A DNA stretch of 61,921 bases. It comes from Acutalibacteraceae bacterium. Its GTDB lineage: Bacteria; Bacillota; Clostridia; Oscillospirales; Acutalibacteraceae. The stretch's first letter is position 1; each line of letters starts with the position of its first letter. The stretch lies in contig JAZOBT010000089.1 of assembly GCA_045596125.1 (NCBI GenBank), positions 1 through 61,921 on the forward strand. Direction: 5' to 3'. The notes under the pieces are model-generated. The model worked only from the letters and a program-made list of their open reading frames with translations. It did no database searches and was not told where the DNA came from. Below, piece after piece: positions 1 through 61,921 of the stretch. The position numbers and the translations under genes are program-made.

Positions 1-123
1 GAAGCCCTGCGGAACCGGCAGGCCGAGGCCCGTCATTTCCGCCAAGTTGGCGCCTTTACCGCCCAGCAACTCACGCATTTTTGCGTTACCTTCGCTGAAC
101 AGGTAAACATACTTGTAACTCAT
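1..123 (-). CDS. ppdK: pyruvate, phosphate dikinase, first 41 codons (gene continues left of the window)
   Basis: Reverse translation from ATG at 123-121 gives [41 protein letters not shown], the conserved PPDK N-terminus. Confidence 0.8.
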
Positions 124-396
124 TCTTACAGTCATCCTCTCTTTATTTTCAACTTTTTTCAGAGACAACCTGCGTATGCCGCAAAACGCCAGCATACCTG
201 TTTGTTATTATACCAAAATTTTCATGGTTTGCAAAGCACTTTTTTATATTTTTTTAATTTTATCATTTTAGCCAGTATTTTATACGAAATGCATCGTTAT
301 CTTGTAAAAAATATTGCCAAAATTGCGAAAGTGCGGTATTCTTTAAGTAATTTTTAAGTTTTCTTGCTATACTGCAGGAGAACGGAGGGGTGTTCT

Positions 397-1071
397 GTGC
401 GTTTATTGCTGGCTGAAGATGAACGTGAACTTTCCAACGCCTTGGTTGCTATCTTAAAACACAATCATTATTCCGTGGATGCCGTGTACGACGGCGAGAC
501 GGCGCTGGATTATATACTGGGTGGTTGCTATGACGGTGTGATACTGGATATTATGATGCCGAAAATGGACGGCATTACCGTGTTGCGCCGCGCGCGGGAA
601 CAAGGTTGCTCGCTTCCTATACTGCTGTTGACCGCCAAATCCGAGATCGACGACCGCGTTGCGGGCTTGGATGCAGGAGCAGACGATTATCTCACCAAAC
701 CGTTCGCCACCAAAGAACTGATGGCACGCATCCGCGCCATCACGCGCCGCCAAGCCGAGGTCATCCCGTCGGTGTTGCAGGTCGGCAATGTATCGTTGGA
801 TTGTCTGCGATTTGAACTATCCACCGACAAAGGTGCCTTCCGTTTGGCAAACAAAGAATTTCAAATGATGGAGATGTTGATGACCCACCCCGGCATCCGC
901 ATTACCACCGAACAGTTTATGGAACGCATTTGGGGATATGACAGTGATGCCGAGATCAATGTAGTGTGGGTATACCTATCTTACCTGAGAAAGAAATTGT
1001 CCTCGTTAGAAGCGAACGTGCATATTCGTGCATTCCGAGGCTTGGGATATACATTGGAGGTCTTGCCGTGA
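397..1071 (+). CDS. OmpR/PhoB-family response regulator
   Basis: GTG start (VRLLLAEDE) after GGAGGGG. Receiver motifs DGVILDIMMPKMDG and LLLTAK, plus a winged-helix C-terminus (RGLGYTLE). Confidence 0.9.
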   Translation: MRLLLAEDERELSNALVAILKHNHYSVDAVYDGETALDYILGGCYDGVILDIMMPKMDGITVLRRAREQGCSLPILLLTAKSEIDDRVAGLDAGADDYLTKPFATKELMARIRAITRRQAEVIPSVLQVGNVSLDCLRFELSTDKGAFRLANKEFQMMEMLMTHPGIRITTEQFMERIWGYDSDAEINVVWVYLSYLRKKLSSLEANVHIRAFRGLGYTLEVLP

Positions 1072-2279
1072 TTCGTCAACTACGTCGCCGGTTTATTGTT
1101 GTTTCGATGGTATCGGTAGTTGTTGTGCTGTTTGTGCTGATGCTGGGCATCAACATCACCAACGCAGTTCGTGTGGATCGATCCGCAAACGATATTCTCA
1201 CCGTACTTTCCGAGAACCAAGGATCGTTCCCGTCTGCTAACGGGCGCCCTCATTCACGTCCGTTGCCCTCTCCCGAAACGCCGTTTGAGACCCGCTACTT
1301 TTCCGTACTTTTGAACACAGACGGGACAGTGCGCCGCGTCAACACCGGTTATATTGCGGCAGTCACCCCCGATACCGCCGTGCAATACGCCCAACGTGCT
1401 TTTACGCAAAGTAGAGAACAAGGCTACACCTCGGTGTACAAATACCGTCGCATCGATACAGAGTCAGGCATCTTGTATCTCTTTTTAAATCGCGAAAGAG
1501 AACTATCTACATTGCGTTCTTTTTTTCTGTCCAGCCTGTACATTTCGCTGATCGGCATTGCGGCAGTATTTGTGCTGATACTGTTCCTATCGCGGCGCGC
1601 CATCCGTCCCATTGCCGAAAGTTATGAAAAACAAAAACGGTTTATCACGGACGCCAGTCACGAATTAAAAACGCCGTTGACCATCATCGATGCCAATACC
1701 GAGGTGTTGGAACTGGAACAAGGCGAAAACGAATGGACAACCAGTATTCGAAACCAAGTAACGCGGTTAGCCTCGCTGACCGATTCGCTCACTGCCTTGT
1801 GCCGTATGGAAGAAACGGGAAGTGCACGCAACACGGTGGAATTCTCGTTATCCAACGCGGTGCGCGAAACCTTGGAACCGTTTGAGGCCCCTGCACGATT
1901 GAACGAAAAACAACTCATCACCAACATTGAAAACGGCATTACGCTGAACGGTGACGAGCGCGCCATCCGTCAACTGGTTTCGCTGTTGGCAGATAATGCT
2001 GTGAAATACGCCGAGGAAGGCGGGAGCATTGTGTTTTCGTTGTACCGTCAAGGGAAACACCGTGTACTGTCTTGTTACAACCCTGTTCACTCCATTGAGA
2101 TCGGCAATCAAGATCGCTTGTTTAATCGCTTTTACCGCGCGGATCCCTCCCGTTCCTCTGACATCCGTGGTTCAGGAATCGGGTTGTCCATCGCCAAAGC
2201 CATTGTGGAGTCTATGAATGGGCATATTACGGCGCACAGTGAAGACGGTCGTTCGCTGTGCATCACCGCCGTTTTTTGA
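1068..2279 (+). CDS. sensor histidine kinase (HisKA + HATPase_c)
   Basis: GTG at 1068 overlaps the regulator stop (GTGA). Has an N-terminal TM helix, H-box ITDASHELKTPLT, and G-box GSGIGLSIAKAIV. Confidence 0.9.
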   Translation: MIRQLRRRFIVVSMVSVVVVLFVLMLGINITNAVRVDRSANDILTVLSENQGSFPSANGRPHSRPLPSPETPFETRYFSVLLNTDGTVRRVNTGYIAAVTPDTAVQYAQRAFTQSREQGYTSVYKYRRIDTESGILYLFLNRERELSTLRSFFLSSLYISLIGIAAVFVLILFLSRRAIRPIAESYEKQKRFITDASHELKTPLTIIDANTEVLELEQGENEWTTSIRNQVTRLASLTDSLTALCRMEETGSARNTVEFSLSNAVRETLEPFEAPARLNEKQLITNIENGITLNGDERAIRQLVSLLADNAVKYAEEGGSIVFSLYRQGKHRVLSCYNPVHSIEIGNQDRLFNRFYRADPSRSSDIRGSGIGLSIAKAIVESMNGHITAHSEDGRSLCITAVF

Positions 2280-2348
2280 AGCCTCTCTTTTAGGTTACTT
2301 TTAGTTTTCTTTGATACAGTAACATCCGTAGGGAGGTTTTCGATTGCA

Positions 2349-3047
2349 ATGACCGAACGCTTTGAACGATACGAATTAAAATATCGTCTGACCCTCGCAC
2401 AGTACGAGCGGCTGATGGCGGCCTTACAGCCCCACCTCATCCCCGATCGGTACCACCACAGTGTCATTGGAAGTTTGTATTACGACACACCCGATCGGCG
2501 GCTGATCCGCCATTCCCTTGAACATCCAATCTACAAAGAAAAACTGCGCGTGCGCAGTTACGGTGCGGTTTCCCCCGATGATCGCGTGTTTGTGGAACTG
2601 AAAAAGAAATACGATCACATCGTGTACAAACGACGAATTGCTATGACAGCAAGCGAAGCCAACGTTTTTCTTGCTAACGGCGCTTGTCAGCAAACCGACA
2701 CACAAGTCGCGCGTGAAATTGCGTATTTTTGCACGCAGTATCCGTCCTTACAACCCGCTATGCTGTTAATATACGACCGCGAGGCATACATAACAAAAGA
2801 AGATCCGCAATTACGTATCACCTTCGACCACCGCGTGCGTTTTCGGGAACACGACTTACAGTTGAGCGACCTGGAACGCGGCACCTTGTTGTTGCCCGAC
2901 GAGTGCTTGTTAGAAGTCAAAACAGCAAACGCGTTACCGTTTTGGTTATTACGATTACTCGAAGAAGAGCATCTGTATCGTTCTTCCTTTTCCAAATACG
3001 GAACCGCTTTTTTAACACTAGCCAAAACCGCAGGAGGTATGGTATAA
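2349..3047 (+). CDS. VTC-domain (CYTH-like, polyphosphate-polymerase-domain) protein
   Basis: N-terminus RFERYELKYRL...GSLYYDTPD...KEKLRVRSYG and LEVK are typical of bacterial VTC/CYTH tunnel-fold proteins. Confidence 0.75.
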   Translation: MTERFERYELKYRLTLAQYERLMAALQPHLIPDRYHHSVIGSLYYDTPDRRLIRHSLEHPIYKEKLRVRSYGAVSPDDRVFVELKKKYDHIVYKRRIAMTASEANVFLANGACQQTDTQVAREIAYFCTQYPSLQPAMLLIYDREAYITKEDPQLRITFDHRVRFREHDLQLSDLERGTLLLPDECLLEVKTANALPFWLLRLLEEEHLYRSSFSKYGTAFLTLAKTAGGMV

Positions 3048-3736
3048 TGACAATAGAAACCTTATTTAACAACGTCGTGGGCAACCAAACCACGATGACA
3101 CCCGCTGTTTTTCTGCTGTGCATGGGCACGGCACTGGTGCTGGGCGCCGTGTTGGCTTTACTGTACCACCTAACCGCCCGCTCCACACGCAGTTTCACCG
3201 TCACGTTGGCATTGCTCCCCGCGGTGGTATGCGTTGTCATTTTAATGGTCAACGGCAATCTCGGCACGGGTGTCGCGGTAGCGGGCGCTTTCAGTTTGGT
3301 ACGTTTTCGTTCCGCGCCCGGCACAGCACGGGAGATCGGCGCTATTTTTCTGGCGATGGCGACCGGGCTCGCCGCCGGTATGGGGTATTTAGGCTATGCC
3401 GCACTGTTCACGGTGATCATTGGCATCGTTCTGTTTGTGTATGAAAAGATTGCACAAACGGCATCCCGCCGTACGTGCGATAAGATTCTGCGTATCACGA
3501 TTCCCGAAAATTTGGATTACGGCGACGTGTTCCGCGATCTGTTTGAAACATACACCTCACGCTACTGCTTGACCCGTGTAAAAACCACTCATTTAGGAAG
3601 CCTGTTTCGGTTGACCTATACCGTCACTTTGCGGGACGCATCCCAAGAAAAAGAATTTATTGACGCACTCCGTTGCCGCAACGGTAATTTGGAAATCAGT
3701 TGTTCGTTGCGGGAAACCGAGTCCGAAGTACTCTGA
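3047..3736 (+). CDS. DUF4956-like membrane protein
   Basis: ATG at 3047 overlaps the VTC stop (TAATG). Several TM helices and an FSLVRFRSAPGTAREI motif. The tracked ORF start at 2729 is a spurious extension. Confidence 0.7.
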   Translation: MTIETLFNNVVGNQTTMTPAVFLLCMGTALVLGAVLALLYHLTARSTRSFTVTLALLPAVVCVVILMVNGNLGTGVAVAGAFSLVRFRSAPGTAREIGAIFLAMATGLAAGMGYLGYAALFTVIIGIVLFVYEKIAQTASRRTCDKILRITIPENLDYGDVFRDLFETYTSRYCLTRVKTTHLGSLFRLTYTVTLRDASQEKEFIDALRCRNGNLEISCSLRETESEVL

Positions 3737-3756
3737 TCATAAAGGAGGTAGTCATT

Positions 3757-4557
3757 ATGGTACTGACCCGCGATATCGCCTATCACCAGCAAGGCCGCGT
3801 GCCGTCGGTGCGTCACTCGCACACCGACAGCGACTCGTTGGAGATCATTCAAATTTTATCGGGCGACGGGAACGCGCTCATCGGCGATCAAACGTACCCC
3901 CTTTCCCCCGGTATTTTGCTGTTCATCGATGCGTCTGCCATTCATTCGCTCAACCCTCAATCCGAAGACGATTACTGCCGCAACAAGCTTATTGTTTGTC
4001 GCAGTACGATTGAAAAAGCATTGGGGGTAGTCAACGCCACCTCGTTATTGGAAACGTTTGAGGAAAACGGCGGCGCGTGCTTTACACTGGAGCCGGAACT
4101 CGCCGGTGAAATTGACGATATCTTCCGTGTCATGGCAGAAAAGAACGGCGAAAACGCTGTGGTGTTCCCCGCTTTTTTGCGTATTCTCACAATGCTGACA
4201 CCACAAGATCGCCTGTATGCGGAAGCATCCGATGCGCGCGTAGCGCGTGTGCTGCATTATCTTCACACCCGCTACACCGAACCCATTACGATTGATACAC
4301 TGGCGGAGGACGCACATATCAGTAAATATTATTTGTGCCGTTTGTTCCGCGCGAGTACGGGTATGAGCATCGTGCAATATCTCAACGAACAACGTATGAC
4401 TTCGGCGCGGCGACTGCTCGCACAGACCCGCCGCCCCATCACCGCCATCGCGGAAGATTGTGGGTTCGGCAGTGCATCTCATTTTTGTGCGCTGTTCCGC
4501 GAACGCGAGGGAATGACCCCGCGCGATTTCCGCAATCTCCACAGCCGCCGCCTGTAA
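3757..4557 (+). CDS. AraC-family transcriptional regulator (cupin N-domain)
   Basis: AAGGAGG RBS 7 nt upstream. C-terminal double HTH (YYLCRLFRASTGMS ... GFGSASHFCALFRE). Confidence 0.85.
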   Translation: MVLTRDIAYHQQGRVPSVRHSHTDSDSLEIIQILSGDGNALIGDQTYPLSPGILLFIDASAIHSLNPQSEDDYCRNKLIVCRSTIEKALGVVNATSLLETFEENGGACFTLEPELAGEIDDIFRVMAEKNGENAVVFPAFLRILTMLTPQDRLYAEASDARVARVLHYLHTRYTEPITIDTLAEDAHISKYYLCRLFRASTGMSIVQYLNEQRMTSARRLLAQTRRPITAIAEDCGFGSASHFCALFREREGMTPRDFRNLHSRRL

Positions 4558-4567
4558 TATGTATGCG

Positions 4568-4600
4568 AAAGAGGAGCAGGATGATCCTGCTCCTCTTTTA
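4568..4600. terminator. hairpin terminator between convergent genes
   Basis: AAAGAGGAGCAGGA-TGA-TCCTGCTCCTCTTT followed by T residues. Confidence 0.6.
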
Positions 4601-5107
4601 CGATTTACTTTGAAAATTGGAAAAGGTAACGGTCAACGGAAGCGAGGGCACCGACAAGCTCAGCGGCACCCCGCTGTTGCCGTCACAAACGAGCTCATAG
4701 GCACCGTTGGCGCCATTACCTGCAACAACCAACTTGCCGTCGGTCAATTTTCGTTCCCCTTCGCCACGCAACGCCGTGTCCAGCGCTGCTATGATCTCCT
4801 TGCCCAGTGCACTTTCGGGCACCGTGTTGGGATCAATAGAAAAATCTAACCCTAACATACTGAGTTTCACCGTATCCCCATCCCAACGCACCGTCAGTCC
4901 TTTGAGGGTATCGGGTTTGTCAAACTCCAACGTCAATGTGCCGGCGGTCGCGCGTGTGAGTGTCCCCTCCACCGCCAGATCGCGATACAAAGCTTGTATG
5001 GTACACGTAAACTGTTCCCCCACGGGCTCTGCCGCCGGCGCCGAACCACGGCACCCCGCTGTCAAACACAGTACCACCAAAACCATCCATACCGCACATC
5101 GGCGCAT
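4598..5107 (-). CDS. putative lipoprotein
   Basis: Signal peptide with lipobox (VVLCLTAGC). No recognisable catalytic motif. Confidence 0.7.
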   Translation of the reverse strand: MRRCAVWMVLVVLCLTAGCRGSAPAAEPVGEQFTCTIQALYRDLAVEGTLTRATAGTLTLEFDKPDTLKGLTVRWDGDTVKLSMLGLDFSIDPNTVPESALGKEIIAALDTALRGEGERKLTDGKLVVAGNGANGAYELVCDGNSGVPLSLSVPSLPLTVTFSNFQSKS

Positions 5108-5113
5108 TGCTCG

Positions 5114-5974
5114 TCACTCCTGTTGTTCTAATTGGAGAAACAATCCGCCGAGTTCGTCAATGATATCCGAAGGCAACATCGCGTGTTGCGACAAACGCGC
5201 CGCCGCGCGATCGCCCGCTGCGCCGTGCAGATACACCCCGCACCGCGCCGCGTCAAACGGGGATAACCCCTGCGCCAGCAGACCCGCGATCATACCCGCC
5301 AACACGTCACCACTGCCACCGACAGCCATACCGGGGTTGCCCGTGGTGTTGACCCACTCTTCGCCCGCAGGCGAAACCACAACGGTGTGATACCCTTTCA
5401 AAACGATGGTAGCACCTGTCAACTCCATCGCCCGACGGGCGGCGGCAAGCCGTGCACTTTGCACCTCTTGCACGGAGCAACCGAGCAGGCGCGACAACTC
5501 TTTCGGGTGCGGCGTTATGATCAACGGAGCGTGAACCGTTTCCCGTATATCTATATGCCGCGCCACCAAATTTATACCGTCGGCATCCAAAACAGCGGGG
5601 CAACGCGCCTCACTCAGCAACGCGTGCACCAACTCTCGTGTCCCCGCGCTCTGTGCCAAACCGCAACCGACCAGCAGTGCGGTCGCGCTTTGGAGTCGCG
5701 GCAACAAGTCTCCTGCCGCGCGTGCGCCCACCCCTGCATAGGGTGCGCACACCGCCTCCGGCACCGCCACGGCGATAATGGGATACACCGTCTCCGGTAC
5801 GGCGGCAACCAGCAACCCCGTTCCGCAACGCAGCGCGGCTTTGGCCGCCAACACAGCGGCACCCGCCATACCGTAACTGCCGCACACCGACAACAGCGTA
5901 CCGTAAGTCCCTTTATGACTGTCCGCCTCACGCGGCGGGAAACAACGCTTGATCTCTTTGAGCATCTCTGCCAC
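5114..5974 (-). CDS. nnrD: ADP-dependent NAD(P)H-hydrate dehydratase (YjeF C-terminal type)
   Basis: HKGTYGTLLSVCGSYGMAGAAVLAAKAALRCGTGL and GSGDVLAG motifs. Confidence 0.85.
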   Translation of the reverse strand: MAEMLKEIKRCFPPREADSHKGTYGTLLSVCGSYGMAGAAVLAAKAALRCGTGLLVAAVPETVYPIIAVAVPEAVCAPYAGVGARAAGDLLPRLQSATALLVGCGLAQSAGTRELVHALLSEARCPAVLDADGINLVARHIDIRETVHAPLIITPHPKELSRLLGCSVQEVQSARLAAARRAMELTGATIVLKGYHTVVVSPAGEEWVNTTGNPGMAVGGSGDVLAGMIAGLLAQGLSPFDAARCGVYLHGAAGDRAAARLSQHAMLPSDIIDELGGLFLQLEQQE

Positions 5975-6014
5975 CTCTTACGAAAAACGCGGGTGCCGCA
6001 TGCACCCGCGCCCT

Positions 6015-6548
6015 TTATTTATGCAGATCCTTTTGCACCAAACGCGGCAAACCGGCTTCAAATGCTTCCATTATCCGCTCATCAGGCTGAAACACGACCA
6101 AACTATGCCCTCTTTTTTTACTCCGATAATTAAAGTAGTACAAGCCTTCTTCTTTTTCGGACGGCGCCGCCATCACAACGCGATCGAATTGGCGACCATT
6201 GAATTTTTCGGGAACATACTGCCCCGCGCTCTCCACGCGTTGCAACGACACCGAAACCACCCGTTCGCGCTTACGGCGCGCAATAATCCGATCGATATCA
6301 ATATCTCCGTTGGTAATGCTGTACTCGTACTCGATATTCATACCCGTCAGCAACCACCACATACCGTATCCGAGCGGCAACATAAGAATCAGCGCCAACG
6401 TACCCAAAAACAAAAACGAAAACACGATCAAAATAGAGGTGAGTGCCATAATCAGCATCGCATACGCCACCTGCGTCTTTGTTTTCTTACGTACAATAAT
6501 TTGTTCCACAAACGTATCCAAATTTGTCACACCTTTCGCGTAGTCCAT
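6015..6548 (-). CDS. hypothetical membrane protein
   Basis: ORF with two TM helices. Start placed at MDYAKG to avoid overlapping the uvrC 3' end. Confidence 0.5.
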   Translation of the reverse strand: MDYAKGVTNLDTFVEQIIVRKKTKTQVAYAMLIMALTSILIVFSFLFLGTLALILMLPLGYGMWWLLTGMNIEYEYSITNGDIDIDRIIARRKRERVVSVSLQRVESAGQYVPEKFNGRQFDRVVMAAPSEKEEGLYYFNYRSKKRGHSLVVFQPDERIMEAFEAGLPRLVQKDLHK

Positions 6549-6585
6549 TAACGTATAGTATACTGCATCCCTCACCAAAAAGCAA

Positions 6586-8424
6586 TCATTTTTCCTCTTC
6601 AAAAAATCGAACGATCGCTTCTGCCGCGGGGCGCGTCATCCCTTTGACTGCCGCCAGTTGTTCCACCGTTGCCCCGCGAACCGCCGTCAGCGACCCGAAA
6701 TGCCGCAGCAACAGCGCCGCTCGTTTTTCACCCACACCCGGAATACCTGTCAGCGTACTCCCGATGGTGCGCTGCCGTTTCTGCCGATGATAACCAACAG
6801 CAAAGCGGTGCACCTCTTCTTGAATGGAGGATGCCAATGTAAAGGCCGCGCGACGGCCTTGAATCGCGATCTCGCCGCCCTCGGCGGTGATGGCGCGGGT
6901 GCGGTGATGCCCGTCTTTCACCAAGCCAAACACGGGAATACCGTATCCGAAACTGTCCACCAACGGTTTAACCGCCTCGACTTGCCCTTTGCCGCCATCC
7001 AGCAAAATTACGTTGGGCAATTCACCGAAGCCCTCGTCACCGCGGTTCTGTTCGTACTCCTTCAATCGCCGCTCCAACACTTCGCGCAGACAGGCTAAAT
7101 CATCCTGCCCTTGTACCGTGCGGATCTCAAAGCGGCGATATGCCCGTTTATCAGGCCGTCCGCCGCGAAATACGACCATTGCGCCCACCACATCGGTACC
7201 ACTCGTGTGCGAGATATCATAACTTTCGATACGATACGGTGTTTCGGATAACCCCAACAACTGTCGCAGTTCCTCTAAGGCAGAAACCTCACGTCCTCCC
7301 GTTTCCAACTGCCGTGCCACACGTTCCGCCGCATTGTCGCGGCACATCGCCAACAGTTGCGCTTGATTGCCCTTCTGCGGGAAAACCAATTTCACGGCAT
7401 AGCGTGCCCCGAGCGACGCGGCACGTTCGGTCAGCCAGCGCTCCAGCAACTCGCTGTCCTCCACAGGTCCATCCATCACCACGCGCGGCGGAATCGCATC
7501 GCGCATGGTATAATACCGCCGCAAAAACTCCGCTTTTGCCGCCGCCGTGTCCTCCACGGCGTCCATCATAAATTCTTCACGATCGGACAAAGCACCCGCG
7601 GTAAAGCGAAACACCTCAAAACACGCGGTGTTCCCCGCTTGCGCCAACGCAATAATATCCTGCCGCGGCACACGCGACTGTACGACTTTTTGTTTTTCGC
7701 CCAACTTTTCCAACGCACGAATACGGTCGCGTAACCGCGCCGCCGTTTCAAAATCCAGCGCCTCTGCCGCCGCGTGCATCCGTTGTGTCAATAGCGTGCT
7801 CAACTTGGCACTGCCTTGCGTGAGATACGTGATCGCCTGTTCCACTCGTTCGGCATACTCCGCTTCGCTCACCCGGCCGGTACATGGCGCACAACATTGC
7901 CCGATATGATGATTCAAACACGGACGCTCTCCGCGTTTGCCGTAGCATAACGCTTTTTTACAAGTGGACAGCTGAAACAACTTGTTCACTTCGTCCACCG
8001 CTTGCTTTAACACAAACGAACTCATATACGGGCCGATATAGCGCGCCCCGTCTTCCGTGCGTTGTTTCACCTCGGTAATGCGGGAATACGGCGGCGGGGA
8101 AACGCGAATATAGCGATAGCCCTTATCATCTTTCAGCAAGATGTTGTATTTCGGTGCATACTGCTTGATCAGCGAACATTCCAGCACCAACGCCTCAAAC
8201 TCACTGCCCGCTACGATATATTCAAAATGATCCACACGGCTTACCATCTGCCGCACCTTTTCGGTGTGGTTGGTATCCGACCCAAAATATTGGCTGACAC
8301 GGTTGCGCAATGCCTTTGCCTTGCCCACATAGATCACTGTATCCTGTGCATCTTTCATAAGATACACACCGGGTTGCAACGGCAATGCCATCGCTTCGCG
8401 CCGCAGTTTTTTGATCTTATCCAT
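6586..8424 (-). CDS. uvrC: excinuclease ABC subunit C
   Basis: GIY-YIG N-terminus (GVYLMKDAQDTVIYVGKAKALRNRV), UVR domain, and C-terminal (HhH)2. Confidence 0.95.
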   Translation of the reverse strand: MDKIKKLRREAMALPLQPGVYLMKDAQDTVIYVGKAKALRNRVSQYFGSDTNHTEKVRQMVSRVDHFEYIVAGSEFEALVLECSLIKQYAPKYNILLKDDKGYRYIRVSPPPYSRITEVKQRTEDGARYIGPYMSSFVLKQAVDEVNKLFQLSTCKKALCYGKRGERPCLNHHIGQCCAPCTGRVSEAEYAERVEQAITYLTQGSAKLSTLLTQRMHAAAEALDFETAARLRDRIRALEKLGEKQKVVQSRVPRQDIIALAQAGNTACFEVFRFTAGALSDREEFMMDAVEDTAAAKAEFLRRYYTMRDAIPPRVVMDGPVEDSELLERWLTERAASLGARYAVKLVFPQKGNQAQLLAMCRDNAAERVARQLETGGREVSALEELRQLLGLSETPYRIESYDISHTSGTDVVGAMVVFRGGRPDKRAYRRFEIRTVQGQDDLACLREVLERRLKEYEQNRGDEGFGELPNVILLDGGKGQVEAVKPLVDSFGYGIPVFGLVKDGHHRTRAITAEGGEIAIQGRRAAFTLASSIQEEVHRFAVGYHRQKRQRTIGSTLTGIPGVGEKRAALLLRHFGSLTAVRGATVEQLAAVKGMTRPAAEAIVRFFEEEK

Positions 8425-8441
8425 TCACCGTGTCACCTCCC

Positions 8442-8478
8442 AAATAAAAACGCAGCCGCATCATTGACGCGACTGCGT
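8442..8478 (-). terminator. rho-independent terminator downstream of ptsH
   Basis: Minus strand: ACGCAG-loop-CTGCGT followed by TTTTATTT. Confidence 0.55.
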
Positions 8479-8529
8479 ATCGGACGCCTCACAGTCCCGT
8501 GAAACCCCCGTCAAAATCAAAACACCCAA

Positions 8530-8793
8530 TTATTCAACAAAACCGGACTCGACAAGCGCCACCAACGCGTCAACCGCGGCTTCCTCGTCGTTGCCGTCTG
8601 CCGTAATACGGATCTGCGTGCCGCCGACAATACCCAGCGACAACACACCGAGCAGGCTCTTCGCATTCACGCGGCGTTCTTCTTTTTCCACCCAGATCGA
8701 AGACTTAAACTCATTCGCTTTCTGAATGAAGAACGTAGCCGGACGAGCATGCAGACCGACTTGATTCTGCACCAATACCTCTTTTACATACAT
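8530..8793 (-). CDS. ptsH: phosphocarrier protein HPr
   Basis: 87 aa. GLHARPA active-site His and KSLLGVLSLG Ser-46 region. Confidence 0.9.
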   Translation of the reverse strand: MYVKEVLVQNQVGLHARPATFFIQKANEFKSSIWVEKEERRVNAKSLLGVLSLGIVGGTQIRITADGNDEEAAVDALVALVESGFVE

Positions 8794-8860
8794 ACGAATA
8801 CCCCTCTCATCACTTTACCACGGCCGTATAGCGACCACATCATCTGTCAAACTATTATAT

Positions 8861-8888
8861 ATTATAGCACAAACTTTGGCGCGGTCAA
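8861..8888 (-). promoter_or_regulatory. putative sigma-A promoter of ptsH
   Basis: Minus strand: TTGACC, 16 nt, (TGC)TATAAT. Confidence 0.45.
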
Positions 8889-8998
8889 ATAAAATCGAGC
8901 AGATTTTTTCCCGTTTTTTCAATTTTGGTTGCCTGCCCTATTTTGATAAAAAAGCTCGTCCCCGATTTGGGCAACTTGACTATAAAAGTGAATAACTT

Positions 8999-9757
8999 TT
9001 AGTCAGTTTGCGCGGTAGATTCTCCCATCAAACGCTGCTGTTCCTGCAAAAACACCTGCTCACGCGGGGAAAGTTCGGCATTTTCCAGCATATCGGGTCG
9101 ATGCTTTAACGTGCGAATAAGCGATTGCTCCCGCCGCCACGCCGCAATGTTGGCGTGGTGACCCGTTAATAAGATGGGCGGCACTTCCCGCCCTTCCCAC
9201 ACGGCGGGGCGGGTATATTGCGGGTATTCGAGCAGCGACGCATAGTGGCTTTCTTCGGTAAAGCACTGCTCGTCCGACAGCACGCCGGGGATCATACGCG
9301 CCACACAATCGGTCAGCACCAAGGCGGGCAATTCGCCACCCGTCAGCACATAATCGCCAATGGAGATCTGCTCATCCACCAGCGCCTCAATGACGCGTTC
9401 GTCCACGCCCTCGTAATGGCCGCACAGCAAGCACAGGTCGGGCAGTTGCGCCAATTCCCGTGCACGTTGTTGCGTGAGCGTTTTTCCCTGCGGCGAAAGA
9501 TACACCAAATGCGGACGATGCCCCACTTGCTCACACACGGCGCGGAAACAATCCGCAATGGGCTGGGCAAACATGACCATGCCCATACCGCCGCCGTACG
9601 GGTAATCATCCACCTGCTTTTGGCGGTTCTCCGTATAGTCGCGTATTTGGTGAAAGCGCAGATCCAAAATCCCGCGGTTACGCGCACGGCCGATGATACT
9701 CTCCGCCATCATACGATCGCACGCTTCGGGAAATAAGGTCAAAACATCAATTCTCAT
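8999..9757 (-). CDS. trmD: tRNA (guanine37-N1)-methyltransferase
   Basis: MRIDVLTLFPE... and YPYGGGMGMVM motifs. Start moved to MRIDV. Confidence 0.93.
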   Translation of the reverse strand: MRIDVLTLFPEACDRMMAESIIGRARNRGILDLRFHQIRDYTENRQKQVDDYPYGGGMGMVMFAQPIADCFRAVCEQVGHRPHLVYLSPQGKTLTQQRARELAQLPDLCLLCGHYEGVDERVIEALVDEQISIGDYVLTGGELPALVLTDCVARMIPGVLSDEQCFTEESHYASLLEYPQYTRPAVWEGREVPPILLTGHHANIAAWRREQSLIRTLKHRPDMLENAELSPREQVFLQEQQRLMGESTAQTD

Positions 9758-10262
9758 CGTCAAACAATCCCAACATCGGAAAAATTCGTATCTCGTCGCC
9801 GTCAATATCGACTTTGCGGATCACCGACGGTATCGCGGGAATCAGCACCTCTTCGCCCGCTGCAGTGCGCATATGGTACACATCGTTGGCACCCGTGTGG
9901 CTGACATCGGTACATTCGCCGTACACTTCACCTGTATCATCGTCCACGATCGACAGTCCGATCAGGTCGGAGATAAAATACCGCCCCCGCTCCAACTTGA
10001 GGTCCTTGCGATCAAGATACAACATCTGCCCGCGCAACGCGGCGGCGGCTTCCACGGTATCCACGCCATCCAATTTAACGAGAGCAATATTTTTGTGCGC
10101 CCGTGCGTGCACGCGTACCGCACGCGCACCTGCGTCAAAATACAGCGTTTTCAGTTTTGCCAATACCTCCGGTGAATCACATTCCGGACGCACCCGCACC
10201 TCGCCGCGTACACCGTGGGTACCCACGATCTCACCGGCCTCCAAATAGCGTTGTTTCGGCAT
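9747..10262 (-). CDS. rimM: 16S rRNA processing protein RimM
   Basis: YLEAGEIVGTHGVRGEVRV and a PRC-barrel C-terminus. Conserved position upstream of trmD. Confidence 0.9.
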   Translation of the reverse strand: MPKQRYLEAGEIVGTHGVRGEVRVRPECDSPEVLAKLKTLYFDAGARAVRVHARAHKNIALVKLDGVDTVEAAAALRGQMLYLDRKDLKLERGRYFISDLIGLSIVDDDTGEVYGECTDVSHTGANDVYHMRTAAGEEVLIPAIPSVIRKVDIDGDEIRIFPMLGLFDDEN

Positions 10263-10318
10263 CGTACCCCTCCGTTCGAAAAGACCTCTCACAGAACAGT
10301 CTGTGAGAGGTGCTTCCA

Positions 10319-10555
10319 TCAATCGTCGATCTCAACCGAGATCTTCGCATCCCGGCGGGACGCGGCGGCACGCATAACGGTGCGCATCGCCTTAGCAATG
10401 CGACCCTGCTTGCCGATCACACGGCCCATATCATCCGCCGCCACACGCAAATGGAACACGATGGTGCCATCCGCTTGCGGCTCGTCCTGTGTGACCGTGA
10501 CCGCCGTCGGATCTTCCACCAAACCGCGGGCAATAGTCAACAGCAATTCTTCCAT
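10319..10555 (-). CDS. khpA: small KH-domain RNA-binding protein (YlqC/KhpA type)
   Basis: 78 aa. GRVIGKQGRIAKAMRTV KH motif. Sits between rpsP and rimM. Confidence 0.85.
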   Translation of the reverse strand: MEELLLTIARGLVEDPTAVTVTQDEPQADGTIVFHLRVAADDMGRVIGKQGRIAKAMRTVMRAAASRRDAKISVEIDD

Positions 10556-10581
10556 ATCGTCCTACCTCTTTCGAACGCCGC

Positions 10582-10821
10582 TTATACGCCGGCGTTCTTC
10601 AGCAGAACCTTAACGGTATCGGTGGGCTGAGCGCCGTTGGCGATCCATTTCTTTGCCTTCTCCACATCCACCTTCACCACAGCGGGCTCTTCCAGCGGAT
10701 TGTAGTAACCGATCTCCTCAATGAAACGATCGTCACGGGGATAGCGAGAATCCGCCACTACGATACGATAGAAAGGAGCTTTCTTCGCGCCCATACGGCG
10801 CAGTCTGATCTTTACTGCCAT
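10582..10821 (-). CDS. rpsP: 30S ribosomal protein S16
   Basis: [26 protein letters not shown]. Confidence 0.95.
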
Positions 10822-10890
10822 TGTTGGTACCTCCAAAAAATTTGTGTTTATTCTTCAAACTCGACCGCGCACGGTCTGTATTGAATACCC

Positions 10891-12246
10891 TTAAAATCCG
10901 AACGGCATTCCTTTACCGAATCCCATTCCCGGGGGCAACCCGCGCCCGCCTTTTTTACTCATATTCTTCATTTGCTTGATCATTTTGCGCATGGACTCGA
11001 ACTGCTTAAGCAAACGATTGACATCTTCCACGCGCATACCGCAACCCGCGGCGATCCGCCGTTTACGCGACGGGTTAATGATCTCCGGCTTCGCGCGCTC
11101 ACGCTTGGTCATCGACAAGATAATCGCTTCGGTGCGCGCAAACTGCCGCTCATCAATATCCACGTCTTTGAGTTGTTTTCCCATACCGGGGATCATACCC
11201 AAGAGACTTTTGATATCACCCATTTTTTGAATCTGGCGGAACTGGTCAAGCAAATCGTTCATATCGAACTTGTTTTCTTCCAGCTTCTTCGCCAACGCTT
11301 CCGCCTCGCGGTCATCGATCTGCTGTTGCGCTTTCTCAATGAAAGACAGCACATCGCCCATACCCAAAATGCGGGATGCCATCCGTTCGGGGTGGAAAAC
11401 TTCCAGATCATCCAGTTTTTCGCCCGTACCGGCAAATTTCACCGGCTTGCCTGTTACGGCACGCACCGACAACGCCGCACCACCGCGGGTATCGCCATCC
11501 AATTTGGTCAGGATAACACCGCTGATCTCCAGCGTCTCGTTGAACGACTTGGCAACATTCACGGCATCCTGACCCGTCATGGCGTCCACGACCAACAGGA
11601 TCTCCTGCGGTTGCACGGCAGCGCAAACGTTTTTCAGTTCTGTCATCAACTGCTCGTCAATGTGCAAACGGCCCGCGGTATCCAAAATGACATAATCGTT
11701 TCCATAGTCACGCGCGTGTGCAACCGCTTGCTTCGCAATGTCCACAGGATTGGCGGTACCCCGCTCAAACACGGGCACACCCGCCGACTCGCCTACCACC
11801 TGCAACTGCTTGATAGCCGCGGGACGGTAGACGTCACACGCGACCAGCAACGGACGATGCCCTTTGGCTTTGAGCATCTTACCCAGCTTAGCAGAATGGG
11901 TCGTTTTACCGGAACCCTGCAAACCGCACATCATAATCACGCACGGCGGGCGATTGGGACGTGTCAAGTGACTTGCCTCGCCGCCCATCAACTTGGTCAA
12001 CTCTTCATTGACAAGCTTGATCACCATTTGTGCAGGTGTCAGGCTTTCCATCACCTTTTCGCCTACCGCACGCTCCGCAACGGCGGCGGTAAAGTCTTTG
12101 GCGACCTTATAGTTGACATCCGCCTCCAGCAATGCCAAGCGCACCTCGCGCATTGCCTCTTTGACATCCGCTTCGGTGAGCCTGCCTTTATTCTTGAGCC
12201 GCTTAAACGCGGCGGATAATTTTTCGGACAACCCTTCAAATGCCAC
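10891..12246 (-). CDS. ffh: signal recognition particle protein Ffh
   Basis: GLQGSGKTT, DTAGR and TKLDGD GTPase motifs, plus a Met-rich M domain. Confidence 0.97.
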   Translation of the reverse strand: MAFEGLSEKLSAAFKRLKNKGRLTEADVKEAMREVRLALLEADVNYKVAKDFTAAVAERAVGEKVMESLTPAQMVIKLVNEELTKLMGGEASHLTRPNRPPCVIMMCGLQGSGKTTHSAKLGKMLKAKGHRPLLVACDVYRPAAIKQLQVVGESAGVPVFERGTANPVDIAKQAVAHARDYGNDYVILDTAGRLHIDEQLMTELKNVCAAVQPQEILLVVDAMTGQDAVNVAKSFNETLEISGVILTKLDGDTRGGAALSVRAVTGKPVKFAGTGEKLDDLEVFHPERMASRILGMGDVLSFIEKAQQQIDDREAEALAKKLEENKFDMNDLLDQFRQIQKMGDIKSLLGMIPGMGKQLKDVDIDERQFARTEAIILSMTKRERAKPEIINPSRKRRIAAGCGMRVEDVNRLLKQFESMRKMIKQMKNMSKKGGRGLPPGMGFGKGMPFGF

Positions 12247-12250
12247 GGTG

Positions 12251-12616
12251 TTACCTCTCTCTCAGTTGTTCGGCCAAGCCGATGATTCGGCCTGCGTGCT
12301 CGTGGATCTCACAGGAATACTGATGTTGATCGTTCAAAGCACGAATCTCCTGCGCGGCGTTGCAGATGGCATCAAACCCATCGCGCATTTCACGAAAACG
12401 CTCCGCCAAATGCAACCGCTCTTCCATTTCTCGCATTTGTGCTTCCGCCCGCTTCAGCGAATCGCGCACGCCTTGACGGGTGATATTTTGGTTTTCCGCA
12501 ATCTCGGCCAGAGACAGATCTTCCTCGTAATACAGTTCCACCACCTGCCGTTGTTTCTCGGTCAGCATATCCCCGTAAAAATCAAACAACCAGGCAATCC
12601 CCATATCCTTCGGCAT
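12251..12616 (-). CDS. ylxM: YlxM-type putative DNA-binding protein (UPF0122)
   Basis: LFDFYGDMLTEKQRQVVELYYEEDLSLAEIA, immediately upstream of ffh. Confidence 0.85.
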   Translation of the reverse strand: MPKDMGIAWLFDFYGDMLTEKQRQVVELYYEEDLSLAEIAENQNITRQGVRDSLKRAEAQMREMEERLHLAERFREMRDGFDAICNAAQEIRALNDQHQYSCEIHEHAGRIIGLAEQLRER

Positions 12617-12714
12617 CTCTGTCCCCCCTCCGTGTTTTGGTGTAAAGGTTTTTTCTTTACAGGCATTATAGCACACGGTTTTTACCCTGTCAAGTCCCTT
12701 GTTCGATTTTTATA

Positions 12715-12750
12715 AAGTAAAAGCGGTGCCTGCCACCAAGCACCGCTTCT
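12715..12750 (-). terminator. terminator downstream of the racemase gene
   Basis: Minus strand: GAAGCGGTGC-loop-GCACCGCTT followed by TTACTTTAT. Confidence 0.5.
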
Positions 12751-12754
12751 ATCG

Positions 12755-13456
12755 TTATTTTAGAGGATATCCTGCCATTTTCACCGCTGTGCGCGCCAAA
12801 ATATCCGTCGCATCCACCGCATCTGTACCATCAATGCCATACCGTGCAAACGCCACGGGCAACTCCGTACACCCAAGCACAATGCGCTGTGCCCCCGCTT
12901 GACGGAGCGTATCGATCACACGCTCAACCGCCGCCGTATCGTATGTCGGCGCATTGGCTTTGATACCCGCATAGATGAGTTGCATCACAGCGCATTGATC
13001 GTCCCCTTCAGGGCAAACTGTCTCGATCCCGCACGCCAAGAGCTCTTTTTGATACACGTTGGATCGCACCGTCCCGTCGGTTGCCAAAAGCCCCACAAGC
13101 GACACACCCGCCGCCGCGAGTTCTTCGGCGGTAATCCGTATCATATTCACAACAGGAACCGGTGATTGCGCACGGATCTCATCAAAAAAATAATGTGAAG
13201 TGTTACAGGGCAACAATAAGAAGTCAGCCCCCATCGCCGCCAATTTTTTTGCCGACTCCGCGATGTACGGCACGGGCGATTCGCCGCCTTCCAATATCGC
13301 ACGGGTGCGATCGGGAATACCGGTGTGGCAATCGATATACACGCGAATGTGCTCTGCATCGCACGCGGCATCGGTATGCCGAATGATCTTCCCAAACAGG
13401 TCGAGCGTCGCCTCCGGCCCCATACCGCCGATAATGCCGATTGCTTTTTTATCCAT
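12755..13456 (-). CDS. aspartate/glutamate racemase family protein (aspartate racemase-like)
   Basis: IGIIGGMGPEAT, LLPCNTSH and VLGCTELP (two catalytic Cys motifs). Confidence 0.8.
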   Translation of the reverse strand: MDKKAIGIIGGMGPEATLDLFGKIIRHTDAACDAEHIRVYIDCHTGIPDRTRAILEGGESPVPYIAESAKKLAAMGADFLLLPCNTSHYFFDEIRAQSPVPVVNMIRITAEELAAAGVSLVGLLATDGTVRSNVYQKELLACGIETVCPEGDDQCAVMQLIYAGIKANAPTYDTAAVERVIDTLRQAGAQRIVLGCTELPVAFARYGIDGTDAVDATDILARTAVKMAGYPLK

Positions 13457-13613
13457 CTGCCACACCTCCTTTGACTGTTATAGTTTACCACACAACCCGC
13501 TACGATGCAACCGGAAAATTTTTAAAAAAATTACCGCTTAGATCTTGCAATACACTGCATTTTACTTTATACTTAGTAGTACTGTATTTTATGAAAGGAG
13601 GAACACTGTTCAT

Positions 13614-15026
13614 ATGGTTTTCAGCAGCATTGACTTTTTATTTGTGTTCCTCCCCATTTTCTTTACACTATATTACATACTCCCCCAACGCTTCCGCCAT
13701 CCGTGGCTGTTCATTGGCAGCCTTGCTTTCTACGCTTACGGCACTTGGAACCAAAAAATATACATCCTCTTGTTTCTCGCCTCGGCATTGGTCAACTGGT
13801 TTGTCGGGTTGCGCATCACACGCAGTCCTCGCCGTCGCTTGTGGTTGATCGTGGGTCTTGTGTACGACTTCGGATGGTTGTTTGTCTTCAAGTACGCAGG
13901 CTTTTTGTTCTCTTCGGTACAAACGGTGCTGGACAAGGTACTCCCCACATTCGATATCGTATTGCCCGCCGTAGACCTGATTCTCCCCATCGGCATCAGT
14001 TTTTACACATTCCAGATCGTTTCGTACCTCGCGGATGTGTATAAACGTTCCATTGAAGCAGAGGCTTCCCTACTCAAATTATCTAACTATCTGTACATGT
14101 TCCCGCAGCTGATTGCAGGCCCCATCGTCACCTATTCGCATATGCAAAAGCAACTGGACAAGCCGCAACTGTCGCTTGCCCGCGTAGACGAAGGCCTTAA
14201 AGATTTCACCTATGGCTTAGGACTCAAAGTGTTGCTGGCTAACCGTATCGGCTCGCTATGGACGGATATTTCTTCTATCGGGTACGACAGCATCTCCACC
14301 CCGCTCGCGTGGATGGGTATTGTAGCATTCAGCTTACAACTGTATTTTGACTTCTACGGATATTCCTTGATGGCGGTCGGCCTCGGCAAAATGCTGGGCT
14401 ACGACTTCCCCCACAACTTCCACCATCCCTATATGGCACTCAGTATGACGGATTTCTGGCGGCGGTGGCACATCACACTCGGCACTTGGTTCCGCGAATA
14501 TGTGTATATCCCGCTCGGTGGCAACCGCCAAGGAACACTGCGCACCGTACGCAATATGCTGGTAGTGTGGCTCCTGACCGGTTTGTGGCACGGAGCCAGT
14601 TGGAACTTCGTACTGTGGGGCGCGGTACTGTTTGTGCTCCTTATGCTCGAAAAATACGCTATCAAACCCATACTCGAACGTTTCCCCACACTCGGTCACG
14701 CCTATATGTTTTTGGTCATTCCGCTGACGTGGCTCATCTTCGCCATCACCGATTTTTCCGAGATGGGGATCTACTTGGAACGCCTGTTCCCGTTCCTCCC
14801 CGGCGAGCCGATCAACGTGTTTGCGGATGACTGGTTGAAATACGGTAAGATGTACGGTATCCTATTCTTGTTCGGATTCGTGTTCAGCACCGAATGGCCG
14901 GAACGACTGTACCACCGTTACAAAGACACAATTTGGGGCACACTGGTATTACTCGCCATTTTCTGGGGCGCGGTATACTGTCTCTATATGGGCTTAAACG
15001 ATCCGTTTTTATATTTTAGATTTTAG
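13614..15026 (+). CDS. MBOAT-family O-acyltransferase (AlgI/DltB/PatA-like)
   Basis: Polytopic membrane protein. MVFSSIDFLFVFLP N-terminus and FWRRWHITLGTWFREYVYIPLGGN catalytic His region. Confidence 0.88.
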   Translation: MVFSSIDFLFVFLPIFFTLYYILPQRFRHPWLFIGSLAFYAYGTWNQKIYILLFLASALVNWFVGLRITRSPRRRLWLIVGLVYDFGWLFVFKYAGFLFSSVQTVLDKVLPTFDIVLPAVDLILPIGISFYTFQIVSYLADVYKRSIEAEASLLKLSNYLYMFPQLIAGPIVTYSHMQKQLDKPQLSLARVDEGLKDFTYGLGLKVLLANRIGSLWTDISSIGYDSISTPLAWMGIVAFSLQLYFDFYGYSLMAVGLGKMLGYDFPHNFHHPYMALSMTDFWRRWHITLGTWFREYVYIPLGGNRQGTLRTVRNMLVVWLLTGLWHGASWNFVLWGAVLFVLLMLEKYAIKPILERFPTLGHAYMFLVIPLTWLIFAITDFSEMGIYLERLFPFLPGEPINVFADDWLKYGKMYGILFLFGFVFSTEWPERLYHRYKDTIWGTLVLLAIFWGAVYCLYMGLNDPFLYFRF

Positions 15027-15038
15027 GAGGTCTGCCTT

Positions 15039-15878
15039 GTGAAACACTTTGTTCGCTATTCCTTCACATTTTTGCTGATTCTCTCGTGTCTCATTGTGGT
15101 CCCCGCGTGCCAACTCAGCAAAGCAACGTCTTCCGATAATACAAACACGGCAACAACCACCACAACCGCTACTACCACAACGGTAACCACCACGATGACA
15201 ACAACCACGACGACAACCACAACCACGTCTACCACCAAGGTAACGCCGTCGTCGACGACCAAAAAGCCTTCGACAACCACCGGCTCCACCATCCGCCCCG
15301 TCTCCTTCCCGAACACGCTGTTTATCGGTGATTCGCGTTCGGTCGGTCTGGCAGAGTACGGGAAACTGTCCGATGCCACTTTCTTCTGCAGCGTGGGTAT
15401 GAATGCCTATAAGATTTGGAAAGACGCGGTAGATGTCAAGGGCGTCGGTAAAGTAACCTTGGATAAACTGCTGGATCAAAAACAGTTTGAGCGTGTGTAT
15501 ATTATGCTCGGCATCAACGAATTAGGATACGGCTTGGAATCTACCACGCAAAAGTATAAGGATCTGATTACCGGTATTCACGAGAAACAACCCAATGCCA
15601 AAGTGATCATCAACTCCACGTTGCACGTCACCAAGGCTTGTAACGATATCACCAGCGGATCCAAAGCCATCTTTACCAACGCGCGTATCAATGATTTCAA
15701 CAAATTGATCGCCACCTTGGCGGATAATGAACGTGTTTTCTATTTGGATATCAACCCCGCCTTTGACGATGCCAACGGCCATATGACGGCAGAATATGCC
15801 GCCGGCGACGGTATTCACATCAAAGCCAAACATTACTTGCTGTGGCGCGACTATCTGGATACTCAGCGCATCGCTTAA
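15039..15878 (+). CDS. SGNH/GDSL hydrolase-fold lipoprotein with poly-Thr linker (PatB/AlgX-like partner of the MBOAT)
   Basis: GTG after AGGAGG, lipobox VVPAC, about 60 aa of Thr-rich linker, and block I FIGDSRSVG. Confidence 0.8.
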   Translation: MKHFVRYSFTFLLILSCLIVVPACQLSKATSSDNTNTATTTTTATTTTVTTTMTTTTTTTTTTSTTKVTPSSTTKKPSTTTGSTIRPVSFPNTLFIGDSRSVGLAEYGKLSDATFFCSVGMNAYKIWKDAVDVKGVGKVTLDKLLDQKQFERVYIMLGINELGYGLESTTQKYKDLITGIHEKQPNAKVIINSTLHVTKACNDITSGSKAIFTNARINDFNKLIATLADNERVFYLDINPAFDDANGHMTAEYAAGDGIHIKAKHYLLWRDYLDTQRIA

Positions 15879-15894
15879 GAGAGAGGTGATTTCG

Positions 15895-17001
15895 ATGTTA
15901 CAAAATATCTTGCGTGAACGTGATCTGTTGCCTATCCTGCAACTGAATGACGGTACACCCGTAACACGTGAAAACTGGGAGAGACGTCGCGCCGAAATGC
16001 GCAAAGCACTCGAACGGTATTCCTACGGACACACACTCGCCGCCCCCGCCAACGTGCGCGGCGAGGTGGTTGCCGAAGTGCGCAAAGATTACGCAGGTAA
16101 GGTGTTGCAACAAACCGTTGACATTTCATTTGAAACCGAACGCGGTACCTTCACCTTCCCCGTTTATGTGTTTATTCCGTATAAAGTAGAACGCCCCCGT
16201 GTGTTGTTACACCTCGCCTTCCGCAAAGGCGTGCCAAAAGGCAAAGCTCCCATCTTCCAAATACCGGTGGAAGAGCTCACCGACGCTGGGTACGCGTTGG
16301 TGCAACTGGCCTATGGCGACGTGGTCAACGACCGCTTAAACGGCGATTTTTCTGACGGATTAGCCGCCTATTTCGGCGTTACTACTGATCGCGGTCCCGA
16401 AGAATGGGGCAAGATTGGTTTGTGGGCGTATGCCGCCAGTCGCACCTTGGATTACCTTTTCACACGAGACGATATCGACGCGGCACACACCGCCGTCATC
16501 GGCCATTCGCGGTTGGGAAAGACCGCTTTATGGGCGGCCGCGCAGGACGAACGCTTTTGGGCTTGTATCTCCAACAACTCCGGCTATGGCGGTGCAGCTT
16601 CATCTAAACACGGCACAGGCGAGCGTGTGCGCGATTTTCTGCGTGCCGGCAGCTGGGATTGGTACTGTGAAAACTTCAAACAGTTTACCGATGAAAAAGA
16701 GGACCGAAAACCGTACGATCAATCGTGGTTGCTGGCACTGATCGCCCCACGCTATCTGTGCGTCGGTTCAGCGATTGAAGATCGCGGCGCTGACCCGCAA
16801 AGCGAGTTTCTCACGTCGCTATGGGCATCCCAAGCATGGGAATTGCTCGGCGCGAGAGGCCTTATCACCCCCGACCGTATGCCGCAAAGCGGGGATGCGT
16901 TACTCGAGGGAAATGTAGGTTACCACCTGCGTGCCGGTACACACTACTTATGCCGTGAGGATTGGAACACCTATATCCGTTTTCTCAATGCCAAATCATA
17001 A
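15895..17001 (+). CDS. alpha/beta hydrolase, CE15 glucuronoyl-esterase-like
   Basis: GHSRLGKTALWAAA nucleophile-elbow motif. No signal peptide. Confidence 0.6.
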   Translation: MLQNILRERDLLPILQLNDGTPVTRENWERRRAEMRKALERYSYGHTLAAPANVRGEVVAEVRKDYAGKVLQQTVDISFETERGTFTFPVYVFIPYKVERPRVLLHLAFRKGVPKGKAPIFQIPVEELTDAGYALVQLAYGDVVNDRLNGDFSDGLAAYFGVTTDRGPEEWGKIGLWAYAASRTLDYLFTRDDIDAAHTAVIGHSRLGKTALWAAAQDERFWACISNNSGYGGAASSKHGTGERVRDFLRAGSWDWYCENFKQFTDEKEDRKPYDQSWLLALIAPRYLCVGSAIEDRGADPQSEFLTSLWASQAWELLGARGLITPDRMPQSGDALLEGNVGYHLRAGTHYLCREDWNTYIRFLNAKS

Positions 17002-17009
17002 AAAACAAA

Positions 17010-17034
17010 GGTGGCTCCGACGGAGCCGCCTTTT
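17010..17034. terminator. bidirectional hairpin terminator
   Basis: GGTGGCTCC-GACG-GAGCCGCC followed by TTTT, between convergent genes. Confidence 0.6.
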
Positions 17035-17045
17035 CACTTGTTCTG

Positions 17046-17957
17046 TTACATTTCTGCAGGGTACAATCCCTGCTCAGTCATCGATCGAATCGCCGCCGCA
17101 ACGTCTTCTTTATCTGCCGCATACGTCATACCATACCACCGATCATCGGTATGTAACACCGTCGTGGTTGCTGTGCCGTCCACCATCATATCGTTAACCG
17201 ACATCGGAATATAGCATTCGCTCTTGAGCGGATTTTCTTTGGCAGTGGTATCCAAAAACTCTTTAAATCGCCACTGTAACTGGTCGAAGATCTCCACCGG
17301 AAATGCCCACGCATTCATCGACACAGGCGAGTCGGGCGACAACGGTTCAAATGTCGCACCGTCATCTTCCGTAAACATCGGCTTGCCGTCCACCAATTCA
17401 ATATGTGTACGCTCATCGACACCCAGCAGCGTATTTTCCTCGCTGACTTGGCAAACGCCGCGGGAAACATATCCATTTTCGGTCAACGTGTTTTTGAGTA
17501 TATAGGCCGCCATCGCAAATTGCAATTTGTCACCCTTGGGCGGATTCTTCAAGAAATCCGCCAACACGCGGAAACATTTACTGCCGTAAAAATCATCCGC
17601 ATTGATGACCATAAACGATTCTTTAACCACATCACGGCAACACAAAATGGCGTGCGTGGTGCCCCACGGCTTCGCACGCCCTTCAGGCACAGAGTACCCC
17701 TCGGGCAAACGATCCAATTCCTGAAATACGTATTCCACAGGGAACTTTGCCGCAATACGATCGCCGATCAACTCGCGGAAATCTTTCTCAATCGCTTTTT
17801 TGATAACGAAAACGATTTTTCCAAATCCCGCTTGTATCGCATCGTAAATGGAATAATCAATAATCATTTGGCCGTTCGGACCAACCGGTGTCAGTTGTTT
17901 CAACCCACCGAAGCGGCTGCCCATACCCGCTGCCATAATAACCAATGTCGGTTTCAT
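17046..17957 (-). CDS. sugar-phosphate nucleotidyltransferase (NTP_transferase fold)
   Basis: MKPTLVIMAAGMGSRFGGLKQL signature and a VINADDFYG motif. Confidence 0.8.
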   Translation of the reverse strand: MKPTLVIMAAGMGSRFGGLKQLTPVGPNGQMIIDYSIYDAIQAGFGKIVFVIKKAIEKDFRELIGDRIAAKFPVEYVFQELDRLPEGYSVPEGRAKPWGTTHAILCCRDVVKESFMVINADDFYGSKCFRVLADFLKNPPKGDKLQFAMAAYILKNTLTENGYVSRGVCQVSEENTLLGVDERTHIELVDGKPMFTEDDGATFEPLSPDSPVSMNAWAFPVEIFDQLQWRFKEFLDTTAKENPLKSECYIPMSVNDMMVDGTATTTVLHTDDRWYGMTYAADKEDVAAAIRSMTEQGLYPAEM

Positions 17958-18064
17958 AAAAGCACCCTTTCTCTATACTATGCCAAAGAAAAACTTGAAA
18001 AAGCATAAGTAAATCGTTATAATAGGAAACATAGTATTTACTATTATACAAGGGAGGCATCCGT

Positions 18065-19081
18065 ATGTCAATCCTTATCACCGGCGGTTGCGGTTATATC
18101 GGCAGTCACACGTGCGTAGAACTGCTTGTACGCGGCGAAAATATCGTTGTGTTGGATAATTTCTGCAACTCCAATCGTTGTGCGCTCACCCGCATACGCG
18201 AACTATCCGGCAAGGATTTTCCGTTTTATGAGTGCGACATCCGCGATGCCGACGGCCTTCGTCATATCTTTGAAGAGCACCCTATCGATACCGTCATTCA
18301 CTTTGCCGGCCTAAAATCCGTAGGAGAATCGTTGGAAAAACCGTTGAACTATTTCGACAACAACGTCACCGGTTCCTTGGTTCTTCTCCGTGTTATGCGT
18401 GAATTTGGGTGCAAGCGCATCGTGTTCAGCTCCTCTGCCACCGTGTACGGTATGAACAACCCGTCTCCGGTTGCAGAAACGATGCCGATCAGTGCCGTCA
18501 CCAATCCCTATGGGCGCACCAAGTATATGATCGAATGTATTTTACAAGACCTATGCCTTTCGGATAAAGAGTGGTCCGCCGTGCTGTTGCGCTATTTCAA
18601 CCCTGTCGGCGCCCATAAAAGCGGCCGCATCGGCGAAAACCCGAACGGCATTCCCAATAACCTGATGCCGTATATCACACAAGTCGCGATTGGCAAACGA
18701 GCACAATTATCCGTCTTTGGAAACGATTACGACACCCCCGACGGTACAGGCATACGCGATTTCATCCACGTAGTCGATTTGGCACGCGGTCACGTGTGCG
18801 CGGTGGAATATGCCCGCTCCCACACCGGCGCCGAAGCCATCAACCTCGGCACAGGCACGGGCTACAGTGTTTTAGATCTGGTAAAAACCTTTGAACGCGT
18901 CAACGGCGTTTCTATCCCCTACGCCGTCACCCCACGGCGCGCGGGAGATATCGCCGTTTGCTATGCCGATCCTGCCAAAGCCAAAAAATTGCTCGGTTGG
19001 GAAGCGACACTCGGCATTGAGGAAATGTGCCGCGATGCGTGGAAATGGCAATCCGACAACCCCGACGGTTACGAGAAATAA
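18065..19081 (+). CDS. galE: UDP-glucose 4-epimerase
   Basis: ILITGGCGYIGSH Rossmann motif, YGRTKYMIE (YxxxK), 338 aa. Confidence 0.93.
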   Translation: MSILITGGCGYIGSHTCVELLVRGENIVVLDNFCNSNRCALTRIRELSGKDFPFYECDIRDADGLRHIFEEHPIDTVIHFAGLKSVGESLEKPLNYFDNNVTGSLVLLRVMREFGCKRIVFSSSATVYGMNNPSPVAETMPISAVTNPYGRTKYMIECILQDLCLSDKEWSAVLLRYFNPVGAHKSGRIGENPNGIPNNLMPYITQVAIGKRAQLSVFGNDYDTPDGTGIRDFIHVVDLARGHVCAVEYARSHTGAEAINLGTGTGYSVLDLVKTFERVNGVSIPYAVTPRRAGDIAVCYADPAKAKKLLGWEATLGIEEMCRDAWKWQSDNPDGYEK

Positions 19082-19086
19082 CACGA

Positions 19087-19122
19087 AAAACCGACACGCT
19101 TAGGCGTCGTCGGTTCTTTTTT
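19087..19122 (+). terminator. galE terminator (overlaps the ttcA-like 3' end)
   Basis: AACCGACACGC-TTAG-GCGTCGTCGGTT followed by CTTTTTT. Confidence 0.6.
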
Positions 19123-19849
19123 CATAGGGCGCCCACCCGTTCAATCCTGCTTTTTGCATCGCCTGCGTGATCTTCTCGCTGACATCCCCGTACTGCGGTT
19201 TTAACTCCGCAATCCAGTCTTTCATCCGCTGGCGGTTGGTGCATCCGTCCACGGGACAACGTGATGCCACCACCGGTAGGCTTTCTCGCTTAATGTACGC
19301 TTCAATCTCGCGTTCCTGCAAAAACACCATCGGGCGAATCAGCGTGATATCCCGTCGGTCCAAATAACTATTGGGCGCAAAACAATCAAATGTCGCTCCT
19401 GATAATAAACTCATAAGCAACGTTTCCGCGGCATCGTCTTGATGATGCCCGAGCGCCACGGTGCGACATCCCAACTCCACCGCCGCGCGGTGTAACGCGC
19501 CGCGCCGCAATCGTGCGCATAGACTGCACGGCGTTTGTCCTGTCTGCTTTTCCTGCACCACTTGCCACAATTGCGTACGCCGTATGGTATACGGCACTTC
19601 CAACCGCTCGCACAGTTCCTCGATGGCACGGTAATCGGTTTCTTCCCCGTTAAAGCAAGGGTCCAGCGTAATGGCGTGCAATGTAAAACGGTGAGGGTAA
19701 AACCGCCGTAATTGCGCCAAAAGCGACAATAACGCCACGCTGTCTTTGCCGCCGGATACACCCACCGCAACGGCATCTCCATCGTGGATCATATCGTATT
19801 GGTCCACCGCCGCCCGCAGTACCGACAACAATTCCCGTCTGCCCGCCAT
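19100..19849 (-). CDS. ttcA: PP-loop ATPase, tRNA 2-thiocytidine synthase TtcA-like
   Basis: VGVSGGKDS PP-loop, CSLCARLRRG and GHHQDD motifs. Confidence 0.8.
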   Translation of the reverse strand: MAGRRELLSVLRAAVDQYDMIHDGDAVAVGVSGGKDSVALLSLLAQLRRFYPHRFTLHAITLDPCFNGEETDYRAIEELCERLEVPYTIRRTQLWQVVQEKQTGQTPCSLCARLRRGALHRAAVELGCRTVALGHHQDDAAETLLMSLLSGATFDCFAPNSYLDRRDITLIRPMVFLQEREIEAYIKRESLPVVASRCPVDGCTNRQRMKDWIAELKPQYGDVSEKITQAMQKAGLNGWAPYEKRTDDA

Positions 19850-19970
19850 CTCTGCACCCCCTCAACTTGTTTTATAATAACACACTCCCGCCATAGATGC
19901 AAACAAAAACCGTTTCTTATATAGCAGGTTGTTATAAAGATTTCTTGCAACAAAATGTAATCAAAATATC

Positions 19971-20870
19971 CTATTTCTCAAAAACTATAATATGACCGAG
20001 CTTTTCATCATCCTTTTCATCCAACAAAAACAAACCGTTCTCTGTCAACAATTCCTTTACTTGGTCAACATCCGAAAACAATCTAATCTTGCATAACCAA
20101 TCCCTCGCTTCCGAGGGACTGAATCCATACCTTTGGAAATATGAATACCAAAGTGTTTTTTCTTGTCTTAAACAATGAATTATAAATCGCCCTTTTGGCG
20201 CAAGAACTCGCACCGCCTCAGTCAATATTGTTGGAATCTCTCGACATTCTTCTAGACCGGCATTTGAACATACCGACGTAAACATTTCATTGTCAAACGG
20301 AAGGCTCCAGAGCGATGTTGCAATTCCGAGCCCATTTACCTTGTAATATTTTGCCAGCGCATCCGCATTTTTAGCACAAACAAAGTCGATGTCGGCACCC
20401 ATATAATAGTCTTTTTCACGCATATTCATCATAACAGCATTGGTTCCACCACCGGCACCTACAGTTAATTCGAGGATGTGATTGCTGTTATTATGTAGCA
20501 CATTACTTGAGTAAAAGCGCCAAAAATCAGGATTTGTTTCCTGCCACTTCGAAGCTTGAATTGCTTTCTTCTCCCCATTTTCAATTCGTGAGCTCCTCGT
20601 TATTGCTTTAATCATTGAATGTTTATCAATATCATCGCTAAGTCCGTTTCTGCCGGACGCCCATGTAGCACTTCCGTTTTGGGAATAATAAATAAGCTTC
20701 GATATGAACGTTTCTTTATCCGGAATATGCCGTTTCAAAAATACGTCCTTTTCTAAATAAAAATTTTCGGGATTATCAGGATAATTTTTCATCATATTCT
20801 CGTGTATAAAACTTTTAAGGGCGGGAATATTGTCCCAAAATAAAACTTCGTCTAAAGAATTAAGAACCAT
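19971..20870 (-). CDS. class I SAM-dependent methyltransferase (orphan, AT-rich)
   Basis: ILELTVGAGGGTN motif I-like and VLAPKGRFII. Clearly lower GC and different codon use than the flanks. Confidence 0.6.
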   Translation of the reverse strand: MVLNSLDEVLFWDNIPALKSFIHENMMKNYPDNPENFYLEKDVFLKRHIPDKETFISKLIYYSQNGSATWASGRNGLSDDIDKHSMIKAITRSSRIENGEKKAIQASKWQETNPDFWRFYSSNVLHNNSNHILELTVGAGGGTNAVMMNMREKDYYMGADIDFVCAKNADALAKYYKVNGLGIATSLWSLPFDNEMFTSVCSNAGLEECREIPTILTEAVRVLAPKGRFIIHCLRQEKTLWYSYFQRYGFSPSEARDWLCKIRLFSDVDQVKELLTENGLFLLDEKDDEKLGHIIVFEK

Positions 20871-20905
20871 ACATCCTCCTTCGCAAACTACAAAAAGCTA
20901 TTATA

Positions 20906-20934
20906 ATTATACGGAGTCCTTTAACGAATAACAA
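20906..20934 (-). promoter_or_regulatory. putative promoter of the methyltransferase gene
   Basis: Minus strand: TTGTTA, 17 nt, TATAAT. Confidence 0.45.
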
Positions 20935-20936
20935 GT

Positions 20937-20965
20937 ATTGTAATTTGATCAATTTTCTGGTATAA
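20937..20965 (+). promoter_or_regulatory. orphan sigma-A-like promoter
   Basis: TTGTAA, 17 nt, (TGG)TATAAT. No ORF follows it. Confidence 0.45.
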
Positions 20966-20981
20966 TATATGTGTAGACACA

Positions 20982-21026
20982 ACACCGCTGAGAGGAACTA
21001 TAATGGTCACTCTCAGCGGTGTTTTA
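20982..21026 (+). terminator. strong hairpin plus T tract about 10 nt after the predicted TSS (attenuator or end of a tiny RNA)
   Basis: ACACCGCTGAGAG, 16-nt loop, CTCTCAGCGGTGT followed by TTTAATAT. Confidence 0.55.
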
Positions 21027-21120
21027 ATATAATAAGTCTGCTAAAAAGAACGAGAAAACAGCATCCTACTAAATAGTTACTTAGCAAATTCCAAAGCCTT
21101 ATTCTGATTTTATGGTTTTA

Positions 21121-21290
21121 AGTGATATTCCGCCTTCGCCGGAGTGATAGTATTACCTTACGGTAATAGTGCTATTGAAGCCTTGCGGTTTCAGTGTTAT
21201 TTTATTCGCCGTAATCTGCCGTAGGCAATATCACTTGTCGTAAGACAAATATCACTGCGGAGCAATAAAACTCGCCATAGGCGAATAAAA
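21121..21290. repeat. array of AGTG(A/C/T)TA motifs alternating with 5-7 bp tetraloop hairpins
   Basis: Four forward AGTGnTA (21121, 21143, 21169, 21193) and two TATCACT (21229, 21250). Hairpins include TATTACC-TTAC-GGTAATA, TGAAGCC-TTGC-GGTTTCA, TTGTC-GTAA-GACAA and TCGCC-ATA-GGCGA. Confidence 0.55.
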
Positions 21291-21323
21291 CGGCCCAAGG
21301 TGTCCTTATGACATCTTGGGCCG
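21283..21323 (-). terminator. glmM terminator
   Basis: Minus strand: CGGCCCAAG-loop-CTTGGGCCG followed by TTTTATT. Confidence 0.7.
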
Positions 21324-21339
21324 GAAACGGTTTTTAATT

Positions 21340-22698
21340 TTATTCTTTTTCGCCGATTTGGTCTTGTATTACCTTGGCAACCGCCTCTGTCTGCGCCTGC
21401 ACCAAGTCTTCATTATCACCCTCAGCCATCACACGAATGAGCGGCTCCGTGCCGGAGGGACGCACCACAATACGTCCGCTGCTGCCCAACTCTTCTTTCG
21501 CCTTCTCGATCGCCGCCTTGATCGCACTGTTGGTGTAGAACAGGCGCTTGCCTTCGTGGCTGACCTTCAAGTTGACAGTATGTTGCGGGTAACGCTTCAT
21601 CACTTGCTTCAAATCACTGAGTGAACGACCGCACCGCTTAAGGTACGACAGCAGTTGCACCGCCGTCAGTTGTCCGTCACCCGTCGTAGCAAAATCACGA
21701 AAAATAATGTGTCCCGATTGCTCGCCGCCGAATGCAAATTCACCCAACAAGAGCTCTTCCAACACATAGCGGTCGCCGACCTTCGTCGCGATGAATTGCA
21801 ATCCCTGCTCTTCACAGAACTTGGTGAAACCAAAGTTGGTCATAATGGTACCGACCACAGTATCCCCCGGTAACTTGCCACGCTCACGAAGATCCAGCGA
21901 ACAGATTGCCATGATCTCGTCGCCGTCTACTACCGTACCCGTGTGGTCAACACACAGGCAACGGTCGGCGTCACCGTCAAAGGCAATACCCAATTCCATA
22001 CCGTTATCGGTTACATACTTGGAAAGCGCCTCCAAATGCGTGGAACCGCACTTATCGTTGATGTTTACGCCGTTCGGTTTGTCATGCAACACCGTCACAT
22101 TGCAACCCAACTCGCGGAACAACCGCTCCGCCGTCGTGGAGGCCGCACCGTTGGCACAGTCAATCGCGATGCGCATCCCTTCGGGCGCAAACAAAACGGT
22201 GCTCTTCAAGTGATCGATATAGTCCTTTGCCGCCTGCGGCGCAAACGACACCTTACCCACTTCGCCGCCCGTCGGCGCAGGATGCACGTAATTCTCATCC
22301 AACACGATATTTTCGATCTCTTCTTCGAGTTCATCCGGCAGTTTGTATCCGTCACCGCTGAACAATTTAATACCGTTAAACGGCGCGGGATTGTGCGATG
22401 CGGAGATCACAATACCCGCATCCGCCTTGTATTTGCCCACCAAAAATGCCACCGCGGGCGTGGGGATCACACCCAAACGGATGACATCCGCGCCCACCGA
22501 GCACAAGCCCGCCGTGAGCGCCGCGTCCAACATTTCCGACGAAGCACGCGTATCCGTACCGATCACAAAGATCGGTCGACGTCTGCCGTCTTTGGCAAGC
22601 ACCGTTGCCGCCGCACGGCCGATATTCATTGCCAATTCACACGTCAGCTCGGTGTTAGCAATGCCGCGTACACCATCCGTCCCAAACAATCGTCCCAT
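21340..22698 (-). CDS. glmM: phosphoglucosamine mutase
   Basis: MGRLFGTDGVRG, SASHNP phosphoserine loop and FDGDADR. The ATG overlaps the upstream stop (TGATG). Confidence 0.95.
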   Translation of the reverse strand: MGRLFGTDGVRGIANTELTCELAMNIGRAAATVLAKDGRRRPIFVIGTDTRASSEMLDAALTAGLCSVGADVIRLGVIPTPAVAFLVGKYKADAGIVISASHNPAPFNGIKLFSGDGYKLPDELEEEIENIVLDENYVHPAPTGGEVGKVSFAPQAAKDYIDHLKSTVLFAPEGMRIAIDCANGAASTTAERLFRELGCNVTVLHDKPNGVNINDKCGSTHLEALSKYVTDNGMELGIAFDGDADRCLCVDHTGTVVDGDEIMAICSLDLRERGKLPGDTVVGTIMTNFGFTKFCEEQGLQFIATKVGDRYVLEELLLGEFAFGGEQSGHIIFRDFATTGDGQLTAVQLLSYLKRCGRSLSDLKQVMKRYPQHTVNLKVSHEGKRLFYTNSAIKAAIEKAKEELGSSGRIVVRPSGTEPLIRVMAEGDNEDLVQAQTEAVAKVIQDQIGEKE

Positions 22699-23375
22699 CA
22701 CACAGTCCTCCTCGGTACAATATTACCTTCGCTCTTATAAATGTGTGCCGCGGGTATCACACCACGCACACTGGACAACGGATATACTTGCGTTCCCGCA
22801 CCAATGACCGTACCGGGATTGAGTACACAGTTACACCCGATCTCCGCACGATCGCCAAGCATCGCACCGCATTTGCGAAGTCCGGTCGCGATCTGCTCGT
22901 CGCCGTTTTTGATTACAACATTGGAATGATCACCCTTTACATTGGATGTAATGGCACCCGCTCCCATATGCGCACGCCAACCCAATACCGAGTCACCCAC
23001 ATAATTGTAATGCGGCACTTGCACGCCGTCAAACAGCAAGACGTTTTTCAGTTCCGTAGAATTCCCCACAACCGCGCCCTTGCCTACGAGTGCCTTGCCG
23101 CGCACGTAAGCACCGGGGCGAACCTCGGCATCCTCATCGATGATGCACGGACCCGAAATCACCGCTGACGGTGCAACGGTGGCACTCTTTGCCACCCAGA
23201 TATCTTCGCCGCGTTGCTCGTACCGATCCGGCGGCAACTGTGCACCCAGCTCGCGGATATGCTCGCCCAAGTTGGGCAATATCTCCCACGGATAGGTGTA
23301 GGTCAGCAGGATCTCACCCGCTATGCTGTTTGTTGCATCAAACAACTCTTTTGTCAATACCATTTGCCTCTTCAC
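22698..23375 (-). CDS. left-handed beta-helix (hexapeptide) acyltransferase resembling the GlmU C-terminal domain
   Basis: Hexapeptide repeats (VGKGAVVGNSTELKNVLLFDGVQVPHYNYVGDSVLG). Translationally coupled to glmS (ATGA) and to glmM. Confidence 0.75.
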   Translation of the reverse strand: MKRQMVLTKELFDATNSIAGEILLTYTYPWEILPNLGEHIRELGAQLPPDRYEQRGEDIWVAKSATVAPSAVISGPCIIDEDAEVRPGAYVRGKALVGKGAVVGNSTELKNVLLFDGVQVPHYNYVGDSVLGWRAHMGAGAITSNVKGDHSNVVIKNGDEQIATGLRKCGAMLGDRAEIGCNCVLNPGTVIGAGTQVYPLSSVRGVIPAAHIYKSEGNIVPRRTV

Positions 23376-25186
23376 TCCACTGTTACACTTTTTGCTAAAT
23401 TACGCGGATGATCAATATCACATCCACGGAAAAGCGCTGTATAATACCCTAACAATTGCAGCGGCACAATACTCAGCGACGCCTGAAACAACGGATCCGT
23501 CTGCGGGATCACAAAAACATCCTGCCCCGCTTGTGCCTGCGTGGTGATGAGCACCACCCGCGCGCCGCGCGCGCATACCTCTTGTACATTCGACATGGTT
23601 TTGGATGACAACGACGGCTCACACGCGATCGCCACCACAAGAGTCCCCTCTTCAATGAGTGAGATACTACCGTGTTTCATCTCGCCTGCGGCATACGCCT
23701 CGGAATGGATATAACTGATTTCCTTCAGTTTCAGCGACGCTTCCAGCGCCGTGGCATAATCCAACCCGCGCCCGATGAAATAAGCATCCTTCAACTTTGC
23801 CATCGTCTCGGCCAACGTCTTCATTGGATCGGCGATATCCAACAGCTGCCCCATCTGCGACGGTAACTCTCGCAAGCACGCGGTCAATTGCTGTATGCGC
23901 GGCGCATCCACACACCCACGCAATACCGCCAAACGTATCGCTATCAAATAGAGTGCCGCTAACTGCGCGGTGTACGCTTTGGTAGTCGCCACGGCGATCT
24001 CAGGGCCGGCACGCGTCAGCAATACCAACTCGCTTTCCGACGCCAAACTGCTGCCCGCTACGTTTACGATCGACAGCACCCGTGCCCCGTGAGCCTTCGC
24101 CTCACGCAGTGCCGCCAAAGTGTCGGCAGTCTCGCCCGATTGGCTGATGAAGATCACCAAGGTATGTGCATCCAAGAGCGGCTCCCGATACCGAAATTCC
24201 GAAGCGAGATCGGTTTCGGCAGGGATGCGGGCAAGTCGCTCAATGACTTGTTTTCCCACCATGCCCGCGTGGTAAGCCGAACCGCATCCCACCAAAACAA
24301 CACGATGCAAATCCGCCGCCTCATCTGCCGCGAGCGGTAAAACCTCCTCGGATACCAACCCATCGGGCAACAAAAACGGAAACAATGTCTCCGCCAGCGC
24401 CTCCGGCTGTTCTCGGATCTCTTTCAACATAAAATGGGCGTACTCGCCGCTGTCCGCTTGCTCAACGCGCCACGCCACCGTCTCGATCGCTCGTTCAATA
24501 CGGTTGCCGTCGGCATCGCGGATCTCATAGTTCTCGTTTGACAAACATACCATTTCTCCGTCTTGCAACGGGATCACCCGATCGGTATACGGTATCACGG
24601 CAGGCATATCCGAAGCCAAAAAAACACCGTCATCCGCCACACCCAACACGAGTGGGCTATGCTGTCGCACCGCATACACCGTATGCGGTTGTGCCGCACA
24701 CACGATCGCCAGCGCAAAGGAGCCGGTCAGCCGTGCCGTAACGCGGCGAAGCGTTTCCCATATATCCGCACACTCTTCCCGCTCCAGCAAATGCGCCACC
24801 AGTTCGGTGTCGGTATCCGAACGCAAGGTAACACCCGCCTCGATCAATTCCCGACGCAATACCGCCTCGTTTTCAATGACGCCGTTGTGCACCACAGCAA
24901 ACCGCCCGTTCGCACTGCTGTGCGGATGCGCGTTCACCGTACTCGGTTTCCCGTGCGTTGCCCACCGCGTATGCCCGATACCGGTGGTTTGTTGCAACCC
25001 CTCACCACCGTTTAACCGCGCCGTGAGCACCGATAATCGGCCCGCCTCTTTGTATAACGCAAGTCCTCGTTCATCCGCAAGCGCAATTCCCGCCGAGTCA
25101 TACCCTCGGTACTCCAATCGTGACAACCCTTGCAGTAACAACGCCGCCGCAGGCTGCCGCCCTTGATATCCTACGATGCCACACAT
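23372..25186 (-). CDS. glmS: glutamine--fructose-6-phosphate aminotransferase
   Basis: MCGIVGY Ntn nucleophile, two SIS domains, C-terminal KSVTVE. Confidence 0.97.
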   Translation of the reverse strand: MCGIVGYQGRQPAAALLLQGLSRLEYRGYDSAGIALADERGLALYKEAGRLSVLTARLNGGEGLQQTTGIGHTRWATHGKPSTVNAHPHSSANGRFAVVHNGVIENEAVLRRELIEAGVTLRSDTDTELVAHLLEREECADIWETLRRVTARLTGSFALAIVCAAQPHTVYAVRQHSPLVLGVADDGVFLASDMPAVIPYTDRVIPLQDGEMVCLSNENYEIRDADGNRIERAIETVAWRVEQADSGEYAHFMLKEIREQPEALAETLFPFLLPDGLVSEEVLPLAADEAADLHRVVLVGCGSAYHAGMVGKQVIERLARIPAETDLASEFRYREPLLDAHTLVIFISQSGETADTLAALREAKAHGARVLSIVNVAGSSLASESELVLLTRAGPEIAVATTKAYTAQLAALYLIAIRLAVLRGCVDAPRIQQLTACLRELPSQMGQLLDIADPMKTLAETMAKLKDAYFIGRGLDYATALEASLKLKEISYIHSEAYAAGEMKHGSISLIEEGTLVVAIACEPSLSSKTMSNVQEVCARGARVVLITTQAQAGQDVFVIPQTDPLFQASLSIVPLQLLGYYTALFRGCDIDHPRNLAKSVTVE

Positions 25187-25302
25187 CACTGTATTCCCCT
25201 TTCACACTACTCAATATATAACTAGTGTTTCCCGGAATACACCAAAAAAAGCGATTGACTGATAGTACAAAATAAACGGCTTTTTTGTCAAAACCATTGT
25301 TT

Positions 25303-25331
25303 AGTATACTCGTTTTTTTGATATTTGTCAA
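25303..25331 (-). promoter_or_regulatory. sigma-A promoter of glmS
   Basis: Minus strand: TTGACA, 17 nt, TATACT. A second TTGACA...TACTAT lies about 40 nt downstream. Confidence 0.6.
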
Positions 25332-25430
25332 TAAAAACCTAAAAAAAGGGGAAAGCGTACCCGTCACGTATCACGTTACAACTTGACCCTGCCCCCAAAC
25401 ACTGGTATACTGTTGGCAAGGAGGGATTGT

Positions 25431-26675
25431 ATGACACACTCGTATGACATCGCCATCGTCGGCGGCGGAGCTTCGGGCTTGGCGGCAGCGGTATTTTGCG
25501 CGCGCGAACGCGGGAACGGTGCGGGCATCGTTGTGCTGGAAAAACAACCGCGTGTCGGCAAAAAATTGCTCGCCACGGGCAACGGCACCTGCAATCTCAC
25601 CAATCGCCGTGCCGCACCCGCGCATTATCACGGCGACGGAGCGGAATCGTTTGTCACGCCCGCGTTGACAGCCTTTCCCGCCGAATCGTGCCTTTCGTTT
25701 TTCAACTCCCTCGGTGTGTTGTGCTCCCCGCGTGAGGAAGGTCGCGAATACCCCTTGTGCCAACAAGCGGGCGCCGTGTTGGATTGCCTGCGTTTGGAAC
25801 TCGCCGCACAGGGCGTGACCGAACAATGTGACGCCGCGGTCACCGCTATCAAACCGCGCGGCGGCGGCTTTGCTCTTACCCTGTCCAACGGCGATACCGT
25901 TCACGCAAACGCCGTGCTCCTGTGTACCGGCGGTGCGGCTTCTCCCTCGCTCGGCGGTTCGTCCGACGGATATGCGCTGGCTACCGCACTGGGACATCGC
26001 AAAACGCCCCTGTTCCCCTCCATCGTGCAGGTGCGCACCGATACCACATTTGTACGTGCTATGAAAGGACTGCGCACCAACGCCACCGTCACGTTCTGCT
26101 TGGATAACACACCCTTGTGTTCATATACCGAAGAGTTATTATTTACCGAATACGGCATTTCGGGTCCCGCCGTGATGCAGATCTCCCGCGTTGTCGGCGA
26201 TTGGGAACGCCGCAAAAACGGTGCTATGACCGCCGTGATCGACCTGTTACCCACCGTGGACGAACCCGCTTTGCTCAGCTTATTGAAAACACGTTGCTCC
26301 TTTTCGCGCACGGCGGCGGATTTCCTCACAGGTATATTGCATAAACGCATCGGCCAAACCGTATGCCGCGCCGCAGGCTTTGCACTGGATCAAATGATGT
26401 CCTCGCTTTCCGCCAACGACCTGCGCAAACTGGTTGCCACGATAAAGCACTTCACGTTGCCCGTTGTCGGCACACAAGGCCTCGCGGGCGCACAAGTCAC
26501 CGCAGGCGGCATCGCCACAGCGGATGTCGATCCGCACACGATGATGTCTCGTCGCGTACCGAACCTGTATCTTTTAGGCGAACTGCTGGACGTGGACGGC
26601 GATTGCGGTGGTTTTAACCTGCAATGGGCGTGGGCTTCCGCCTACGTAGCGGCAAAGGCGGTGACACGGCGATGA
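25431..26675 (+). CDS. HI0933/BaiN-like NAD(P)/FAD-dependent flavoprotein
   Basis: YDIAIVGGGASGLAAA dinucleotide fold, KKLLATGNGTCNLTN, and C-terminal GGFNLQWAWASAY. Confidence 0.85.
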   Translation: MTHSYDIAIVGGGASGLAAAVFCARERGNGAGIVVLEKQPRVGKKLLATGNGTCNLTNRRAAPAHYHGDGAESFVTPALTAFPAESCLSFFNSLGVLCSPREEGREYPLCQQAGAVLDCLRLELAAQGVTEQCDAAVTAIKPRGGGFALTLSNGDTVHANAVLLCTGGAASPSLGGSSDGYALATALGHRKTPLFPSIVQVRTDTTFVRAMKGLRTNATVTFCLDNTPLCSYTEELLFTEYGISGPAVMQISRVVGDWERRKNGAMTAVIDLLPTVDEPALLSLLKTRCSFSRTAADFLTGILHKRIGQTVCRAAGFALDQMMSSLSANDLRKLVATIKHFTLPVVGTQGLAGAQVTAGGIATADVDPHTMMSRRVPNLYLLGELLDVDGDCGGFNLQWAWASAYVAAKAVTRR

Positions 26676-28261
26676 TCGAGATCAGCGGTCTGCGTCTGCC
26701 CCTTTCCTACACGCAAAACGACCTGATGCGCGCTGCTGCCAAGAAATTGGGCATCGCACCCGCACGCATCACTGTATGCCGTTTACATCGCCGCTCAGTA
26801 GATGCACGAAAAAAGCCATCCCTATTTTTTGAAATTACCGTCGGTGTCACAGTGCCCGACGAGGAGGCGGTTCTCGCTTCGTGCCGTCAACCCGGCATTA
26901 AGCGTTATGCGCCGCTTTCTTTTTCAATTTCCGCGCCCGCCCGAAAACCCGCCTTGCGCCCCGTCGTCATCGGCAGTGGTCCCGCAGGTCTGTTCGCGGC
27001 ATTGATGCTCGCGCGGGCGGGTTTGCAACCAATTTTGTTGGAACGCGGTCACCCCGTCGAAGAACGGCAACAGCACGTCTCGCTTTTTCGCGCCACGGGC
27101 GTACTCAATACGCAGTCTAACGTACAATTCGGCGAAGGCGGTGCGGGGACTTTTTCCGACGGAAAACTGAATACCGGCATCCGTGACCCGCGTTGCCGCT
27201 TGGTACTGGAAGAACTGGTTGCCGCGGGCGCACCCGAAGAGATCTTGTGGCAAGCCAAGCCCCACGTAGGCACCGATCGGTTGTGCACCGCCGTCAGTGG
27301 TCTGCGCAAGCAAATTTTATCGCTGGGCGGGGCGGTGCGTTTCCAAACACAAGTGGTCGGTGTACGCATTGAACAAGAAAACCTTGTCGGTTTGACCTTG
27401 CGCACCCCGCACGGCACCGAAGAACTCCCGTGTGACCGCGCGATCCTCGCCATCGGTCACAGCGCACGCGATACCATGGCGATGTTGCACGACAGCGGCG
27501 TCCCGATGGAACAAAAACCGTTCGCGGTAGGGGTGCGTATTGAGCATCCCCGTGAAATGATCGATCGCAGTCAATACGGCGCCGCCGCGGGACACCCCGC
27601 TCTCGGTGCCGCCGATTATAAATTGAACATTCCCCTGCCCGACGGCAAGGGTGTTTACACGTTCTGTATGTGCCCCGGCGGTGAGGTCATCGCCGCCGCG
27701 TCCGAAGAAGGCGGTGTCGCGGTCAACGGTATGAGCGTGTTTGCCCGCGATGCCCGCAACTCCAACAGCGCTCTGCTGGTAGGTGTTGCCCCCACCGATC
27801 TCCACAACCCTCACCCGTTAGCGGGCATCGACCTACAACGGCAAATAGAACGCGCCGCCTTTGCACTCGGCGGCGGCAATTACCACGCCCCCGTACAGTT
27901 GGTTGGTGACTTGTGCGCCGGTCGCGCCAGTCGATCGCTCGGTGATGTAGAACCATCGTATCGCCCCGGTGTCACACCATCGGATCTGCGCGAATGTCTG
28001 CCGCCGTTCGTGGTGCAATCACTAAAATGCGCTTTGCCGCGTTTGGGTCAAAAGCTCCGCGGATTTGACCGCTACGATGCTGTGCTGACCGGCGTGGAAT
28101 CGCGCAGCTCCTCCCCTGTACGCCTCCCGCGTGACGAGGGATGCCAATCTGCGGTACGCGGCCTGTTCCCTTGCGGAGAGGGCGCGGGCTACGCGGGCGG
28201 TATCACTTCCGCCGCTGTTGACGGCATTCGCTGTGCCGACGCACTCATCCAAAGTTTGTAA
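26672..28261 (+). CDS. FAD-dependent protein (COG2509-type)
   Basis: ATG overlaps the upstream stop (ATGA). VVIGSGPAGLFAA, FCMCPGGEV and GEGAGYAGGITSAAVDG motifs. Confidence 0.8.
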   Translation: MIEISGLRLPLSYTQNDLMRAAAKKLGIAPARITVCRLHRRSVDARKKPSLFFEITVGVTVPDEEAVLASCRQPGIKRYAPLSFSISAPARKPALRPVVIGSGPAGLFAALMLARAGLQPILLERGHPVEERQQHVSLFRATGVLNTQSNVQFGEGGAGTFSDGKLNTGIRDPRCRLVLEELVAAGAPEEILWQAKPHVGTDRLCTAVSGLRKQILSLGGAVRFQTQVVGVRIEQENLVGLTLRTPHGTEELPCDRAILAIGHSARDTMAMLHDSGVPMEQKPFAVGVRIEHPREMIDRSQYGAAAGHPALGAADYKLNIPLPDGKGVYTFCMCPGGEVIAAASEEGGVAVNGMSVFARDARNSNSALLVGVAPTDLHNPHPLAGIDLQRQIERAAFALGGGNYHAPVQLVGDLCAGRASRSLGDVEPSYRPGVTPSDLRECLPPFVVQSLKCALPRLGQKLRGFDRYDAVLTGVESRSSSPVRLPRDEGCQSAVRGLFPCGEGAGYAGGITSAAVDGIRCADALIQSL

Positions 28262-28262
28262 C

Positions 28263-28299
28263 AAAAAGAACCTGCACCGATCGGTGCAGGTTCTTTTTT
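28263..28299. terminator. bidirectional terminator
   Basis: AAAAAGAACCTGCACCGATCGGTGCAGGTTCTTTTTT perfect palindrome. Confidence 0.7.
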
Positions 28300-28795
28300 A
28301 TGCTTCTTTGTGCTCTGCAAACCATGCAGGCAGGTCGATAACGCGTTGATTGCGACTACCGCGGAACTGTAATTCCAAATCGCGTTGCGCCTCAATATAC
28401 GGACCATCGATCAAGGTATCCACCAACCACAACAGGCGCATCACCCACGGGTCGGTCTTCCCTTTTTCCAACAATTGCTCCAACGTGTAACCGGAATACG
28501 CTACCACAGTTTTTCCCATCTCGCGCACACGCTGTGCCAGCTCACACAACGCTTCCGCTTGGCAAAACGGTTCTCCGCCCGACAACGTCACACCGGCAAG
28601 CAACGGGTTCTCCCGCATTTCACCGATCAAGTCATCCACGGTACGTTTGATTCCGCACCCGAACGGGTGCGATTGCGGATTGTGGCACCCCACACAATGG
28701 TGTGGACACCCTTGCACAAACACCACATAGCGAAATCCGGGTCCGTCTACGATCGATTCGGGTTCAATACCGCAAACATCAATCACTGAGGCCAT
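28298..28795 (-). CDS. nrdG: anaerobic ribonucleoside-triphosphate reductase activating protein (radical SAM)
   Basis: ESIVDGPGFRYVVFVQGCPHHCVGCHN (CxxxCxxC). Start taken at MASVIDV. Confidence 0.9.
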   Translation of the reverse strand: MASVIDVCGIEPESIVDGPGFRYVVFVQGCPHHCVGCHNPQSHPFGCGIKRTVDDLIGEMRENPLLAGVTLSGGEPFCQAEALCELAQRVREMGKTVVAYSGYTLEQLLEKGKTDPWVMRLLWLVDTLIDGPYIEAQRDLELQFRGSRNQRVIDLPAWFAEHKEA

Positions 28796-28934
28796 GCTTG
28801 ACTCGCTCTCTCTCCTCGGCGCGCTTGGCATTGTTGAAACGATCGGTCGTACCGACCAAATAGCCGGTAATACGGCGAATACGCTCAAATTTCATATCCT
28901 TACCTACTTCGGTAACACAAACTTTCTTTTCCAT
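28779..28934 (-). CDS. 51-aa stand-alone NrdD glycyl-radical segment (not in the ORF track)
   Basis: AAGGAG 9 nt upstream of the ATG. Translation is MEKKVCVTEVGKDMKFERIRRITGYLVGTTDRFNNAKRAEERERVKHGLSD. The 3' end overlaps the nrdG start. Confidence 0.7.
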   Translation of the reverse strand: MEKKVCVTEVGKDMKFERIRRITGYLVGTTDRFNNAKRAEERERVKHGLSD

Positions 28935-28982
28935 TGTCAAACACTCCTTTTTTAAATTCTATTGTATAAGAACTGCGTCTGA

Positions 28983-31268
28983 TTATTCACATCCGCAGAA
29001 ATGAGGCATATGCGGATACAATTTTCTCAATTCGTTCAATTTTTCCACACTTACCGATTCACCTTCGCGACGTCCGCAACGGGGGCATACCTCGTTGATA
29101 ACACCGGTATATCCGCAAACAGGATCGCGGTCAACGGGATGGTTCACCGAACCGTAACCCACGCCCGCTTCTTTCATGCAACGGATCACCGCCTCAAACG
29201 CCTCCAGGTTCTTGCAGGTATCGCCGTCTAATTCCACATAGCTGATATGACCCGCATTGGTCAATGCGTGGAACGGGCCTTCAATAGCGATCTTCTTGTA
29301 AGCGCTGATCGAATAGTACACCGGCACGTGGAACGAGTTGGTGTAATAATCGCGATCCGTCACACCGGCGATCTCGCCGTAGATCTTCTTATCAATGCGC
29401 ACGAAACGCCCGCTGAGTCCTTCTGCCGGCGTCGCCAACAACGTAAAGTTGAGGCCCGTCTGCTTGGACTGCTCGTCCATACGGTTGCGCATATACGTAA
29501 CGATCTCGTGACCAAGCTTGCGGCTCTCTTCACTCTCGCCGTGATGCTTACCCGTGAGCGCTTTGAGCGTCTCCGCCAAACCGATAAAGCCCACACTGAG
29601 CGTACCGTGCTTGAGCACTTCTGCCACACTGTCATCGGGTCCGAGATGTTCGGAATCGATCCACACACCCTGTCCCATCAAGAAGGGATAGTTGCGCACT
29701 TTCTTGCCGCATTGCACCTTAAACCGATGCAACAACTGACGGCACACCAGATCGATGCGTTGATCCAGCAAACGATAGAACTTATCGATATCGCCCTTCG
29801 CCTCAATACCGATACGCGGCAGGTTGATAGAGGTGAAGCTCAAGTTACCGCGACCGCAAGTCACTTCACGCTCTTTATCGTGTACGTTACCCATAACACG
29901 CGTGCGGCAACCCATATACGCCACTTCGGTATTGTAATCACCGGGACGATAATACTGCAGATTGAACGGCGCATCCAAGAAGCTGAAGTTCGGGAACAAG
30001 CGCTTCGCCGACGTTTTCATCGCCAGTTTGAACAGATCGTAGTTGGGGTCGCAGGCGTTATAGTTAATGCCTTCCTTCACCTTGAAGATCTGCACGGGGA
30101 AGATCGGCGTCTCACCGTTACCCAAGCCCGCATCGGTCGCCACCAACAGATTACGGATCACCATCCGCGCCTCAGGCGACGTATCGGTACCATAGTTGAC
30201 CGAGCTGAACGGCACCTGTGCACCCGCGCGCGAATTCATCGTGTTCAAGTTATGCACAAACGCTTCCATCGCTTGGAACGTCGCACGGTCGGTCTGTCTC
30301 CACGCGGTAGCCGCGGCAAAATCGTGTGCTTCCACCGCTTGCTCGGTCGTGATCGAAACAGCCGGTTGCGAATTTTTCGGCAACCAAACCGACAATACGT
30401 GCCCGACATCCTCGGTGTTGCCCATCTTCACTTCGACACCCAACGACTCGCGTGCCGTCGCCGCCAACGCTTCCGCATCGGTAGCACTCATACCGAACCG
30501 CACAATGAAATACTCTGCCAACGCGCGGAAATACTCCCGACGGTAGGTTTTCGCAACACCGGGTGCCATCGCATAATCAAAGTTCGGGATACTCTGCCCG
30601 CCGTGCATTTCGTTCTGGTTCGCCTGAATGGCGATACACGCCAGCGCCGAATAGCTTTGAATACCGTTCGGCTCACGCAAGCAACCGTGACCCGTGGAGA
30701 AACCGTTGCGGAACAGTTTGAGCAGATCGATCTGGCAGCACGTCTCCGTAAGCATATAGAAATCCTTGTCGTGGATATGAATGTCACCGTTAATGTGCGC
30801 CGCGGCAATATCCTTCGGCAAAATATAATTATCAATAAAATATTTGGAACCTTCGGAACCGTATTTCAGCATCGTACCCATCGCGGTATCCGCATCGATA
30901 TTCGCATTTTCGCGTTTGATATCGGCGTCCTTTGCGTACGAGAAAGTCAGCTCCTTATAAATATCCATCAAATCCGCCTCGGATTGACGGATCTTCGCGT
31001 GCTCCGCACGATACAAAATGTACGCCTTCGCGGTTTTACCGTATCCCGCGGCAATCAACTGCTCTTCAACCAAGTCTTGCACTTGTTCCACGCTGGGAAT
31101 TTCTCCCGCGGGAATCGACGCAACGACTTGCTGAGTCAATTCGACCAACGCTTGCGCCGAAATCTTTTCATCTGCCACGGCAATGTTCGCCTTATGCATG
31201 GCTTCCTTAATCTTATTGGAATCAAAAGCAACGGTCTCACCGTTACGTTTCCGGATCGATTCGATCAC
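28983..31268 (-). CDS. nrdD: anaerobic (class III) ribonucleoside-triphosphate reductase large ORF, lacking the glycyl-radical C-terminus
   Basis: N-terminal ATP-cone (RKRNGETVAFDSNKI), conserved core, and Zn-ribbon CGYTGVINEVCPRCG. Ends ...HFCGCE with no RxxGY. Start placed at a GTG 8 nt after AGGAG. Confidence 0.93.
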   Translation of the reverse strand: MIESIRKRNGETVAFDSNKIKEAMHKANIAVADEKISAQALVELTQQVVASIPAGEIPSVEQVQDLVEEQLIAAGYGKTAKAYILYRAEHAKIRQSEADLMDIYKELTFSYAKDADIKRENANIDADTAMGTMLKYGSEGSKYFIDNYILPKDIAAAHINGDIHIHDKDFYMLTETCCQIDLLKLFRNGFSTGHGCLREPNGIQSYSALACIAIQANQNEMHGGQSIPNFDYAMAPGVAKTYRREYFRALAEYFIVRFGMSATDAEALAATARESLGVEVKMGNTEDVGHVLSVWLPKNSQPAVSITTEQAVEAHDFAAATAWRQTDRATFQAMEAFVHNLNTMNSRAGAQVPFSSVNYGTDTSPEARMVIRNLLVATDAGLGNGETPIFPVQIFKVKEGINYNACDPNYDLFKLAMKTSAKRLFPNFSFLDAPFNLQYYRPGDYNTEVAYMGCRTRVMGNVHDKEREVTCGRGNLSFTSINLPRIGIEAKGDIDKFYRLLDQRIDLVCRQLLHRFKVQCGKKVRNYPFLMGQGVWIDSEHLGPDDSVAEVLKHGTLSVGFIGLAETLKALTGKHHGESEESRKLGHEIVTYMRNRMDEQSKQTGLNFTLLATPAEGLSGRFVRIDKKIYGEIAGVTDRDYYTNSFHVPVYYSISAYKKIAIEGPFHALTNAGHISYVELDGDTCKNLEAFEAVIRCMKEAGVGYGSVNHPVDRDPVCGYTGVINEVCPRCGRREGESVSVEKLNELRKLYPHMPHFCGCE

Positions 31269-31333
31269 ATTCCCCACTCCTCATTGCTGTACTTCCTCTG
31301 AATACCACGTGCCGCAACTAAAAAGCGGCCGTG

Positions 31334-31391
31334 CCACTATATATTACTACATATCGGTCTCCTTGTCAATGGCAAACACAATATATTGTGT
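31334..31391. promoter_or_regulatory. two NrdR boxes upstream of nrdD
   Basis: ACACAATATATTGTGT (31376-31391, perfect palindrome) and CCACTATATATTACTA (31334-31349). Confidence 0.7.
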
Positions 31392-31544
31392 ATGAAAATT
31401 TTTATAACTTCCCTTTTTCCGCATAAATCGCAGGTTTTTTAATAAAAAGAAAGATTCCGACACCACAATTTTTTGAACGACACGAGGTTTCCCGCTTAAT
31501 CGCGCGGACAAGCTCGTATTATATATGTATAAGGAGGTATGATT

Positions 31545-31889
31545 ATGGTAATACGGATGGGAACCGAGCCGGAGGGATTAACCGTCTGGCTTTCGGGCGA
31601 ACTCGACCATCACGCGGCACGCACCCTACGTGAACAAGTGGATGCCGCCGTGGAGCGTTCATCAGCAAAGCACCTGCGATTGGATTTTTCGGGTGTCACG
31701 TTTATGGACAGTTCGGGAATCGGTCTCATTATGGGACGCTATCGGTTAATGCAATCGCGCGGCGGTACGCTCACAGTGGCAGGCGCCTCGGAACGCTTGC
31801 TGCGCGTGATGAAACTCGCAGGGCTCGACCGCTTACCGGTGTGGGATGCTGCACCGAATACACAACACAAGGAGGTAACACGTAAATGA
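31545..31889 (+). CDS. spoIIAA: anti-sigma F factor antagonist (STAS)
   Basis: LTVWLSGELDHHAA...FMDSSGIGLIMGR phosphorylatable Ser context. Confidence 0.9.
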   Translation: MVIRMGTEPEGLTVWLSGELDHHAARTLREQVDAAVERSSAKHLRLDFSGVTFMDSSGIGLIMGRYRLMQSRGGTLTVAGASERLLRVMKLAGLDRLPVWDAAPNTQHKEVTRK

Positions 31890-32338
31890 AACAACCGATC
31901 AACGAAATGAAACTCACGTTTCCCAGTCGCTCGGCAAACGAGGCGTTCGCCCGCTCGGCGGTCGCCTCGTTCCTCACCCAACTCGATCCTGCCGTGGACG
32001 AGTTAGCCGACCTGCGCACCGCCGTATCCGAAGCAGTGACCAACTGTATCGTTCACGCTTACCGCGATACCATCGGCAACATCACGATCCAAATGCGTCT
32101 GTACGATGACGGCCGTACCGTCATTAAGATCCGTGACCGCGGTTGCGGTATTCCCGACGTGCCGCAAGCGATGGAACCGCTGTTCACAACAGGCGGTGAC
32201 GATCGCTCGGGATTGGGCTTCTCCGTGATGGAAAGCTTTACCGACCGCCTGCGCGTCACATCACGCGCCGGTCGCGGCACCACCGTCACAATGGAAAAAT
32301 ACATAACCGTGCGGGAACGGCAGGCGAAAGCAGTGTGA
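31886..32338 (+). CDS. spoIIAB: anti-sigma F factor (serine kinase)
   Basis: AVSEAVTNCIVHAY N-box and GLGFSVMESF G-box. ATGA overlap with the upstream gene. Confidence 0.92.
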   Translation: MKQPINEMKLTFPSRSANEAFARSAVASFLTQLDPAVDELADLRTAVSEAVTNCIVHAYRDTIGNITIQMRLYDDGRTVIKIRDRGCGIPDVPQAMEPLFTTGGDDRSGLGFSVMESFTDRLRVTSRAGRGTTVTMEKYITVRERQAKAV

Positions 32339-32991
32339 CACGCGACGAATACATCTGTGCCAATTTAGGACTCGTCCACAACTGCGCGCGCCGCTTTGTG
32401 GGGCGTGGCATCGAGTACGATGATCTGTATCAAGCCGGCTGTATGGGGCTCGTCAAAGCAGTGGACGGCTTTGATGAAAGCCGCGGACTGCGCCTATCCA
32501 CTTACGCCGTACCCGTCATACTCGGCGAAATACGCCGCTTATTTCGCGATGGCGGTACCGTCAAAGTCAGTCGCTCGCTCAAAGAACTGTCGATGCGTGT
32601 ATGCAAAGAGCGCGATGCCTTTCAAGCGCGCGAAGGCCGTGAGCCCACCGTCAGCGAATTAGCGGACGTATTGTCGCTGGAGCGCGAACAGGTGGTGGAA
32701 GCACTCGGTGCAGCGCTCCCCGCCTTGTCGCTCACGCGAAGCGGCGACAATGATGACGGCGATGAGATCGACGTTCCCGTGGCGGCACCCGAAGAATCTA
32801 TCACCGATCGCTTGGCGCTGGGGCAAGTGTTGTCGGAACTCTCCGAACACGACCGCTCGCTCATTGAACTGCGCTATTTCCAGCGCCGCACGCAACAGCA
32901 CACCGCCGAAGTTTTGGGAATGACACAAGTGCAAGTCTCGCGCCGCGAACGTGTCATCCTCCGCGAACTGCGCCGCCGCCTTTCCTCATAA
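32335..32991 (+). CDS. sigF: sporulation sigma factor F
   Basis: DDLYQAGCMGLVKAVDGFD region 2, and region 4 TQQHTAEVLGMTQVQVSRRE. GTGA overlap with spoIIAB. Confidence 0.92.
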   Translation: MTRDEYICANLGLVHNCARRFVGRGIEYDDLYQAGCMGLVKAVDGFDESRGLRLSTYAVPVILGEIRRLFRDGGTVKVSRSLKELSMRVCKERDAFQAREGREPTVSELADVLSLEREQVVEALGAALPALSLTRSGDNDDGDEIDVPVAAPEESITDRLALGQVLSELSEHDRSLIELRYFQRRTQQHTAEVLGMTQVQVSRRERVILRELRRRLSS

Positions 32992-33035
32992 AACAAGAAA
33001 CAGAGACGGATAATCGTTGTGCTCTTAAGGACAGT

Positions 33036-33070
33036 AAAAGGCTGTGTAGAAAATTTCTACACAGCCTTTT
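33036..33070. terminator. terminator after sigF, marking the start of the AT-rich islet
   Basis: AAAAGGCTGTGTAGAAA / TTTCTACACAGCCTTTT. Confidence 0.65.
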
Positions 33071-33089
33071 GCCTATCAAACAAATGTTT

Positions 33090-33458
33090 TTATTCTCTAA
33101 CAACTTCTGCACGCCGAAACGAAATTTCCAAATGCTTTGTTTTACATTTAACAGTATCGAATTTCAAATTCAGCAGATAATGGTCTCCCTTATTTACCAT
33201 TTCATCTGATAACCACCAACCACCATTTAGCAAACTTATGTCAAACTCGCTTGTTTTGATTTTATAATTATAGAAACGAATTTCTGTTATACCTGCCTCA
33301 AACAAAGCGCCATCACAATCAATCTTTAGTATTAAGCGATTATCTTCCGGATTCCAATTTGATTCCTTTTTTGTAGCTGAAATAATGTGGGCATCGTGAA
33401 GCCCGTGCATCCAATACCATTCCGGAAAATTATTTTGAGCTTGCTTCAACAAAATCAC
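33090..33458 (-). CDS. hypothetical protein (AT-rich islet)
   Basis: 122-aa ORF with AT-rich codon usage. No motif I can name with confidence. Confidence 0.5.
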   Translation of the reverse strand: MILLKQAQNNFPEWYWMHGLHDAHIISATKKESNWNPEDNRLILKIDCDGALFEAGITEIRFYNYKIKTSEFDISLLNGGWWLSDEMVNKGDHYLLNLKFDTVKCKTKHLEISFRRAEVVRE

Positions 33459-33848
33459 CCCACTGATTCTATTATATGCTTGTGTTAAATTAGGGACGAA
33501 TATAGCCTCCCTTGCCTAAAGGGAGGCTCGTATAAGAACAAGCCTTTTTCTGTATTTAATATAACATTTTTCGCTGATATTTTCAAATTATGTATACAAA
33601 TAGAGTTATCCCGAAATAACGAGATAACTCTATTTTTGATGGTATGACAAAAATCATATCAAAAAACGCCGTTAAAAGCTTTGTTTTTAAGCAGTAAAAC
33701 CGCCGAAAGTATGACGGTTATTCCTGCCTTGCCTTTTACACTAAACAGTTATTGAGAGTTTATTCGCAAAATAAGATATAGACTTTATCGCAAGCATAAG
33801 TATAATTAAATTAGAAGCTTCTAAACAAAACGAAAAGGAGCCGTTTTA

Positions 33849-34600
33849 ATGAATAACATTTTTTCCAATAATCTAAAGAAATTAAGATTACAAAAAAATC
33901 TTACTCAAGAGCAAGTTGCAGAGGTTTTAGGTGTAAGTACTCAAACAATTTCTCGCTGGGAATGTAATACAACTTACCCCGATATAATGTTGCTACCAAA
34001 AATTGCACGACTTTATTGTGTGACAGTTGATGACTTATTTAAAGAAGACTCATCAGCATATGAAAATTATGCTCAAAGGCTTGCCAGTGTTTACGAACTT
34101 ACACATAAAGCCGAAGATTATTTAAATGCAGATATAGAATTTAATAGACTTAAGAAATTAGGTAATTATACACTTGAAGATTGTCGAATACACGGAGTAA
34201 TTCATTCATCAATGATGTGTTCTTGCAAATGGTTGGCAATTGAAAATTTCAACTATATCATCAATGAATTTGAAAAAGAAAACAATATTTCACCCGAAAA
34301 TAAAATTTATTGGAAAACCCGATATCAAATAATACATTATTATATTGAAATAGGGCAATCAGAGCAAATATGTCAAAACCAAGAAAACCGATTAAAAAAT
34401 TGTGCAGATGATTATATGGAATGGACTGTTTTGATTTATGCCTATTATTATGCCGGAAAATATAAAGAGGCTTATGAAAGTTTTATAAAAACGAATGAAA
34501 AGTTTTCTGATAAATGGGAGATTTATGATATTGCAAGTTATGTTTGCAGAGCACTGAAAAAATTTGATGATGCAATAAAATATAGTGATATGTCTTATAA
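33849..34600 (+). pseudogene. XRE-HTH/TPR regulator, 5' portion, interrupted at 34600 by the integrative element
   Basis: AAAGGAG RBS. HTH is LRLQKNLTQEQVAEVLGVSTQTISRWE, followed by TPR-like repeats. The tracked tail NPSVAIPYRF... is read-through into element DNA. Confidence 0.8.
34594..34600 (+). repeat. attL core CTTATAA
   Basis: Lies at the junction of AT-rich host ORF sequence and the tRNA-like element end. Its counterpart CTTAAAA is at 43224-43230. Confidence 0.65.
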
Positions 34601-34648
34601 TCCCTCGGTAGCAATACCGTACCGGTTCGACCCCGGTCAGCGGCACCA
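34601..34648 (+). pseudogene. tRNA-Leu-like 3' fragment (anticodon-stem 3' strand to CCA), element-borne and not a functional tRNA
   Basis: TCCCT / CGGTA-GCAA-TACCG-T long variable arm / ACCGG-TTCGACC-CCGGT T-arm / CAGCGGC-A-CCA. No matching 5' half upstream. Confidence 0.75.
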
Positions 34649-34730
34649 AGCAAAAAACCGCTCAACCAAGCCTTTTGTTGGCATTGGTGGGCGGTTCTTT
34701 GTATGTGTAGGACGGTTAAGTTTTAGTTGG

Positions 34731-34752
34731 TTTGGGGTTTATTTGGGGTTTA
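34731..34752 (+). repeat. putative arm-type integrase sites (TTTGGGGTTTA x2-3), left arm
   Basis: TTTGGGGTTTATTTGGGGTTTA. The same 20-mer recurs at 43085-43115. Confidence 0.5.
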
Positions 34753-34781
34753 CTCAATAAAAAACGTACACTTTTCCCCCG

Positions 34782-35114
34782 TCACCGGCGCGGATCGTGC
34801 TGTGTGCCGCGGCGTTTCTTTCCCGACTTGGCCTGCTGTTCGGCTTCGATGAGCGGGACAGCTCTGCCGTAGGACAGCAGCTTGCCTGTGCGTTTCTCAT
34901 AGCGTTGGATCCAACGGACCACCTCGGAGATCGTCATCGCGCTGTCGGGATGTGGCGCCGGCACAGGTGGAGCGGGAGCCGGAGGTTTCTTCTTGCTCCG
35001 TGTCTTCCCTCTGTTCCGCGCACGATGAGCACACTCGGCCGAACAGAACCAAGCGAACGGTTTGTCCTCCGGAGCGGTGAAGATCTCACCGCATAATCTG
35101 CAACTTCGTTGTAT
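34782..35114 (-). CDS. small zinc-ribbon protein; no canonical start covers the ribbon
   Basis: The frame is open from the stop at 35123-35121. It encodes CRLCGE...FCSAECAHRA, a basic/Pro linker, then MTISEVVRWIQRYEKRTG. AAAGGAAG lies 9 nt before an ATA codon at 35114. Confidence 0.4.
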   Translation of the reverse strand: MQRSCRLCGEIFTAPEDKPFAWFCSAECAHRARNRGKTRSKKKPPAPAPPVPAPHPDSAMTISEVVRWIQRYEKRTGKLLSYGRAVPLIEAEQQAKSGKKRRGTQHDPRR

Positions 35115-35603
35115 GGTGATCTACTTCCTTTCGTGTCTTCTCTTAGTGAAGGGGTGGGCTGAGCAAAACTTAAAAGGGTCCCCCATTGCAAACGGGCAAG
35201 AGGGACAAGGGGCACCCCTCCCGCACCCCGGGGGGGGGAGGGTAAAGAGATACCCTTCACAATATTTTTTCTTACAAAAAAGGCGGCCTTTGTGCAGTTG
35301 ACTGCAAAGCGGCGCAACCCTAAAACCAACAGCGCGGAAAATCACCGTTCACGCCTTGCCGCGGCTTGGCTCGTTGGTGTTTGGTGTTTACGCCACCAGT
35401 GGCGCACTTTTGTTTTCCGATCAGCTGAGCGGGCAACGTGCGCTGCGTTTCCGCAGCGTTGCAAACAGGATCACGTTTGCGGCTTTCTTTTTATGGTGTC
35501 GGATTTGTCGGGGTGCAACCAACAAAAATAGTGCTAGTTGCACCTCGGTTTCAGCCGAAAACCCAGTAACACCAAGGGTCTAGGCCCTCTCCCGCCCTTT
35601 TTT

Positions 35604-35788
35604 TGAAACCAAGAAACTAATTTTCCTATACGCGAATTATCAAATATATATTTTTTCTCTAATATTTTTTAAAATTTTTTATATTGTTTTTTCCTTGGTT
35701 TCATAGTTTCAGAAGAAGTTAAAAGCGGAAAATCCCAGTTATACCAAGGGTTGACGGGGTGAAACCAGAGTGAAACCAACTGAAACCA
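35604..35788. other. putative replication origin: TGAAACCA iterons flanking an AT-rich stretch
   Basis: Direct TGAAACCA at 35604, 35760, 35771 and 35781 (the last three 10-11 bp apart). Inverted TGGTTTCA at 35696. Nearly pure A/T at about 35630-35690. Confidence 0.5.
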
Positions 35789-35818
35789 GCGCCCCAAAAA
35801 TAGGGCGCTGGCCTTTTC
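35788..35818. terminator. hairpin downstream of the VirE-like gene
   Basis: CAGCGCCC-CAAAAATA-GGGCGCTG followed by GCCTTTTCTT. Confidence 0.45.
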
Positions 35819-35828
35819 TTAGTTTCAC

Positions 35829-37241
35829 TTATTTTCGCTTCCAGTACTTTTGGTAGCCATACCCGGTAAACCGTTTCCCTTTGTTCTGCCTTGCCCACCC
35901 CGGCATATTTTGCATAATGAGCACAATGTCATTGCTATCCTTCCGAGTGGGATGTGCGTACTCATTCATCAACGCTTCCTTCCACAGCTCCAGTATACAG
36001 ATCTCGTTGCGGCCGTCCAGGTAGTCCTCGATCAACCCGACACGGTAATCTTCCTCTGCCGCGTTACGTTGTGCGCTCTCGATCTGCGACAGTAGTGCGT
36101 AGTTCGGAACGGCGGGAAGCTCGTCCCGATCGAACAGAGCCTTTGCCTCAGCCCAGCACTGCCGAATATAAGCGCGGATCTCCTGCTCTCGGTTGTGCAG
36201 CTCGTAGCCGTTGCTGTGTACCGTCACCGGCAGGAAACGGCGGTTGCCCGTCTTGTCGGTCAAAAACTGCTCGCGGTTGGTCGTTCCGATGAATATGTTT
36301 TGCCGGAGATAGTCGGCGGGTCTTTTGTCATAAGAGCGCCGGACGTAATCGCTTTGCCGGGATAGGAACGCCTTGACCGCCTCGACCTCTTTCGCTTTGG
36401 TGAGCGCCAACAGCTCGCTGAGTTCGCAGATCCATTTGCCGGTGATCGTCTCCATGCCGTCCTTGCCCTCGATCGTGAACGTGTCGGAATAGAAGCGATC
36501 CTCCAGTGCAAGCATCCGCACGACCGTGCTTTTGCCCTCGCCCTGCGCTTTGCCGATCAGCACCGGAACGCTGTCGAATTTACAGCCGGGGTTATAAATG
36601 CGATGGATTCCGCCGGCGAAAATAAGGCGGCTCACCTCGCGCGTGTACAGATCGTCCTCGCATTTGAGCACGTCGCATAAAAACCGCTCGATCCTGTGGG
36701 TACCGTCCCACGTGATTGCTTCGATCATATCCTTGATGGGGTGGTACGAGCGTGTGTGTGCCACGTTGGCGAGCGCCATCATACACATTTGTGGGCTGTA
36801 GATCTTGTATTCCCGTTCAATGTAGCTGATAGCAAGGCCATCGTCGGCATCCGTCCACAGCCGCACCCTACTGCCTTCAATGATCTCCATCGTGTTTGCC
36901 ATCAAGTTATACTGCAACCCCGCAAAATACGGGTCGTTCTGTATGATCCGCTCGAAGTTGTTGACCGTGCGGCGGATCTTCCCCTGCCGATCGTACTCGA
37001 TCGGGAAATCGATCTTGCGTTGCGGTAACTGCTCAAACATTTTATTTTCCTCAGTGCGGTACGCGCCGATCAGCGAGCGGGCCGCCTTGCTGCAGCCGAG
37101 AAAATCCGCACGGTCTTGCAAAGCAATCAGCCGTCTTGTCTTTGTGATTTCATCCGTGGTGTCAAAAATTGCGTCGAAGGTATCCTCACTGAGCAGTTGT
37201 GCTGCTGTCATTTCCCCGATCTGTTTTTCTGTGATTGTCAA
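35829..37241 (-). CDS. VirE-family (virulence-associated protein E) P-loop replication protein
   Basis: Walker A GKAQGEGKST, Walker B-like ICELSEL, and TTNREQFLTDKTGNRRFLPV, typical of phage/satellite VirE/D5-like NTPases. Confidence 0.85.
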   Translation of the reverse strand: MTITEKQIGEMTAAQLLSEDTFDAIFDTTDEITKTRRLIALQDRADFLGCSKAARSLIGAYRTEENKMFEQLPQRKIDFPIEYDRQGKIRRTVNNFERIIQNDPYFAGLQYNLMANTMEIIEGSRVRLWTDADDGLAISYIEREYKIYSPQMCMMALANVAHTRSYHPIKDMIEAITWDGTHRIERFLCDVLKCEDDLYTREVSRLIFAGGIHRIYNPGCKFDSVPVLIGKAQGEGKSTVVRMLALEDRFYSDTFTIEGKDGMETITGKWICELSELLALTKAKEVEAVKAFLSRQSDYVRRSYDKRPADYLRQNIFIGTTNREQFLTDKTGNRRFLPVTVHSNGYELHNREQEIRAYIRQCWAEAKALFDRDELPAVPNYALLSQIESAQRNAAEEDYRVGLIEDYLDGRNEICILELWKEALMNEYAHPTRKDSNDIVLIMQNMPGWARQNKGKRFTGYGYQKYWKRK

Positions 37242-37977
37242 TGATATTTCTCCTCTCCTGTTCTAATTCCTCCAAGCGGTATTGCGCCCGCTCAATATGC
37301 GTAATAGCGTCGATAAATTCCGGACACGGCGGCTCATCGGAACGCGTGGGCCGCTTGTTTTGGATGATCGTCTCGTAATGTCGCACCAAATCGAACATTT
37401 CCCAATAGTGAGCGGTCGCTTGCTCCTCTGCCCGTTTCCGCTCCCGCCGTTCCTTTTGCCGGCGCTCCTGCTCGGTGCGTGCACGTCTCCGAGCGGTCAA
37501 CGTTTGGTTGCCAAATAACCCGAGTGCAAAATCCGTGTCAATTCGACGCAGCGCATCGGCAAACCCGAGCCGAAACCACCGCCGCACAAACGTGATCACG
37601 TCGCCGCTCTCACTGCACCCGAAGCAATAATATGTGCCGTTCGGGTAGATCGTAAAAGACGCGTCCTTCTCTCCGTGAAACGGACAACACATTTTGTCGC
37701 GCTTGATCGTCTCGCCGGTATACCGTTCGATCAATTCCACGAGCGGGACCCGCTCCTTGATCTGCTCCTTGATATAGTCGTAGCTGTATATGGTCTTCCC
37801 CTCCCTTCCGATACCACAGAGGGCGCACCGCCGTCTCCGACAGCACGCCCCCCACGGCTTGACTTTTTCGCCGTTCTCGGCTATACTTGACGGTAGAGGT
37901 TTATCCTCTACTGTTCGGCACCCCTGCGAGCGTTTTCGGCGCTTATCGCGGGGGTGTTTCCTTTTGCTCGTCAACAT
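37186..37977 (-). CDS. CHC2 (DnaG-type) zinc-finger protein without a TOPRIM domain
   Basis: CCPFHGEKDASFTIYPNGTYYCFGCSESGDVITFV. The true start is uncertain: ATG 37977 has no SD, and GGGAGGGG precedes an ATA at 37791. Confidence 0.7.
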   Translation of the reverse strand: MLTSKRKHPRDKRRKRSQGCRTVEDKPLPSSIAENGEKVKPWGACCRRRRCALCGIGREGKTIYSYDYIKEQIKERVPLVELIERYTGETIKRDKMCCPFHGEKDASFTIYPNGTYYCFGCSESGDVITFVRRWFRLGFADALRRIDTDFALGLFGNQTLTARRRARTEQERRQKERRERKRAEEQATAHYWEMFDLVRHYETIIQNKRPTRSDEPPCPEFIDAITHIERAQYRLEELEQERRNIIDNHRKTDRGNDSSTTAQ

Positions 37978-38089
37978 TCAAAACCCGAAACAGCTTGTCC
38001 CATACGCGATCGGGGATCCACCGTTCAGCGGCCGCCGCGAGCACGAGGAACACAAGCAGCCAACATAAGGCAATCAGCAGTGCGGCCAT
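37943..38089 (-). CDS. 48-aa single-pass membrane protein
   Basis: AGGGAGG 7 nt before the ATG. MAALLIALCWLLVFLVLAAAAERW... Confidence 0.5.
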   Translation of the reverse strand: MAALLIALCWLLVFLVLAAAAERWIPDRVWDKLFRVLNVDEQKETPPR

Positions 38090-38307
38090 CCGATAACCTC
38101 CCTTTTCATCGGCGGAGCTGTCACGCAGTTGTCGGACAAGAACTGTTCCAAGACGTCCATATTGATCAGCGTTTTCTTGCCGATCTGAATACGCGGGAGC
38201 TTCCCTTGCTTCACCAGTTGGCGGATCGCCCATTCCGTGATCGGCGTTGCAGGATCCTCCGCCTTAAGCTCGCGCACCGCTTCGGGGATCGTTCGTACTC
38301 GAATCAT
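38074..38307 (-). CDS. xis: excisionase-type (HTH_17/MerR-like) DNA-binding protein
   Basis: ITEWAIRQLVKQGKLPRIQIGKKTLINMDVLEQFL. Confidence 0.65.
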   Translation of the reverse strand: MIRVRTIPEAVRELKAEDPATPITEWAIRQLVKQGKLPRIQIGKKTLINMDVLEQFLSDNCVTAPPMKREVIGWPHC

Positions 38308-38323
38308 TGTTCGCTCTCCTTTC

Positions 38324-38614
38324 TCATATCAGCTGACGTATCAGCACAGCAGGGACACCGATCACACGAAGAAGATCCCGATCGTACCCGTACAACTCGA
38401 TTGCCGGCTCCTTCGGATCCATCGGCACAAACCGCTCGCGATCGTCCTCTATGTACAGATTCCCGAGGATCTTTCGCCCGGCGTACTCAGCAAGTACCCG
38501 CTCGCCGTTGCCGCGCACGTTGCCGGCATTGATAAACAAAAGCAGATCACCGGCGCGGTAATCTTCGTTATCGCCCTGCACCGTCGAGGTGATCGGGCCG
38601 TCCCATTCAAGCAT
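38324..38614 (-). CDS. hypothetical protein (element cargo)
   Basis: 96-aa ORF, tightly packed within the operon. No recognisable motif. Confidence 0.5.
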   Translation of the reverse strand: MLEWDGPITSTVQGDNEDYRAGDLLLFINAGNVRGNGERVLAEYAGRKILGNLYIEDDRERFVPMDPKEPAIELYGYDRDLLRVIGVPAVLIRQLI

Positions 38615-38616
38615 CG

Positions 38617-38829
38617 TTATTCCTCCACACTGTCATTCCCGAAATATGCCCTTTCCCGTTGGATGCAATACTGCACCGCTGCCGGATGCTTGACAAAGCA
38701 CAGCACAACGATATCGGGATCTTGAAGCATCACCACCGCATATACAGGAAGTGCGCTTTCAAAGATCGAAGGACGGACCCCGTAATGCTTTGTGATCTGC
38801 TCCGCCTTATCTAAAAAGTGATAGTTCAT
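38617..38829 (-). CDS. hypothetical protein (element cargo)
   Basis: 70-aa ORF starting at MNYHFLDKAEQ. The stop is 3 nt before the next gene. Confidence 0.45.
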   Translation of the reverse strand: MNYHFLDKAEQITKHYGVRPSIFESALPVYAVVMLQDPDIVVLCFVKHPAAVQYCIQRERAYFGNDSVEE

Positions 38830-38843
38830 TTTGTCACCCTTCC

Positions 38844-39026
38844 TCAGTACAGAAAGACCTCGTCCACGGTACGACCGAGAGCGGCCGCTACCTTCAGCAT
38901 CGTGTGCGTAGTGGTTACACAGTTCTCGCTCTCCAGCTCGGCAATGTGGGCGGCTGTCACTCCTGCCCTGTCTGCCAATTCTTCCCGTGACCATCCTTTT
39001 TCTGTTCGCAATTCCTTCATCCTCAT
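38844..39026 (-). CDS. XRE-family HTH protein
   Basis: MKELRTEKGWSREELADRAGVTAAHIAELE. Confidence 0.7.
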   Translation of the reverse strand: MRMKELRTEKGWSREELADRAGVTAAHIAELESENCVTTTHTMLKVAAALGRTVDEVFLY

Positions 39027-39039
39027 TCCGTTTTCCTCC

Positions 39040-39231
39040 CTACCCAAAAATCTCCTGCACGGTTTTTCCAAAGAGCCGTGCAAACCGCTCTTTTACCTCG
39101 TCGCGCGGCACACGTTCTCCCTGCTCGTACGCAGTTAACGCTGCTACGCTGATACCCAGCGCGGCCGCCAACAGCTCTCGATGGACGGATCCGCGCATCT
39201 CCTTCAGCCGTTGCCCGATATTTGTCTGCAT
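39040..39231 (-). CDS. XRE-family HTH protein
   Basis: IGQRLKEMRGSVHRELLAAALGISVAALTAYEQGERVP. Confidence 0.75.
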   Translation of the reverse strand: MQTNIGQRLKEMRGSVHRELLAAALGISVAALTAYEQGERVPRDEVKERFARLFGKTVQEIFG

Positions 39232-39243
39232 TTTCTTCTCCCT

Positions 39244-39885
39244 TCAGCACGTGACCGCGCACGTGCGCTGTATGTACCCGGCAAACTGCCGCACGATCTG
39301 CAGTTCTGTTAGGGTGAGCGGTTGTCCGCTCCGCTTACGTTGTCGGATCCGCTCAGCCACCGGCTCGGCGTCCTCCGGCAATGTCTTACACAGCAGTGCA
39401 ATTTCCTCCGGTGTTTCAGCGCCGCAAAGCATCAGCACACATTCCGGCATCAGCAGTTCGCCGGCAAACGCATCCGCCTCCTGCTCCATTCGGCTGTAGG
39501 AAATCGTCCTGCCCGTTACAACGTGGGCCGCGCCATCCTCCGACACCCACTGCCACGACCCCGCGTGGCCGCGCATTATGTGCCCCAATTCGTGCGCCAC
39601 AGTGAACCGTTGGTACTCGATACAATTACGGTTATCTACAAACGAGTACGGTTTCCCTTTCAAGATCGTGCAATACCCCGCGCCGTTCCTTGAGGGATTT
39701 CGCTTACTCGTGAAAATGTGAGGTTTTCCGTTTCGTATTCCATAGCAGCCGTTGCTATCGTCGGTCGGATAGTAGACCTTACTGGAGATCCCCATACTCT
39801 CACATATCGGATACGTCTTAATCGGCAGCTCCGTGTCTCCGTGCTCCAGTAATACCCGCTGCGCCGTCTCCTTCGCTACGTTCAT
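39244..39885 (-). CDS. ImmA/IrrE-family zinc metallopeptidase
   Basis: FTVAHELGHIM (HExxH) with a downstream EADAFAGELLMP motif. Confidence 0.8.
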   Translation of the reverse strand: MNVAKETAQRVLLEHGDTELPIKTYPICESMGISSKVYYPTDDSNGCYGIRNGKPHIFTSKRNPSRNGAGYCTILKGKPYSFVDNRNCIEYQRFTVAHELGHIMRGHAGSWQWVSEDGAAHVVTGRTISYSRMEQEADAFAGELLMPECVLMLCGAETPEEIALLCKTLPEDAEPVAERIRQRKRSGQPLTLTELQIVRQFAGYIQRTCAVTC

Positions 39886-40139
39886 TGGTTGCCCCGCTCC
39901 TTTTCAGCGCTTTTCTCGTCGTGGTACGTATCAAACGCTTTGCGGAGATCTGTTTGAATATGCATCAGCTCGTCGATCGGCGACATAAGAATCGCACCGA
40001 GATCTTCGTCGATATCCAAAATGTGATCGCACAAAACGCTGAATGTTTTTGCAAGATATTCAAGATCGTTTATTCGGCTGTCGAGTTTTATCCACGGGAC
40101 AGTGTTTTCTGTCGTTGGCGCCTTTTTCTCTCTGCTCAT
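39882..40139 (-). CDS. hypothetical protein (element)
   Basis: 85-aa acidic ORF. Its stop overlaps the ImmA start. Confidence 0.5.
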   Translation of the reverse strand: MSREKKAPTTENTVPWIKLDSRINDLEYLAKTFSVLCDHILDIDEDLGAILMSPIDELMHIQTDLRKAFDTYHDEKSAEKERGNQ

Positions 40140-40166
40140 TGTTTGGTTTTTCTCCTCTCTGTTCGG

Positions 40167-40183
40167 TTACGCTTAAAGCGTAA
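40167..40183. promoter_or_regulatory. operator palindrome copy O1
   Basis: TTACGCT-TAA-AGCGTAA. Confidence 0.5.
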
Positions 40184-40185
40184 TT

Positions 40186-40377
40186 TTAGGGCAAAAAATT
40201 GATTTGATCATAGTTCACCCTGTATGTACGCTCGATCTCCGGAATTTTGGAAACTGCCGGGAACGACTTCCCACTCTCCCAATTCACAAGCGTTTCGCGC
40301 GACACACCGATGCTCTTTGCTGCTTCAGCTTGCGTCATACCCACGTTGATGCGTGCCGCTTTCAGTGTCACCTTCAT
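40186..40377 (-). CDS. Cro-like XRE-family HTH protein
   Basis: 63 aa. ARINVGMTQAEAAKSIGVSRETLVNWESGK. Divergent from the repressor gene. Confidence 0.75.
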   Translation of the reverse strand: MKVTLKAARINVGMTQAEAAKSIGVSRETLVNWESGKSFPAVSKIPEIERTYRVNYDQINFLP

Positions 40378-40398
40378 TTCTCCACCTCCTTTTCCAAT

Positions 40399-40508
40399 TT
40401 ACGCTAAAAGCGTAATTTCAGTATAGCATAATTACATTTCTTTTGTCAACGCTAAAAGTGTAATTTTTTCGATTTCGTGTTGACTTTTTTACATTTTAGG
40501 CGTATAAT
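40399..40508. promoter_or_regulatory. genetic-switch region: operators O2/O3 overlapping divergent promoters
   Basis: O2 is TTACGCT-AAA-AGCGTAA (40399-40415). O3 is AACGCT-AAA-AGTGTAA (40447-40463). Minus-strand promoter: TTGACA (40449-40444), 18 nt, TATACT (40425-40420). Plus-strand promoter: TTGACT (40480), 17 nt, TATAAT (40503). Confidence 0.6.
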
Positions 40509-40534
40509 CTAATCACAAGAGGAGGCGATCAACC

Positions 40535-41185
40535 GTGAGCGACTTAGGAAACAAAGACGTTTTTGCCTATAATTTAAAACGCTATATGGAGAAAAAAGGC
40601 GTAGACCGGAACCAGTTATGTTCCGCCCTCGGCCTTAAATATTCCACCGTGTCGGAGTGGATCACCGCAAAAAAATATCCCCGCATTGATAGAATAGAAC
40701 TGCTAGCTAGATACTTTGCTATTCAAAAATCCGACTTGATAGAAAGAGAGCGCACGGGCACCGCCGCTCCCGCTCTGCCGAGCAACATCCTCCCCCTCCC
40801 CAAAACGCGGAAGATTCCCCTGCTCGGTACCATCGCTTGCGGTGAGCCGATCACGGCCGTGGAGAACGTGGAGCAATATATTGACGTAGCCGACGATATC
40901 CATTGCACGTTTGCGCTGCGGTGCAAAGGCGACAGTATGATCGACGCGCGGATCATGGACGGCGACGTGGTATATATCCGCGAACAACCACAGGTGGAAA
41001 ACGGCGAGATCGCCGCGGTTCTCATCGAGGATGAAGCGACATTGAAACGTGTATATTTATCCGAGGGAGTTGTGCAGCTCGTCCCCTGTAATGCCAAATA
41101 CTCCCCGATGGTATATACCGACGCACAGCTCGACACCATCCGCATTCTCGGCAAAGCCGTGGCGTTTACCAGTCTTGTGCGATGA
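40535..41185 (+). CDS. CI/LexA-like repressor (XRE HTH + S24 peptidase)
   Basis: GTG 9 nt after AGGAGG. HTH is NQLCSALGLKYSTVSEWI. S24 Ser (KGDSM) and Lys (TLKRV). Putative cleavage site reads IACGEP. Confidence 0.85.
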   Translation: MSDLGNKDVFAYNLKRYMEKKGVDRNQLCSALGLKYSTVSEWITAKKYPRIDRIELLARYFAIQKSDLIERERTGTAAPALPSNILPLPKTRKIPLLGTIACGEPITAVENVEQYIDVADDIHCTFALRCKGDSMIDARIMDGDVVYIREQPQVENGEIAAVLIEDEATLKRVYLSEGVVQLVPCNAKYSPMVYTDAQLDTIRILGKAVAFTSLVR

Positions 41186-41354
41186 AACAACCCACTCAAA
41201 GCAAATAAAAAAGGCCCCGCTCCTGCGCCAACAGGAACGGGACCACACCGCCGGAGGTATCACCCTATGACAGTACACCCTAGAAGGCACTGTTATTGTA
41301 ACATACCTCCGGCTGAAATTACAACCTAATTTTAGCCAGGGAGGTATTTTTATT

Positions 41355-42734
41355 ATGGCAACTATCGAAAAACGTGGAAACACTTACAGGATCGTGGTGT
41401 CGGCAGGGTACGCGATGGACGGCAAACAGATCCGCCGCCGAATGACGTGGACGCCCGAGCCGGGAATGACGGAGCGGCAGATCACCAAAGAGGTACAGCG
41501 ACAGGCCGTGCTGTTTGAGGAAAAGGTTATGAGCGGGCAAGTGCTTGACGGTTCGATCCGCTTTGCCGAGTTCGCCGAATATTGGATGAATGAGTACGCC
41601 GAGAAGCAGTTGCGGCCCTCCACCATACACGGCTATCAGCGGATGATCGACAGGATCCTGCCGGCGTTGGGAAATATCCGTCTTGACCGACTACAGCCCC
41701 GCCACCTAATGGAATTTTACAACGAGCTTGCCGCCGAAGGACGGCTCAACGGTCTCACCTACACAGCGAAAAGAGATCTGTCGGCGTTGGCAAAGGAGCG
41801 CGGATTGCGGCACAAGGACATTACACAGACGAGCGGTTTGCCAAAGGGAACGGTCGCCCAAGCATTTCGCGGTGTTGCTCCGATCTCCAAGAGATCCGCA
41901 CAAGGGATCGCGGCGGCGCTGGATCTACCGCTCGGAGATCTGTTTGCGGTCGTAGAGCGTGACCGCTCCCTATCCGGCAACACCGTGCTGCACTATCATC
42001 GGCTGCTTTCCTCGATGCTGGAGAAAGCCGTCAAATGGCAAGTCTTATTCTCCAATCCATGCCGACGTGTGGAAGCCCCCAAACTTGAACACAAAGAAGC
42101 TGTATACCTCGACGATGAACAAACAAGGCAACTTTTGCTCTGTTTGCAGAACGAGCCGTTACAGTACCGCTCGATCGTGACGCTACTGCTGTATACCGGA
42201 ATGCGACGCGGAGAGCTGTGCGGCCTTGAATGGTCGGACATTGATTTCGAAAACTGCCTTGTGGACATCTCCCGATCGTCACTGTATATCACCGGACGCG
42301 GCGTGTTCGATGATGAAACTAAGACGCAATCCTCACGCCGTGTGATCAAAGTGCCGCCGGAGGCGTTGGAGCTGTTGCGGGAACATCGGAAGGAGCAAGC
42401 CGAGACGCGGATCCTGCTCGGTGATCGGTGGACGAACAGTGGCAAGATCTTCACGCAGTGGGACGGTAAACCGATTCATCCCGACACATTGACGCGATGG
42501 TTTTCGGATTTCATCAAGCACAATGATCTGCCGCCGATCCATCTGCACAGTCTGCGCCACACCAACGCCACGTTGTTGATCGCCGCCGGTGCCGATCTGC
42601 GTACCGTGTCAAAACGCCTCGGCCACAGCAACCTAACCACGACCGGAAATATCTACACCCACGCGATACAGTCCGCCGATGAGCGAGCCGCCGCACTGTT
42701 GGGCGACATCCTCCACCCGGTGAAAAGAGCATAA
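41355..42734 (+). CDS. int: tyrosine site-specific integrase
   Basis: N-terminal arm-binding-type domain (MATIEKRGNTYRIVV), SAM-like core-binding domain, and catalytic R...HSLRHT...LGHSNLTTTGNIYTH. Confidence 0.92.
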   Translation: MATIEKRGNTYRIVVSAGYAMDGKQIRRRMTWTPEPGMTERQITKEVQRQAVLFEEKVMSGQVLDGSIRFAEFAEYWMNEYAEKQLRPSTIHGYQRMIDRILPALGNIRLDRLQPRHLMEFYNELAAEGRLNGLTYTAKRDLSALAKERGLRHKDITQTSGLPKGTVAQAFRGVAPISKRSAQGIAAALDLPLGDLFAVVERDRSLSGNTVLHYHRLLSSMLEKAVKWQVLFSNPCRRVEAPKLEHKEAVYLDDEQTRQLLLCLQNEPLQYRSIVTLLLYTGMRRGELCGLEWSDIDFENCLVDISRSSLYITGRGVFDDETKTQSSRRVIKVPPEALELLREHRKEQAETRILLGDRWTNSGKIFTQWDGKPIHPDTLTRWFSDFIKHNDLPPIHLHSLRHTNATLLIAAGADLRTVSKRLGHSNLTTTGNIYTHAIQSADERAAALLGDILHPVKRA

Positions 42735-42738
42735 AAAA

Positions 42739-42770
42739 GCCCGCTCGATCGTGAGCGGGTTTTGCTTTTG
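42739..42770 (+). terminator. int terminator
   Basis: GCCCGCTC-GATCGT-GAGCGGGT followed by TTTGCTTTTG. Confidence 0.65.
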
Positions 42771-43084
42771 TGCCGGCGAAAATAGACCACTTGTTCCGCA
42801 CTATTGTTTCACGGGAAATGAGAAACGCCAAAAAGCCCGTAAAGCCGCACCACACCGTACTTTGTGAGCAATGACAACGAGAATATGTGAGGGAGAAGAA
42901 ACAAAGCATAGGCAACGCTTTAAAAATAGCGCCGCAAATCTACGTACAATGCCCGTACTTTGCTTAGAATTGCCCAAATTTCGCGTTTTCTTGTTTCAGC
43001 CATCAAAGGAGATTACCAAACTAAGCAAGCGCCTAAAAGGCAAACAGGCGAGCAACGCCAAGCAAAGACAACCATCACAATCTT

Positions 43085-43115
43085 TTTGGGGTTTATTTGG
43101 GGTTTGTTGGGGTTC
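43085..43115 (+). repeat. putative arm-type integrase sites, right arm
   Basis: TTTGGGGTTTATTTGGGGTTTGTTGGGGTTC (three units). Confidence 0.5.
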
Positions 43116-43223
43116 ATAAACCCCAAGATTTCATCCTGCGTTCCAAGGAACGAACATCAAAAAACCGCATAAAATCAAGCCTTTCCACGTTTCACAAAAA
43201 GATAACAAACGCGGAAAATAGAA

Positions 43224-43230
43224 CTTAAAA
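43224..43230 (+). repeat. attR core CTTAAAA (reads as a tRNA-Leu UAA anticodon loop)
   Basis: These are the last 7 bp before the host ORF resumes at 43231. In the circular form it abuts the tRNA 3' fragment at 34601. Confidence 0.65.
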
Positions 43231-43417
43231 ACTTAATTCTGAATATCTTGATGCAGTATATTCAAAAGCTTTTTGCTTTGAAGAAATGGGAGATTATAAA
43301 AAAGCATATGATACTTGGCTTTTCATCATTGATTCATTAAAGAAAGATGGTTACCATATAGAAGTAAAAAGAGAAGAAGAACGAGCACAAGCGTGTTTAG
43401 AAAAAATCAAACGGTAA
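43231..43417 (+). pseudogene. XRE-HTH/TPR regulator, 3' portion
   Basis: In frame with 34599-34600 (AA + A = Lys): KLNSEYLDAVYSKAFCFEEMGDYKKAYDTWLFIIDSLKKDGYHIEVKREEERAQACLEKIKR*. Same AT-rich composition as the 5' part. Confidence 0.75.
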
Positions 43418-43420
43418 CGA

Positions 43421-43455
43421 TGAAAGCAGGGATTAATTCCCTGCTTTCATTTTGT
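43421..43455 (+). terminator. terminator of the TPR regulator gene
   Basis: GAAAGCAGGGA-TTAA-TTCCCTGCTTTC followed by ATTTTG. Confidence 0.65.
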
Positions 43456-43504
43456 CCCTATTGTATCTCAACCATAGCATAATCGCTAGCGCTTTTCCAG
43501 TTGT

Positions 43505-43545
43505 ATTCCGATTATCGTCGGAGTGATATAACTTACCTGAGACAA
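43505..43545. repeat. second copy of the 21.1-kb repeat unit
   Basis: TATTCCG-N8-CGGAGTGATA-N4-TTACCT here, against TATTCCG-N7-CGGAGTGATA-N3-TTACCT at 21126-21158. Confidence 0.45.
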
Positions 43546-43547
43546 AT

Positions 43548-43587
43548 AAAACTGGCGTAGTGTCCTTTACAACACTACGCCAGTTTT
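43548..43587 (-). terminator. terminator of the cysE-cysS-HMA operon
   Basis: AAAACTGGCGTAGTGT / ACACTACGCCAGTTTT 16-bp stem. Minus strand has TTTTATTT after it. Confidence 0.65.
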
Positions 43588-43804
43588 ATATTACAGAAAA
43601 TCCCGCGTTGGCAAGTGCCGTCGTCATTTCCGACACGGTCGTCTTATCGGGATAAAACGACACATTTGCCGCATCGCGCCGCACCGATGCCGATCGCACA
43701 CCCGGTATGTCACGTAATACCTGTGCCGCCGCCTTGCGCGTCGCGGCATCGTGCACACCGTCCAATTTCATTGTAATGGATTCGGCTTTCGAAAACATAG
43801 GCAC
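43586..43804 (-). CDS. HMA-fold (heavy-metal-associated-like) small protein lacking the CxxC motif
   Basis: ITMKLDGVHDAATRKAAAQVLRDIPGVRSASV...TALANAGFSV follows the ferredoxin-like HMA pattern. GVHD replaces the metal-binding CxxC. Confidence 0.5.
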   Translation of the reverse strand: MPMFSKAESITMKLDGVHDAATRKAAAQVLRDIPGVRSASVRRDAANVSFYPDKTTVSEMTTALANAGFSVI

Positions 43805-43848
43805 TCCCCCTTTTCACAGGGTAGTATACCTCGTTTTTACACGGTTAT

Positions 43849-45246
43849 TCAAACACGATGCCACTTGGCGCCTTGCGGCGTGTCTTCCACCACAATGCCG
43901 CGTGCTTTCAGTTCATCACGAATGCGATCCGACTCTGCCCAATTCTTCTCCGCACGCGCCTTGGCACGTGCTTCAATGAGCGCCTCGATCTCCGCATCGT
44001 CCTCGCTCGCGGCTCCGCGGCTGTACAATAAGCCCAGCACACCCGCCAACTCGTTAAACGCTTTGAGCGCCGTCTCGCAGCTACCCGCCGTCGGCTGATC
44101 GTTAGCAATCATCAGGTTGCAATCTTTCGCCAATTCAAACAACGCCGAGATGGCATCCGCGGTGTTCATATCGTCATCCATCGCGTCAATGAACTGCTGG
44201 CGGCGTCTCTCGCAGAAAGCCTCGACGGCCGCATCTGCCTCGCCCACGGGCGCGTTTTTCAACGCAAAGTCCAAGCCGTTGCGGCAATTGTACAAGCGAT
44301 CCAACGCCGCCGTCGCCTGCTCAATGCTCTCATCGTTGTAGTTGATGGGGCTGCGGTAAGACGAGGAGATCAAGAAGAACCGAATCGGCTCGTACCCGAA
44401 TTTCTCTGCCACGTCACGCACTGTGAAGAAATTGCCGAGCGATTTCGACATTTTTTTATTATCGACATTGATGTAACCGTTATGCATCCAATACCGCGCA
44501 AACGGTGCATCGTTGCAGCATTCGCTCTGTGCCACTTCGTTTTCGTGGTGCGGGAAGATTAGATCTTGACCACCGCAGTGAATATCAATGGAACGGCCCA
44601 AATAACGGCGCGCCATCGCGGAACATTCAATGTGCCAGCCGGGGCGTCCTTCGCTCCACGGTGACGGCCAAAACGGCTCGCCGGGTTTCGCTGCTTTCCA
44701 CAACGCGAAATCCAACGCATCTTCCTTTTCTTCACCCACACCGATGCGCGCACCCGACTCCAGATCATCAATGGGTTGATGCGACAGCTTACCGTACCCC
44801 TCATCGCGACGCGTACGGAAATACACGTCACCGTTATCGGCACGGTATGCATATCCTTTTTCCTCTAATGTACGAATGATGTCGATGATCTCGTTCATAT
44901 TTTCGGTAGCACGCGGATGCACCGTCGCCTCACGCACACCAAGCCCCTTGGCGTCCACCGTAAACTCGGCAATGTAGCGCTCCGAGATCGTCTTGTAATC
45001 CACGCCTTCCTCATTAGCACGGCGAATGATCTTGTCGTCAATGTCAGTAAAGTTCTGAACAAAACGAACCTCCCAACCGCGCCACTCCAAATAACGGCGC
45101 AGCACATCAAACACGCACAACGGACGCGCGTTACCGATGTGGATGTAGTTGTACACCGTCGGTCCACACGCGTAAATGCGCACCACGCCGGGTTCTAATG
45201 TGACGAGTTCTTCTTTTTCACGCGCCATCGTATTGTAAATTCTCAT
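43849..45246 (-). CDS. cysS: cysteine--tRNA ligase
   Basis: [18 protein letters not shown] (HIGH) and KMSKSLGN (KMSKS). Confidence 0.96.
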
Positions 45247-45878
45247 TTGTCATTCTCCTTTTTCAAAGATTCCAATAGGCTCAGGCGCTCTTTCAGCGCC
45301 TCGATCTCTTGCATCAGCGGATCGGGTACGTGCACCTGATCCAATTGCTCCACGACTTTCTCGCCGCCGACACGCACCACGCGCGCGGGGACACCCACCG
45401 CCGTAGCGTTTTCGGGAATATCATTCAGCACTACCGCACCGGCGGCAATGCGCGCATGATCGTGCACCTCAATAGGACCCAATACTTTCGCACCGGCACC
45501 CACCATCACGTGATTGCCGAGCGTGGGATGTCGCTTACCGGTATCCTTACCCGTACCGCCCAGCGTCACACCTTGGTACAACGTACAATCGTCCCCGATG
45601 ATCGCCGTCTCACCGATTACCACGCCCGTACCGTGGTCAATGAACAACCGGCGCCCGATCGTTGCAGCAGGGTGTATTTCGATATTCGTGCGCCGCACAC
45701 AATGCTGTGAGATGGCACGTGCCAAAAACTTCATTCCGTGCCGATAACACCAGTTCGCCTTGCGGTACGAGCGCACTGCTTTAAAGCCATTGTACAGCAA
45801 CACGATCTCCATTGTCGAGCGTGCTGCCGGATCTTTATCGCGGATCACCGCGATATCTTCGCGAAATCGCTCAAACAT
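45243..45878 (-). CDS. cysE: serine O-acetyltransferase
   Basis: IHPAATIGRRLFIDHGTGVVIGETA hexapeptide core. AAGGAGAG RBS. ATGA overlap with cysS. Confidence 0.92.
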   Translation of the reverse strand: MFERFREDIAVIRDKDPAARSTMEIVLLYNGFKAVRSYRKANWCYRHGMKFLARAISQHCVRRTNIEIHPAATIGRRLFIDHGTGVVIGETAIIGDDCTLYQGVTLGGTGKDTGKRHPTLGNHVMVGAGAKVLGPIEVHDHARIAAGAVVLNDIPENATAVGVPARVVRVGGEKVVEQLDQVHVPDPLMQEIEALKERLSLLESLKKENDK

Positions 45879-45896
45879 ACCCTCTCTCCTTATCAA

Positions 45897-46128
45897 AAAA
45901 AGCACCCTTGCCGCGCCAAAGGCGCGGCGAAGGTGCTCTCACACGGTTCCACTTCGCGTTTCACTCGAAGCCCGATAACGGTGGCAGCCGTGCAGGGATA
46001 CCAAGCCGATGGCTCTTCCCCCTGCCTGCTCACGGGTGCATTTCACCGCCGTCTCACCGAAAGCGCTTTCAGCCGATGACGCTTCCTCTCTGCTGTGAGT
46101 AACCGCGGGTACTTCTCCCGATCACTGC
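45897..46128 (-). ncRNA. T-box leader (Cys specifier) upstream of cysE-cysS
   Basis: Minus strand shows an AGAGAGG box, GAAAUGCA (UGC followed by A) in stem I, the T-box core GAAGUGGAACCGUGUGAG, and a terminator GAGCACCTTCGCCGCGCC-TTTG-GCGCGGCAAGGGTGCT followed by TTTTTTT. Confidence 0.8.
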
Positions 46129-46181
46129 ATTTATCAACCCTATTATAGCAGATTTTTTTAAAAAATCTACCCTTTTTTCAA

Positions 46182-46772
46182 TTATTTTGCGTCCACAAAG
46201 AATTTGCGATTCGCCCAAACGTATTGCACACCCGAAATGGCGGTCAAAACCACCGAAATCCACAAGAGTACATAGCCGATGATGAGCGGAATTCGGAACA
46301 CCGCATCCGGCAAAGGTGTGCCTGCCAAAATACCCGTTTGCCAATCTGCAAACTCCAGTGCCGCCAGCTCAAACAAAATGGCAACAAACTGCACGACTGT
46401 CTTCAGTTTTCCCCAAATGTTCGCGGCAATCACCGTACCGTCTTTGGCGGCAACTAAACGCACCGAGGTCACCATAAACTCGCGCGTGAGCACCACCATC
46501 AGCGCCCAAACATCCAAATGCCCCGTAGCAAGGAACGACAAAAACGCCGCTGTTGTAAGCATTTTATCCGCTAACGGGTCCAAAAATTTACCCAAATTGG
46601 TGATAAGCCCGCGCGAACGCGCAATGCGGCCGTCAAACATATCCGTGAGCGCCGCCGCGCCAAATACAAGCCCCGCCACCAAATGATGGAACGGGAATTC
46701 CACCAACGTCAACACCAGAAAAAGCGGCGCCAAGATGATGCGCACTACTGTCAGTTTATTCGGTAAATTCAT
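46182..46772 (-). CDS. pgsA: CDP-diacylglycerol--glycerol-3-phosphate 3-phosphatidyltransferase
   Basis: NLPNKLTVVRI and DMFDGRIARSRGLITNLGKFLDPLADK (CDP-alcohol motif). Confidence 0.9.
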   Translation of the reverse strand: MNLPNKLTVVRIILAPLFLVLTLVEFPFHHLVAGLVFGAAALTDMFDGRIARSRGLITNLGKFLDPLADKMLTTAAFLSFLATGHLDVWALMVVLTREFMVTSVRLVAAKDGTVIAANIWGKLKTVVQFVAILFELAALEFADWQTGILAGTPLPDAVFRIPLIIGYVLLWISVVLTAISGVQYVWANRKFFVDAK

Positions 46773-48091
46773 ATCCGTTCCCCCACAAGATCCCAATCAA
46801 AACGATGGGTAATACGCACTTGCACAAATTCACCCGCTTGCACGGGTTCTTCGGTCCCGAAAAACACTTTCGGATCAATTTCGGGTGCATCTGCCGCCGA
46901 TCGCCCGTACCAGCATTGCACATCGCGATCAAACCCTTCGACCAACACCGTCACCGTTTTCCCAACCTGCGCATCGTTATACACATCCGCGATCCGCGTT
47001 TGCAGTTCCATCACCGTGTCGCGCCGCCGCTCTTTGACATCCTCCGCCACCTGCAACGGCATTCTTGCCGCGGGCGTGTCCTCTTCGGGTGAATAGGCAA
47101 AACACCCTAAACGCTCGAACTGCACATCGCGGATAAATTCACACAACTCTTCAAAATCTTCCTCGGTCTCACCCGGGAAACCCACCATCACCGTGGTACG
47201 CAACACCATCGCGGGAATCTGCTCGCGAATCCGCTTCATCAACGCCGTAAGCGATGCGCGATCCCCTGTGCGATTCATCGCTCGTAATACGCGCCCCGCC
47301 GCGTGCTGAATCGGAATATCCATATATTTCACGATCTTCGGCTCCCGCGCGATCACGTCGAGCAATTCGTCGCTAATATGTTCCGGATAACAGTACAACA
47401 ACCGTATCCATTCCAGTCCTTTAATTTCGCACAACCGCACAAGTAACTCCGGCAACAACGAATGCCCCGCCAAATCTTGCCCGTACACCGTGGTATCCTG
47501 CGCCACCAACGTGATCTCTTTCACACCGGCGACCGCCAATGCTCGCGCTTCTTCCACCAATATATCCGGGTCGCGACTGCGCAACCCGCCGCGAATCAGC
47601 GGAATCGCACAATACGTGCATCGGTTGTTGCACCCGTCGCCCACACGCAAATACGCGTAAAACGACGGCGTCGTCTGCAAACGATCCCCATCCAACGCCC
47701 ATTTACTCAACGGCGGGAACGTCGCTACGCGCTCACCCTGTAAGACCGAGCGCACCGCTTGCACAATATCTCCGTTCGCCCCGAGACCCAATACCGCATC
47801 ACATTCGGGCAACTCCCGACACAATTCCTCACGGTACCGCTGTGCCAAGCACCCCGTTACCACGATCCCGCGGATACGCCCCTGCGCTTTGAGATCGGCA
47901 AACTCCAGAATTGTTTCAATGGCTTCCTGCTTGGCATCCGCAATAAATCCGCAGGTGTTAATGACCACCACGTCTGCGTCTTCGCAATCCGCCGTGATAT
48001 GAAACCCCGTCTCTTGCAGTTTTGCCAACATCAGCTCGGCGTCCACTTGATTTTTCGGGCACCCCAGCGATACCATTCCTACTCTATTCAT
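46769..48091 (-). CDS. rimO: ribosomal protein S12 methylthiotransferase
   Basis: MVSLGCPKNQVDAE, radical SAM CNNRCTYC, and a C-terminal TRAM domain. Confidence 0.88.
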   Translation of the reverse strand: MNRVGMVSLGCPKNQVDAELMLAKLQETGFHITADCEDADVVVINTCGFIADAKQEAIETILEFADLKAQGRIRGIVVTGCLAQRYREELCRELPECDAVLGLGANGDIVQAVRSVLQGERVATFPPLSKWALDGDRLQTTPSFYAYLRVGDGCNNRCTYCAIPLIRGGLRSRDPDILVEEARALAVAGVKEITLVAQDTTVYGQDLAGHSLLPELLVRLCEIKGLEWIRLLYCYPEHISDELLDVIAREPKIVKYMDIPIQHAAGRVLRAMNRTGDRASLTALMKRIREQIPAMVLRTTVMVGFPGETEEDFEELCEFIRDVQFERLGCFAYSPEEDTPAARMPLQVAEDVKERRRDTVMELQTRIADVYNDAQVGKTVTVLVEGFDRDVQCWYGRSAADAPEIDPKVFFGTEEPVQAGEFVQVRITHRFDWDLVGERI

Positions 48092-48713
48092 CCGATAGAT
48101 CCTCTTCCCGTAACACACGGCGGATCACCGCCGCACTGTACCCATGCCGCGCCATCGCCGCGGCAATCTTTTGTACTTCTTTTGTGTCCCGAGATACAGT
48201 ATACCGTTTTTTCGCCAGAAAAGCAAGTGCCATTTCGGTCTCGTCGGTCTCCACCGCACCCGCCGCCTCGCGTGCCGTTTCGCGGTCGATGCCTTTGCGC
48301 AACAACTCGTCCTCAATGCGCCGCCGCGGATAGAGTTTTTCGCGCGCATACCGCTGCGCCAATCGGTGCGCATACTCTGCGTCGCGAACATACCCTAACT
48401 CTTCCATACGCGCCGCCGCCCACACCGCCTGCTCGTGCCGTTCGGGATGGTAACGCCCCTTCTCGCGGCACAACTTCTGCTCCAGCTCCCGCCGCGACAA
48501 ATCGCGCTTGGATAACAAAAACACCGCCTTGCTCTCCATTCGCCGCCGCTCGGATGCCGCGCACAAGTCCTCCAACTCCGCATCAGACAAAGAGGAACCC
48601 ACCCCGTAGGGGGATTCCTCCCATACCGTCGTATCAATGAGAACCGCCGTACCGTCCTCCATCGTGATGCGCCGCTGATGCCCTTTCACAGGGTACACCG
48701 CCGCGATCCTCAT
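48084..48713 (-). CDS. recX: recombination regulator RecX
   Basis: Helical-repeat protein immediately downstream of recA and overlapping it. [15 protein letters not shown]. Confidence 0.85.
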
Positions 48714-49849
48714 TGGTCATCCACCACAATGTCAATGGATGCCCGCGCCGAACGCGCCGTATACTGCGGTGCCGCCGCAATCGGGATTTCCACCGCAGGC
48801 GCCGATTCCGCTTTTTCCTTTTGCATTTTGGCTTGCATTTGTGCAATGACTTGCTCCTCGATCTGCGCACTCAGATCGGGGTTCGCTTGCAGGAAATCAC
48901 GCACATTGTCGCGCCCTTGGCCCAAACGCTCCTCGCGGTACGAGAACCACGAACCCGACTTTTGAATCACATCCAACTCGATTGCAAGATCCAGAAGCTC
49001 GCCCATCCGCGAGATACCTTTGCCATAGATCACATCAAACTCCGCCTCTTTAAACGGAGGGGCTACCTTGTTTTTCACCACGCGCACGCGGGTGTGCGAC
49101 CCGTACGGCACGCCGCCGTTTTTGAGCGTCTCCTGCCGACGTACATCCAACCGCACCGACGCGTAATATTTCAGCGCGTTACCGCCCGCGGTGACCTCGG
49201 GGTTACCGTATACCACGCCCACTTTCAAGCGCAACTGGTTAATGAAAATGGCAACACAACCCGTCTTGCCGACCGCACCCGCGAGCTTACGCATCGCTTG
49301 CGACATCAAACGCGCTTGCAGACCCACGTGCGAGTCGCCCATTTCGCCCTCAATCTCCTGCCGCGGCACGAGTGCCGCCACCGAGTCGATAACCAACATA
49401 TCAATCGCGCCGGAACGGATCAGCGCCTCGGCGATCTCGAGCGCTTGCTCGCCTGTATCGGGTTGCGACACGAGCAACGAATCCACATCCACACCGAGTG
49501 CGCGCGCATACACGGGATCCAACGCGTGCTCGACGTCAATGTACGCCGCCTCGCCGCCGCGCTTTTGCGTTTCCGCTACCGCGTGCAGGGCAAGCGTCGT
49601 TTTACCCGATGCCTCCGGCCCGTAAATTTCAGTGATACGGCCGCGCGGCAACCCGCCGACACCGAGCGCCATATCCAATGTCAGCGACCCTGTCGGGATG
49701 CACTCCACGTTCATATTCACATTTTCGCCCAAGCGCATAACCGCGCCTTTGCCGTAGTTCTTTTCAATCTGTGCGAGCGCCGTCTCCAACGCCTTTTGCT
49801 TGTTACTCGCCGGCGCCGGGCTCTCCGTCGCTCTTCTCTTTTCCGCCAT
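48710..49849 (-). CDS. recA: recombinase RecA
   Basis: [16 protein letters not shown] Walker [10 protein letters not shown], and [17 protein letters not shown]. Confidence 0.97.
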
Positions 49850-49993
49850 CTCTTCATCCTCATTTCCGCACCGCTTTGCAGCGTGCTCGTATCGTTATGC
49901 TCCCAGTATATCGCATTTTTCTACGGAAATCAAGTGCTTTTGCGAAAAAACGAACAAATGTTTTGTTTTGTGCGACGGCGATGTGTCGCGGGC

Positions 49994-50033
49994 AAAAAAT
50001 AAATCCCCGTTCGGCACAGTGTGCCGAACGGGG
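49994..50033 (-). terminator. terminator after the 44-aa ORF
   Basis: CCCCGTTCGGCAC-AGT-GTGCCGAACGGGG. Minus strand has ATTTATTTTTT after it. Confidence 0.75.
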
Positions 50034-50063
50034 ACATTCCCTTTTATTTCATTGGGGGTGCGA

Positions 50064-50198
50064 TCACACACCGAGCGACTGCTGCTCCGTATCCGAGTCA
50101 TCCCACACAACGGAATCACTCTGATTGATCGTAGCGGCGATCGTTTTATCGGCAGTCAGCTCCAAAACCTCCAAAAGGGGCTTCTGATACGTTTTCAT
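50064..50198 (-). CDS. 44-aa acidic small protein (not in the ORF track)
   Basis: GGAGG 9 nt upstream of the ATG. MKTYQKPLLEVLELTADKTIAATINQSDSVVWDDSDTEQQSLGV. Lies between the surface-protein stop and a strong terminator. Confidence 0.45.
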   Translation of the reverse strand: MKTYQKPLLEVLELTADKTIAATINQSDSVVWDDSDTEQQSLGV

Positions 50199-50219
50199 TC
50201 TCATCTTCCTCCTTTTGAA

Positions 50220-52106
50220 TTAAAGTCCGGCTTGATTCAGAGCGGTGTTGACCTCGGTGATACTGCCTGCTTGGGAACTCGTGCTGTACAAAGTCGAGCA
50301 GTTGCCTTCCGCATCCATCAAGGTTATATAACCGACAGCGGTATACGACACATCGGCATTCTTTGTCATCATCACGGTCGCAAAATCGAGATACGCGCCG
50401 GTGTAGTCATCCAGTTTGTAAGCATCATCATCGGCGTTGTAGTTGACACCTTTCCAAATGCGGGTCGCGCTGGGACCTTCAGCGTACAACTCGTAATTTT
50501 CAAGCGTCAACTCTGCCGCGTTGGAGGTACGCTTGAGCAACGTACCGACTTCCATAACGTAGTGCTCTTCGCCGCCTACATACACCACAAAAATATCGCT
50601 ATCGAAACCATTCACCAACGCCAAACGCGTGAGGAAACGGATACCGTCCTGCGTGCCGTTGGTAGCAGTATGCACCGACGCACCGATGGAATCCATAATG
50701 AAGCCGTTCGTAACCGCCGCCGTTTCCACGAACTCAGCCGTTACCGTAATATCTTCATCCGGCATCTCAAAAGCAAACTCGTTACCGGTGCCTTCGCCAA
50801 AACTACCGTTTGCTTTGTTCAAGATCTTTACACCTTCAGGTTTGCTCTCGGAGGTGTATTTGAGCGAACCGGGAACCATCACGCAGCCGGACGCAGGCTC
50901 TGCTTTCACCGTCACCGCCTCACCGGCAGCAATCTCGTCTGTCACAACGGTAATGGTACCGCCGGTCACTTCATCGTCAATCGTGATTTCCGGAGCACCG
51001 TAGTAGTTGTAGATGTTGAAGTTATCGATATAGGTAGTATCCGTGATGCCAGTAAAGCACAACAAATAACCTAAGTCAGAGCCGGGCGTATATACAAGCT
51101 CAAATGTCTCCCACTCGTCCTCGTTCGTTGCCGGCACATTTATTGTTGAATTGCTTTGAGTAGGAGTAAACCAACTACCATTGGTACCATCATACAACCG
51201 GAACGCAGCACCGCTATAGTCAAACTTTACCAAATAACTCTTTCCTGCTTGTAAGCCGGATTTCTTCGCCCCGAAATAACGCGCATCACTGATAAGTTTC
51301 AACACGCGGTTGCCAGCACTGCCGTCAGGGTGATCAACGATGGTTGCACCTGCCGTAGCGTTACCGTCTGCGTCTGCTGCTATATAGCCAAGCCAAGAAT
51401 ATTTATATTTATTACTGGCATCCTGCTGGTAAGCCGTTCCAAAGAAAGCGGAATCTACCGCGTTGTCGAAATCGCCGTCCATAATCAAGCCTTCGCTCTC
51501 ATCCCACTTCTTCAAAGAGAAGTTGTCAAAGTACAGGCCGTACTGGGAAATATACTTTTGCACATTAGAGACCCTGACTTGGATGGAAAGACCTTGCTCC
51601 GCAAAAGCGACAGTTTCTTCGGTCACCACAAAGTCGGCGTGATACGTGGCCCAATCGCCTTGGTTATCGACTGCGCATTTAAAGGTTATGGCATTAGTTG
51701 TCCCGTTAACGAAGGTTGCACCGCTCAGTGTTTCGAGCGTGACCGTAATACCCGTCGCATTGACCACCGTGGCCGAAAACGAAAAACGATAGGTGCCCGG
51801 CTCGGTGATCTTAATTGCATTTTCGAAGTTGGCATAGACCTTACTCGGGTTTGACAATAGGTTGCCCTCTTCAAGGGCCCATTTCATACCCCAAGAATCA
51901 TCCATACCATAGCCTTCTGCGATTTCCCAATTGGGCGACTCAACAAAATTGGCCCAAGGAGCGACAGCACCTTGTTCAAAATCGCCGTTCGGGAAATACT
52001 CCGTCGCGTCGGCTGCCGAGACGGGCAGAACAAGACCGGTGATAGCACAAGCGATCAGCAACGCCGCTGCCAACACCAAGGAAAGAATTCGCCGTGACAT
52101 TTTCAT
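50220..52106 (-). CDS. secreted multidomain surface protein (CBM-like beta-sandwich modules plus a shared C-terminal module)
   Basis: Signal peptide MKMSRRILSLVLAAALLIACAITGLVLPVSA. Repeated GDFE/GDFD-type module starts. The C-terminal ~190 aa are paralogous to the C-terminus of 54929-59167. Confidence 0.7.
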   Translation of the reverse strand: MKMSRRILSLVLAAALLIACAITGLVLPVSAADATEYFPNGDFEQGAVAPWANFVESPNWEIAEGYGMDDSWGMKWALEEGNLLSNPSKVYANFENAIKITEPGTYRFSFSATVVNATGITVTLETLSGATFVNGTTNAITFKCAVDNQGDWATYHADFVVTEETVAFAEQGLSIQVRVSNVQKYISQYGLYFDNFSLKKWDESEGLIMDGDFDNAVDSAFFGTAYQQDASNKYKYSWLGYIAADADGNATAGATIVDHPDGSAGNRVLKLISDARYFGAKKSGLQAGKSYLVKFDYSGAAFRLYDGTNGSWFTPTQSNSTINVPATNEDEWETFELVYTPGSDLGYLLCFTGITDTTYIDNFNIYNYYGAPEITIDDEVTGGTITVVTDEIAAGEAVTVKAEPASGCVMVPGSLKYTSESKPEGVKILNKANGSFGEGTGNEFAFEMPDEDITVTAEFVETAAVTNGFIMDSIGASVHTATNGTQDGIRFLTRLALVNGFDSDIFVVYVGGEEHYVMEVGTLLKRTSNAAELTLENYELYAEGPSATRIWKGVNYNADDDAYKLDDYTGAYLDFATVMMTKNADVSYTAVGYITLMDAEGNCSTLYSTSSQAGSITEVNTALNQAGL

Positions 52107-52263
52107 ACTTATCTCCTCCGTTATTTCATACTCCGCAGGGGTGCTTTTGGGGGCACTTATCCCGTCGCGGATATATCTCCACAACTACTATACCGCATCT
52201 TGGCACAAAAATCAAGAGGAATTTTCACAAAAATATCGACAAATTTAAAAAAGCCAATATAAC

Positions 52264-52296
52264 TGTGGCACGCTTCTTTGCGAAGCGTGCCACAAA
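52264..52296 (-). terminator. hairpin downstream of uppP
   Basis: TGTGGCACGCTTC-TTTGC-GAAGCGTGCCACA 13-bp stem. The T tract is not immediately adjacent. Confidence 0.45.
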
Positions 52297-52317
52297 ACCG
52301 CCGTTTTTTATAACCTA

Positions 52318-53166
52318 TTATACAAAGCGTGTATCGAGGATGCCCGTGATAAGCAATACCGCGAGCAAAACGCCGAGGGCGATGCGATACCAACCAAAGG
52401 GTTTGAAGTCGTGTTTTTTGATAAACGCCATCAAGAAACGAATGACGAGCACCGACACGACAAACGACACAAGCATACCGACGGCGAGTGTGAGCCACTC
52501 CGCACCCGAGAGGGTGAGGCCGTCGAGCAAGAATTTGAGGATTTTGAGAGCGCTGGCGCCCGCCATGGCGGGGATTGCCATAAAGAACGAGAATTCCGCG
52601 GCGGCGTACCGTGAGCAACCGAGAAGCACGGCACCCAAAATCGTTGCGCCGGAGCGGGATGTACCGGGGATAAGTGCGAGGACTTGGAAACAACCGATAC
52701 CGAGCGCGGTGCGCCACGTAACGTCGTTGGGGGTGTGCACGCGCGGGGTGTGCGGGCGGTTTTCCATCCAGATAAACAGTGCACCGTACAGCACGAGTGT
52801 GGCGGTGATGACGACGGGGTCGGACAAAATGCCGTCCACCAAGTCATCAAGCGGGACACCGACAACCAGTGCAGGGAGACTGGCGATAAGGACCATGCCC
52901 CACAATTTCCACGTATCGGTGCGCTGTGCGGACGTTTTTTTCAAAGAGAACGGGTTCAGTTTACGGAAATAGAGAACGAGGACCGCCAGAATGGAGCCGA
53001 GCTGAATGAGGACTTTGAAGAGGTCAAAGAAATCCTGCGAAAAGGAAAACGGCAGGAATTGATCGACCAGAATCAAGTGACCGGTACTGCTGATGGGCAA
53101 CCATTCGGTAATGCCTTGCACCACGCCTTGGAGCAGGGCTTTGAGGACTTCCCCTATCGTTTCCAT
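52318..53166 (-). CDS. uppP: undecaprenyl-diphosphate phosphatase
   Basis: QGITEWLPISSTGHL and PGTSRSGATI motifs. Polytopic membrane protein. Confidence 0.93.
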   Translation of the reverse strand: METIGEVLKALLQGVVQGITEWLPISSTGHLILVDQFLPFSFSQDFFDLFKVLIQLGSILAVLVLYFRKLNPFSLKKTSAQRTDTWKLWGMVLIASLPALVVGVPLDDLVDGILSDPVVITATLVLYGALFIWMENRPHTPRVHTPNDVTWRTALGIGCFQVLALIPGTSRSGATILGAVLLGCSRYAAAEFSFFMAIPAMAGASALKILKFLLDGLTLSGAEWLTLAVGMLVSFVVSVLVIRFLMAFIKKHDFKPFGWYRIALGVLLAVLLITGILDTRFV

Positions 53167-53175
53167 ACCGTCACC

Positions 53176-53397
53176 TTACAGGTCGATCTCGCCGAGCAGG
53201 TCGCGCAGCAGGATCACTTCGTCGGCGGTGAGGGTGACGCCTTTGCCCATTTTGGCGCGGTCGGGCGCCCAATCGCGGATATCGTATTTGGGGTCGCGGT
53301 CGTTCCAGCTTACGAGGTTGATCTCTTTACGCCAACCGGTAGGCGATTCGGACAGCACGCCCAATTCTTTTACAACTTCATACTTCAGTTCTGCCAT
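53176..53397 (-). CDS. YdbC/PC4-like ssDNA-binding family protein
   Basis: 73 aa. GWRKEINLVSWNDRDPKYDIRDW pattern. Confidence 0.65.
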   Translation of the reverse strand: MAELKYEVVKELGVLSESPTGWRKEINLVSWNDRDPKYDIRDWAPDRAKMGKGVTLTADEVILLRDLLGEIDL

Positions 53398-53445
53398 GTT
53401 TCATTACTCCTTTATTATAGTTCGGTACAGTATATGCGCGGCTAA

Positions 53446-53793
53446 TTAAAACAACCACTGTTCCATTTGTTTTTTCAGTGAATTTTCCTGCGTGGCGGGG
53501 GGCACTTCTTCTGCCGTGGGGGCTTCTTCCTCTTCGGCAGGTTGCTGCGTTACGACGGGGGACACTTCCGCCTTCGGTTGCTCTTGCGATGCCCGACGAG
53601 CCTCTTCCAATTCGGCGACGAGTTGCGATTCTCGCTGGCGCAGAGAATCGATCTGCGCGGTGAGGGCTTCGATCTCTCGACGATGGGAATCTTGTTCTTC
53701 TTGCAGTGTCACGCGCAGTTGATCGATATATGTTAAGACATCGTTTCGGGAAAAGCCGCGAAAACTGGTTTTGAAACCGATCTGTTTGCTCAT
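53446..53793 (-). CDS. DivIVA-domain coiled-coil protein
   Basis: FKTSFRGFSRNDVLTYIDQL (DivIVA N-motif) followed by a coiled coil. Confidence 0.7.
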   Translation of the reverse strand: MSKQIGFKTSFRGFSRNDVLTYIDQLRVTLQEEQDSHRREIEALTAQIDSLRQRESQLVAELEEARRASQEQPKAEVSPVVTQQPAEEEEAPTAEEVPPATQENSLKKQMEQWLF

Positions 53794-53877
53794 TTGCCGC
53801 ACCTTCCTTTTTGCAAGCGTGGGTCGCTTACCATATATTACACGTTATTTTATCACTTTCTTTTTCAAAACGCAAGG

Positions 53878-53920
53878 GGCAATATAAGAAAGAGAGTTAC
53901 CGCTCGGTAACGCTCTTTCT
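53878..53920 (-). terminator. terminator after the N/Q-rich small ORF
   Basis: Minus strand: AGAAAGAGCGTTACC-GAGC-GGTAACTCTCTTTCT followed by TATATT. Confidence 0.55.
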
Positions 53921-53935
53921 TTGCAGTTTGAGTGC

Positions 53936-54067
53936 TTAATAATTGTTCTGCTTGTTTTGCTCGTTTTTCTTATTCTGTTGGTTCTGCTGGTTTTGCTTAT
54001 TCTGCTGGTTCTGGTTGTTCTGCTTGTTCTGTTGATTCTGATTGTTCTGGTTGTCCTGGTTGTACAT
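53936..54067 (-). CDS. 43-aa Asn/Gln-rich small protein (not in the ORF track)
   Basis: GGGAGG 8 nt before the ATG. MYNQDNQNNQNQQNKQNNQNQQNKQNQQNQQNKKNEQNKQNNY. The tracked ORFs 53845-54168(-) and 53921-54277(+) are other frames of the same repeat DNA. Confidence 0.55.
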   Translation of the reverse strand: MYNQDNQNNQNQQNKQNNQNQQNKQNQQNQQNKKNEQNKQNNY

Positions 54068-54145
54068 ACCGGTAGCCTCCCTTGGATTGTTGTTGACACC
54101 AACGGTGTCACCGATAGTATTGCCGCGGGAGGGATTTCTATACGG

Positions 54146-54871
54146 TTATTTTTGTTGCAACTCCGCAAACTTCTTCAAAAAAGCGAGCGAAGCATCTGTC
54201 GCTTTCTTCACTTCATCCGAGGGGTCTTGCGGCATTACGCGCACACCCCAGTAAAGTTCTTTTTGCATGGTGGATAATTTTTCGTCTTTGTCAAGAATCT
54301 TGATATCTTTCCAATTCCAATAGGCGTGATCTTCGCTGACGCCGCTGACCGTTTGCGCCATATCGTCCAGCGGGATGAAGAAACTCGCCGGATTACCGTC
54401 AAATGCGGCGCCGAACGTATCCGTATAATACGACGGCGAAACCGCCCACAGATCAATATCGCGCACCATCATATGGGCAATCACCGCCTGTTGGTTCGCG
54501 TTCGCGTCGGAATTGGGAATATTATTTGTAACGGGTGCAACGTTCAAAAGTTGAATTTCGACATACGTTTTGCCGTCGCCGTTACGGTCATCGGCACACT
54601 CCGTAAGCAACTCCTCCAACCGCTGTTCCGCTTCCGTACTGACCGGCTGCGTGGTCACCATACAGATCATATAATCCGGATCTTTGCGCGAAAGACTTTG
54701 ACCGAACAGGATAGCGAGCACCGCCGCGACGGCGACAACCGTTATCACTTTCCATTTGTGGTAATACCAAAAATTCTCCCATTTCCCGCGCGGCGTTTGC
54801 GGGGGTGTTGGTGTCTCTCCTTTTTTCAATTCATCCAGATCGACACCGACCAAATATCGTTCTCTCGCCAT
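54146..54871 (-). CDS. single-pass membrane protein, unknown function
   Basis: GGGAG 5 nt before ATG (MARERYLVG). One TM helix (VITVVAVAAVLAILF). Confidence 0.6.
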   Translation of the reverse strand: MARERYLVGVDLDELKKGETPTPPQTPRGKWENFWYYHKWKVITVVAVAAVLAILFGQSLSRKDPDYMICMVTTQPVSTEAEQRLEELLTECADDRNGDGKTYVEIQLLNVAPVTNNIPNSDANANQQAVIAHMMVRDIDLWAVSPSYYTDTFGAAFDGNPASFFIPLDDMAQTVSGVSEDHAYWNWKDIKILDKDEKLSTMQKELYWGVRVMPQDPSDEVKKATDASLAFLKKFAELQQK

Positions 54872-54928
54872 GATTGCTCCCTTCTTCACCGCACGGTATT
54901 ACTATTTCCCGTTCCTCTTAATCCATAC

Positions 54929-57900
54929 TTATCGCCTTGTTTGCGCGCCGAGCACCGAATCAACAAATGTTTCGCAATAGACCTCTTCGCCGTTATCCAG
55001 TATCAAATACGCACACGTTTCGTATTCACGGGAAAGGAACGAGTAGCGATTCGCCACCGACGATGTCATTACGATGGTGAAGTCCATATACCCTTTGGTA
55101 TAATCGACTAATGTGATCGTGTCTCCCTCATCGTACGCTGTGGTTTTCCAGATACGAGACGAACTTCCTGCATTTTTATATATTTCGTAGTTGGCGAGCG
55201 TAAGATCGGTTTCGCTAGACGAACGCTTCAGCAGCGTACCGAATTCCACGACTTCACGTTTTACGCCGTTATACATTACATAAATATTGTTGCTTTCGAA
55301 GCTTGTGTCAGCCGTGTAGTACAAACGATTCAAGAAACGCACGCCGGTAAACTGTCCGTTTTCGTTTTCATACACGGATGTGCCAAGCGTTGCCACCGGC
55401 AGACCGGTGTCTGCAAACACTGCAGACAATGTGGTCGCCGACGACGGCATCACAAAGGAGAAGCTATTCCCCTCTCCCGCACCGAAATCGCCGCTGTCCT
55501 TATTGAGTACTTTACGGGTCTCGGTTTTCGGCCCACTGCGTGTCGCGTGCGTGTAACTGTACTGCAAGCTGCCCAGTTCCAAATAATAACCCTCATTCGG
55601 TTTCACCGTCACCACCACTTTGGAGCCGGGCGTGACCAAGCTGCCGCTTTGCACTTCCTTGCCGTCAACCGTTAATTGCAAGGAGCCGTTTTCGACATCG
55701 TCCACCGTAAGTGCGTACTGCGCTTGTTGCGTATCCTCGCCACGGGTCAGTACGAGATCGTCAACGTACAGAGGTGTGGAGGAGCTGTTTGCAAAACCAA
55801 AAATATCGTCACCGTTGTTTAAGCTATTCTCTGAAATGGTGATAAGCGCATCAAACCGTTTCCACCCTGTGTCACCGATGTCAACACCACTTAAATTTCT
55901 TCCTCCGCTCTTTTTTGAATCGTTGTCGTCGTTCAAATCATCGACCGCTGTAACGCGTGAAGACGGGAAATAAAAATACATTGTATCTGCGTTTTTAAAA
56001 CGGCCGGTGAACCGATACGTAGCGCCCTTTACTACACCGAGATGATAATAATACTGTGCACCCGCTTTGGGCTCGATTTGCAAGCAATGATTATCGGGCG
56101 ATTCCGGAACAACTGAAAATTTGGAAGAAGCAAGGATCTTCGTCGTCAATTGTCTGTACAGCAAATCGCTTTCCCACTCGAAATCGCCGCCGACAATGAC
56201 ATTGTGTTTAACGTGCACGGTGCACATCACCGAAATGCCGTTGGCGTTGGTGGCAGTGATGACAGCCGTGCCTTCGGAACGCGCCAACACTTCGCCGTTG
56301 CCGTGCACCGTGGCTACAGAGGGATTGCTGCTTTCCCACGTGAGCGTGCCGGCATCTTCACCTTGCGGCACCGTCACGGTCAAACGCTCGTGGTCACGTT
56401 CCCACAGCGTAATCTCGGTCTTGTCCAAGACCATCTCGTCCGACACAGTGGTAGACTCGCTTTGTTGCCAAATACGCACATAGTCCACTTCCAACGGTAC
56501 GTCTTTGGAGCCGCCCAAATACAAGATGGATTTCATCTCATTTGCCAACGAGAAAATCCCGGGATCACTTGAAGTACCGATAATCGTATAATCCTTTTCG
56601 GGATACTGTGCGGGAGCCGCCGGCATATCTTCGTCAAAGAACAGCGCCATCGTTTCTTCGCCGTCCAAGAACGCGCGAATGCTGTTTTCTTCCCACAGCC
56701 AGCCCATCACGTGCCACTCGGCATCGCCCAACCCGTGCATACTGTAGTTGCTGTTGCTGTAGTTGCTGTTTGTGGTTGTATCGTGTGTAGTAACGGTATA
56801 GTACCCTTCCGGAAAGCCTCCCGATACGCCCCAGTATTCCATCCAGTCCAGCTCTACCCAGTGCGATCCGTCGCCTCTTCCCGACAATGCCTTATTCTCG
56901 GTAAACGACCAAATAGCCGGCGATCCTTTGTCTTCTTCGCACCAATCGGGACGCGGAATACGAATTTTGACTTCCAAGTAGCCTTTGTTAAACAAGAAAC
57001 CATTTTTGGTTTTTAAGTCAGCACTATATAACGAGGCATTATAACCGTTCACCTCGTTCATTACAGTGAGGATGCCATTGCCATCTTGCTCGTAATCTAC
57101 GCGATAGTCGTTGGGGGTCAGTGTCGGTATCCCATTCATACGATTAACATACCACCGATAACCTTCTTTACCGCCACCTGTGGTGTCAATGGTATCCAAA
57201 CTATCAAAGTCATCGCTCATCGTCAAGCGGTCCATACCTGCCTGCTCGACAGCATCCGCCACAGCATCGTATGTCGGGGCTACGCGGTCGTTTGCTACAC
57301 GCAGATTAAGTTGATGCGTGTTATTGGTGTTCGTATCAATCTCGCCCACCGTGCACGAGGCATTTACACGCACTGAGATCATATGATCGCCTGCCACCGC
57401 CGTCCACGCTTCGGTATCCGTCACGGTGACAGTAGCGCCCGCAGCGATACCACCGGTATAGGTGAGTGTGCGCAGTACCGTGCCATTAGAAGCAATATCA
57501 ATGGTAATCGGTTTACCTGCCGGCACAGCAGAAGAACCGGTATTTTTGATGGTCGCATTGAACATGATTGGCTTACCCGGGGGTACTTGACCCTCCCCGT
57601 TATCACCTGTCCACCCTACCGAGTCTACAGTCAAATCCACATGGGGGAACAACACTACGTTATCAAAGTACGCGTCGTATGTATTCTTCGTGTTTGTAAA
57701 ACACAACGTTGTTTCATTTTCCACCACAGAGGGTGTTGTAAATTTGTAACTTATTAATTTGTGACCAATACTCGCGCCTCCGGAAGACTCATCCAGCAAA
57801 GTGTTCTCGCCGTTGGTAACTACCGTCTGAACAGCCTGCGAGGATGAGCGCCGCAGATAGAAAGCCAGATAATAAGTCGTGTTGGGTTGCAATCCGGTAA

Positions 57901-59167
57901 ACGTTTGGCTTAGCGTCTTACCGTTTGCAATTTTGGGCGCCTGACTTTTACAGTAACCGGCACCGGCGGTATAGGCAGAGGATAAAACGCTCCAAGATGT
58001 GTCTGTTCTGTCTTCAAATGTTCCGTTTTTTAATAGCGACGGATCCTCCGGCACTGTTACCACGCAGGATGCCGAGACATCGCCTATTGTTACCGTAATA
58101 GTGGTAGTGCCAGCTTTGACAGCCGTTACACACCCACCGTTCACTATCGCAACACCGGGATTGCTACTGGTCCACTGCAATTGGTTGGCAAACCTATCAA
58201 ACGGTTGCGTTGTTGCCTTTAAAATCAACGTTTTTCCCGGCTGGACGGTTGCCTGTGTATGGGATAACGTAACACCGGTGAAGGTTTCGGTTGAAAACGC
58301 CTCTTTTATCGAGAAATTATCCACCACCACCGGATACTCGCTATTGGTTGCCGGGCTATCAAATCTCAAATCATAGCTCTTTGAAAAAAACAAATTCACG
58401 TCTGCCCTGAAAATATGTGTATACGTTTTCCAGGTTTCTCCGTCGTCGGAGTCGGTCATTGTAGGTCCAATGCTATTCATATTAAACACACCGGAGTACA
58501 TTGTAACTTTCGATTGCTTGTATGCCTTGTAATCAAACCGCAACTCATACACTCGGCCGGGAACAAAGGAGGCAGAGATCGACGGTTGATAGTATATCGT
58601 TGCTTTTTTGTTCAACTGCAAACCGTTACCGGATTTTCCTACGCCCTCCACAATCGGTGCTGAAGCTTTCCAGCTGCTTCCGAACTCTTCAAAATCACCA
58701 TGCACAATAATTTCGTCACCGTATGTGTATCTCGAAGAAGAATAGACATATTTAGACCCGTCAACCACGACTAATGTACGGGTCGCAGTCAACGCGTTGC
58801 CGTTCGCATCCGTCAAATTCGGTACCGTCGCCGTGAGCGTAGTGGTACCTGTTGTTGCTCCCGCTTTAATGACACCATTGGTAATGGTCGCAAGGGCACT
58901 GTTACCCACTTTCCACTCCAATTCCGCGGCGGTATACGTTTTTGTGGTGGAATCGGTATACGTCACCGTTCCTCCGCCCAGTTTATAAGTGCGGGTTTTC
59001 GTTCCGTGCTCCGACAGGAGATACAGCGTCTCCGTGGTCGAAAGCACAAAGCTATCGGGGACTGCCGCTGCTGAAACAGGCAACGCCAACCCTGCCAACA
59101 AACAAGAAATTACGATGGCGAATGCTGCAACGCTCGCCATAAACGCCTTGATCATATGCTTCTTCAT
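54929..59167 (-). CDS. giant secreted surface protein: Big_2 + CBM-like + CARDB-like + GH16-like (ExDxxE) modules
   Basis: Signal peptide. Big_2 (LQWTSSNPGVAIV..., LTWESSNPSVATV...). CARDB-like (FNATIKNTGSSAVPAGKPITIDI). HWVELDWMEYWG and AEWHVMGWLWEE in a concanavalin-type domain. Confidence 0.8.
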   Translation of the reverse strand: MKKHMIKAFMASVAAFAIVISCLLAGLALPVSAAAVPDSFVLSTTETLYLLSEHGTKTRTYKLGGGTVTYTDSTTKTYTAAELEWKVGNSALATITNGVIKAGATTGTTTLTATVPNLTDANGNALTATRTLVVVDGSKYVYSSSRYTYGDEIIVHGDFEEFGSSWKASAPIVEGVGKSGNGLQLNKKATIYYQPSISASFVPGRVYELRFDYKAYKQSKVTMYSGVFNMNSIGPTMTDSDDGETWKTYTHIFRADVNLFFSKSYDLRFDSPATNSEYPVVVDNFSIKEAFSTETFTGVTLSHTQATVQPGKTLILKATTQPFDRFANQLQWTSSNPGVAIVNGGCVTAVKAGTTTITVTIGDVSASCVVTVPEDPSLLKNGTFEDRTDTSWSVLSSAYTAGAGYCKSQAPKIANGKTLSQTFTGLQPNTTYYLAFYLRRSSSQAVQTVVTNGENTLLDESSGGASIGHKLISYKFTTPSVVENETTLCFTNTKNTYDAYFDNVVLFPHVDLTVDSVGWTGDNGEGQVPPGKPIMFNATIKNTGSSAVPAGKPITIDIASNGTVLRTLTYTGGIAAGATVTVTDTEAWTAVAGDHMISVRVNASCTVGEIDTNTNNTHQLNLRVANDRVAPTYDAVADAVEQAGMDRLTMSDDFDSLDTIDTTGGGKEGYRWYVNRMNGIPTLTPNDYRVDYEQDGNGILTVMNEVNGYNASLYSADLKTKNGFLFNKGYLEVKIRIPRPDWCEEDKGSPAIWSFTENKALSGRGDGSHWVELDWMEYWGVSGGFPEGYYTVTTHDTTTNSNYSNSNYSMHGLGDAEWHVMGWLWEENSIRAFLDGEETMALFFDEDMPAAPAQYPEKDYTIIGTSSDPGIFSLANEMKSILYLGGSKDVPLEVDYVRIWQQSESTTVSDEMVLDKTEITLWERDHERLTVTVPQGEDAGTLTWESSNPSVATVHGNGEVLARSEGTAVITATNANGISVMCTVHVKHNVIVGGDFEWESDLLYRQLTTKILASSKFSVVPESPDNHCLQIEPKAGAQYYYHLGVVKGATYRFTGRFKNADTMYFYFPSSRVTAVDDLNDDNDSKKSGGRNLSGVDIGDTGWKRFDALITISENSLNNGDDIFGFANSSSTPLYVDDLVLTRGEDTQQAQYALTVDDVENGSLQLTVDGKEVQSGSLVTPGSKVVVTVKPNEGYYLELGSLQYSYTHATRSGPKTETRKVLNKDSGDFGAGEGNSFSFVMPSSATTLSAVFADTGLPVATLGTSVYENENGQFTGVRFLNRLYYTADTSFESNNIYVMYNGVKREVVEFGTLLKRSSSETDLTLANYEIYKNAGSSSRIWKTTAYDEGDTITLVDYTKGYMDFTIVMTSSVANRYSFLSREYETCAYLILDNGEEVYCETFVDSVLGAQTRR

Positions 59168-59351
59168 ACGATACTCTTCCTTCCGCATACACTTGCCTTA
59201 AATAGGGGTATACAAATATACTGTAGCATACACTACAAAAAAAATCAACTAATTATACAAATTCATGCAACATTTCTCGTTTTTTACAAGCAATCAAACA
59301 AAAGCGTACCGCTTTCTTCGAAAAACGGTACGCTTACTTTCCTTTTGCGTA

Positions 59352-61367
59352 TTATGCTTTGAGCTTGCGTTTGCGGATAAAGGAAATCGCAACAACAGCC
59401 ACTATCGCCGCGCCGCAAACTGCGACAACAATCACCAGCGGGTTAACACCGCCGCTCGGTTGATCGATCGTCGGTTGTTCTGCGCCTTTTTGCCAAATGC
59501 GCACATAATCCAGCTCCATCGGCATATAGCGACTTCCGGATATGTACAGCACCATATTCTGCGCATCCATTTCGGCAAATACGCCTTCCATGCGCACTTC
59601 ACCTTTCTTGTTATCGTGCATCGGAATCGGGAAAGAATCTTTGCTCCATTCCTGCTCACGGACGAGTTCGCCGTCCATAAAGCATTGCAAATGGCCTTCT
59701 TCCCACAACCAACCCATCACGTGCCATTCTTTGTCGTCTAACCCCTTGCGGAAGTTGTCTCTGCTGGTATACCAGTTCGTATCGGCACCCGGCACCTTTT
59801 CTTGTTCGTGCATCGTAATGGTGTATTTGCCGTCGCCGAGGTACTCCAACCAATCCATTTCCACCCAATGACTGTTGTGCCTGTGACCTTCCAACTCCAC
59901 CCAACGTTCCAACGGCAGCGACCAGATAGAGGGTATACTTCTCACCTTTTCCGGGACGGGCATACGCAACTTGACTTCCAAATAGCCTTTATTAAACGTA
60001 TACCCGATATGGGTATCGGGGTCTGCTGTGGTGGCACCCAGCGAATACTTGGTATCCGCGTACTGAAGGGTGAAAACGCCATCCTTGACGAAGTAGTCCT
60101 CCCGCGTCATATCGGTTTGATTCCATTGGCGAGCCGTGTACCACTTATAGCCTTTGTCACCGCTTCCCAAGATATCCACGCCGGAAAGATCGTTAAAGTC
60201 CTCACTGAACGTCAGATCGACCATTCCCGCTTGCGATACAATATCCGCCACCGTATCGTGCGCCGGCGTTATCGCCTCTTTGTCCACGCGGAGATTGGTT
60301 TGATACACATTGTTTTTTATTCCGTTGCTTTCGGATACGGACAATTCCGGATTGACATGCGCGGCGATCATAAAATCGCCCTTCTTGGCTTTCCACGTTT
60401 TTGAAGTAAGCGTAACACTCTCGCCGGCTTTAATACCGCCCTCGTGCGTCAAACGGAACAGTTTTTTATCGCCGAACGTGATGTCCACATCCACCGCATC
60501 CGTCACATCGGCCGTTCCCACATTCTTAACCGTAACAACAAAATTGAGTTTCGTACGCGGTTTGACCTGTCCGTCGCCGCCCGTCCAGTCCACCTTCTCC
60601 ACGGTCAGATCCGCCGCCGAAGGCTTCTCCGCAACCACAACATCGTCGACGTATACAATGGCACCTTCGGTATTTGCGTTCTGAAATACCAGTGTTTCGC
60701 CATTCACAGCGGCGTCGGTTGTAAAATCAAAGGATTTGGTTATCCAAGCGGTGGTCACATCGAGTGTGCCTTGCCCCACTTCTTTGTCACCGGCCATAAC
60801 TTTCACCGTGGTTTGCGACTTTTCGCTACCGCGAACCGCCAATGTTACGGTATACGTCGTATTGGCTTTCAAATTTTGAAGCGTTTGCTTGAGGCTGCTT
60901 TGATAACCGATTTTGGCGCATACCGAATCACCACACCCGCCTGCAGTTTCAAACACAGCATCGTCCTCGGTCGACCATGCCGCTTGACCCGCTTGTGCGA
61001 ACGTGCTGTTCTTCAAAAGAACGTCGCCACTAACCACGGTCACCTTGCACGTATCTTTCAAGCCGTTCGGCGTAGTCGCCGTGATGGTGGCTTCACCTTT
61101 TGCCACACCCGTTACCATACCATCGGATACAATCGCCACTTCCTCGTTGTCAGACACCCACGTTGTACCCGCCATATCACAGCCTACGGGCAATGCTTGA
61201 TATTTGATCAAAAACGATCCGCCGGGAAACAAGATCAACTCTTTTCGGCTCAGATCGGCGCTCTCCACCGGCACTGCTTCCTCTGCCGAAACTGCCGCGC
61301 CGCTACACAGCAACCCTACCGTAATCAGTATCGTAAGTAACAGTGCCAAGACTTTCTTTACTTGCAT
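59352..61367 (-). CDS. membrane-anchored surface protein: Big_2 + CBM-like + CARDB-like + GH16-like modules
   Basis: Start at MQVKKVL (signal peptide). HWVEMDWLEYLG and KEWHVMGWLWEE. C-terminal TM anchor followed by RKRKLKA. Confidence 0.8.
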   Translation of the reverse strand: MQVKKVLALLLTILITVGLLCSGAAVSAEEAVPVESADLSRKELILFPGGSFLIKYQALPVGCDMAGTTWVSDNEEVAIVSDGMVTGVAKGEATITATTPNGLKDTCKVTVVSGDVLLKNSTFAQAGQAAWSTEDDAVFETAGGCGDSVCAKIGYQSSLKQTLQNLKANTTYTVTLAVRGSEKSQTTVKVMAGDKEVGQGTLDVTTAWITKSFDFTTDAAVNGETLVFQNANTEGAIVYVDDVVVAEKPSAADLTVEKVDWTGGDGQVKPRTKLNFVVTVKNVGTADVTDAVDVDITFGDKKLFRLTHEGGIKAGESVTLTSKTWKAKKGDFMIAAHVNPELSVSESNGIKNNVYQTNLRVDKEAITPAHDTVADIVSQAGMVDLTFSEDFNDLSGVDILGSGDKGYKWYTARQWNQTDMTREDYFVKDGVFTLQYADTKYSLGATTADPDTHIGYTFNKGYLEVKLRMPVPEKVRSIPSIWSLPLERWVELEGHRHNSHWVEMDWLEYLGDGKYTITMHEQEKVPGADTNWYTSRDNFRKGLDDKEWHVMGWLWEEGHLQCFMDGELVREQEWSKDSFPIPMHDNKKGEVRMEGVFAEMDAQNMVLYISGSRYMPMELDYVRIWQKGAEQPTIDQPSGGVNPLVIVVAVCGAAIVAVVAISFIRKRKLKA

Positions 61368-61488
61368 ATTCTCTGCTCCTCTCGGTCGGTTTTTGTCTTC
61401 AGTATAGCATTTCTTTGCGTGAAAGCAATCGTTATATTGGCCGAAATATTTGTGATTTCGGTAATAAAAAATCACCGCCCCTCAAAAG

Positions 61489-61921
61489 TGAACTGCCCCA
61501 ATTTGTGCGGACAGTACAAAAACCGCCTTTATGGTAGTGAAAATTAAATTTTAAGCAACGAACTGGCATCGCTTTTCAAGTGGTGTCAGTTTTGTTTTTA
61601 GTTGAATGCGCTGATGATTGTAGAAATGGATGTACTCACCTATGAGGAGGCGAGCCTCCTCATAGGTCTGAAGTTTGGTTCGGTAAATACACTCTGTTTT
61701 AAGAATAGAAAAGAAATTTTCAGCCAAAGCATTGTCATACGGATTACCACGTCTTGACATTGACGGCGTAATATTGTATTCTTGAGTTAGCTTAAAATAC
61801 CCGTGGGATGTGTATTGAAAGCCTTGGTCACTGTGGAGTTGCAGCTCTGCGGTGACCTTCTCTTTTTTCTTGGCTTCTCTAATAGTACTTAACACAAGAT
61901 TAACATTCTGTTCGGTGCCGG
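61489..61921. mobile_element. IS3-family insertion sequence, right end (continues beyond the window)
   Basis: Candidate terminal repeat begins TGAACTGCCCCAATTTGTGCGGAC at 61489. A transposase C-terminus lies inside. Confidence 0.6.
61551..61921 (-). CDS. IS3-family transposase OrfB (rve integrase core), C-terminal part, partial
   Basis: HSDQGFQYTS...RRGNPYDNALAENFFSILKTE...YNHQRIQ (the D and E of DDE plus the conserved tail). Confidence 0.85.
   Translation of the reverse strand, partial: GTEQNVNLVLSTIREAKKKEKVTAELQLHSDQGFQYTSHGYFKLTQEYNITPSMSRRGNPYDNALAENFFSILKTECIYRTKLQTYEEARLLIGEYIHFYNHQRIQLKTKLTPLEKRCQFVA

Follow-up and report, generated by a model that had tools for sequence, protein, structure and literature searches.

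Class III (anaerobic) ribonucleotide reductase (RNR) is an oxygen-sensitive enzyme that supplies DNA building blocks. To our knowledge, the glycyl radical sits on the C-terminal domain of its catalytic chain, NrdD, in every class III RNR characterised and in every structure solved, and the field regards this domain as a mobile, integral component. Oxygen cleaves a glycyl-radical protein chain at the glycine. Among the closest described systems are the single-chain NrdD enzymes and their activase NrdG from phage T4, E. coli, Prevotella copri (8P23) and S. thermophilus (9D3X), which belong to the family NF005497/PF13597.

Small stand-alone proteins bearing a glycyl-radical loop are represented by GrcA/YfiD and phage T4 Y06I, which are cofactors of pyruvate formate-lyase (PFL). 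The loop of GrcA/YfiD-type proteins is homologous to the C-terminus of the large enzyme and is presumably activated by the activase of that enzyme; GrcA (about 127 aa) acts as a spare part of an enzyme with a loop of its own. Reviews name formate lyases as the only enzymes for which such spare parts are known (2026 review PMC13450708; PMC8683613), and Andorfer et al. (2021) asked whether they exist for glycyl-radical enzymes beyond PFL (PMC8683613).

Catalytic RNR subunits encoded by two adjacent ORFs have been described as Pseudomonas aeruginosa NrdJa/NrdJb, Thermus phage YS40 nrdJ-a/b and Aeromonas phage Aeh1 NrdA-a/b, whose products must associate non-covalently (cited in PMC9669993 and PMC3653736). 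These splits are of class II or class I and lie within or after the core, and none detaches the radical-bearing element; that of Aeh1 arose by insertion of a homing endonuclease. The nrdD coding sequence is also in more than one piece in phages whose gene contains a group I intron, an intein or a homing endonuclease (T4 nrdD/sunY and others; Dwivedi 2013); such genes are mended by RNA or protein splicing or were recently fragmented.

Here, we analysed an nrdD locus in a 61,921-nt stretch of DNA (the window) from an Acutalibacteraceae bacterium. It shares with single-chain NrdD the family, the ATP-cone, the barrel, the MGCR finger loop, the position of the zinc ribbon, the radical-loop sequence (RITGYLVGTTDR.N..K), the adjacent NrdG and the NrdR control. 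Unlike in those enzymes, the main chain stops just past the zinc ribbon with a conserved tail of 29 aa, and the radical loop and terminal helix form a separate 51-aa product with its own ribosome-binding site. This product, nrdD-small, resembles GrcA/YfiD and Y06I as a small stand-alone loop protein that shares homology with the C-terminal part of a large enzyme, is presumably activated by its activase and has phage copies; however, it is homologous to NrdD rather than PFL, is far shorter than GrcA, and has a partner without a loop. Thus, in the analogy with GrcA drawn by the earlier note, the loop on a small separate protein holds, but the spare role does not. Unlike the interrupted phage genes, the window shows independent initiation at an old, widely conserved split, with no mobile element, no intron and no intein-sized insert (tail and leader together about 40 aa). 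No description of a split NrdD with a separate radical loop was found in the literature searched, in agreement with the earlier remark that no such arrangement was known.

Predicted NrdD body without a radical loop

The ORF nrdD-large (Table 1) encodes 764 aa from a GTG codon, or 761 aa from the ATG picked by public gene callers; the earlier note had recognised the ORF but given its length as 760 aa. Its product matched NF005497 with 1064.5 bits (cut-off, 764) over model positions 2-712 of 746, and Pfam PF13597 (NRDD) with 629.4 bits over positions 1-531 of 562, and it was matched by P. copri NrdD at E = 2e-179. The ATP-cone occupies aa 7-94, and the finger-loop Cys457 lies within MGCR (aa 455-458, 29904-29915), the motif defined for the thiyl-radical cysteine (PMC9669993). 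The AF2 model had a pLDDT of 91.2 and a TM of 0.85-0.91 against the P. copri NrdD structures 8p2c and 8p2s; the predicted fold is that of an intact enzyme body with ATP-cone, ten-stranded barrel and zinc ribbon. The chain ends in ...SVEKLNELRKLYPHMPHFCGCE, followed by TAA (28985-28983, minus strand). The RxxGY motif of a same-chain glycyl-radical loop was sought in nrdD-large and is absent. The HMM and motif results thus agree with the first reading of the ORF as having ATP-cone, core and zinc ribbon but no such loop.

Table 1. Features of the nrdD locus in the window.
Feature	Position	Strand	Basis
NrdR operator box ACACAATATATTGTGT, immediately 5' of promoter	31376..31391	-	perfect match to ACACWATATATWGTGT
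Putative sigma-70-like promoter TTGACA-17-TAATAT	31341..31369	-	consensus match, 10/12 positions
nrdD-large, predicted class III RNR catalytic subunit without glycyl-radical loop	28983..31277	-	HMM and structure comparison
Conserved C-terminal tail of nrdD-large, RREGESVSVEKLNELRKLYPHMPHFCGCE, aa 736-764	28986..29072	-	conservation, selection and model
Intercistronic spacer, 48 nt	28935..28982	-	in-frame TAG 28959-28961; AAGGAG 28944-28949
nrdD-small, predicted 51-aa stand-alone glycyl-radical subunit	28779..28934	-	HMM, alignment, selection
nrdG, radical-SAM activase, 165 aa	28298..28795	-	TIGR02491
GC-rich hairpin flanked by A/T runs	28263..28298		consensus scan: 16-bp stem, 7 GC pairs

The zinc ribbon of nrdD-large contains three cysteines only, Cys721, Cys731 and Cys734 (29073-29117, minus strand), instead of the four of a CxxC...CxxC ribbon, and Asp718 aligns with the first ribbon Cys of P. 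copri NrdD (C-L-D-C-G-Y). Because unsplit relatives likewise lack this Cys (DRDPVCGY), its absence is a clade trait unlinked to the split. His713 is invariant and might serve as the fourth zinc ligand. A zinc site shared between the subunits was considered and rejected, as neither Cys6 in the small-ORF leader nor the CGC ending the large-ORF tail is conserved; the missing first Cys in unsplit relatives also contradicts such a site.

A separate ORF for the radical loop

Beyond the spacer, an AAGGAG Shine-Dalgarno (SD) sequence (28949-28944) lies 9 nt ahead of the ATG (28934) of nrdD-small, MEKKVCVTEVGKDMKFERIRRITGYLVGTTDRFNNAKRAEERERVKHGLSD, which has 51 codons and ends with TGA at 28781-28779. 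This ORF supplies the part absent from nrdD-large, FERIRRITGYLVGTTDRFNNAKRAEERERVKH. The 5.9-kDa product comprises a variable 10-residue leader and a core, VGKDMKFERIRRITG24YLVGTTDRFNNAKRAEERERVKH, with the codon of Gly24 at 28863-28865 (minus strand); of the enzyme it provides just the glycyl-radical hairpin and the helix after it. Pfam NRDD was matched at positions 529-562 of 562 (33.2 bits; cut-off, 26.2) and NF005497 at positions 708-744 of 746, where nrdD-small alone stays under the NCBIfam cut-offs (46.9-48.5 bits); the coverage of both models by the two ORFs is therefore complementary. NRDD was the sole Pfam match, and PF01228 (Gly_radical) gave none at E <= 0.1. NrdD C-termini were matched at E = 5e-13, and alignment to residues 707-738 of P. 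copri NrdD showed 70% identity to that loop. Judged by sequence comparison, the likeness of nrdD-small to the NrdD C-terminus is far above chance.

The nrdG product matched TIGR02491 with 139.3 bits (cut-off, 126.1) and contains the CxxxCxxC motif as CPHHCVGC (aa 30-37, 28685-28708). Its ATG at 28795 lies within nrdD-small, giving a 17-nt overlap; among split loci, the small-ORF stop is overlapped by, or within 30 nt of, the nrdG start in 36 of 42. The putative promoter heads the nrdD-large/nrdD-small/nrdG operon, and the chance expectation for the NrdR box was 0.34 hits even with three mismatches permitted. The hairpin is likely a bidirectional terminator ending the operon. These results bear out several claims of the earlier note, namely a 48-nt junction in one frame with TAA and TAG stops and AAGGAG-9 nt-ATG, an NrdD glycyl-radical signature in the small ORF and its 17-nt overlap with nrdG, as well as the complementary HMM coverage that it had proposed to check.

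Conservation of the split among relatives

The junction, both stops included, is identical in six independent assemblies, across which the substitutions within the small ORF are synonymous. In the search for homologues of nrdD-small, 7993 of 8000 scored candidates matched at E <= 0.001, and the best 120 were all stand-alone (46-69 aa). The small-protein alignment contained 29 invariant columns, exactly at the canonical radical-loop residues, next to a variable leader of about 10-15 aa. The core had a pN/pS of 0.16 at a pS of about 0.8, indicating purifying selection.

At least 597 GTDB species loci matched, and among the best 80 of these, 57 were split or orphan and 23 unsplit. A complete truncated nrdD lay directly 5' of the small ORF at 46 loci, the window counted; the remaining loci that were not unsplit were orphans or lay on truncated contigs. 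An SD sequence 5-10 nt upstream and an ATG were present at all 46 complete split loci, with a spacer of 1-262 nt and a frame offset of 0, 1 or 2 without preference. The order nrdD (778 aa)-52 nt-small-nrdG was found for P0094 on 476 contigs. The nrdD calls at loci L003 and L005 were fragmented, and in the entries P0307, P0333 and P0413 an unsplit gene has clearly been frameshifted. Split and unsplit clades were interleaved in the NJ tree; the history therefore appears to include repeated fusion, fission or recombination. These comparisons show that the split nrdD is conserved across many gut bacteria.

The earlier note had set a pseudogenised or mis-assembled nrdD against a genuine split. A once-continuous gene now decaying after interruption by stops, or one whose stops are artefacts, would fit the two ORFs of the window, which share a frame and are separated by 48 nt and two stops, and the frameshifted entries and fragmented calls mentioned above would be its counterparts. 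Nevertheless, such an origin is extremely improbable in view of the identical junction in six independent assemblies and the recurrence of the split in dozens of species with SD and ATG in each. The tail is conserved, both halves are under purifying selection at saturated synonymous sites, and the large ORF is well over its NCBIfam cut-off, with a confident predicted fold and a regulated promoter. The same evidence, including the conserved ribosome-binding sites for which a survey of relatives had been suggested, speaks for a genuinely split NrdD.

It is also very improbable that one chain is restored by read-through, frameshifting, ribosomal bypass, a self-splicing intron or split-intein trans-splicing. 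The frame offsets of 0, 1 and 2 among relatives rule out stop read-through, and together with the range of spacer lengths they argue against the other routes, although the small ORF of the window is in the nrdD frame and phage nrdD genes with group I introns or inteins are known (PMC3653736). The two stops of the window are of different kinds, and a canonical SD sequence and ATG occur at every locus. An Rfam scan of the whole window detected no family, intron or other, and an intron would need far more room than the spacer offers. Both the tail (29 aa) and the leader are below intein size and are without conserved junction nucleophiles.

The C-terminal tail of nrdD-large

The tail stands in the Gly-loop position of nrdD-large, with a helix predicted at 744-753 (AF2, pLDDT about 77-83). 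Its motif, GE.[VI]..EKL.ELRKKYP..P, is conserved in 29 type-A loci, and the tail is kept in separate clades, with a pN/pS of 0.33 at saturated synonymous sites (pS about 0.8). Among the 150 cluster representatives (50%-identity clusters) nearest to the large-ORF C-terminus, 113 have no Gly loop and end in such tails. An unsplit chain carrying both tail and loop, as predicted by an insertion-first origin, was found in 0 of the 150.

MAFFT aligned the tail start (GE.V.VEKL.EL) with the Gly-loop start (G..VKFERIRRI), and hhalign gave P = 0.01 over 12 columns; this is no more than suggestive of a tail that arose as a degenerate second copy of the loop start. The pattern ...L+KKYP... is common to the tail and the N-domain of the 88-aa variant of the small protein described below. 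The whole-profile hhalign comparison of these two was dominated by the shared Gly core, and just 10-11 columns aligned after its removal (P about 0.001, probability 15-20%).

If nrdD-large obtained its radical elsewhere and worked independently of the small protein, the latter could be a regulator or decoy of NrdG. The weak likeness of the tail start to the loop start is an indirect point in this direction. However, the tail contains neither a glycine at the radical position nor RxxGY, and the operon encodes no alternative radical generator. Since the small core is also nearly invariant at the canonical radical-loop residues and closely resembles the P. copri loop, we regard this arrangement as highly unlikely.

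Orphan copies and a longer variant

Small genes far from any nrdD were present in bacteria (L016, L032, L035, L048, L075, L080 and others) and, with a length of about 150 bp, in phage genomes without nrdD or nrdG. Among GenBank phages (INPHARED), the matches were limited to faecal contigs lacking annotation and to C. difficile phages whose nrdD is full-length. A longer variant of the small protein (88-100 aa) has an extra N-domain (beta-alpha-beta-beta) and is orphan or beside nrdG alone; a PDB fold search with the type-B model gave no significant match. The small-protein core is nearly invariant over Clostridia, Bacilli and Negativicutes.

These orphans, together with a view of the genome limited to 62 kb, would accord with a small ORF that serves as a GrcA-like spare for a complete NrdD encoded elsewhere, the large ORF having another role or none. 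This explanation is unlikely, as the large ORF retains the ATP-cone, the MGCR cysteine and a confident predicted NrdD fold, and it lies in an NrdR-regulated operon directly ahead of the small ORF and nrdG. In addition, loop-less large subunits form the majority of the nearest cluster representatives, unlike a defunct protein, and no second Gly-loop motif was found within the fetched flanks of any locus. Neither a second, unsplit nrdD nor another RNR class was found when the large ORFs in the window were searched.

Discussion

The results support, with a probability of roughly 0.8, a natural two-polypeptide class III RNR composed of nrdD-large and nrdD-small and encoded with NrdG in one NrdR-controlled operon. 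The analysis establishes the gene architecture, its conservation, the selection on both halves and the predicted fold of the large subunit. As nrdD-large has no loop of its own, nrdD-small is most likely an obligate subunit and not a spare.

For this two-polypeptide enzyme, we infer that NrdG would take a hydrogen atom from Gly24 of the small subunit, free or docked, and that the loop, acting in trans, would fill the large-subunit barrel and pass the radical to Cys457, in a position like that of the covalent C-terminal domain of T4 or P. copri NrdD. A point against activation of the free 51-aa peptide is that the barrel normally buries and stabilises a glycyl radical. The conserved tail of the large subunit probably helps hold or position the small subunit. 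With the radical on a 51-residue subunit, the part damaged by oxygen would be cheap to replace, and it would also become interchangeable.

A bolder interpretation is possible, although we put it forward only tentatively. The small protein may be an exchangeable radical cartridge that NrdG activates, oxygen damage uses up and the cell replaces without making the 764-aa chain anew. It would then be the first example of an autonomous glycyl-radical subunit that is not from the formate lyases. Under the cartridge interpretation, temperate phages would carry orphan small genes because the core is nearly invariant across the three classes above; these copies would boost or rescue the dNTP supply of the host, and the 88-100 aa variant would be a second form of cartridge.

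A separate radical element appears to be a feature of a large share of this Firmicutes NrdD clade (113/150 nearest representatives loop-less), and annotation pipelines or phylogenies that treat a large ORF as complete NrdD and a small one as a fragment or hypothetical protein would mis-describe the enzyme. A two-piece system would be ideal for studying activase access to the glycine and docking of the radical domain, since the radical part, being separate, is open to labelling, mutation or titration by itself. The question of Andorfer et al. on spare parts beyond PFL also becomes testable. Finally, the orphan phage copies point to an auxiliary metabolic gene of a new and extremely small kind, which may act on the nucleotide supply of the host in the anaerobic gut.

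Organization of the Split nrdD Locus

The nrdD-large frame of the window ends in ...CPRCGRREGESVSVEKLNELRKLYPHMPHFCGCE followed by TAA, and a glycyl-radical segment is encoded by a separate small ORF between nrdD-large and nrdG. The HMM search assigned positions 1-531 of 562 in Pfam NRDD to the large ORF and positions 529-562 to the small ORF. With NCBIfam NF005497, the large ORF covered positions 2-712 of 746 with 1064.5 bits (cut-off, 764) and the small ORF covered 708-744, and the nrdG product scored above the TIGR02491 cut-off. Among the solved-structure sequences, the alignment of the large ORF with Prevotella copri NrdD reached CPKCGSH at residue 705, and the small ORF matched the radical loop and terminal helix of that chain at residues 707-738. 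The stops, spacer, RBS, small ORF, and nrdG overlap described in the earlier note were all borne out by re-reading of the window, and the complementary HMM coverage that it had proposed as a check was found with both models.

Features of the nrd region in the window and of stand-alone radical genes at other loci
Feature	Position	Strand	Remarks
spoIIAA-like STAS protein, spoIIAB-like anti-sigma kinase, sigma-F-like factor	31539-32991	plus	upstream of the nrd operon, divergent
NrdR box	31376-31391	minus	ACACAATATATTGTGT; perfect match
Promoter	directly downstream of NrdR box	minus	TTGACA-17-TAATAT, box abutting -35; consensus match only
Degenerate NrdR half-box	around 31333-31348	opposite to perfect box	CCACTATATATTACTA; second box, ~42 bp downstream of perfect box
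nrdD-large	31277..28983	minus	764 aa from GTG, 761 aa from ATG of public gene callers
Zinc-ribbon region of large ORF	29073-29140	minus	aa 713-735
Spacer, nrdD-large to small ORF		minus	48 nt; in-frame TAG; AAGGAG 9 nt before ATG
Small ORF	ATG at 28934	minus	51 codons; MEKKVCVTEVGKDMKFERIRRITGYLVGTTDRFNNAKRAEERERVKHGLSD
nrdG	start at 28795	minus	overlapped by last 17 nt of small ORF
Hairpin terminator (predicted)	after nrdG		consensus scan only
88-100-aa variant	L046:3836-4138		Anaerovibrio sp. RM50; 101 aa; between loop-less nrdD and nrdG
88-100-aa variant	L053:3827-4111		Selenomonas noxia ATCC 43541; 94 aa; beside nrdG only
88-100-aa variant, further loci	L048:3851-4117; L080; L022; L051; L082
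Phage orphan mini-genes	L094:3955-4147; L126:3961-4137; L154:3983-4135

The sporulation-type genes beside the nrd operon indicate that the organism is a spore-forming member of the Clostridia. The nearest relatives of its large subunit are Oscillospiraceae MAGs, with ~77% identity.

Integrity of the Two Reading Frames

The exact small protein of the window is encoded by nine contigs. At all six places retrieved from ENA and Logan assemblies, which came from six different samples, the junction carried the same TAA, TAG, AAGGAG, and ATG, and substitutions within the small ORF were synonymous only. Neither the ATP-cone nor the MGCR finger-loop cysteine has been lost from the large ORF, whose AlphaFold model, built on an alignment of loop-less relatives only, had a mean pLDDT of 91.2 and a pTM of 0.86 and matched the NrdD structures of P. 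copri and T4 at TM values of 0.85-0.91. Among 29 loci of the window's tail class, the small core had a pN/pS of 0.16 and the tail one of 0.33, with synonymous sites saturated (pS ~0.8). The pseudogene or mis-assembly that the earlier note had held as the alternative is thus ruled against by the six assemblies, the conserved architecture, and purifying selection, and an artefact or decay has next to no probability.

Distribution of the Split

In the small-ORF search, 7993 of the 8000 scored candidates matched at E <= 0.001, and the best 120 homologues among those scored were all stand-alone proteins of 46-69 aa. The homologues P0094 and P0074 were found on 476 and 280 contigs, respectively. At the P0094 locus, in another organism, nrdD (778 aa) is followed after 52 nt by the small ORF, which lies in a different reading frame and overlaps nrdG by 11 nt.

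The GTDB scan, with one genome per species, yielded at least 597 matching loci. The best 80 comprised 23 loci for single-chain NrdD, in which 6-10 residues link CPxCG to FERIRRITGY, and 57 in which a small ORF encodes the radical segment. Behind a complete truncated nrdD, an ATG with a Shine-Dalgarno sequence 5-10 nt upstream was present in 46 of 46 small ORFs (window counted), so the survey of relatives proposed in the earlier note revealed the same split with a conserved RBS. Across these 46 loci the spacer ranged from 1 to 262 nt and the frame offset was 0, 1, or 2; 36 of the 42 split loci had nrdG overlapping the small ORF or close behind it. Recoding or splicing could be imagined to restore a single chain across the window's spacer, where the TAG stands in frame; given the separate start signals and the variable offsets, this is highly improbable. 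By their labels, the taxa with matching loci include Oscillospiraceae, Lachnospiraceae, Christensenellales, Erysipelotrichaceae and other Bacilli MAGs, Negativicutes, and Mogibacterium, with a few MAGs labelled outside these taxa. One cultured strain with the split operon is Allofournierella massiliensis DSM 100451 (L061).

The 100 C-terminal residues of the large ORF served as the query against 1.84 billion cluster representatives. The 150 nearest comprised 113 without a Gly loop after the zinc ribbon, 23 canonical proteins, and 14 fragments without the ribbon, and none of the 150 combined the tail and the loop in one chain. These counts indicate that loop-less NrdD is the commoner form in this clade and no single-strain oddity.

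Anatomy and History of the Two Halves

Each small protein consists of a variable leader of 8-15 residues and a nearly invariant core, [VI]G.G[VI].FERIRRITGYLVGT.DRFN.AKRAEE.DRVKH; among 19 diverse sequences, 29 columns were invariant. The large subunits end in a conserved tail, which in the window's class reads GE.[VI]..EKL.ELRKKYP..P.F.G.E and for which AlphaFold predicted a helix at residues 744-753 (pLDDT ~77-83). Several tail classes with the common start R.EGE.[VI]..E.L occurred among the 113 loop-less representatives.

A long third tail class of about 45-55 aa (P0308, P0337, P0355, P0378, P0382, L037, and L158) reads GEPMT.EMW.KIKGYAN.GNA.TCG.CGNP.EEADR..N... and includes a conserved Cys or His pair of its own. 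In a short-tail class at the Bacilli-type split loci L020, L033, L039, L062, and L073, the large ORF ends in ...CGGR and the small-ORF ATG lies 11-12 nt past the stop. There the small-ORF Shine-Dalgarno sequence spans the large-ORF stop codon, AGGAGG being composed of the AG of the final arginine codon, or the last base(s) of the stop codon, and the spacer-initial GAGG/GGAGG, so that the protein end may be constrained by the RBS. Many loop-less representatives (P0285, 1261 aa; P0376, 1449 aa; P0382, 1437 aa; P0390, 1364 aa; and about 30 others) are 900-1450 aa and thus greatly exceed the usual 760-790 aa; since the window's C-terminus matched at their very end, the extra sequence must be N-terminal or internal, possibly inteins or fused domains. 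In contrast to canonical NrdD, the first zinc-ribbon cysteine is missing in the whole clade, split and unsplit (L025, L026, L030, and others), with DRDPVCGY in place of C..CGY, and the invariant His713 of the large ORF may serve as the fourth zinc ligand.

In the neighbour-joining tree of the shared core, the split loci fell into at least four clades, with unsplit clades between them. The large subunit of the locus L059 has only 65% identity in the core, yet its tail is near-identical to that of the window. A tail motif common to interleaved clades points to an old split, which would have been followed by re-fusion or recombination. The junction segment G-E-x-V-x-[FV]-E-[KR]-[IL] was retained by both halves, which explains the overlap of HMM positions 708-712 and is a hint of a short duplication where the fission took place; profile comparison of the junction segments gave a weak match (P = 0.01).

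Other Stand-Alone Radical Genes

A second stand-alone NrdD-type radical family of 88-100 aa (P0121-P0240) has an extra N-terminal domain before the same radical core; several Oscillospiraceae and Lachnospiraceae have it as an orphan gene. This domain was predicted by AlphaFold as beta-alpha-beta-beta (pLDDT 80-85), and the fold search returned no significant PDB match. The helix of the domain closes with KKYP, a motif also present in the window's tail, but hhalign aligned just 10 columns (P about 0.001) and did not establish homology.

In IMG/VR, at least 561 viral contigs carried a relative of the small gene. Of the best 80 viral loci (L086-L165), 79 were classifiable: 66 orphan small genes with no nrdD or nrdG nearby, 11 unsplit nrdD, and 2 split operons. 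The viral orphans start with ATG and encode about 41-70 aa. For all 68 viral small ORFs (the 2 split operons counted; 60 distinct sequences), the median was ~55 aa, and a Shine-Dalgarno sequence preceded 66. Four loci were inspected, and the three of them compared with PHROGs (L094, L126, and L154) had clear phage neighbours, including endolysin, integrase, large and small terminase, and RusA. The small gene was annotated in no GenBank phage record and had no PHROGs family. These mini-genes parallel T4 Y06I for PFL, and the phage copies suggest that the small subunit may be exchangeable and limiting.

Bacterial orphans were also seen in unrelated contexts among the GTDB loci (L016, L032, L035, and L075). 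That of L035 is flanked by a Crp-like regulator and rubrerythrin, which are oxidative-stress neighbours, and those of L032 and L075 have small phage-like ORFs around them.

Discussion

In single-chain NrdD, the C-terminal domain puts the glycine loop into the barrel beside the finger-loop cysteine and must swing out for activation by NrdG. The two ORFs together belong to class III RNR by sequence and fold, but the large ORF as a single chain lacks the radical loop in cis, a defining feature. With the small core conserved as it is, a large subunit that works without the small protein is very hard to credit. The most economical reading, to which we give a probability of roughly 0.8, is a two-polypeptide class III RNR with the radical on the small subunit. 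NrdG would act on Gly24 of the 51-aa protein to form the radical, and this protein would then dock in trans into the large-subunit barrel, aided by the conserved tail. The genuine split with a trans-supplied loop proposed in the earlier note is thereby supported, the trans step as deduced from sequence. The C-terminal domain of P. copri NrdD is disordered in inhibited states (PMC11226230). Glycyl-radical proteins are cut by oxygen at the glycine, as established for PFL and NrdD (PMC13450708, PMC12288474), and a separate radical subunit would therefore confine the loss to 51 residues.

The small protein is probably functionally like GrcA/YfiD and T4 Y06I, although it is no member of the GrcA/YfiD family (no PF01228 match) and would be obligate instead of a spare part. 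A role as spare part for another, complete NrdD is unlikely, the neighbouring loop-less nrdD retaining the ATP-cone, the MGCR cysteine, and a confident fold. The evidence counted against each alternative makes all of them much less likely than two cooperating polypeptides. Splits also occur in RNRs of classes I and II (NrdJa/b and Aeh1 NrdA), and introns, inteins, or homing endonucleases are known to break up phage nrdD genes (PMC3653736); none of these sets the radical element apart, unlike the split in the window. A June 2026 review names formate lyases as the sole glycyl-radical class with small spare-part proteins (PMC13450708), and Andorfer et al. (2021) explicitly left open the existence of further ones (PMC8683613). 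No description of a split-off NrdD radical subunit was found in the literature searched, with most subscription journals outside it. The small protein has no model in Pfam, NCBIfam release 20, or PHROGs, and in its source records it goes under ribonucleoside-triphosphate reductase or hypothetical protein. The two-piece NrdD is thus a variant of a known enzyme class that is widespread in sequence databases and apparently unrecognised.

Follow-up and report, generated by a model that had tools for sequence, protein, structure and literature searches.

Very probable off-target insertion of a tRNA-targeting integrative element into an XRE-HTH/TPR regulator gene of an Acutalibacteraceae bacterium

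How did an integrative element come to lie exactly in frame within a regulator gene, and is its excision part of a genetic programme? In the window analysed here (the whole stretch of 61,921 nucleotides), an open reading frame beginning at 33849 has a GC content of ~28%, which jumps to 50-60% at 34601, and the sequence is AT-rich again from 43231. A first-pass annotation had proposed that an integrative element interrupts an XRE-HTH/TPR gene at this locus and that joining the two outer parts would rebuild the reading frame. Both proposals were borne out. The gene is split by a GC-rich element of 8,630 bp (34601-43230), and the in silico splice of 33849-34600 to 43231-43417 gives 939 nt, which constitute 312 codons and a stop (...DMSYKLNSEYLD...KIKR*). 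The unoccupied locus, for which a comparison of related genomes had been suggested, is present in ENA contig L001, derived from a ~98%-identical strain and carrying the same sigF-cysS locus. Its uninterrupted allele, P0001 (312 aa), is identical to the spliced ORF at 937 of 939 nt and 311 of 312 residues, the single amino acid change being W128R, and L001 aligns with window positions 23849-34600 at 97.9% identity and with 43224-50881 at 97.7%. Among the best 120 hits to the regulator, all 112 full-length homologues align across the junction without a gap, with a mean identity of 57% on either side of it. Both halves of the split gene are undecayed, and the terminator that had been predicted behind the 3′ part does fold as a hairpin (Table 1). 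In the occupied state, the ORF runs into the element and stops at 34760 (303 aa); the regulator is truncated after codon 250, within the TPR array, and 53 unrelated codons are fused on. The in-frame join itself needs no explanation, because the same picture arises whenever a site-specific insertion into an intact ORF is conservative.

The attachment sites point to a different normal target. First, the block common to attL and attR is just 7 bp long and contains one mismatch, T versus A; outside this heptamer, a base-by-base reading of attB against a real tRNA site found matches at only ~4 of 20 flanking positions. Second, the DNA that begins at 34601, previously described only as tRNA-like, is the 3′ half of a tRNA-Leu(UAA) gene, comprising the 3′ strand of the anticodon stem, the long variable arm, the T arm, the 3′ strand of the acceptor stem and CCA. 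The 55 nt from 34594 to 34648 are 88-91% identical to the corresponding half in the related loci L007 and L012, and in the predicted fold of a hybrid of this half with the 5′ half from L007, the acceptor stem pairs. Neither ARAGORN nor Rfam detects a tRNA anywhere in the window, as the 5′ half is missing; nor does the window contain the tRNA-Leu(UAA) gene of the host itself. Third, arm-type repeats lie at both ends of the element, and the motif is paired in the same manner in the relatives L007, L012, L014, L183 and L185-187. The P arm (42736-43214) shares 72% identity with L182, and this conservation reaches to within ~10 bp of the heptamer.

The targets of related elements agree with this anatomy. 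L007 and L012, whose integrases are 60-63% identical to that in the window, are inserted in tRNA-Leu(UAA) genes: int is preceded, at ~7.5 kb, by the full tRNA and followed by a 56-nt repeat (ACTTAAAATCCCTCGG...CACCA), and the orientation and the placement of the arm repeats are the same as in the window. Other relatives occupy tRNA-Trp, -Met, -Arg or Thr-like tRNA genes, the repeat again beginning at the anticodon loop. A tRNA gene was present in 66 of the 174 related-integrase loci that were fetched, and in none of the 174 does a homologue of the regulator's TPR part lie alongside. The window's own integrase was not found in the protein and contig indexes, the 5.8 billion clusters searched contain no integrase exceeding 82% identity to it, and no copy of the element at that level of integrase identity was found in a tRNA gene. 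The element's attP spans tRNA-Leu(UAA) from its anticodon loop through CCA, and from this half together with the relatives at 60-63% identity we infer that the element normally targets a tRNA-Leu(UAA) gene.

Table 1. Features of the interrupted regulator gene and of the inserted element
Feature	Position	Strand	Evidence
Regulator 5′ part (codons 1-250 + 2 nt)	33849-34600	+	HTH_3 E=9e-14; homologue profile matches TPR arrays, residues ~123-306
attL crossover heptamer CTTATAA, attB-type version	34594-34600	+	L001 10746-10752 aligns to both junctions
Element-borne tRNA-Leu(UAA) 3′ half, P′ side of attL	34601-34648	+	88-91% identity to L007, L012 genes
Arm-type integrase-binding repeats, P′ arm (TTTGGGGTTTATTTGGGGTTT + degenerate neighbour)	34720-34751	+	Repeat family D1
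VapE/D5-type primase-helicase gene	35829-37241	-	PF05272 E=6e-65; phrog_256 and phrog_1313 'DNA helicase' E ~1e-105
CHC2 zinc-finger primase-like gene	37186-37977	-	PF01807 E=1.4e-17; PHROG DNA primase families
Small HTH_17 (excisionase/AlpA-like) protein, weak candidate Xis	38074-38307	-	PF12728 23.4 bits, cut-off 27
XRE-type HTH regulator	38844-39083	-	HTH_3 E=8e-11
ImmA/IrrE-type M78 metalloprotease-like gene	39244-39885	-	PF06114 E=2.6e-10; phrog_87 metallo-protease
Divergent control region, three operator-like palindromes (TTACGCTWAAAGCGTAA)	40167-40469		Repeat families D2, I17
Cro-like small HTH regulator, leads leftward operon	40186-40377	-	PHROG transcription regulators E ~1e-9
CI/LexA-type repressor, HTH + S24 self-cleaving peptidase domain	40535-41185	+	PF00717 E=2.8e-27
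Tyrosine integrase, 459 aa	41355-42734	+	PF00589 E=9e-31, PF14659 E=5e-16; relatives adjoin tRNA genes
Arm-type repeats, P arm (identical 21-mer + degenerate neighbour)	43085-43116	+	Repeat search; P arm comparison
attR crossover heptamer CTTAAAA, attP-type version = tRNA-Leu(UAA) anticodon loop	43224-43230	+	Junction comparison with L001, L007/L012 tRNAs
Regulator 3′ part (last nt of codon 251 to stop)	43231-43417	+	Splice, homologue alignment, L001 allele
Regulator's intrinsic terminator hairpin	43421-43455	+	Predicted fold -23 kcal/mol, 14-bp stem then TTTT

Given the observed structure of the element, the unoccupied locus, the 7-bp block and the sites at which the relatives are inserted, we consider it very likely that an 8.6-kb tRNA-targeting element has integrated at a secondary site in a non-essential, horizontally acquired XRE-HTH/TPR gene, and that this insertion is recent and strain- or lineage-specific. 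The closest experimental parallel is ICEBs1 of Bacillus subtilis, which normally resides in trnS-leu2 and uses a 7-bp crossover region at secondary sites; mismatches there leave differing attL and attR ends, and excision then drops to 4-15% of the level seen with attB or can no longer be detected (Menard & Grossman 2013, PMC3715440). A junction block of only 7 bp with one mismatch is the mark that integration at a secondary site leaves when the crossover regions differ, as the ICEBs1 experiments have shown. ICEBs1 and the present element share a tyrosine integrase, a tRNA-Leu primary site, off-target insertion into protein-coding genes at a partial core match, and a module that pairs an ImmA-type protease with an HTH repressor. 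However, ICEBs1, at 20 kb, is conjugative and encodes a relaxase together with a type IV secretion system, whereas the present element, at 8.6 kb, lacks conjugation genes and carries a primase/VapE replication module. Moreover, the ICEBs1 events came from a laboratory strain lacking attB, whereas the present insertion is natural. Phage lambda also integrates, rarely, at secondary sites resembling its overlap; homology in the 7-bp overlap is required, and differing overlaps impair excision. Its heterobivalent integrase and arm-type sites are likewise comparable, although its primary attB is intergenic rather than in a tRNA gene and the present element is not a complete phage.

In size and gene set (int, repressor, AlpA/Xis and primase-helicase), the element matches tRNA-targeting genomic islands, PICI-like satellites and P4-like elements, whose attP likewise includes a tRNA 3′ part, so that integration rebuilds the gene, and whose crossover occurs in the anticodon loop. 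It differs from these elements in that Pfam-type domain and PHROG matches revealed no packaging or capsid-redirecting genes in 34650-35830 or in the rest of the element, and in that this copy lies outside a tRNA gene; its status as a satellite is putative. Its gene content suggests that its control is of the SOS/phage type, and the CI/LexA-type repressor scores 108.6 bits against TIGR00498 lexA, just below the cut-off of 110.95. The domain matches uphold the annotated integrase, whereas the xis-like gene stands as a weak candidate with a match below its cut-off.

Might the element instead be a domesticated intervening element, or a case of active lysogeny, whose programmed excision, for example in sporulation, restores the regulator? 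Precedents for such switches exist (PMC5595907, PMC4191935, PMC7397523), and in skin/sigK, SPbeta/spsM, gin/gerE, yin/yabG, phi10403S/comK and phiSa3int/hlb, as here, a coding gene is split and conservative excision can restore it. The insertion is precise, neither gene half has degenerated, intact genes for the integrase, the repressor and the Xis-like protein are present, and the host is a spore former in which the spoIIAA-spoIIAB-sigF operon (31539-32991) lies upstream of the regulator gene. Nevertheless, we regard a switch as very unlikely, and the earlier comparison with skin and phi10403S was not sustained. In those cases the interrupted gene contains the element's dedicated att site, and the insertion recurs there across strains; here, attP is designed for a tRNA gene, the relatives occupy tRNA genes, and the protein and contig indexes searched hold no other record of the occupied allele, whereas the intact gene is common (89 contig-index blocks for one cluster member alone). 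The sporulation intervening elements rely on serine recombinases, and their recombinase or RDF is under sporulation control (PMC5595907); the present element instead has a tyrosine integrase alongside a LexA/CI-type repressor. From the mismatched heptamers, excision is expected to be poor, with TAA in 50% of the products (PMC3715440). The sigF operon is upstream, as had been noted, and ~850 bp of AT-rich DNA separate it from the regulator gene; regulator homologues with 74% to >90% identity sit in unrelated contexts, and the adjacency to sigF is therefore not conserved. The suggestion of a sporulation-linked regulator that is conditionally reconstituted is thus not supported.

It is also very unlikely that a variant integrase has evolved the regulator gene as a new primary site, the tRNA half being a leftover. 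Relatives with a conserved P arm do use other tRNAs (a Thr-like tRNA in L182, 82% identical, and Arg in L004/L005, 73% identical), and tRNA specificity is labile in this family, with close relatives switching readily. However, the 55-nt tRNA half is still structurally intact and close in sequence to a real tRNA-Leu(UAA), the target matches attP at 6 of 7 bp and at none of the flanking core positions, and a second occurrence was not found in the loci and clusters searched. A chimeric contig, which could account for the sharp composition change at both junctions and for an integrase and a truncated ORF without other record, is scarcely credible, as both junctions fall on one 7-bp block, far shorter than any assembler's overlap length, at the anticodon loop where the att identity of the relatives starts, and the halves enclose a complete element, paired arm repeats included.

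How might the off-target insertion have proceeded? The heterobivalent tyrosine integrase, which at its primary site would rebuild the tRNA-Leu(UAA) gene, may have exchanged strands within the anticodon-loop-like block between attP CTTAAAA and the pseudo-attB CTTATAA. The lone mismatch would have given a heteroduplex, which replication would resolve to attL and attR as they now stand, the order of events being conjectural. The S24 CI/LexA-type repressor, the Cro-like HTH protein, the ImmA-like protease and the operator palindromes between divergent operons make up a phage-like switch of the element's own. Once induced, with SOS or a helper phage as the probable trigger, the element would express the Xis-like and primase/helicase genes. 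Conservative Int/Xis excision could then restore the 312-aa ORF, but is expected to be inefficient because the attL and attR heptamers differ. The resulting T/A heteroduplex would yield either TAT, encoding the intact protein, or TAA, a stop at codon 250, and half of the excision products are therefore predicted to carry the stop. In this strain, the insertion is most probably an ordinary off-target event rather than a built-in genetic switch.

The element divides a gene that is otherwise found whole. The open reading frame that starts at position 33849 has a GC content of about 28%, against about 53% for the host genome; the GC content rises to 50–60% at 34601, and the AT-rich sequence is back from 43231. 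Splicing 33849–34600 to 43231–43417 in silico yields 939 nt and a 312-codon frame (...KYSDMSYKLNSEYLDAVYSK...KIKR*), which is followed directly by a hairpin terminator at 43421–43455 that folds at -23 kcal/mol. A search with the spliced protein returned 468 homologues, the best of which (P0001) is an uninterrupted protein of 312 aa, encoded on contig L001 from a strain about 98% identical to the host. The two contigs share the gene order nrdD, spoIIAA, spoIIAB, sigF, regulator, cysS and onward to recA, and they are 97.9% identical over 23849–34600 and 97.7% identical over 43224–50881. The spliced regulator differs from the intact L001 gene at 2 of 939 nt, one difference being synonymous and the other W128R. 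Among the best 120 of the 468 homologues, all 112 that are full-length cross the junction without a gap, with a mean identity of 57% on each side. Considering the intact L001 allele together with these gapless homologues, the element truly splits a gene that other genomes carry whole, and its insertion is a recent event. An XRE-type HTH domain occupies residues 9–63 of the regulator (Pfam HTH_3, E = 9e-14), and TPR arrays were matched over residues about 123–306 with a profile of homologues; therefore, the break at codon 250 falls within the TPR array. The first-pass annotation had claimed an interrupted gene of HTH-plus-TPR architecture (RNPP/Rgg-like in its reading) ending at a clean terminator, and had proposed the splice, the homologue search and a comparison with an unoccupied locus as checks; the interruption, the order of HTH and TPR domains and the terminator are borne out. 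The best 60 PDB matches of the regulator profile comprise only generic or designed TPR proteins and XRE HTH domains, with no RNPP member (PlcR, NprR, PrgX, Rgg, ComR or AimR) among them. In the 27 kb shared with L001, the sole stretch that does not align is 50881–52012 of the window versus 18420–19059 of L001; it sits in a 654-aa ORF (50220–52184, minus strand) with an N-terminal hydrophobic segment, the L001 counterpart of which has 463 aa.

Is the interrupted regulator a sporulation gene? The spoIIAA-spoIIAB-sigF operon (31539–32991) lies upstream of it, and this adjacency, in a spore former, had been taken to mean that the regulator could be conditionally reconstituted; a comparison of gene contexts does not support a conserved link to sigF. 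Homologues of 74% to more than 90% identity were found in at least four unrelated contexts: P0006 (88% identical) sits between two NUDIX genes, P0017 (74% identical) adjoins an aldo-keto reductase gene, and P0241, from the 90%-identity cluster of P0001, adjoins thioredoxin-reductase-like, APH and Fe-hydrogenase genes or lies in a mobile-looking context. The window and loci L177–L180 share an AT-rich cassette of about 1.35 kb, consisting of the promoter region, the gene and the terminator, with 87% DNA identity; in these loci the regulator has 29–34% GC and the flanks have 37–51% (52–54% in L001). In the window the cassette extends over 33529–34600 plus 43231–43482; the loci compared were L177–L181 and L188–L195. 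Because the cassette is common to unrelated contexts, the regulator itself is a cassette that moves horizontally. Judging from the contexts compared, it follows sigF in the host species alone, and only this adjacency suggests a link to sporulation; the gene encodes a generic XRE-HTH/TPR protein and not a sporulation-specific one. The 90%-identity cluster of P0001 comprises 64 sequences, one member of which occurs in 89 blocks of the contig index; thus the intact regulator is common, whereas the occupied form with its integrase is on record nowhere else. The surroundings of the regulator hold further features. Perfect inverted repeats of 17 and 18 nt, at 33036–33070 just after sigF and at 43546–43589 just after the convergent cysS, are likely terminators bracketing the AT-rich island. 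The stretch from sigF to the regulator contains an AT-rich ORF of 122 aa (33090–33458, minus strand), which matches only the C-terminal part of DUF4085 (positions 121–196 of 205) and is probably a gene remnant within the island. A further island of low GC content (0.38 over 20001–21000) contains a 299-aa ORF (19971–20870, minus strand) that may be another horizontally acquired gene.

What kind of element interrupts the gene? Its gene content is listed in the table together with the junction sequences. The integrase contains both PF00589 (E = 9e-31) and the N-terminal SAM-like core-binding domain PF14659 (E = 5e-16), and the tyrosine recombinase motifs R...HxxR...H...Y are visible in its translation (TGMRRGE, HSLRHT, LGHS, NIYTH). 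None of its genes was recognised as coding for a capsid, terminase, relaxase or secretion protein, and the element would thus be a small island, satellite-like or mobilisable. It has a PICI-like gene set (integrase, repressor, AlpA/Xis and primase-replicase) and falls in the PICI-like size range of about 8–15 kb, and no packaging or capsid-hijacking gene gave a Pfam or PHROG match. The xis-like gene noted in the first-pass annotation is present, though its HTH_17 match is weak. The palindrome copies at 40167–40189, 40399–40421 and 40447–40469, between the S24 repressor and Cro-like genes, look like putative operators of a lysogeny-type switch. To judge from the S24 and ImmA modules, the trigger of the element is likely to be SOS or helper-phage derepression; nothing in its gene content points to sporulation control. 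The left 1.2 kb has only one small conserved ORF (34836–35120, minus strand), which gives a coding signal against locus L005 (tblastx 50–53% in two segments, one frame); this ORF has no family match, and the rest of the left 1.2 kb is unannotated.

Genes of the integrative element and sequences at its junctions
Feature	Coordinates	Strand	Remark
Tyrosine integrase	41355-42734	+	
CI/LexA-type repressor	40535-41185	+	S24 self-cleavage domain
Divergent control region	40167-40469		three TTACGCTWAAAGCGTAA palindromes
Cro-like HTH gene	40186-40377		leftward operon
85-aa unknown			leftward operon, between Cro-like and ImmA/IrrE-like genes
ImmA/IrrE-type M78 protease-like gene	39244-39885		leftward operon
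XRE HTH gene	38844-39083		leftward operon
96-aa unknown			leftward operon, between XRE HTH and HTH_17 genes
Xis/AlpA-like gene (weak HTH_17)	38074-38307		leftward operon
CHC2 primase-like gene	37186-37977		leftward operon
VapE-type primase-helicase gene	35829-37241		leftward operon
attL			...GATATGT CTTATAA TCCCTCGGTAGC...
attR			...GGAAAATAGAA CTTAAAA ACTTAATTCTG...
attB in L001			...GATATGT CTTATAA ACTTAATTCTG...

The heptamer CTTATAA, located at 10746–10752 of L001, aligns with both junctions of the window, and this heptamer, matching at 6 of 7 positions, is the sole sequence common to attL and attR. Directly to the right of the attL heptamer, TCCCTCGGTAGCAATACCGTACCGGTTCGACCCCGGTCAGCGGCACCA constitutes the 3′ strand of the anticodon stem, the long variable arm, the T arm, the acceptor strand and the CCA of a type-II tRNA, and the tRNA-Leu(UAA) anticodon loop reads as the attR form of the heptamer. 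The 55 nt from the anticodon loop to the CCA (34594–34648) share 88–91% identity with the tRNA-Leu(UAA) genes in L007 and L012, two loci with a related integrase. No complete tRNA gene was found in the window, and Rfam gave no match anywhere in the window at its gathering thresholds, nor any in 34400–34900 at E ≤ 1; the tRNA half carried by the element is too short for the tRNA model and so was identified by alignment. The element is flanked by a protein-coding gene in two halves, without a tRNA-derived direct repeat, the only repeat being that of 7 bp, and outside the heptamer attB agrees with a real tRNA site at about 4 of 20 flanking positions in a base-by-base reading by eye. An identical 21-mer, TTTGGGGTTTATTTGGGGTTT, occurs at 34731–34751 and at 43085–43105, about 130 nt inside each end, and each copy has a degenerate neighbour; these are arm-type sites as expected for a lambda-type integrase. 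Neither the predicted attP junction AATAGAACTTAAAATCCCTCGG nor the tRNA half of the element was found in viral contigs, which were searched for an excised or packaged form.

We surveyed 174 loci with relatives of the integrase, drawn from species genomes, metagenomes and viral contigs, and a tRNA gene is present in 66 of them. In L007 and L012, which are Acutalibacteraceae MAGs with an integrase 60–63% identical to that of the window, a complete same-strand tRNA-Leu(UAA) gene lies 7.4–7.8 kb upstream of int, and a 56-nt repeat (ACTTAAAATCCCTCGG...CACCA) follows a few hundred bp downstream of int. These two loci therefore show integration into a tRNA gene with a tRNA-derived direct repeat, which the copy in the window does not. 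Other relatives occupy tRNA-Trp(CCA) (L008, L183 and L185–L187), tRNA-Met (L014) or tRNA-Arg(ACG) (L004 and L005, integrase 73% identical), and L182 (integrase 82% identical) carries a Thr-like tRNA half with the loop TTTGTAA. These other relatives keep the architecture with halves of other tRNAs, and in every relative listed here the repeat starts at the anticodon loop. Crossover in the anticodon loop, as in these relatives, is a trait of many tRNA-targeting integrases. As in the window, the motif of the arms is paired at both ends in seven relatives, L007 and L012 among them. The P arm of L182 is 72% identical to that of the window (the 42736–43230 region), a similarity that breaks off some 10 bp short of the crossover heptamer. 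L182, L004/L005, L008, L014, L183 and L185–L187 all retain the P arm together with the TTTGGGGTTTATTTGGGG arm repeats, and the tRNA 3′ halves vary (Thr-like, Arg-ACG, Trp, Met), a pattern that suggests that att specificity may be swapped as a module within one integrase family. A tblastn search of the 174 loci with the spliced regulator gave generic HTH-domain matches only, and the TPR part of the regulator flanks none of them. Exact look-ups of the window integrase and of the 303-aa truncated ORF returned no record of the occupied allele elsewhere; no integrase homologue is more than 82% identical, and a metagenome scan gave at most 58%.

Some regulator homologues resemble interrupted copies. 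P0051 (249 aa, 61% identity) was considered as a second copy interrupted at the same codon, but at its locus, L002, AT-rich DNA and no element follows the stop. Encoded at 10001–10750 of L002, P0051 ends at nearly the break position of the window and is a natural truncated variant. In P0253 (511 aa), P0010 and P0048, also considered as interrupted variants, N-terminal extensions or truncations account for the differences and the junction region is intact.

From its own tRNA half and the sites of its relatives, we infer that the primary site of the element is tRNA-Leu(UAA), although no copy of this very element turned up in a tRNA gene. We consider it very probable that the locus represents an off-target, lineage-specific insertion of an integrative element of the tRNA-Leu(UAA) type. 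As expected of a secondary-site insertion, there is a probable separate primary site, a partial likeness of the core and an unequal attL/attR crossover. The element would be built for integration into tRNA-Leu(UAA), the gene being rebuilt in the process, and here it would have recombined with a look-alike heptamer in a coding gene. Strand exchange across the mismatched overlap, followed by replication, would produce the T-versus-A mismatch that separates the attL heptamer from that of attR. Mismatched-overlap ends of attL and attR have been documented for ICEBs1, the primary site of which is a tRNA-Leu gene (Menard & Grossman, PMC3715440), and on this precedent excision from the secondary site, though conservative, would probably have a low efficiency. 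The predicted circle junction is ...GGAAAATAGAACTTA[A/T]AATCCCTCGGTAGC..., and the predicted empty-site junction is ...GATATGTCTTA[T/A]AAACTTAATTC... The latter attB would be a T/A heteroduplex with two possible outcomes on resolution, TCT TAT AAA (Ser-Tyr-Lys, an intact ORF) and TCT TAA (a stop at codon 250). Therefore, the earlier claim that excision would rebuild the ORF is only half true: excision would be conservative, but one of the two products would end the frame.

Might the insertion nevertheless serve the host? The split in frame had been likened to skin in sigK and to phi10403S in comK. The sporulation intervening elements (skin/sigK, SPbeta/spsM, gin/gerE and yin/yabG, and also vfbin) use serine recombinases, and the recombinase or the RDF is under sporulation control (PMC5595907); among the phage regulatory switches already described are phi10403S/comK and phiSa3int/hlb (PMC4191935, PMC7397523). 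Both groups have a dedicated att site in the interrupted gene and recur across strains (PMC5595907, PMC4191935, PMC7397523). In contrast, the present element has a tyrosine integrase and a LexA/CI-type S24 repressor instead of a serine recombinase with its sporulation-controlled RDF, and it shows no recurrent occupancy (none of 174 loci, no integrase above 82% identity, and 112 of 112 full-length homologues uninterrupted). With a tRNA-type att, a unique occupancy and a target that is not a conserved sporulation gene, the analogy fails. An ORF split in frame does not by itself argue for a programmed switch, since the same picture results from any recent conservative insertion; the discriminating features are the element's own att anatomy and the sites of its relatives. 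We regard it as very improbable that the insertion has been kept because SOS- or helper-induced excision restores the XRE/TPR regulator or, via the TAA product, permanently kills it. If this were true, the locus would amount to an emerging regulatory switch of an Oscillospiraceae-type gut spore former, operated by a tyrosine integrase with a tRNA-type attP.

The closest known situation to the off-target insertion that we favour is the secondary-site insertion of a tRNA-Leu-specific element, as in ICEBs1. The appropriate annotation is a disrupted gene for the split regulator and, for the element, a tRNA-Leu(UAA)-type island that occupies an atypical site. The main value of the locus lies in the caution about in-frame splits and in the clean example that it provides. 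The occupied window and the empty L001 constitute a natural before-and-after pair, which places the crossover point of the integrase family at the 7-nt anticodon loop, and the locus would show in the wild the mismatched-overlap outcome known experimentally from ICEBs1.
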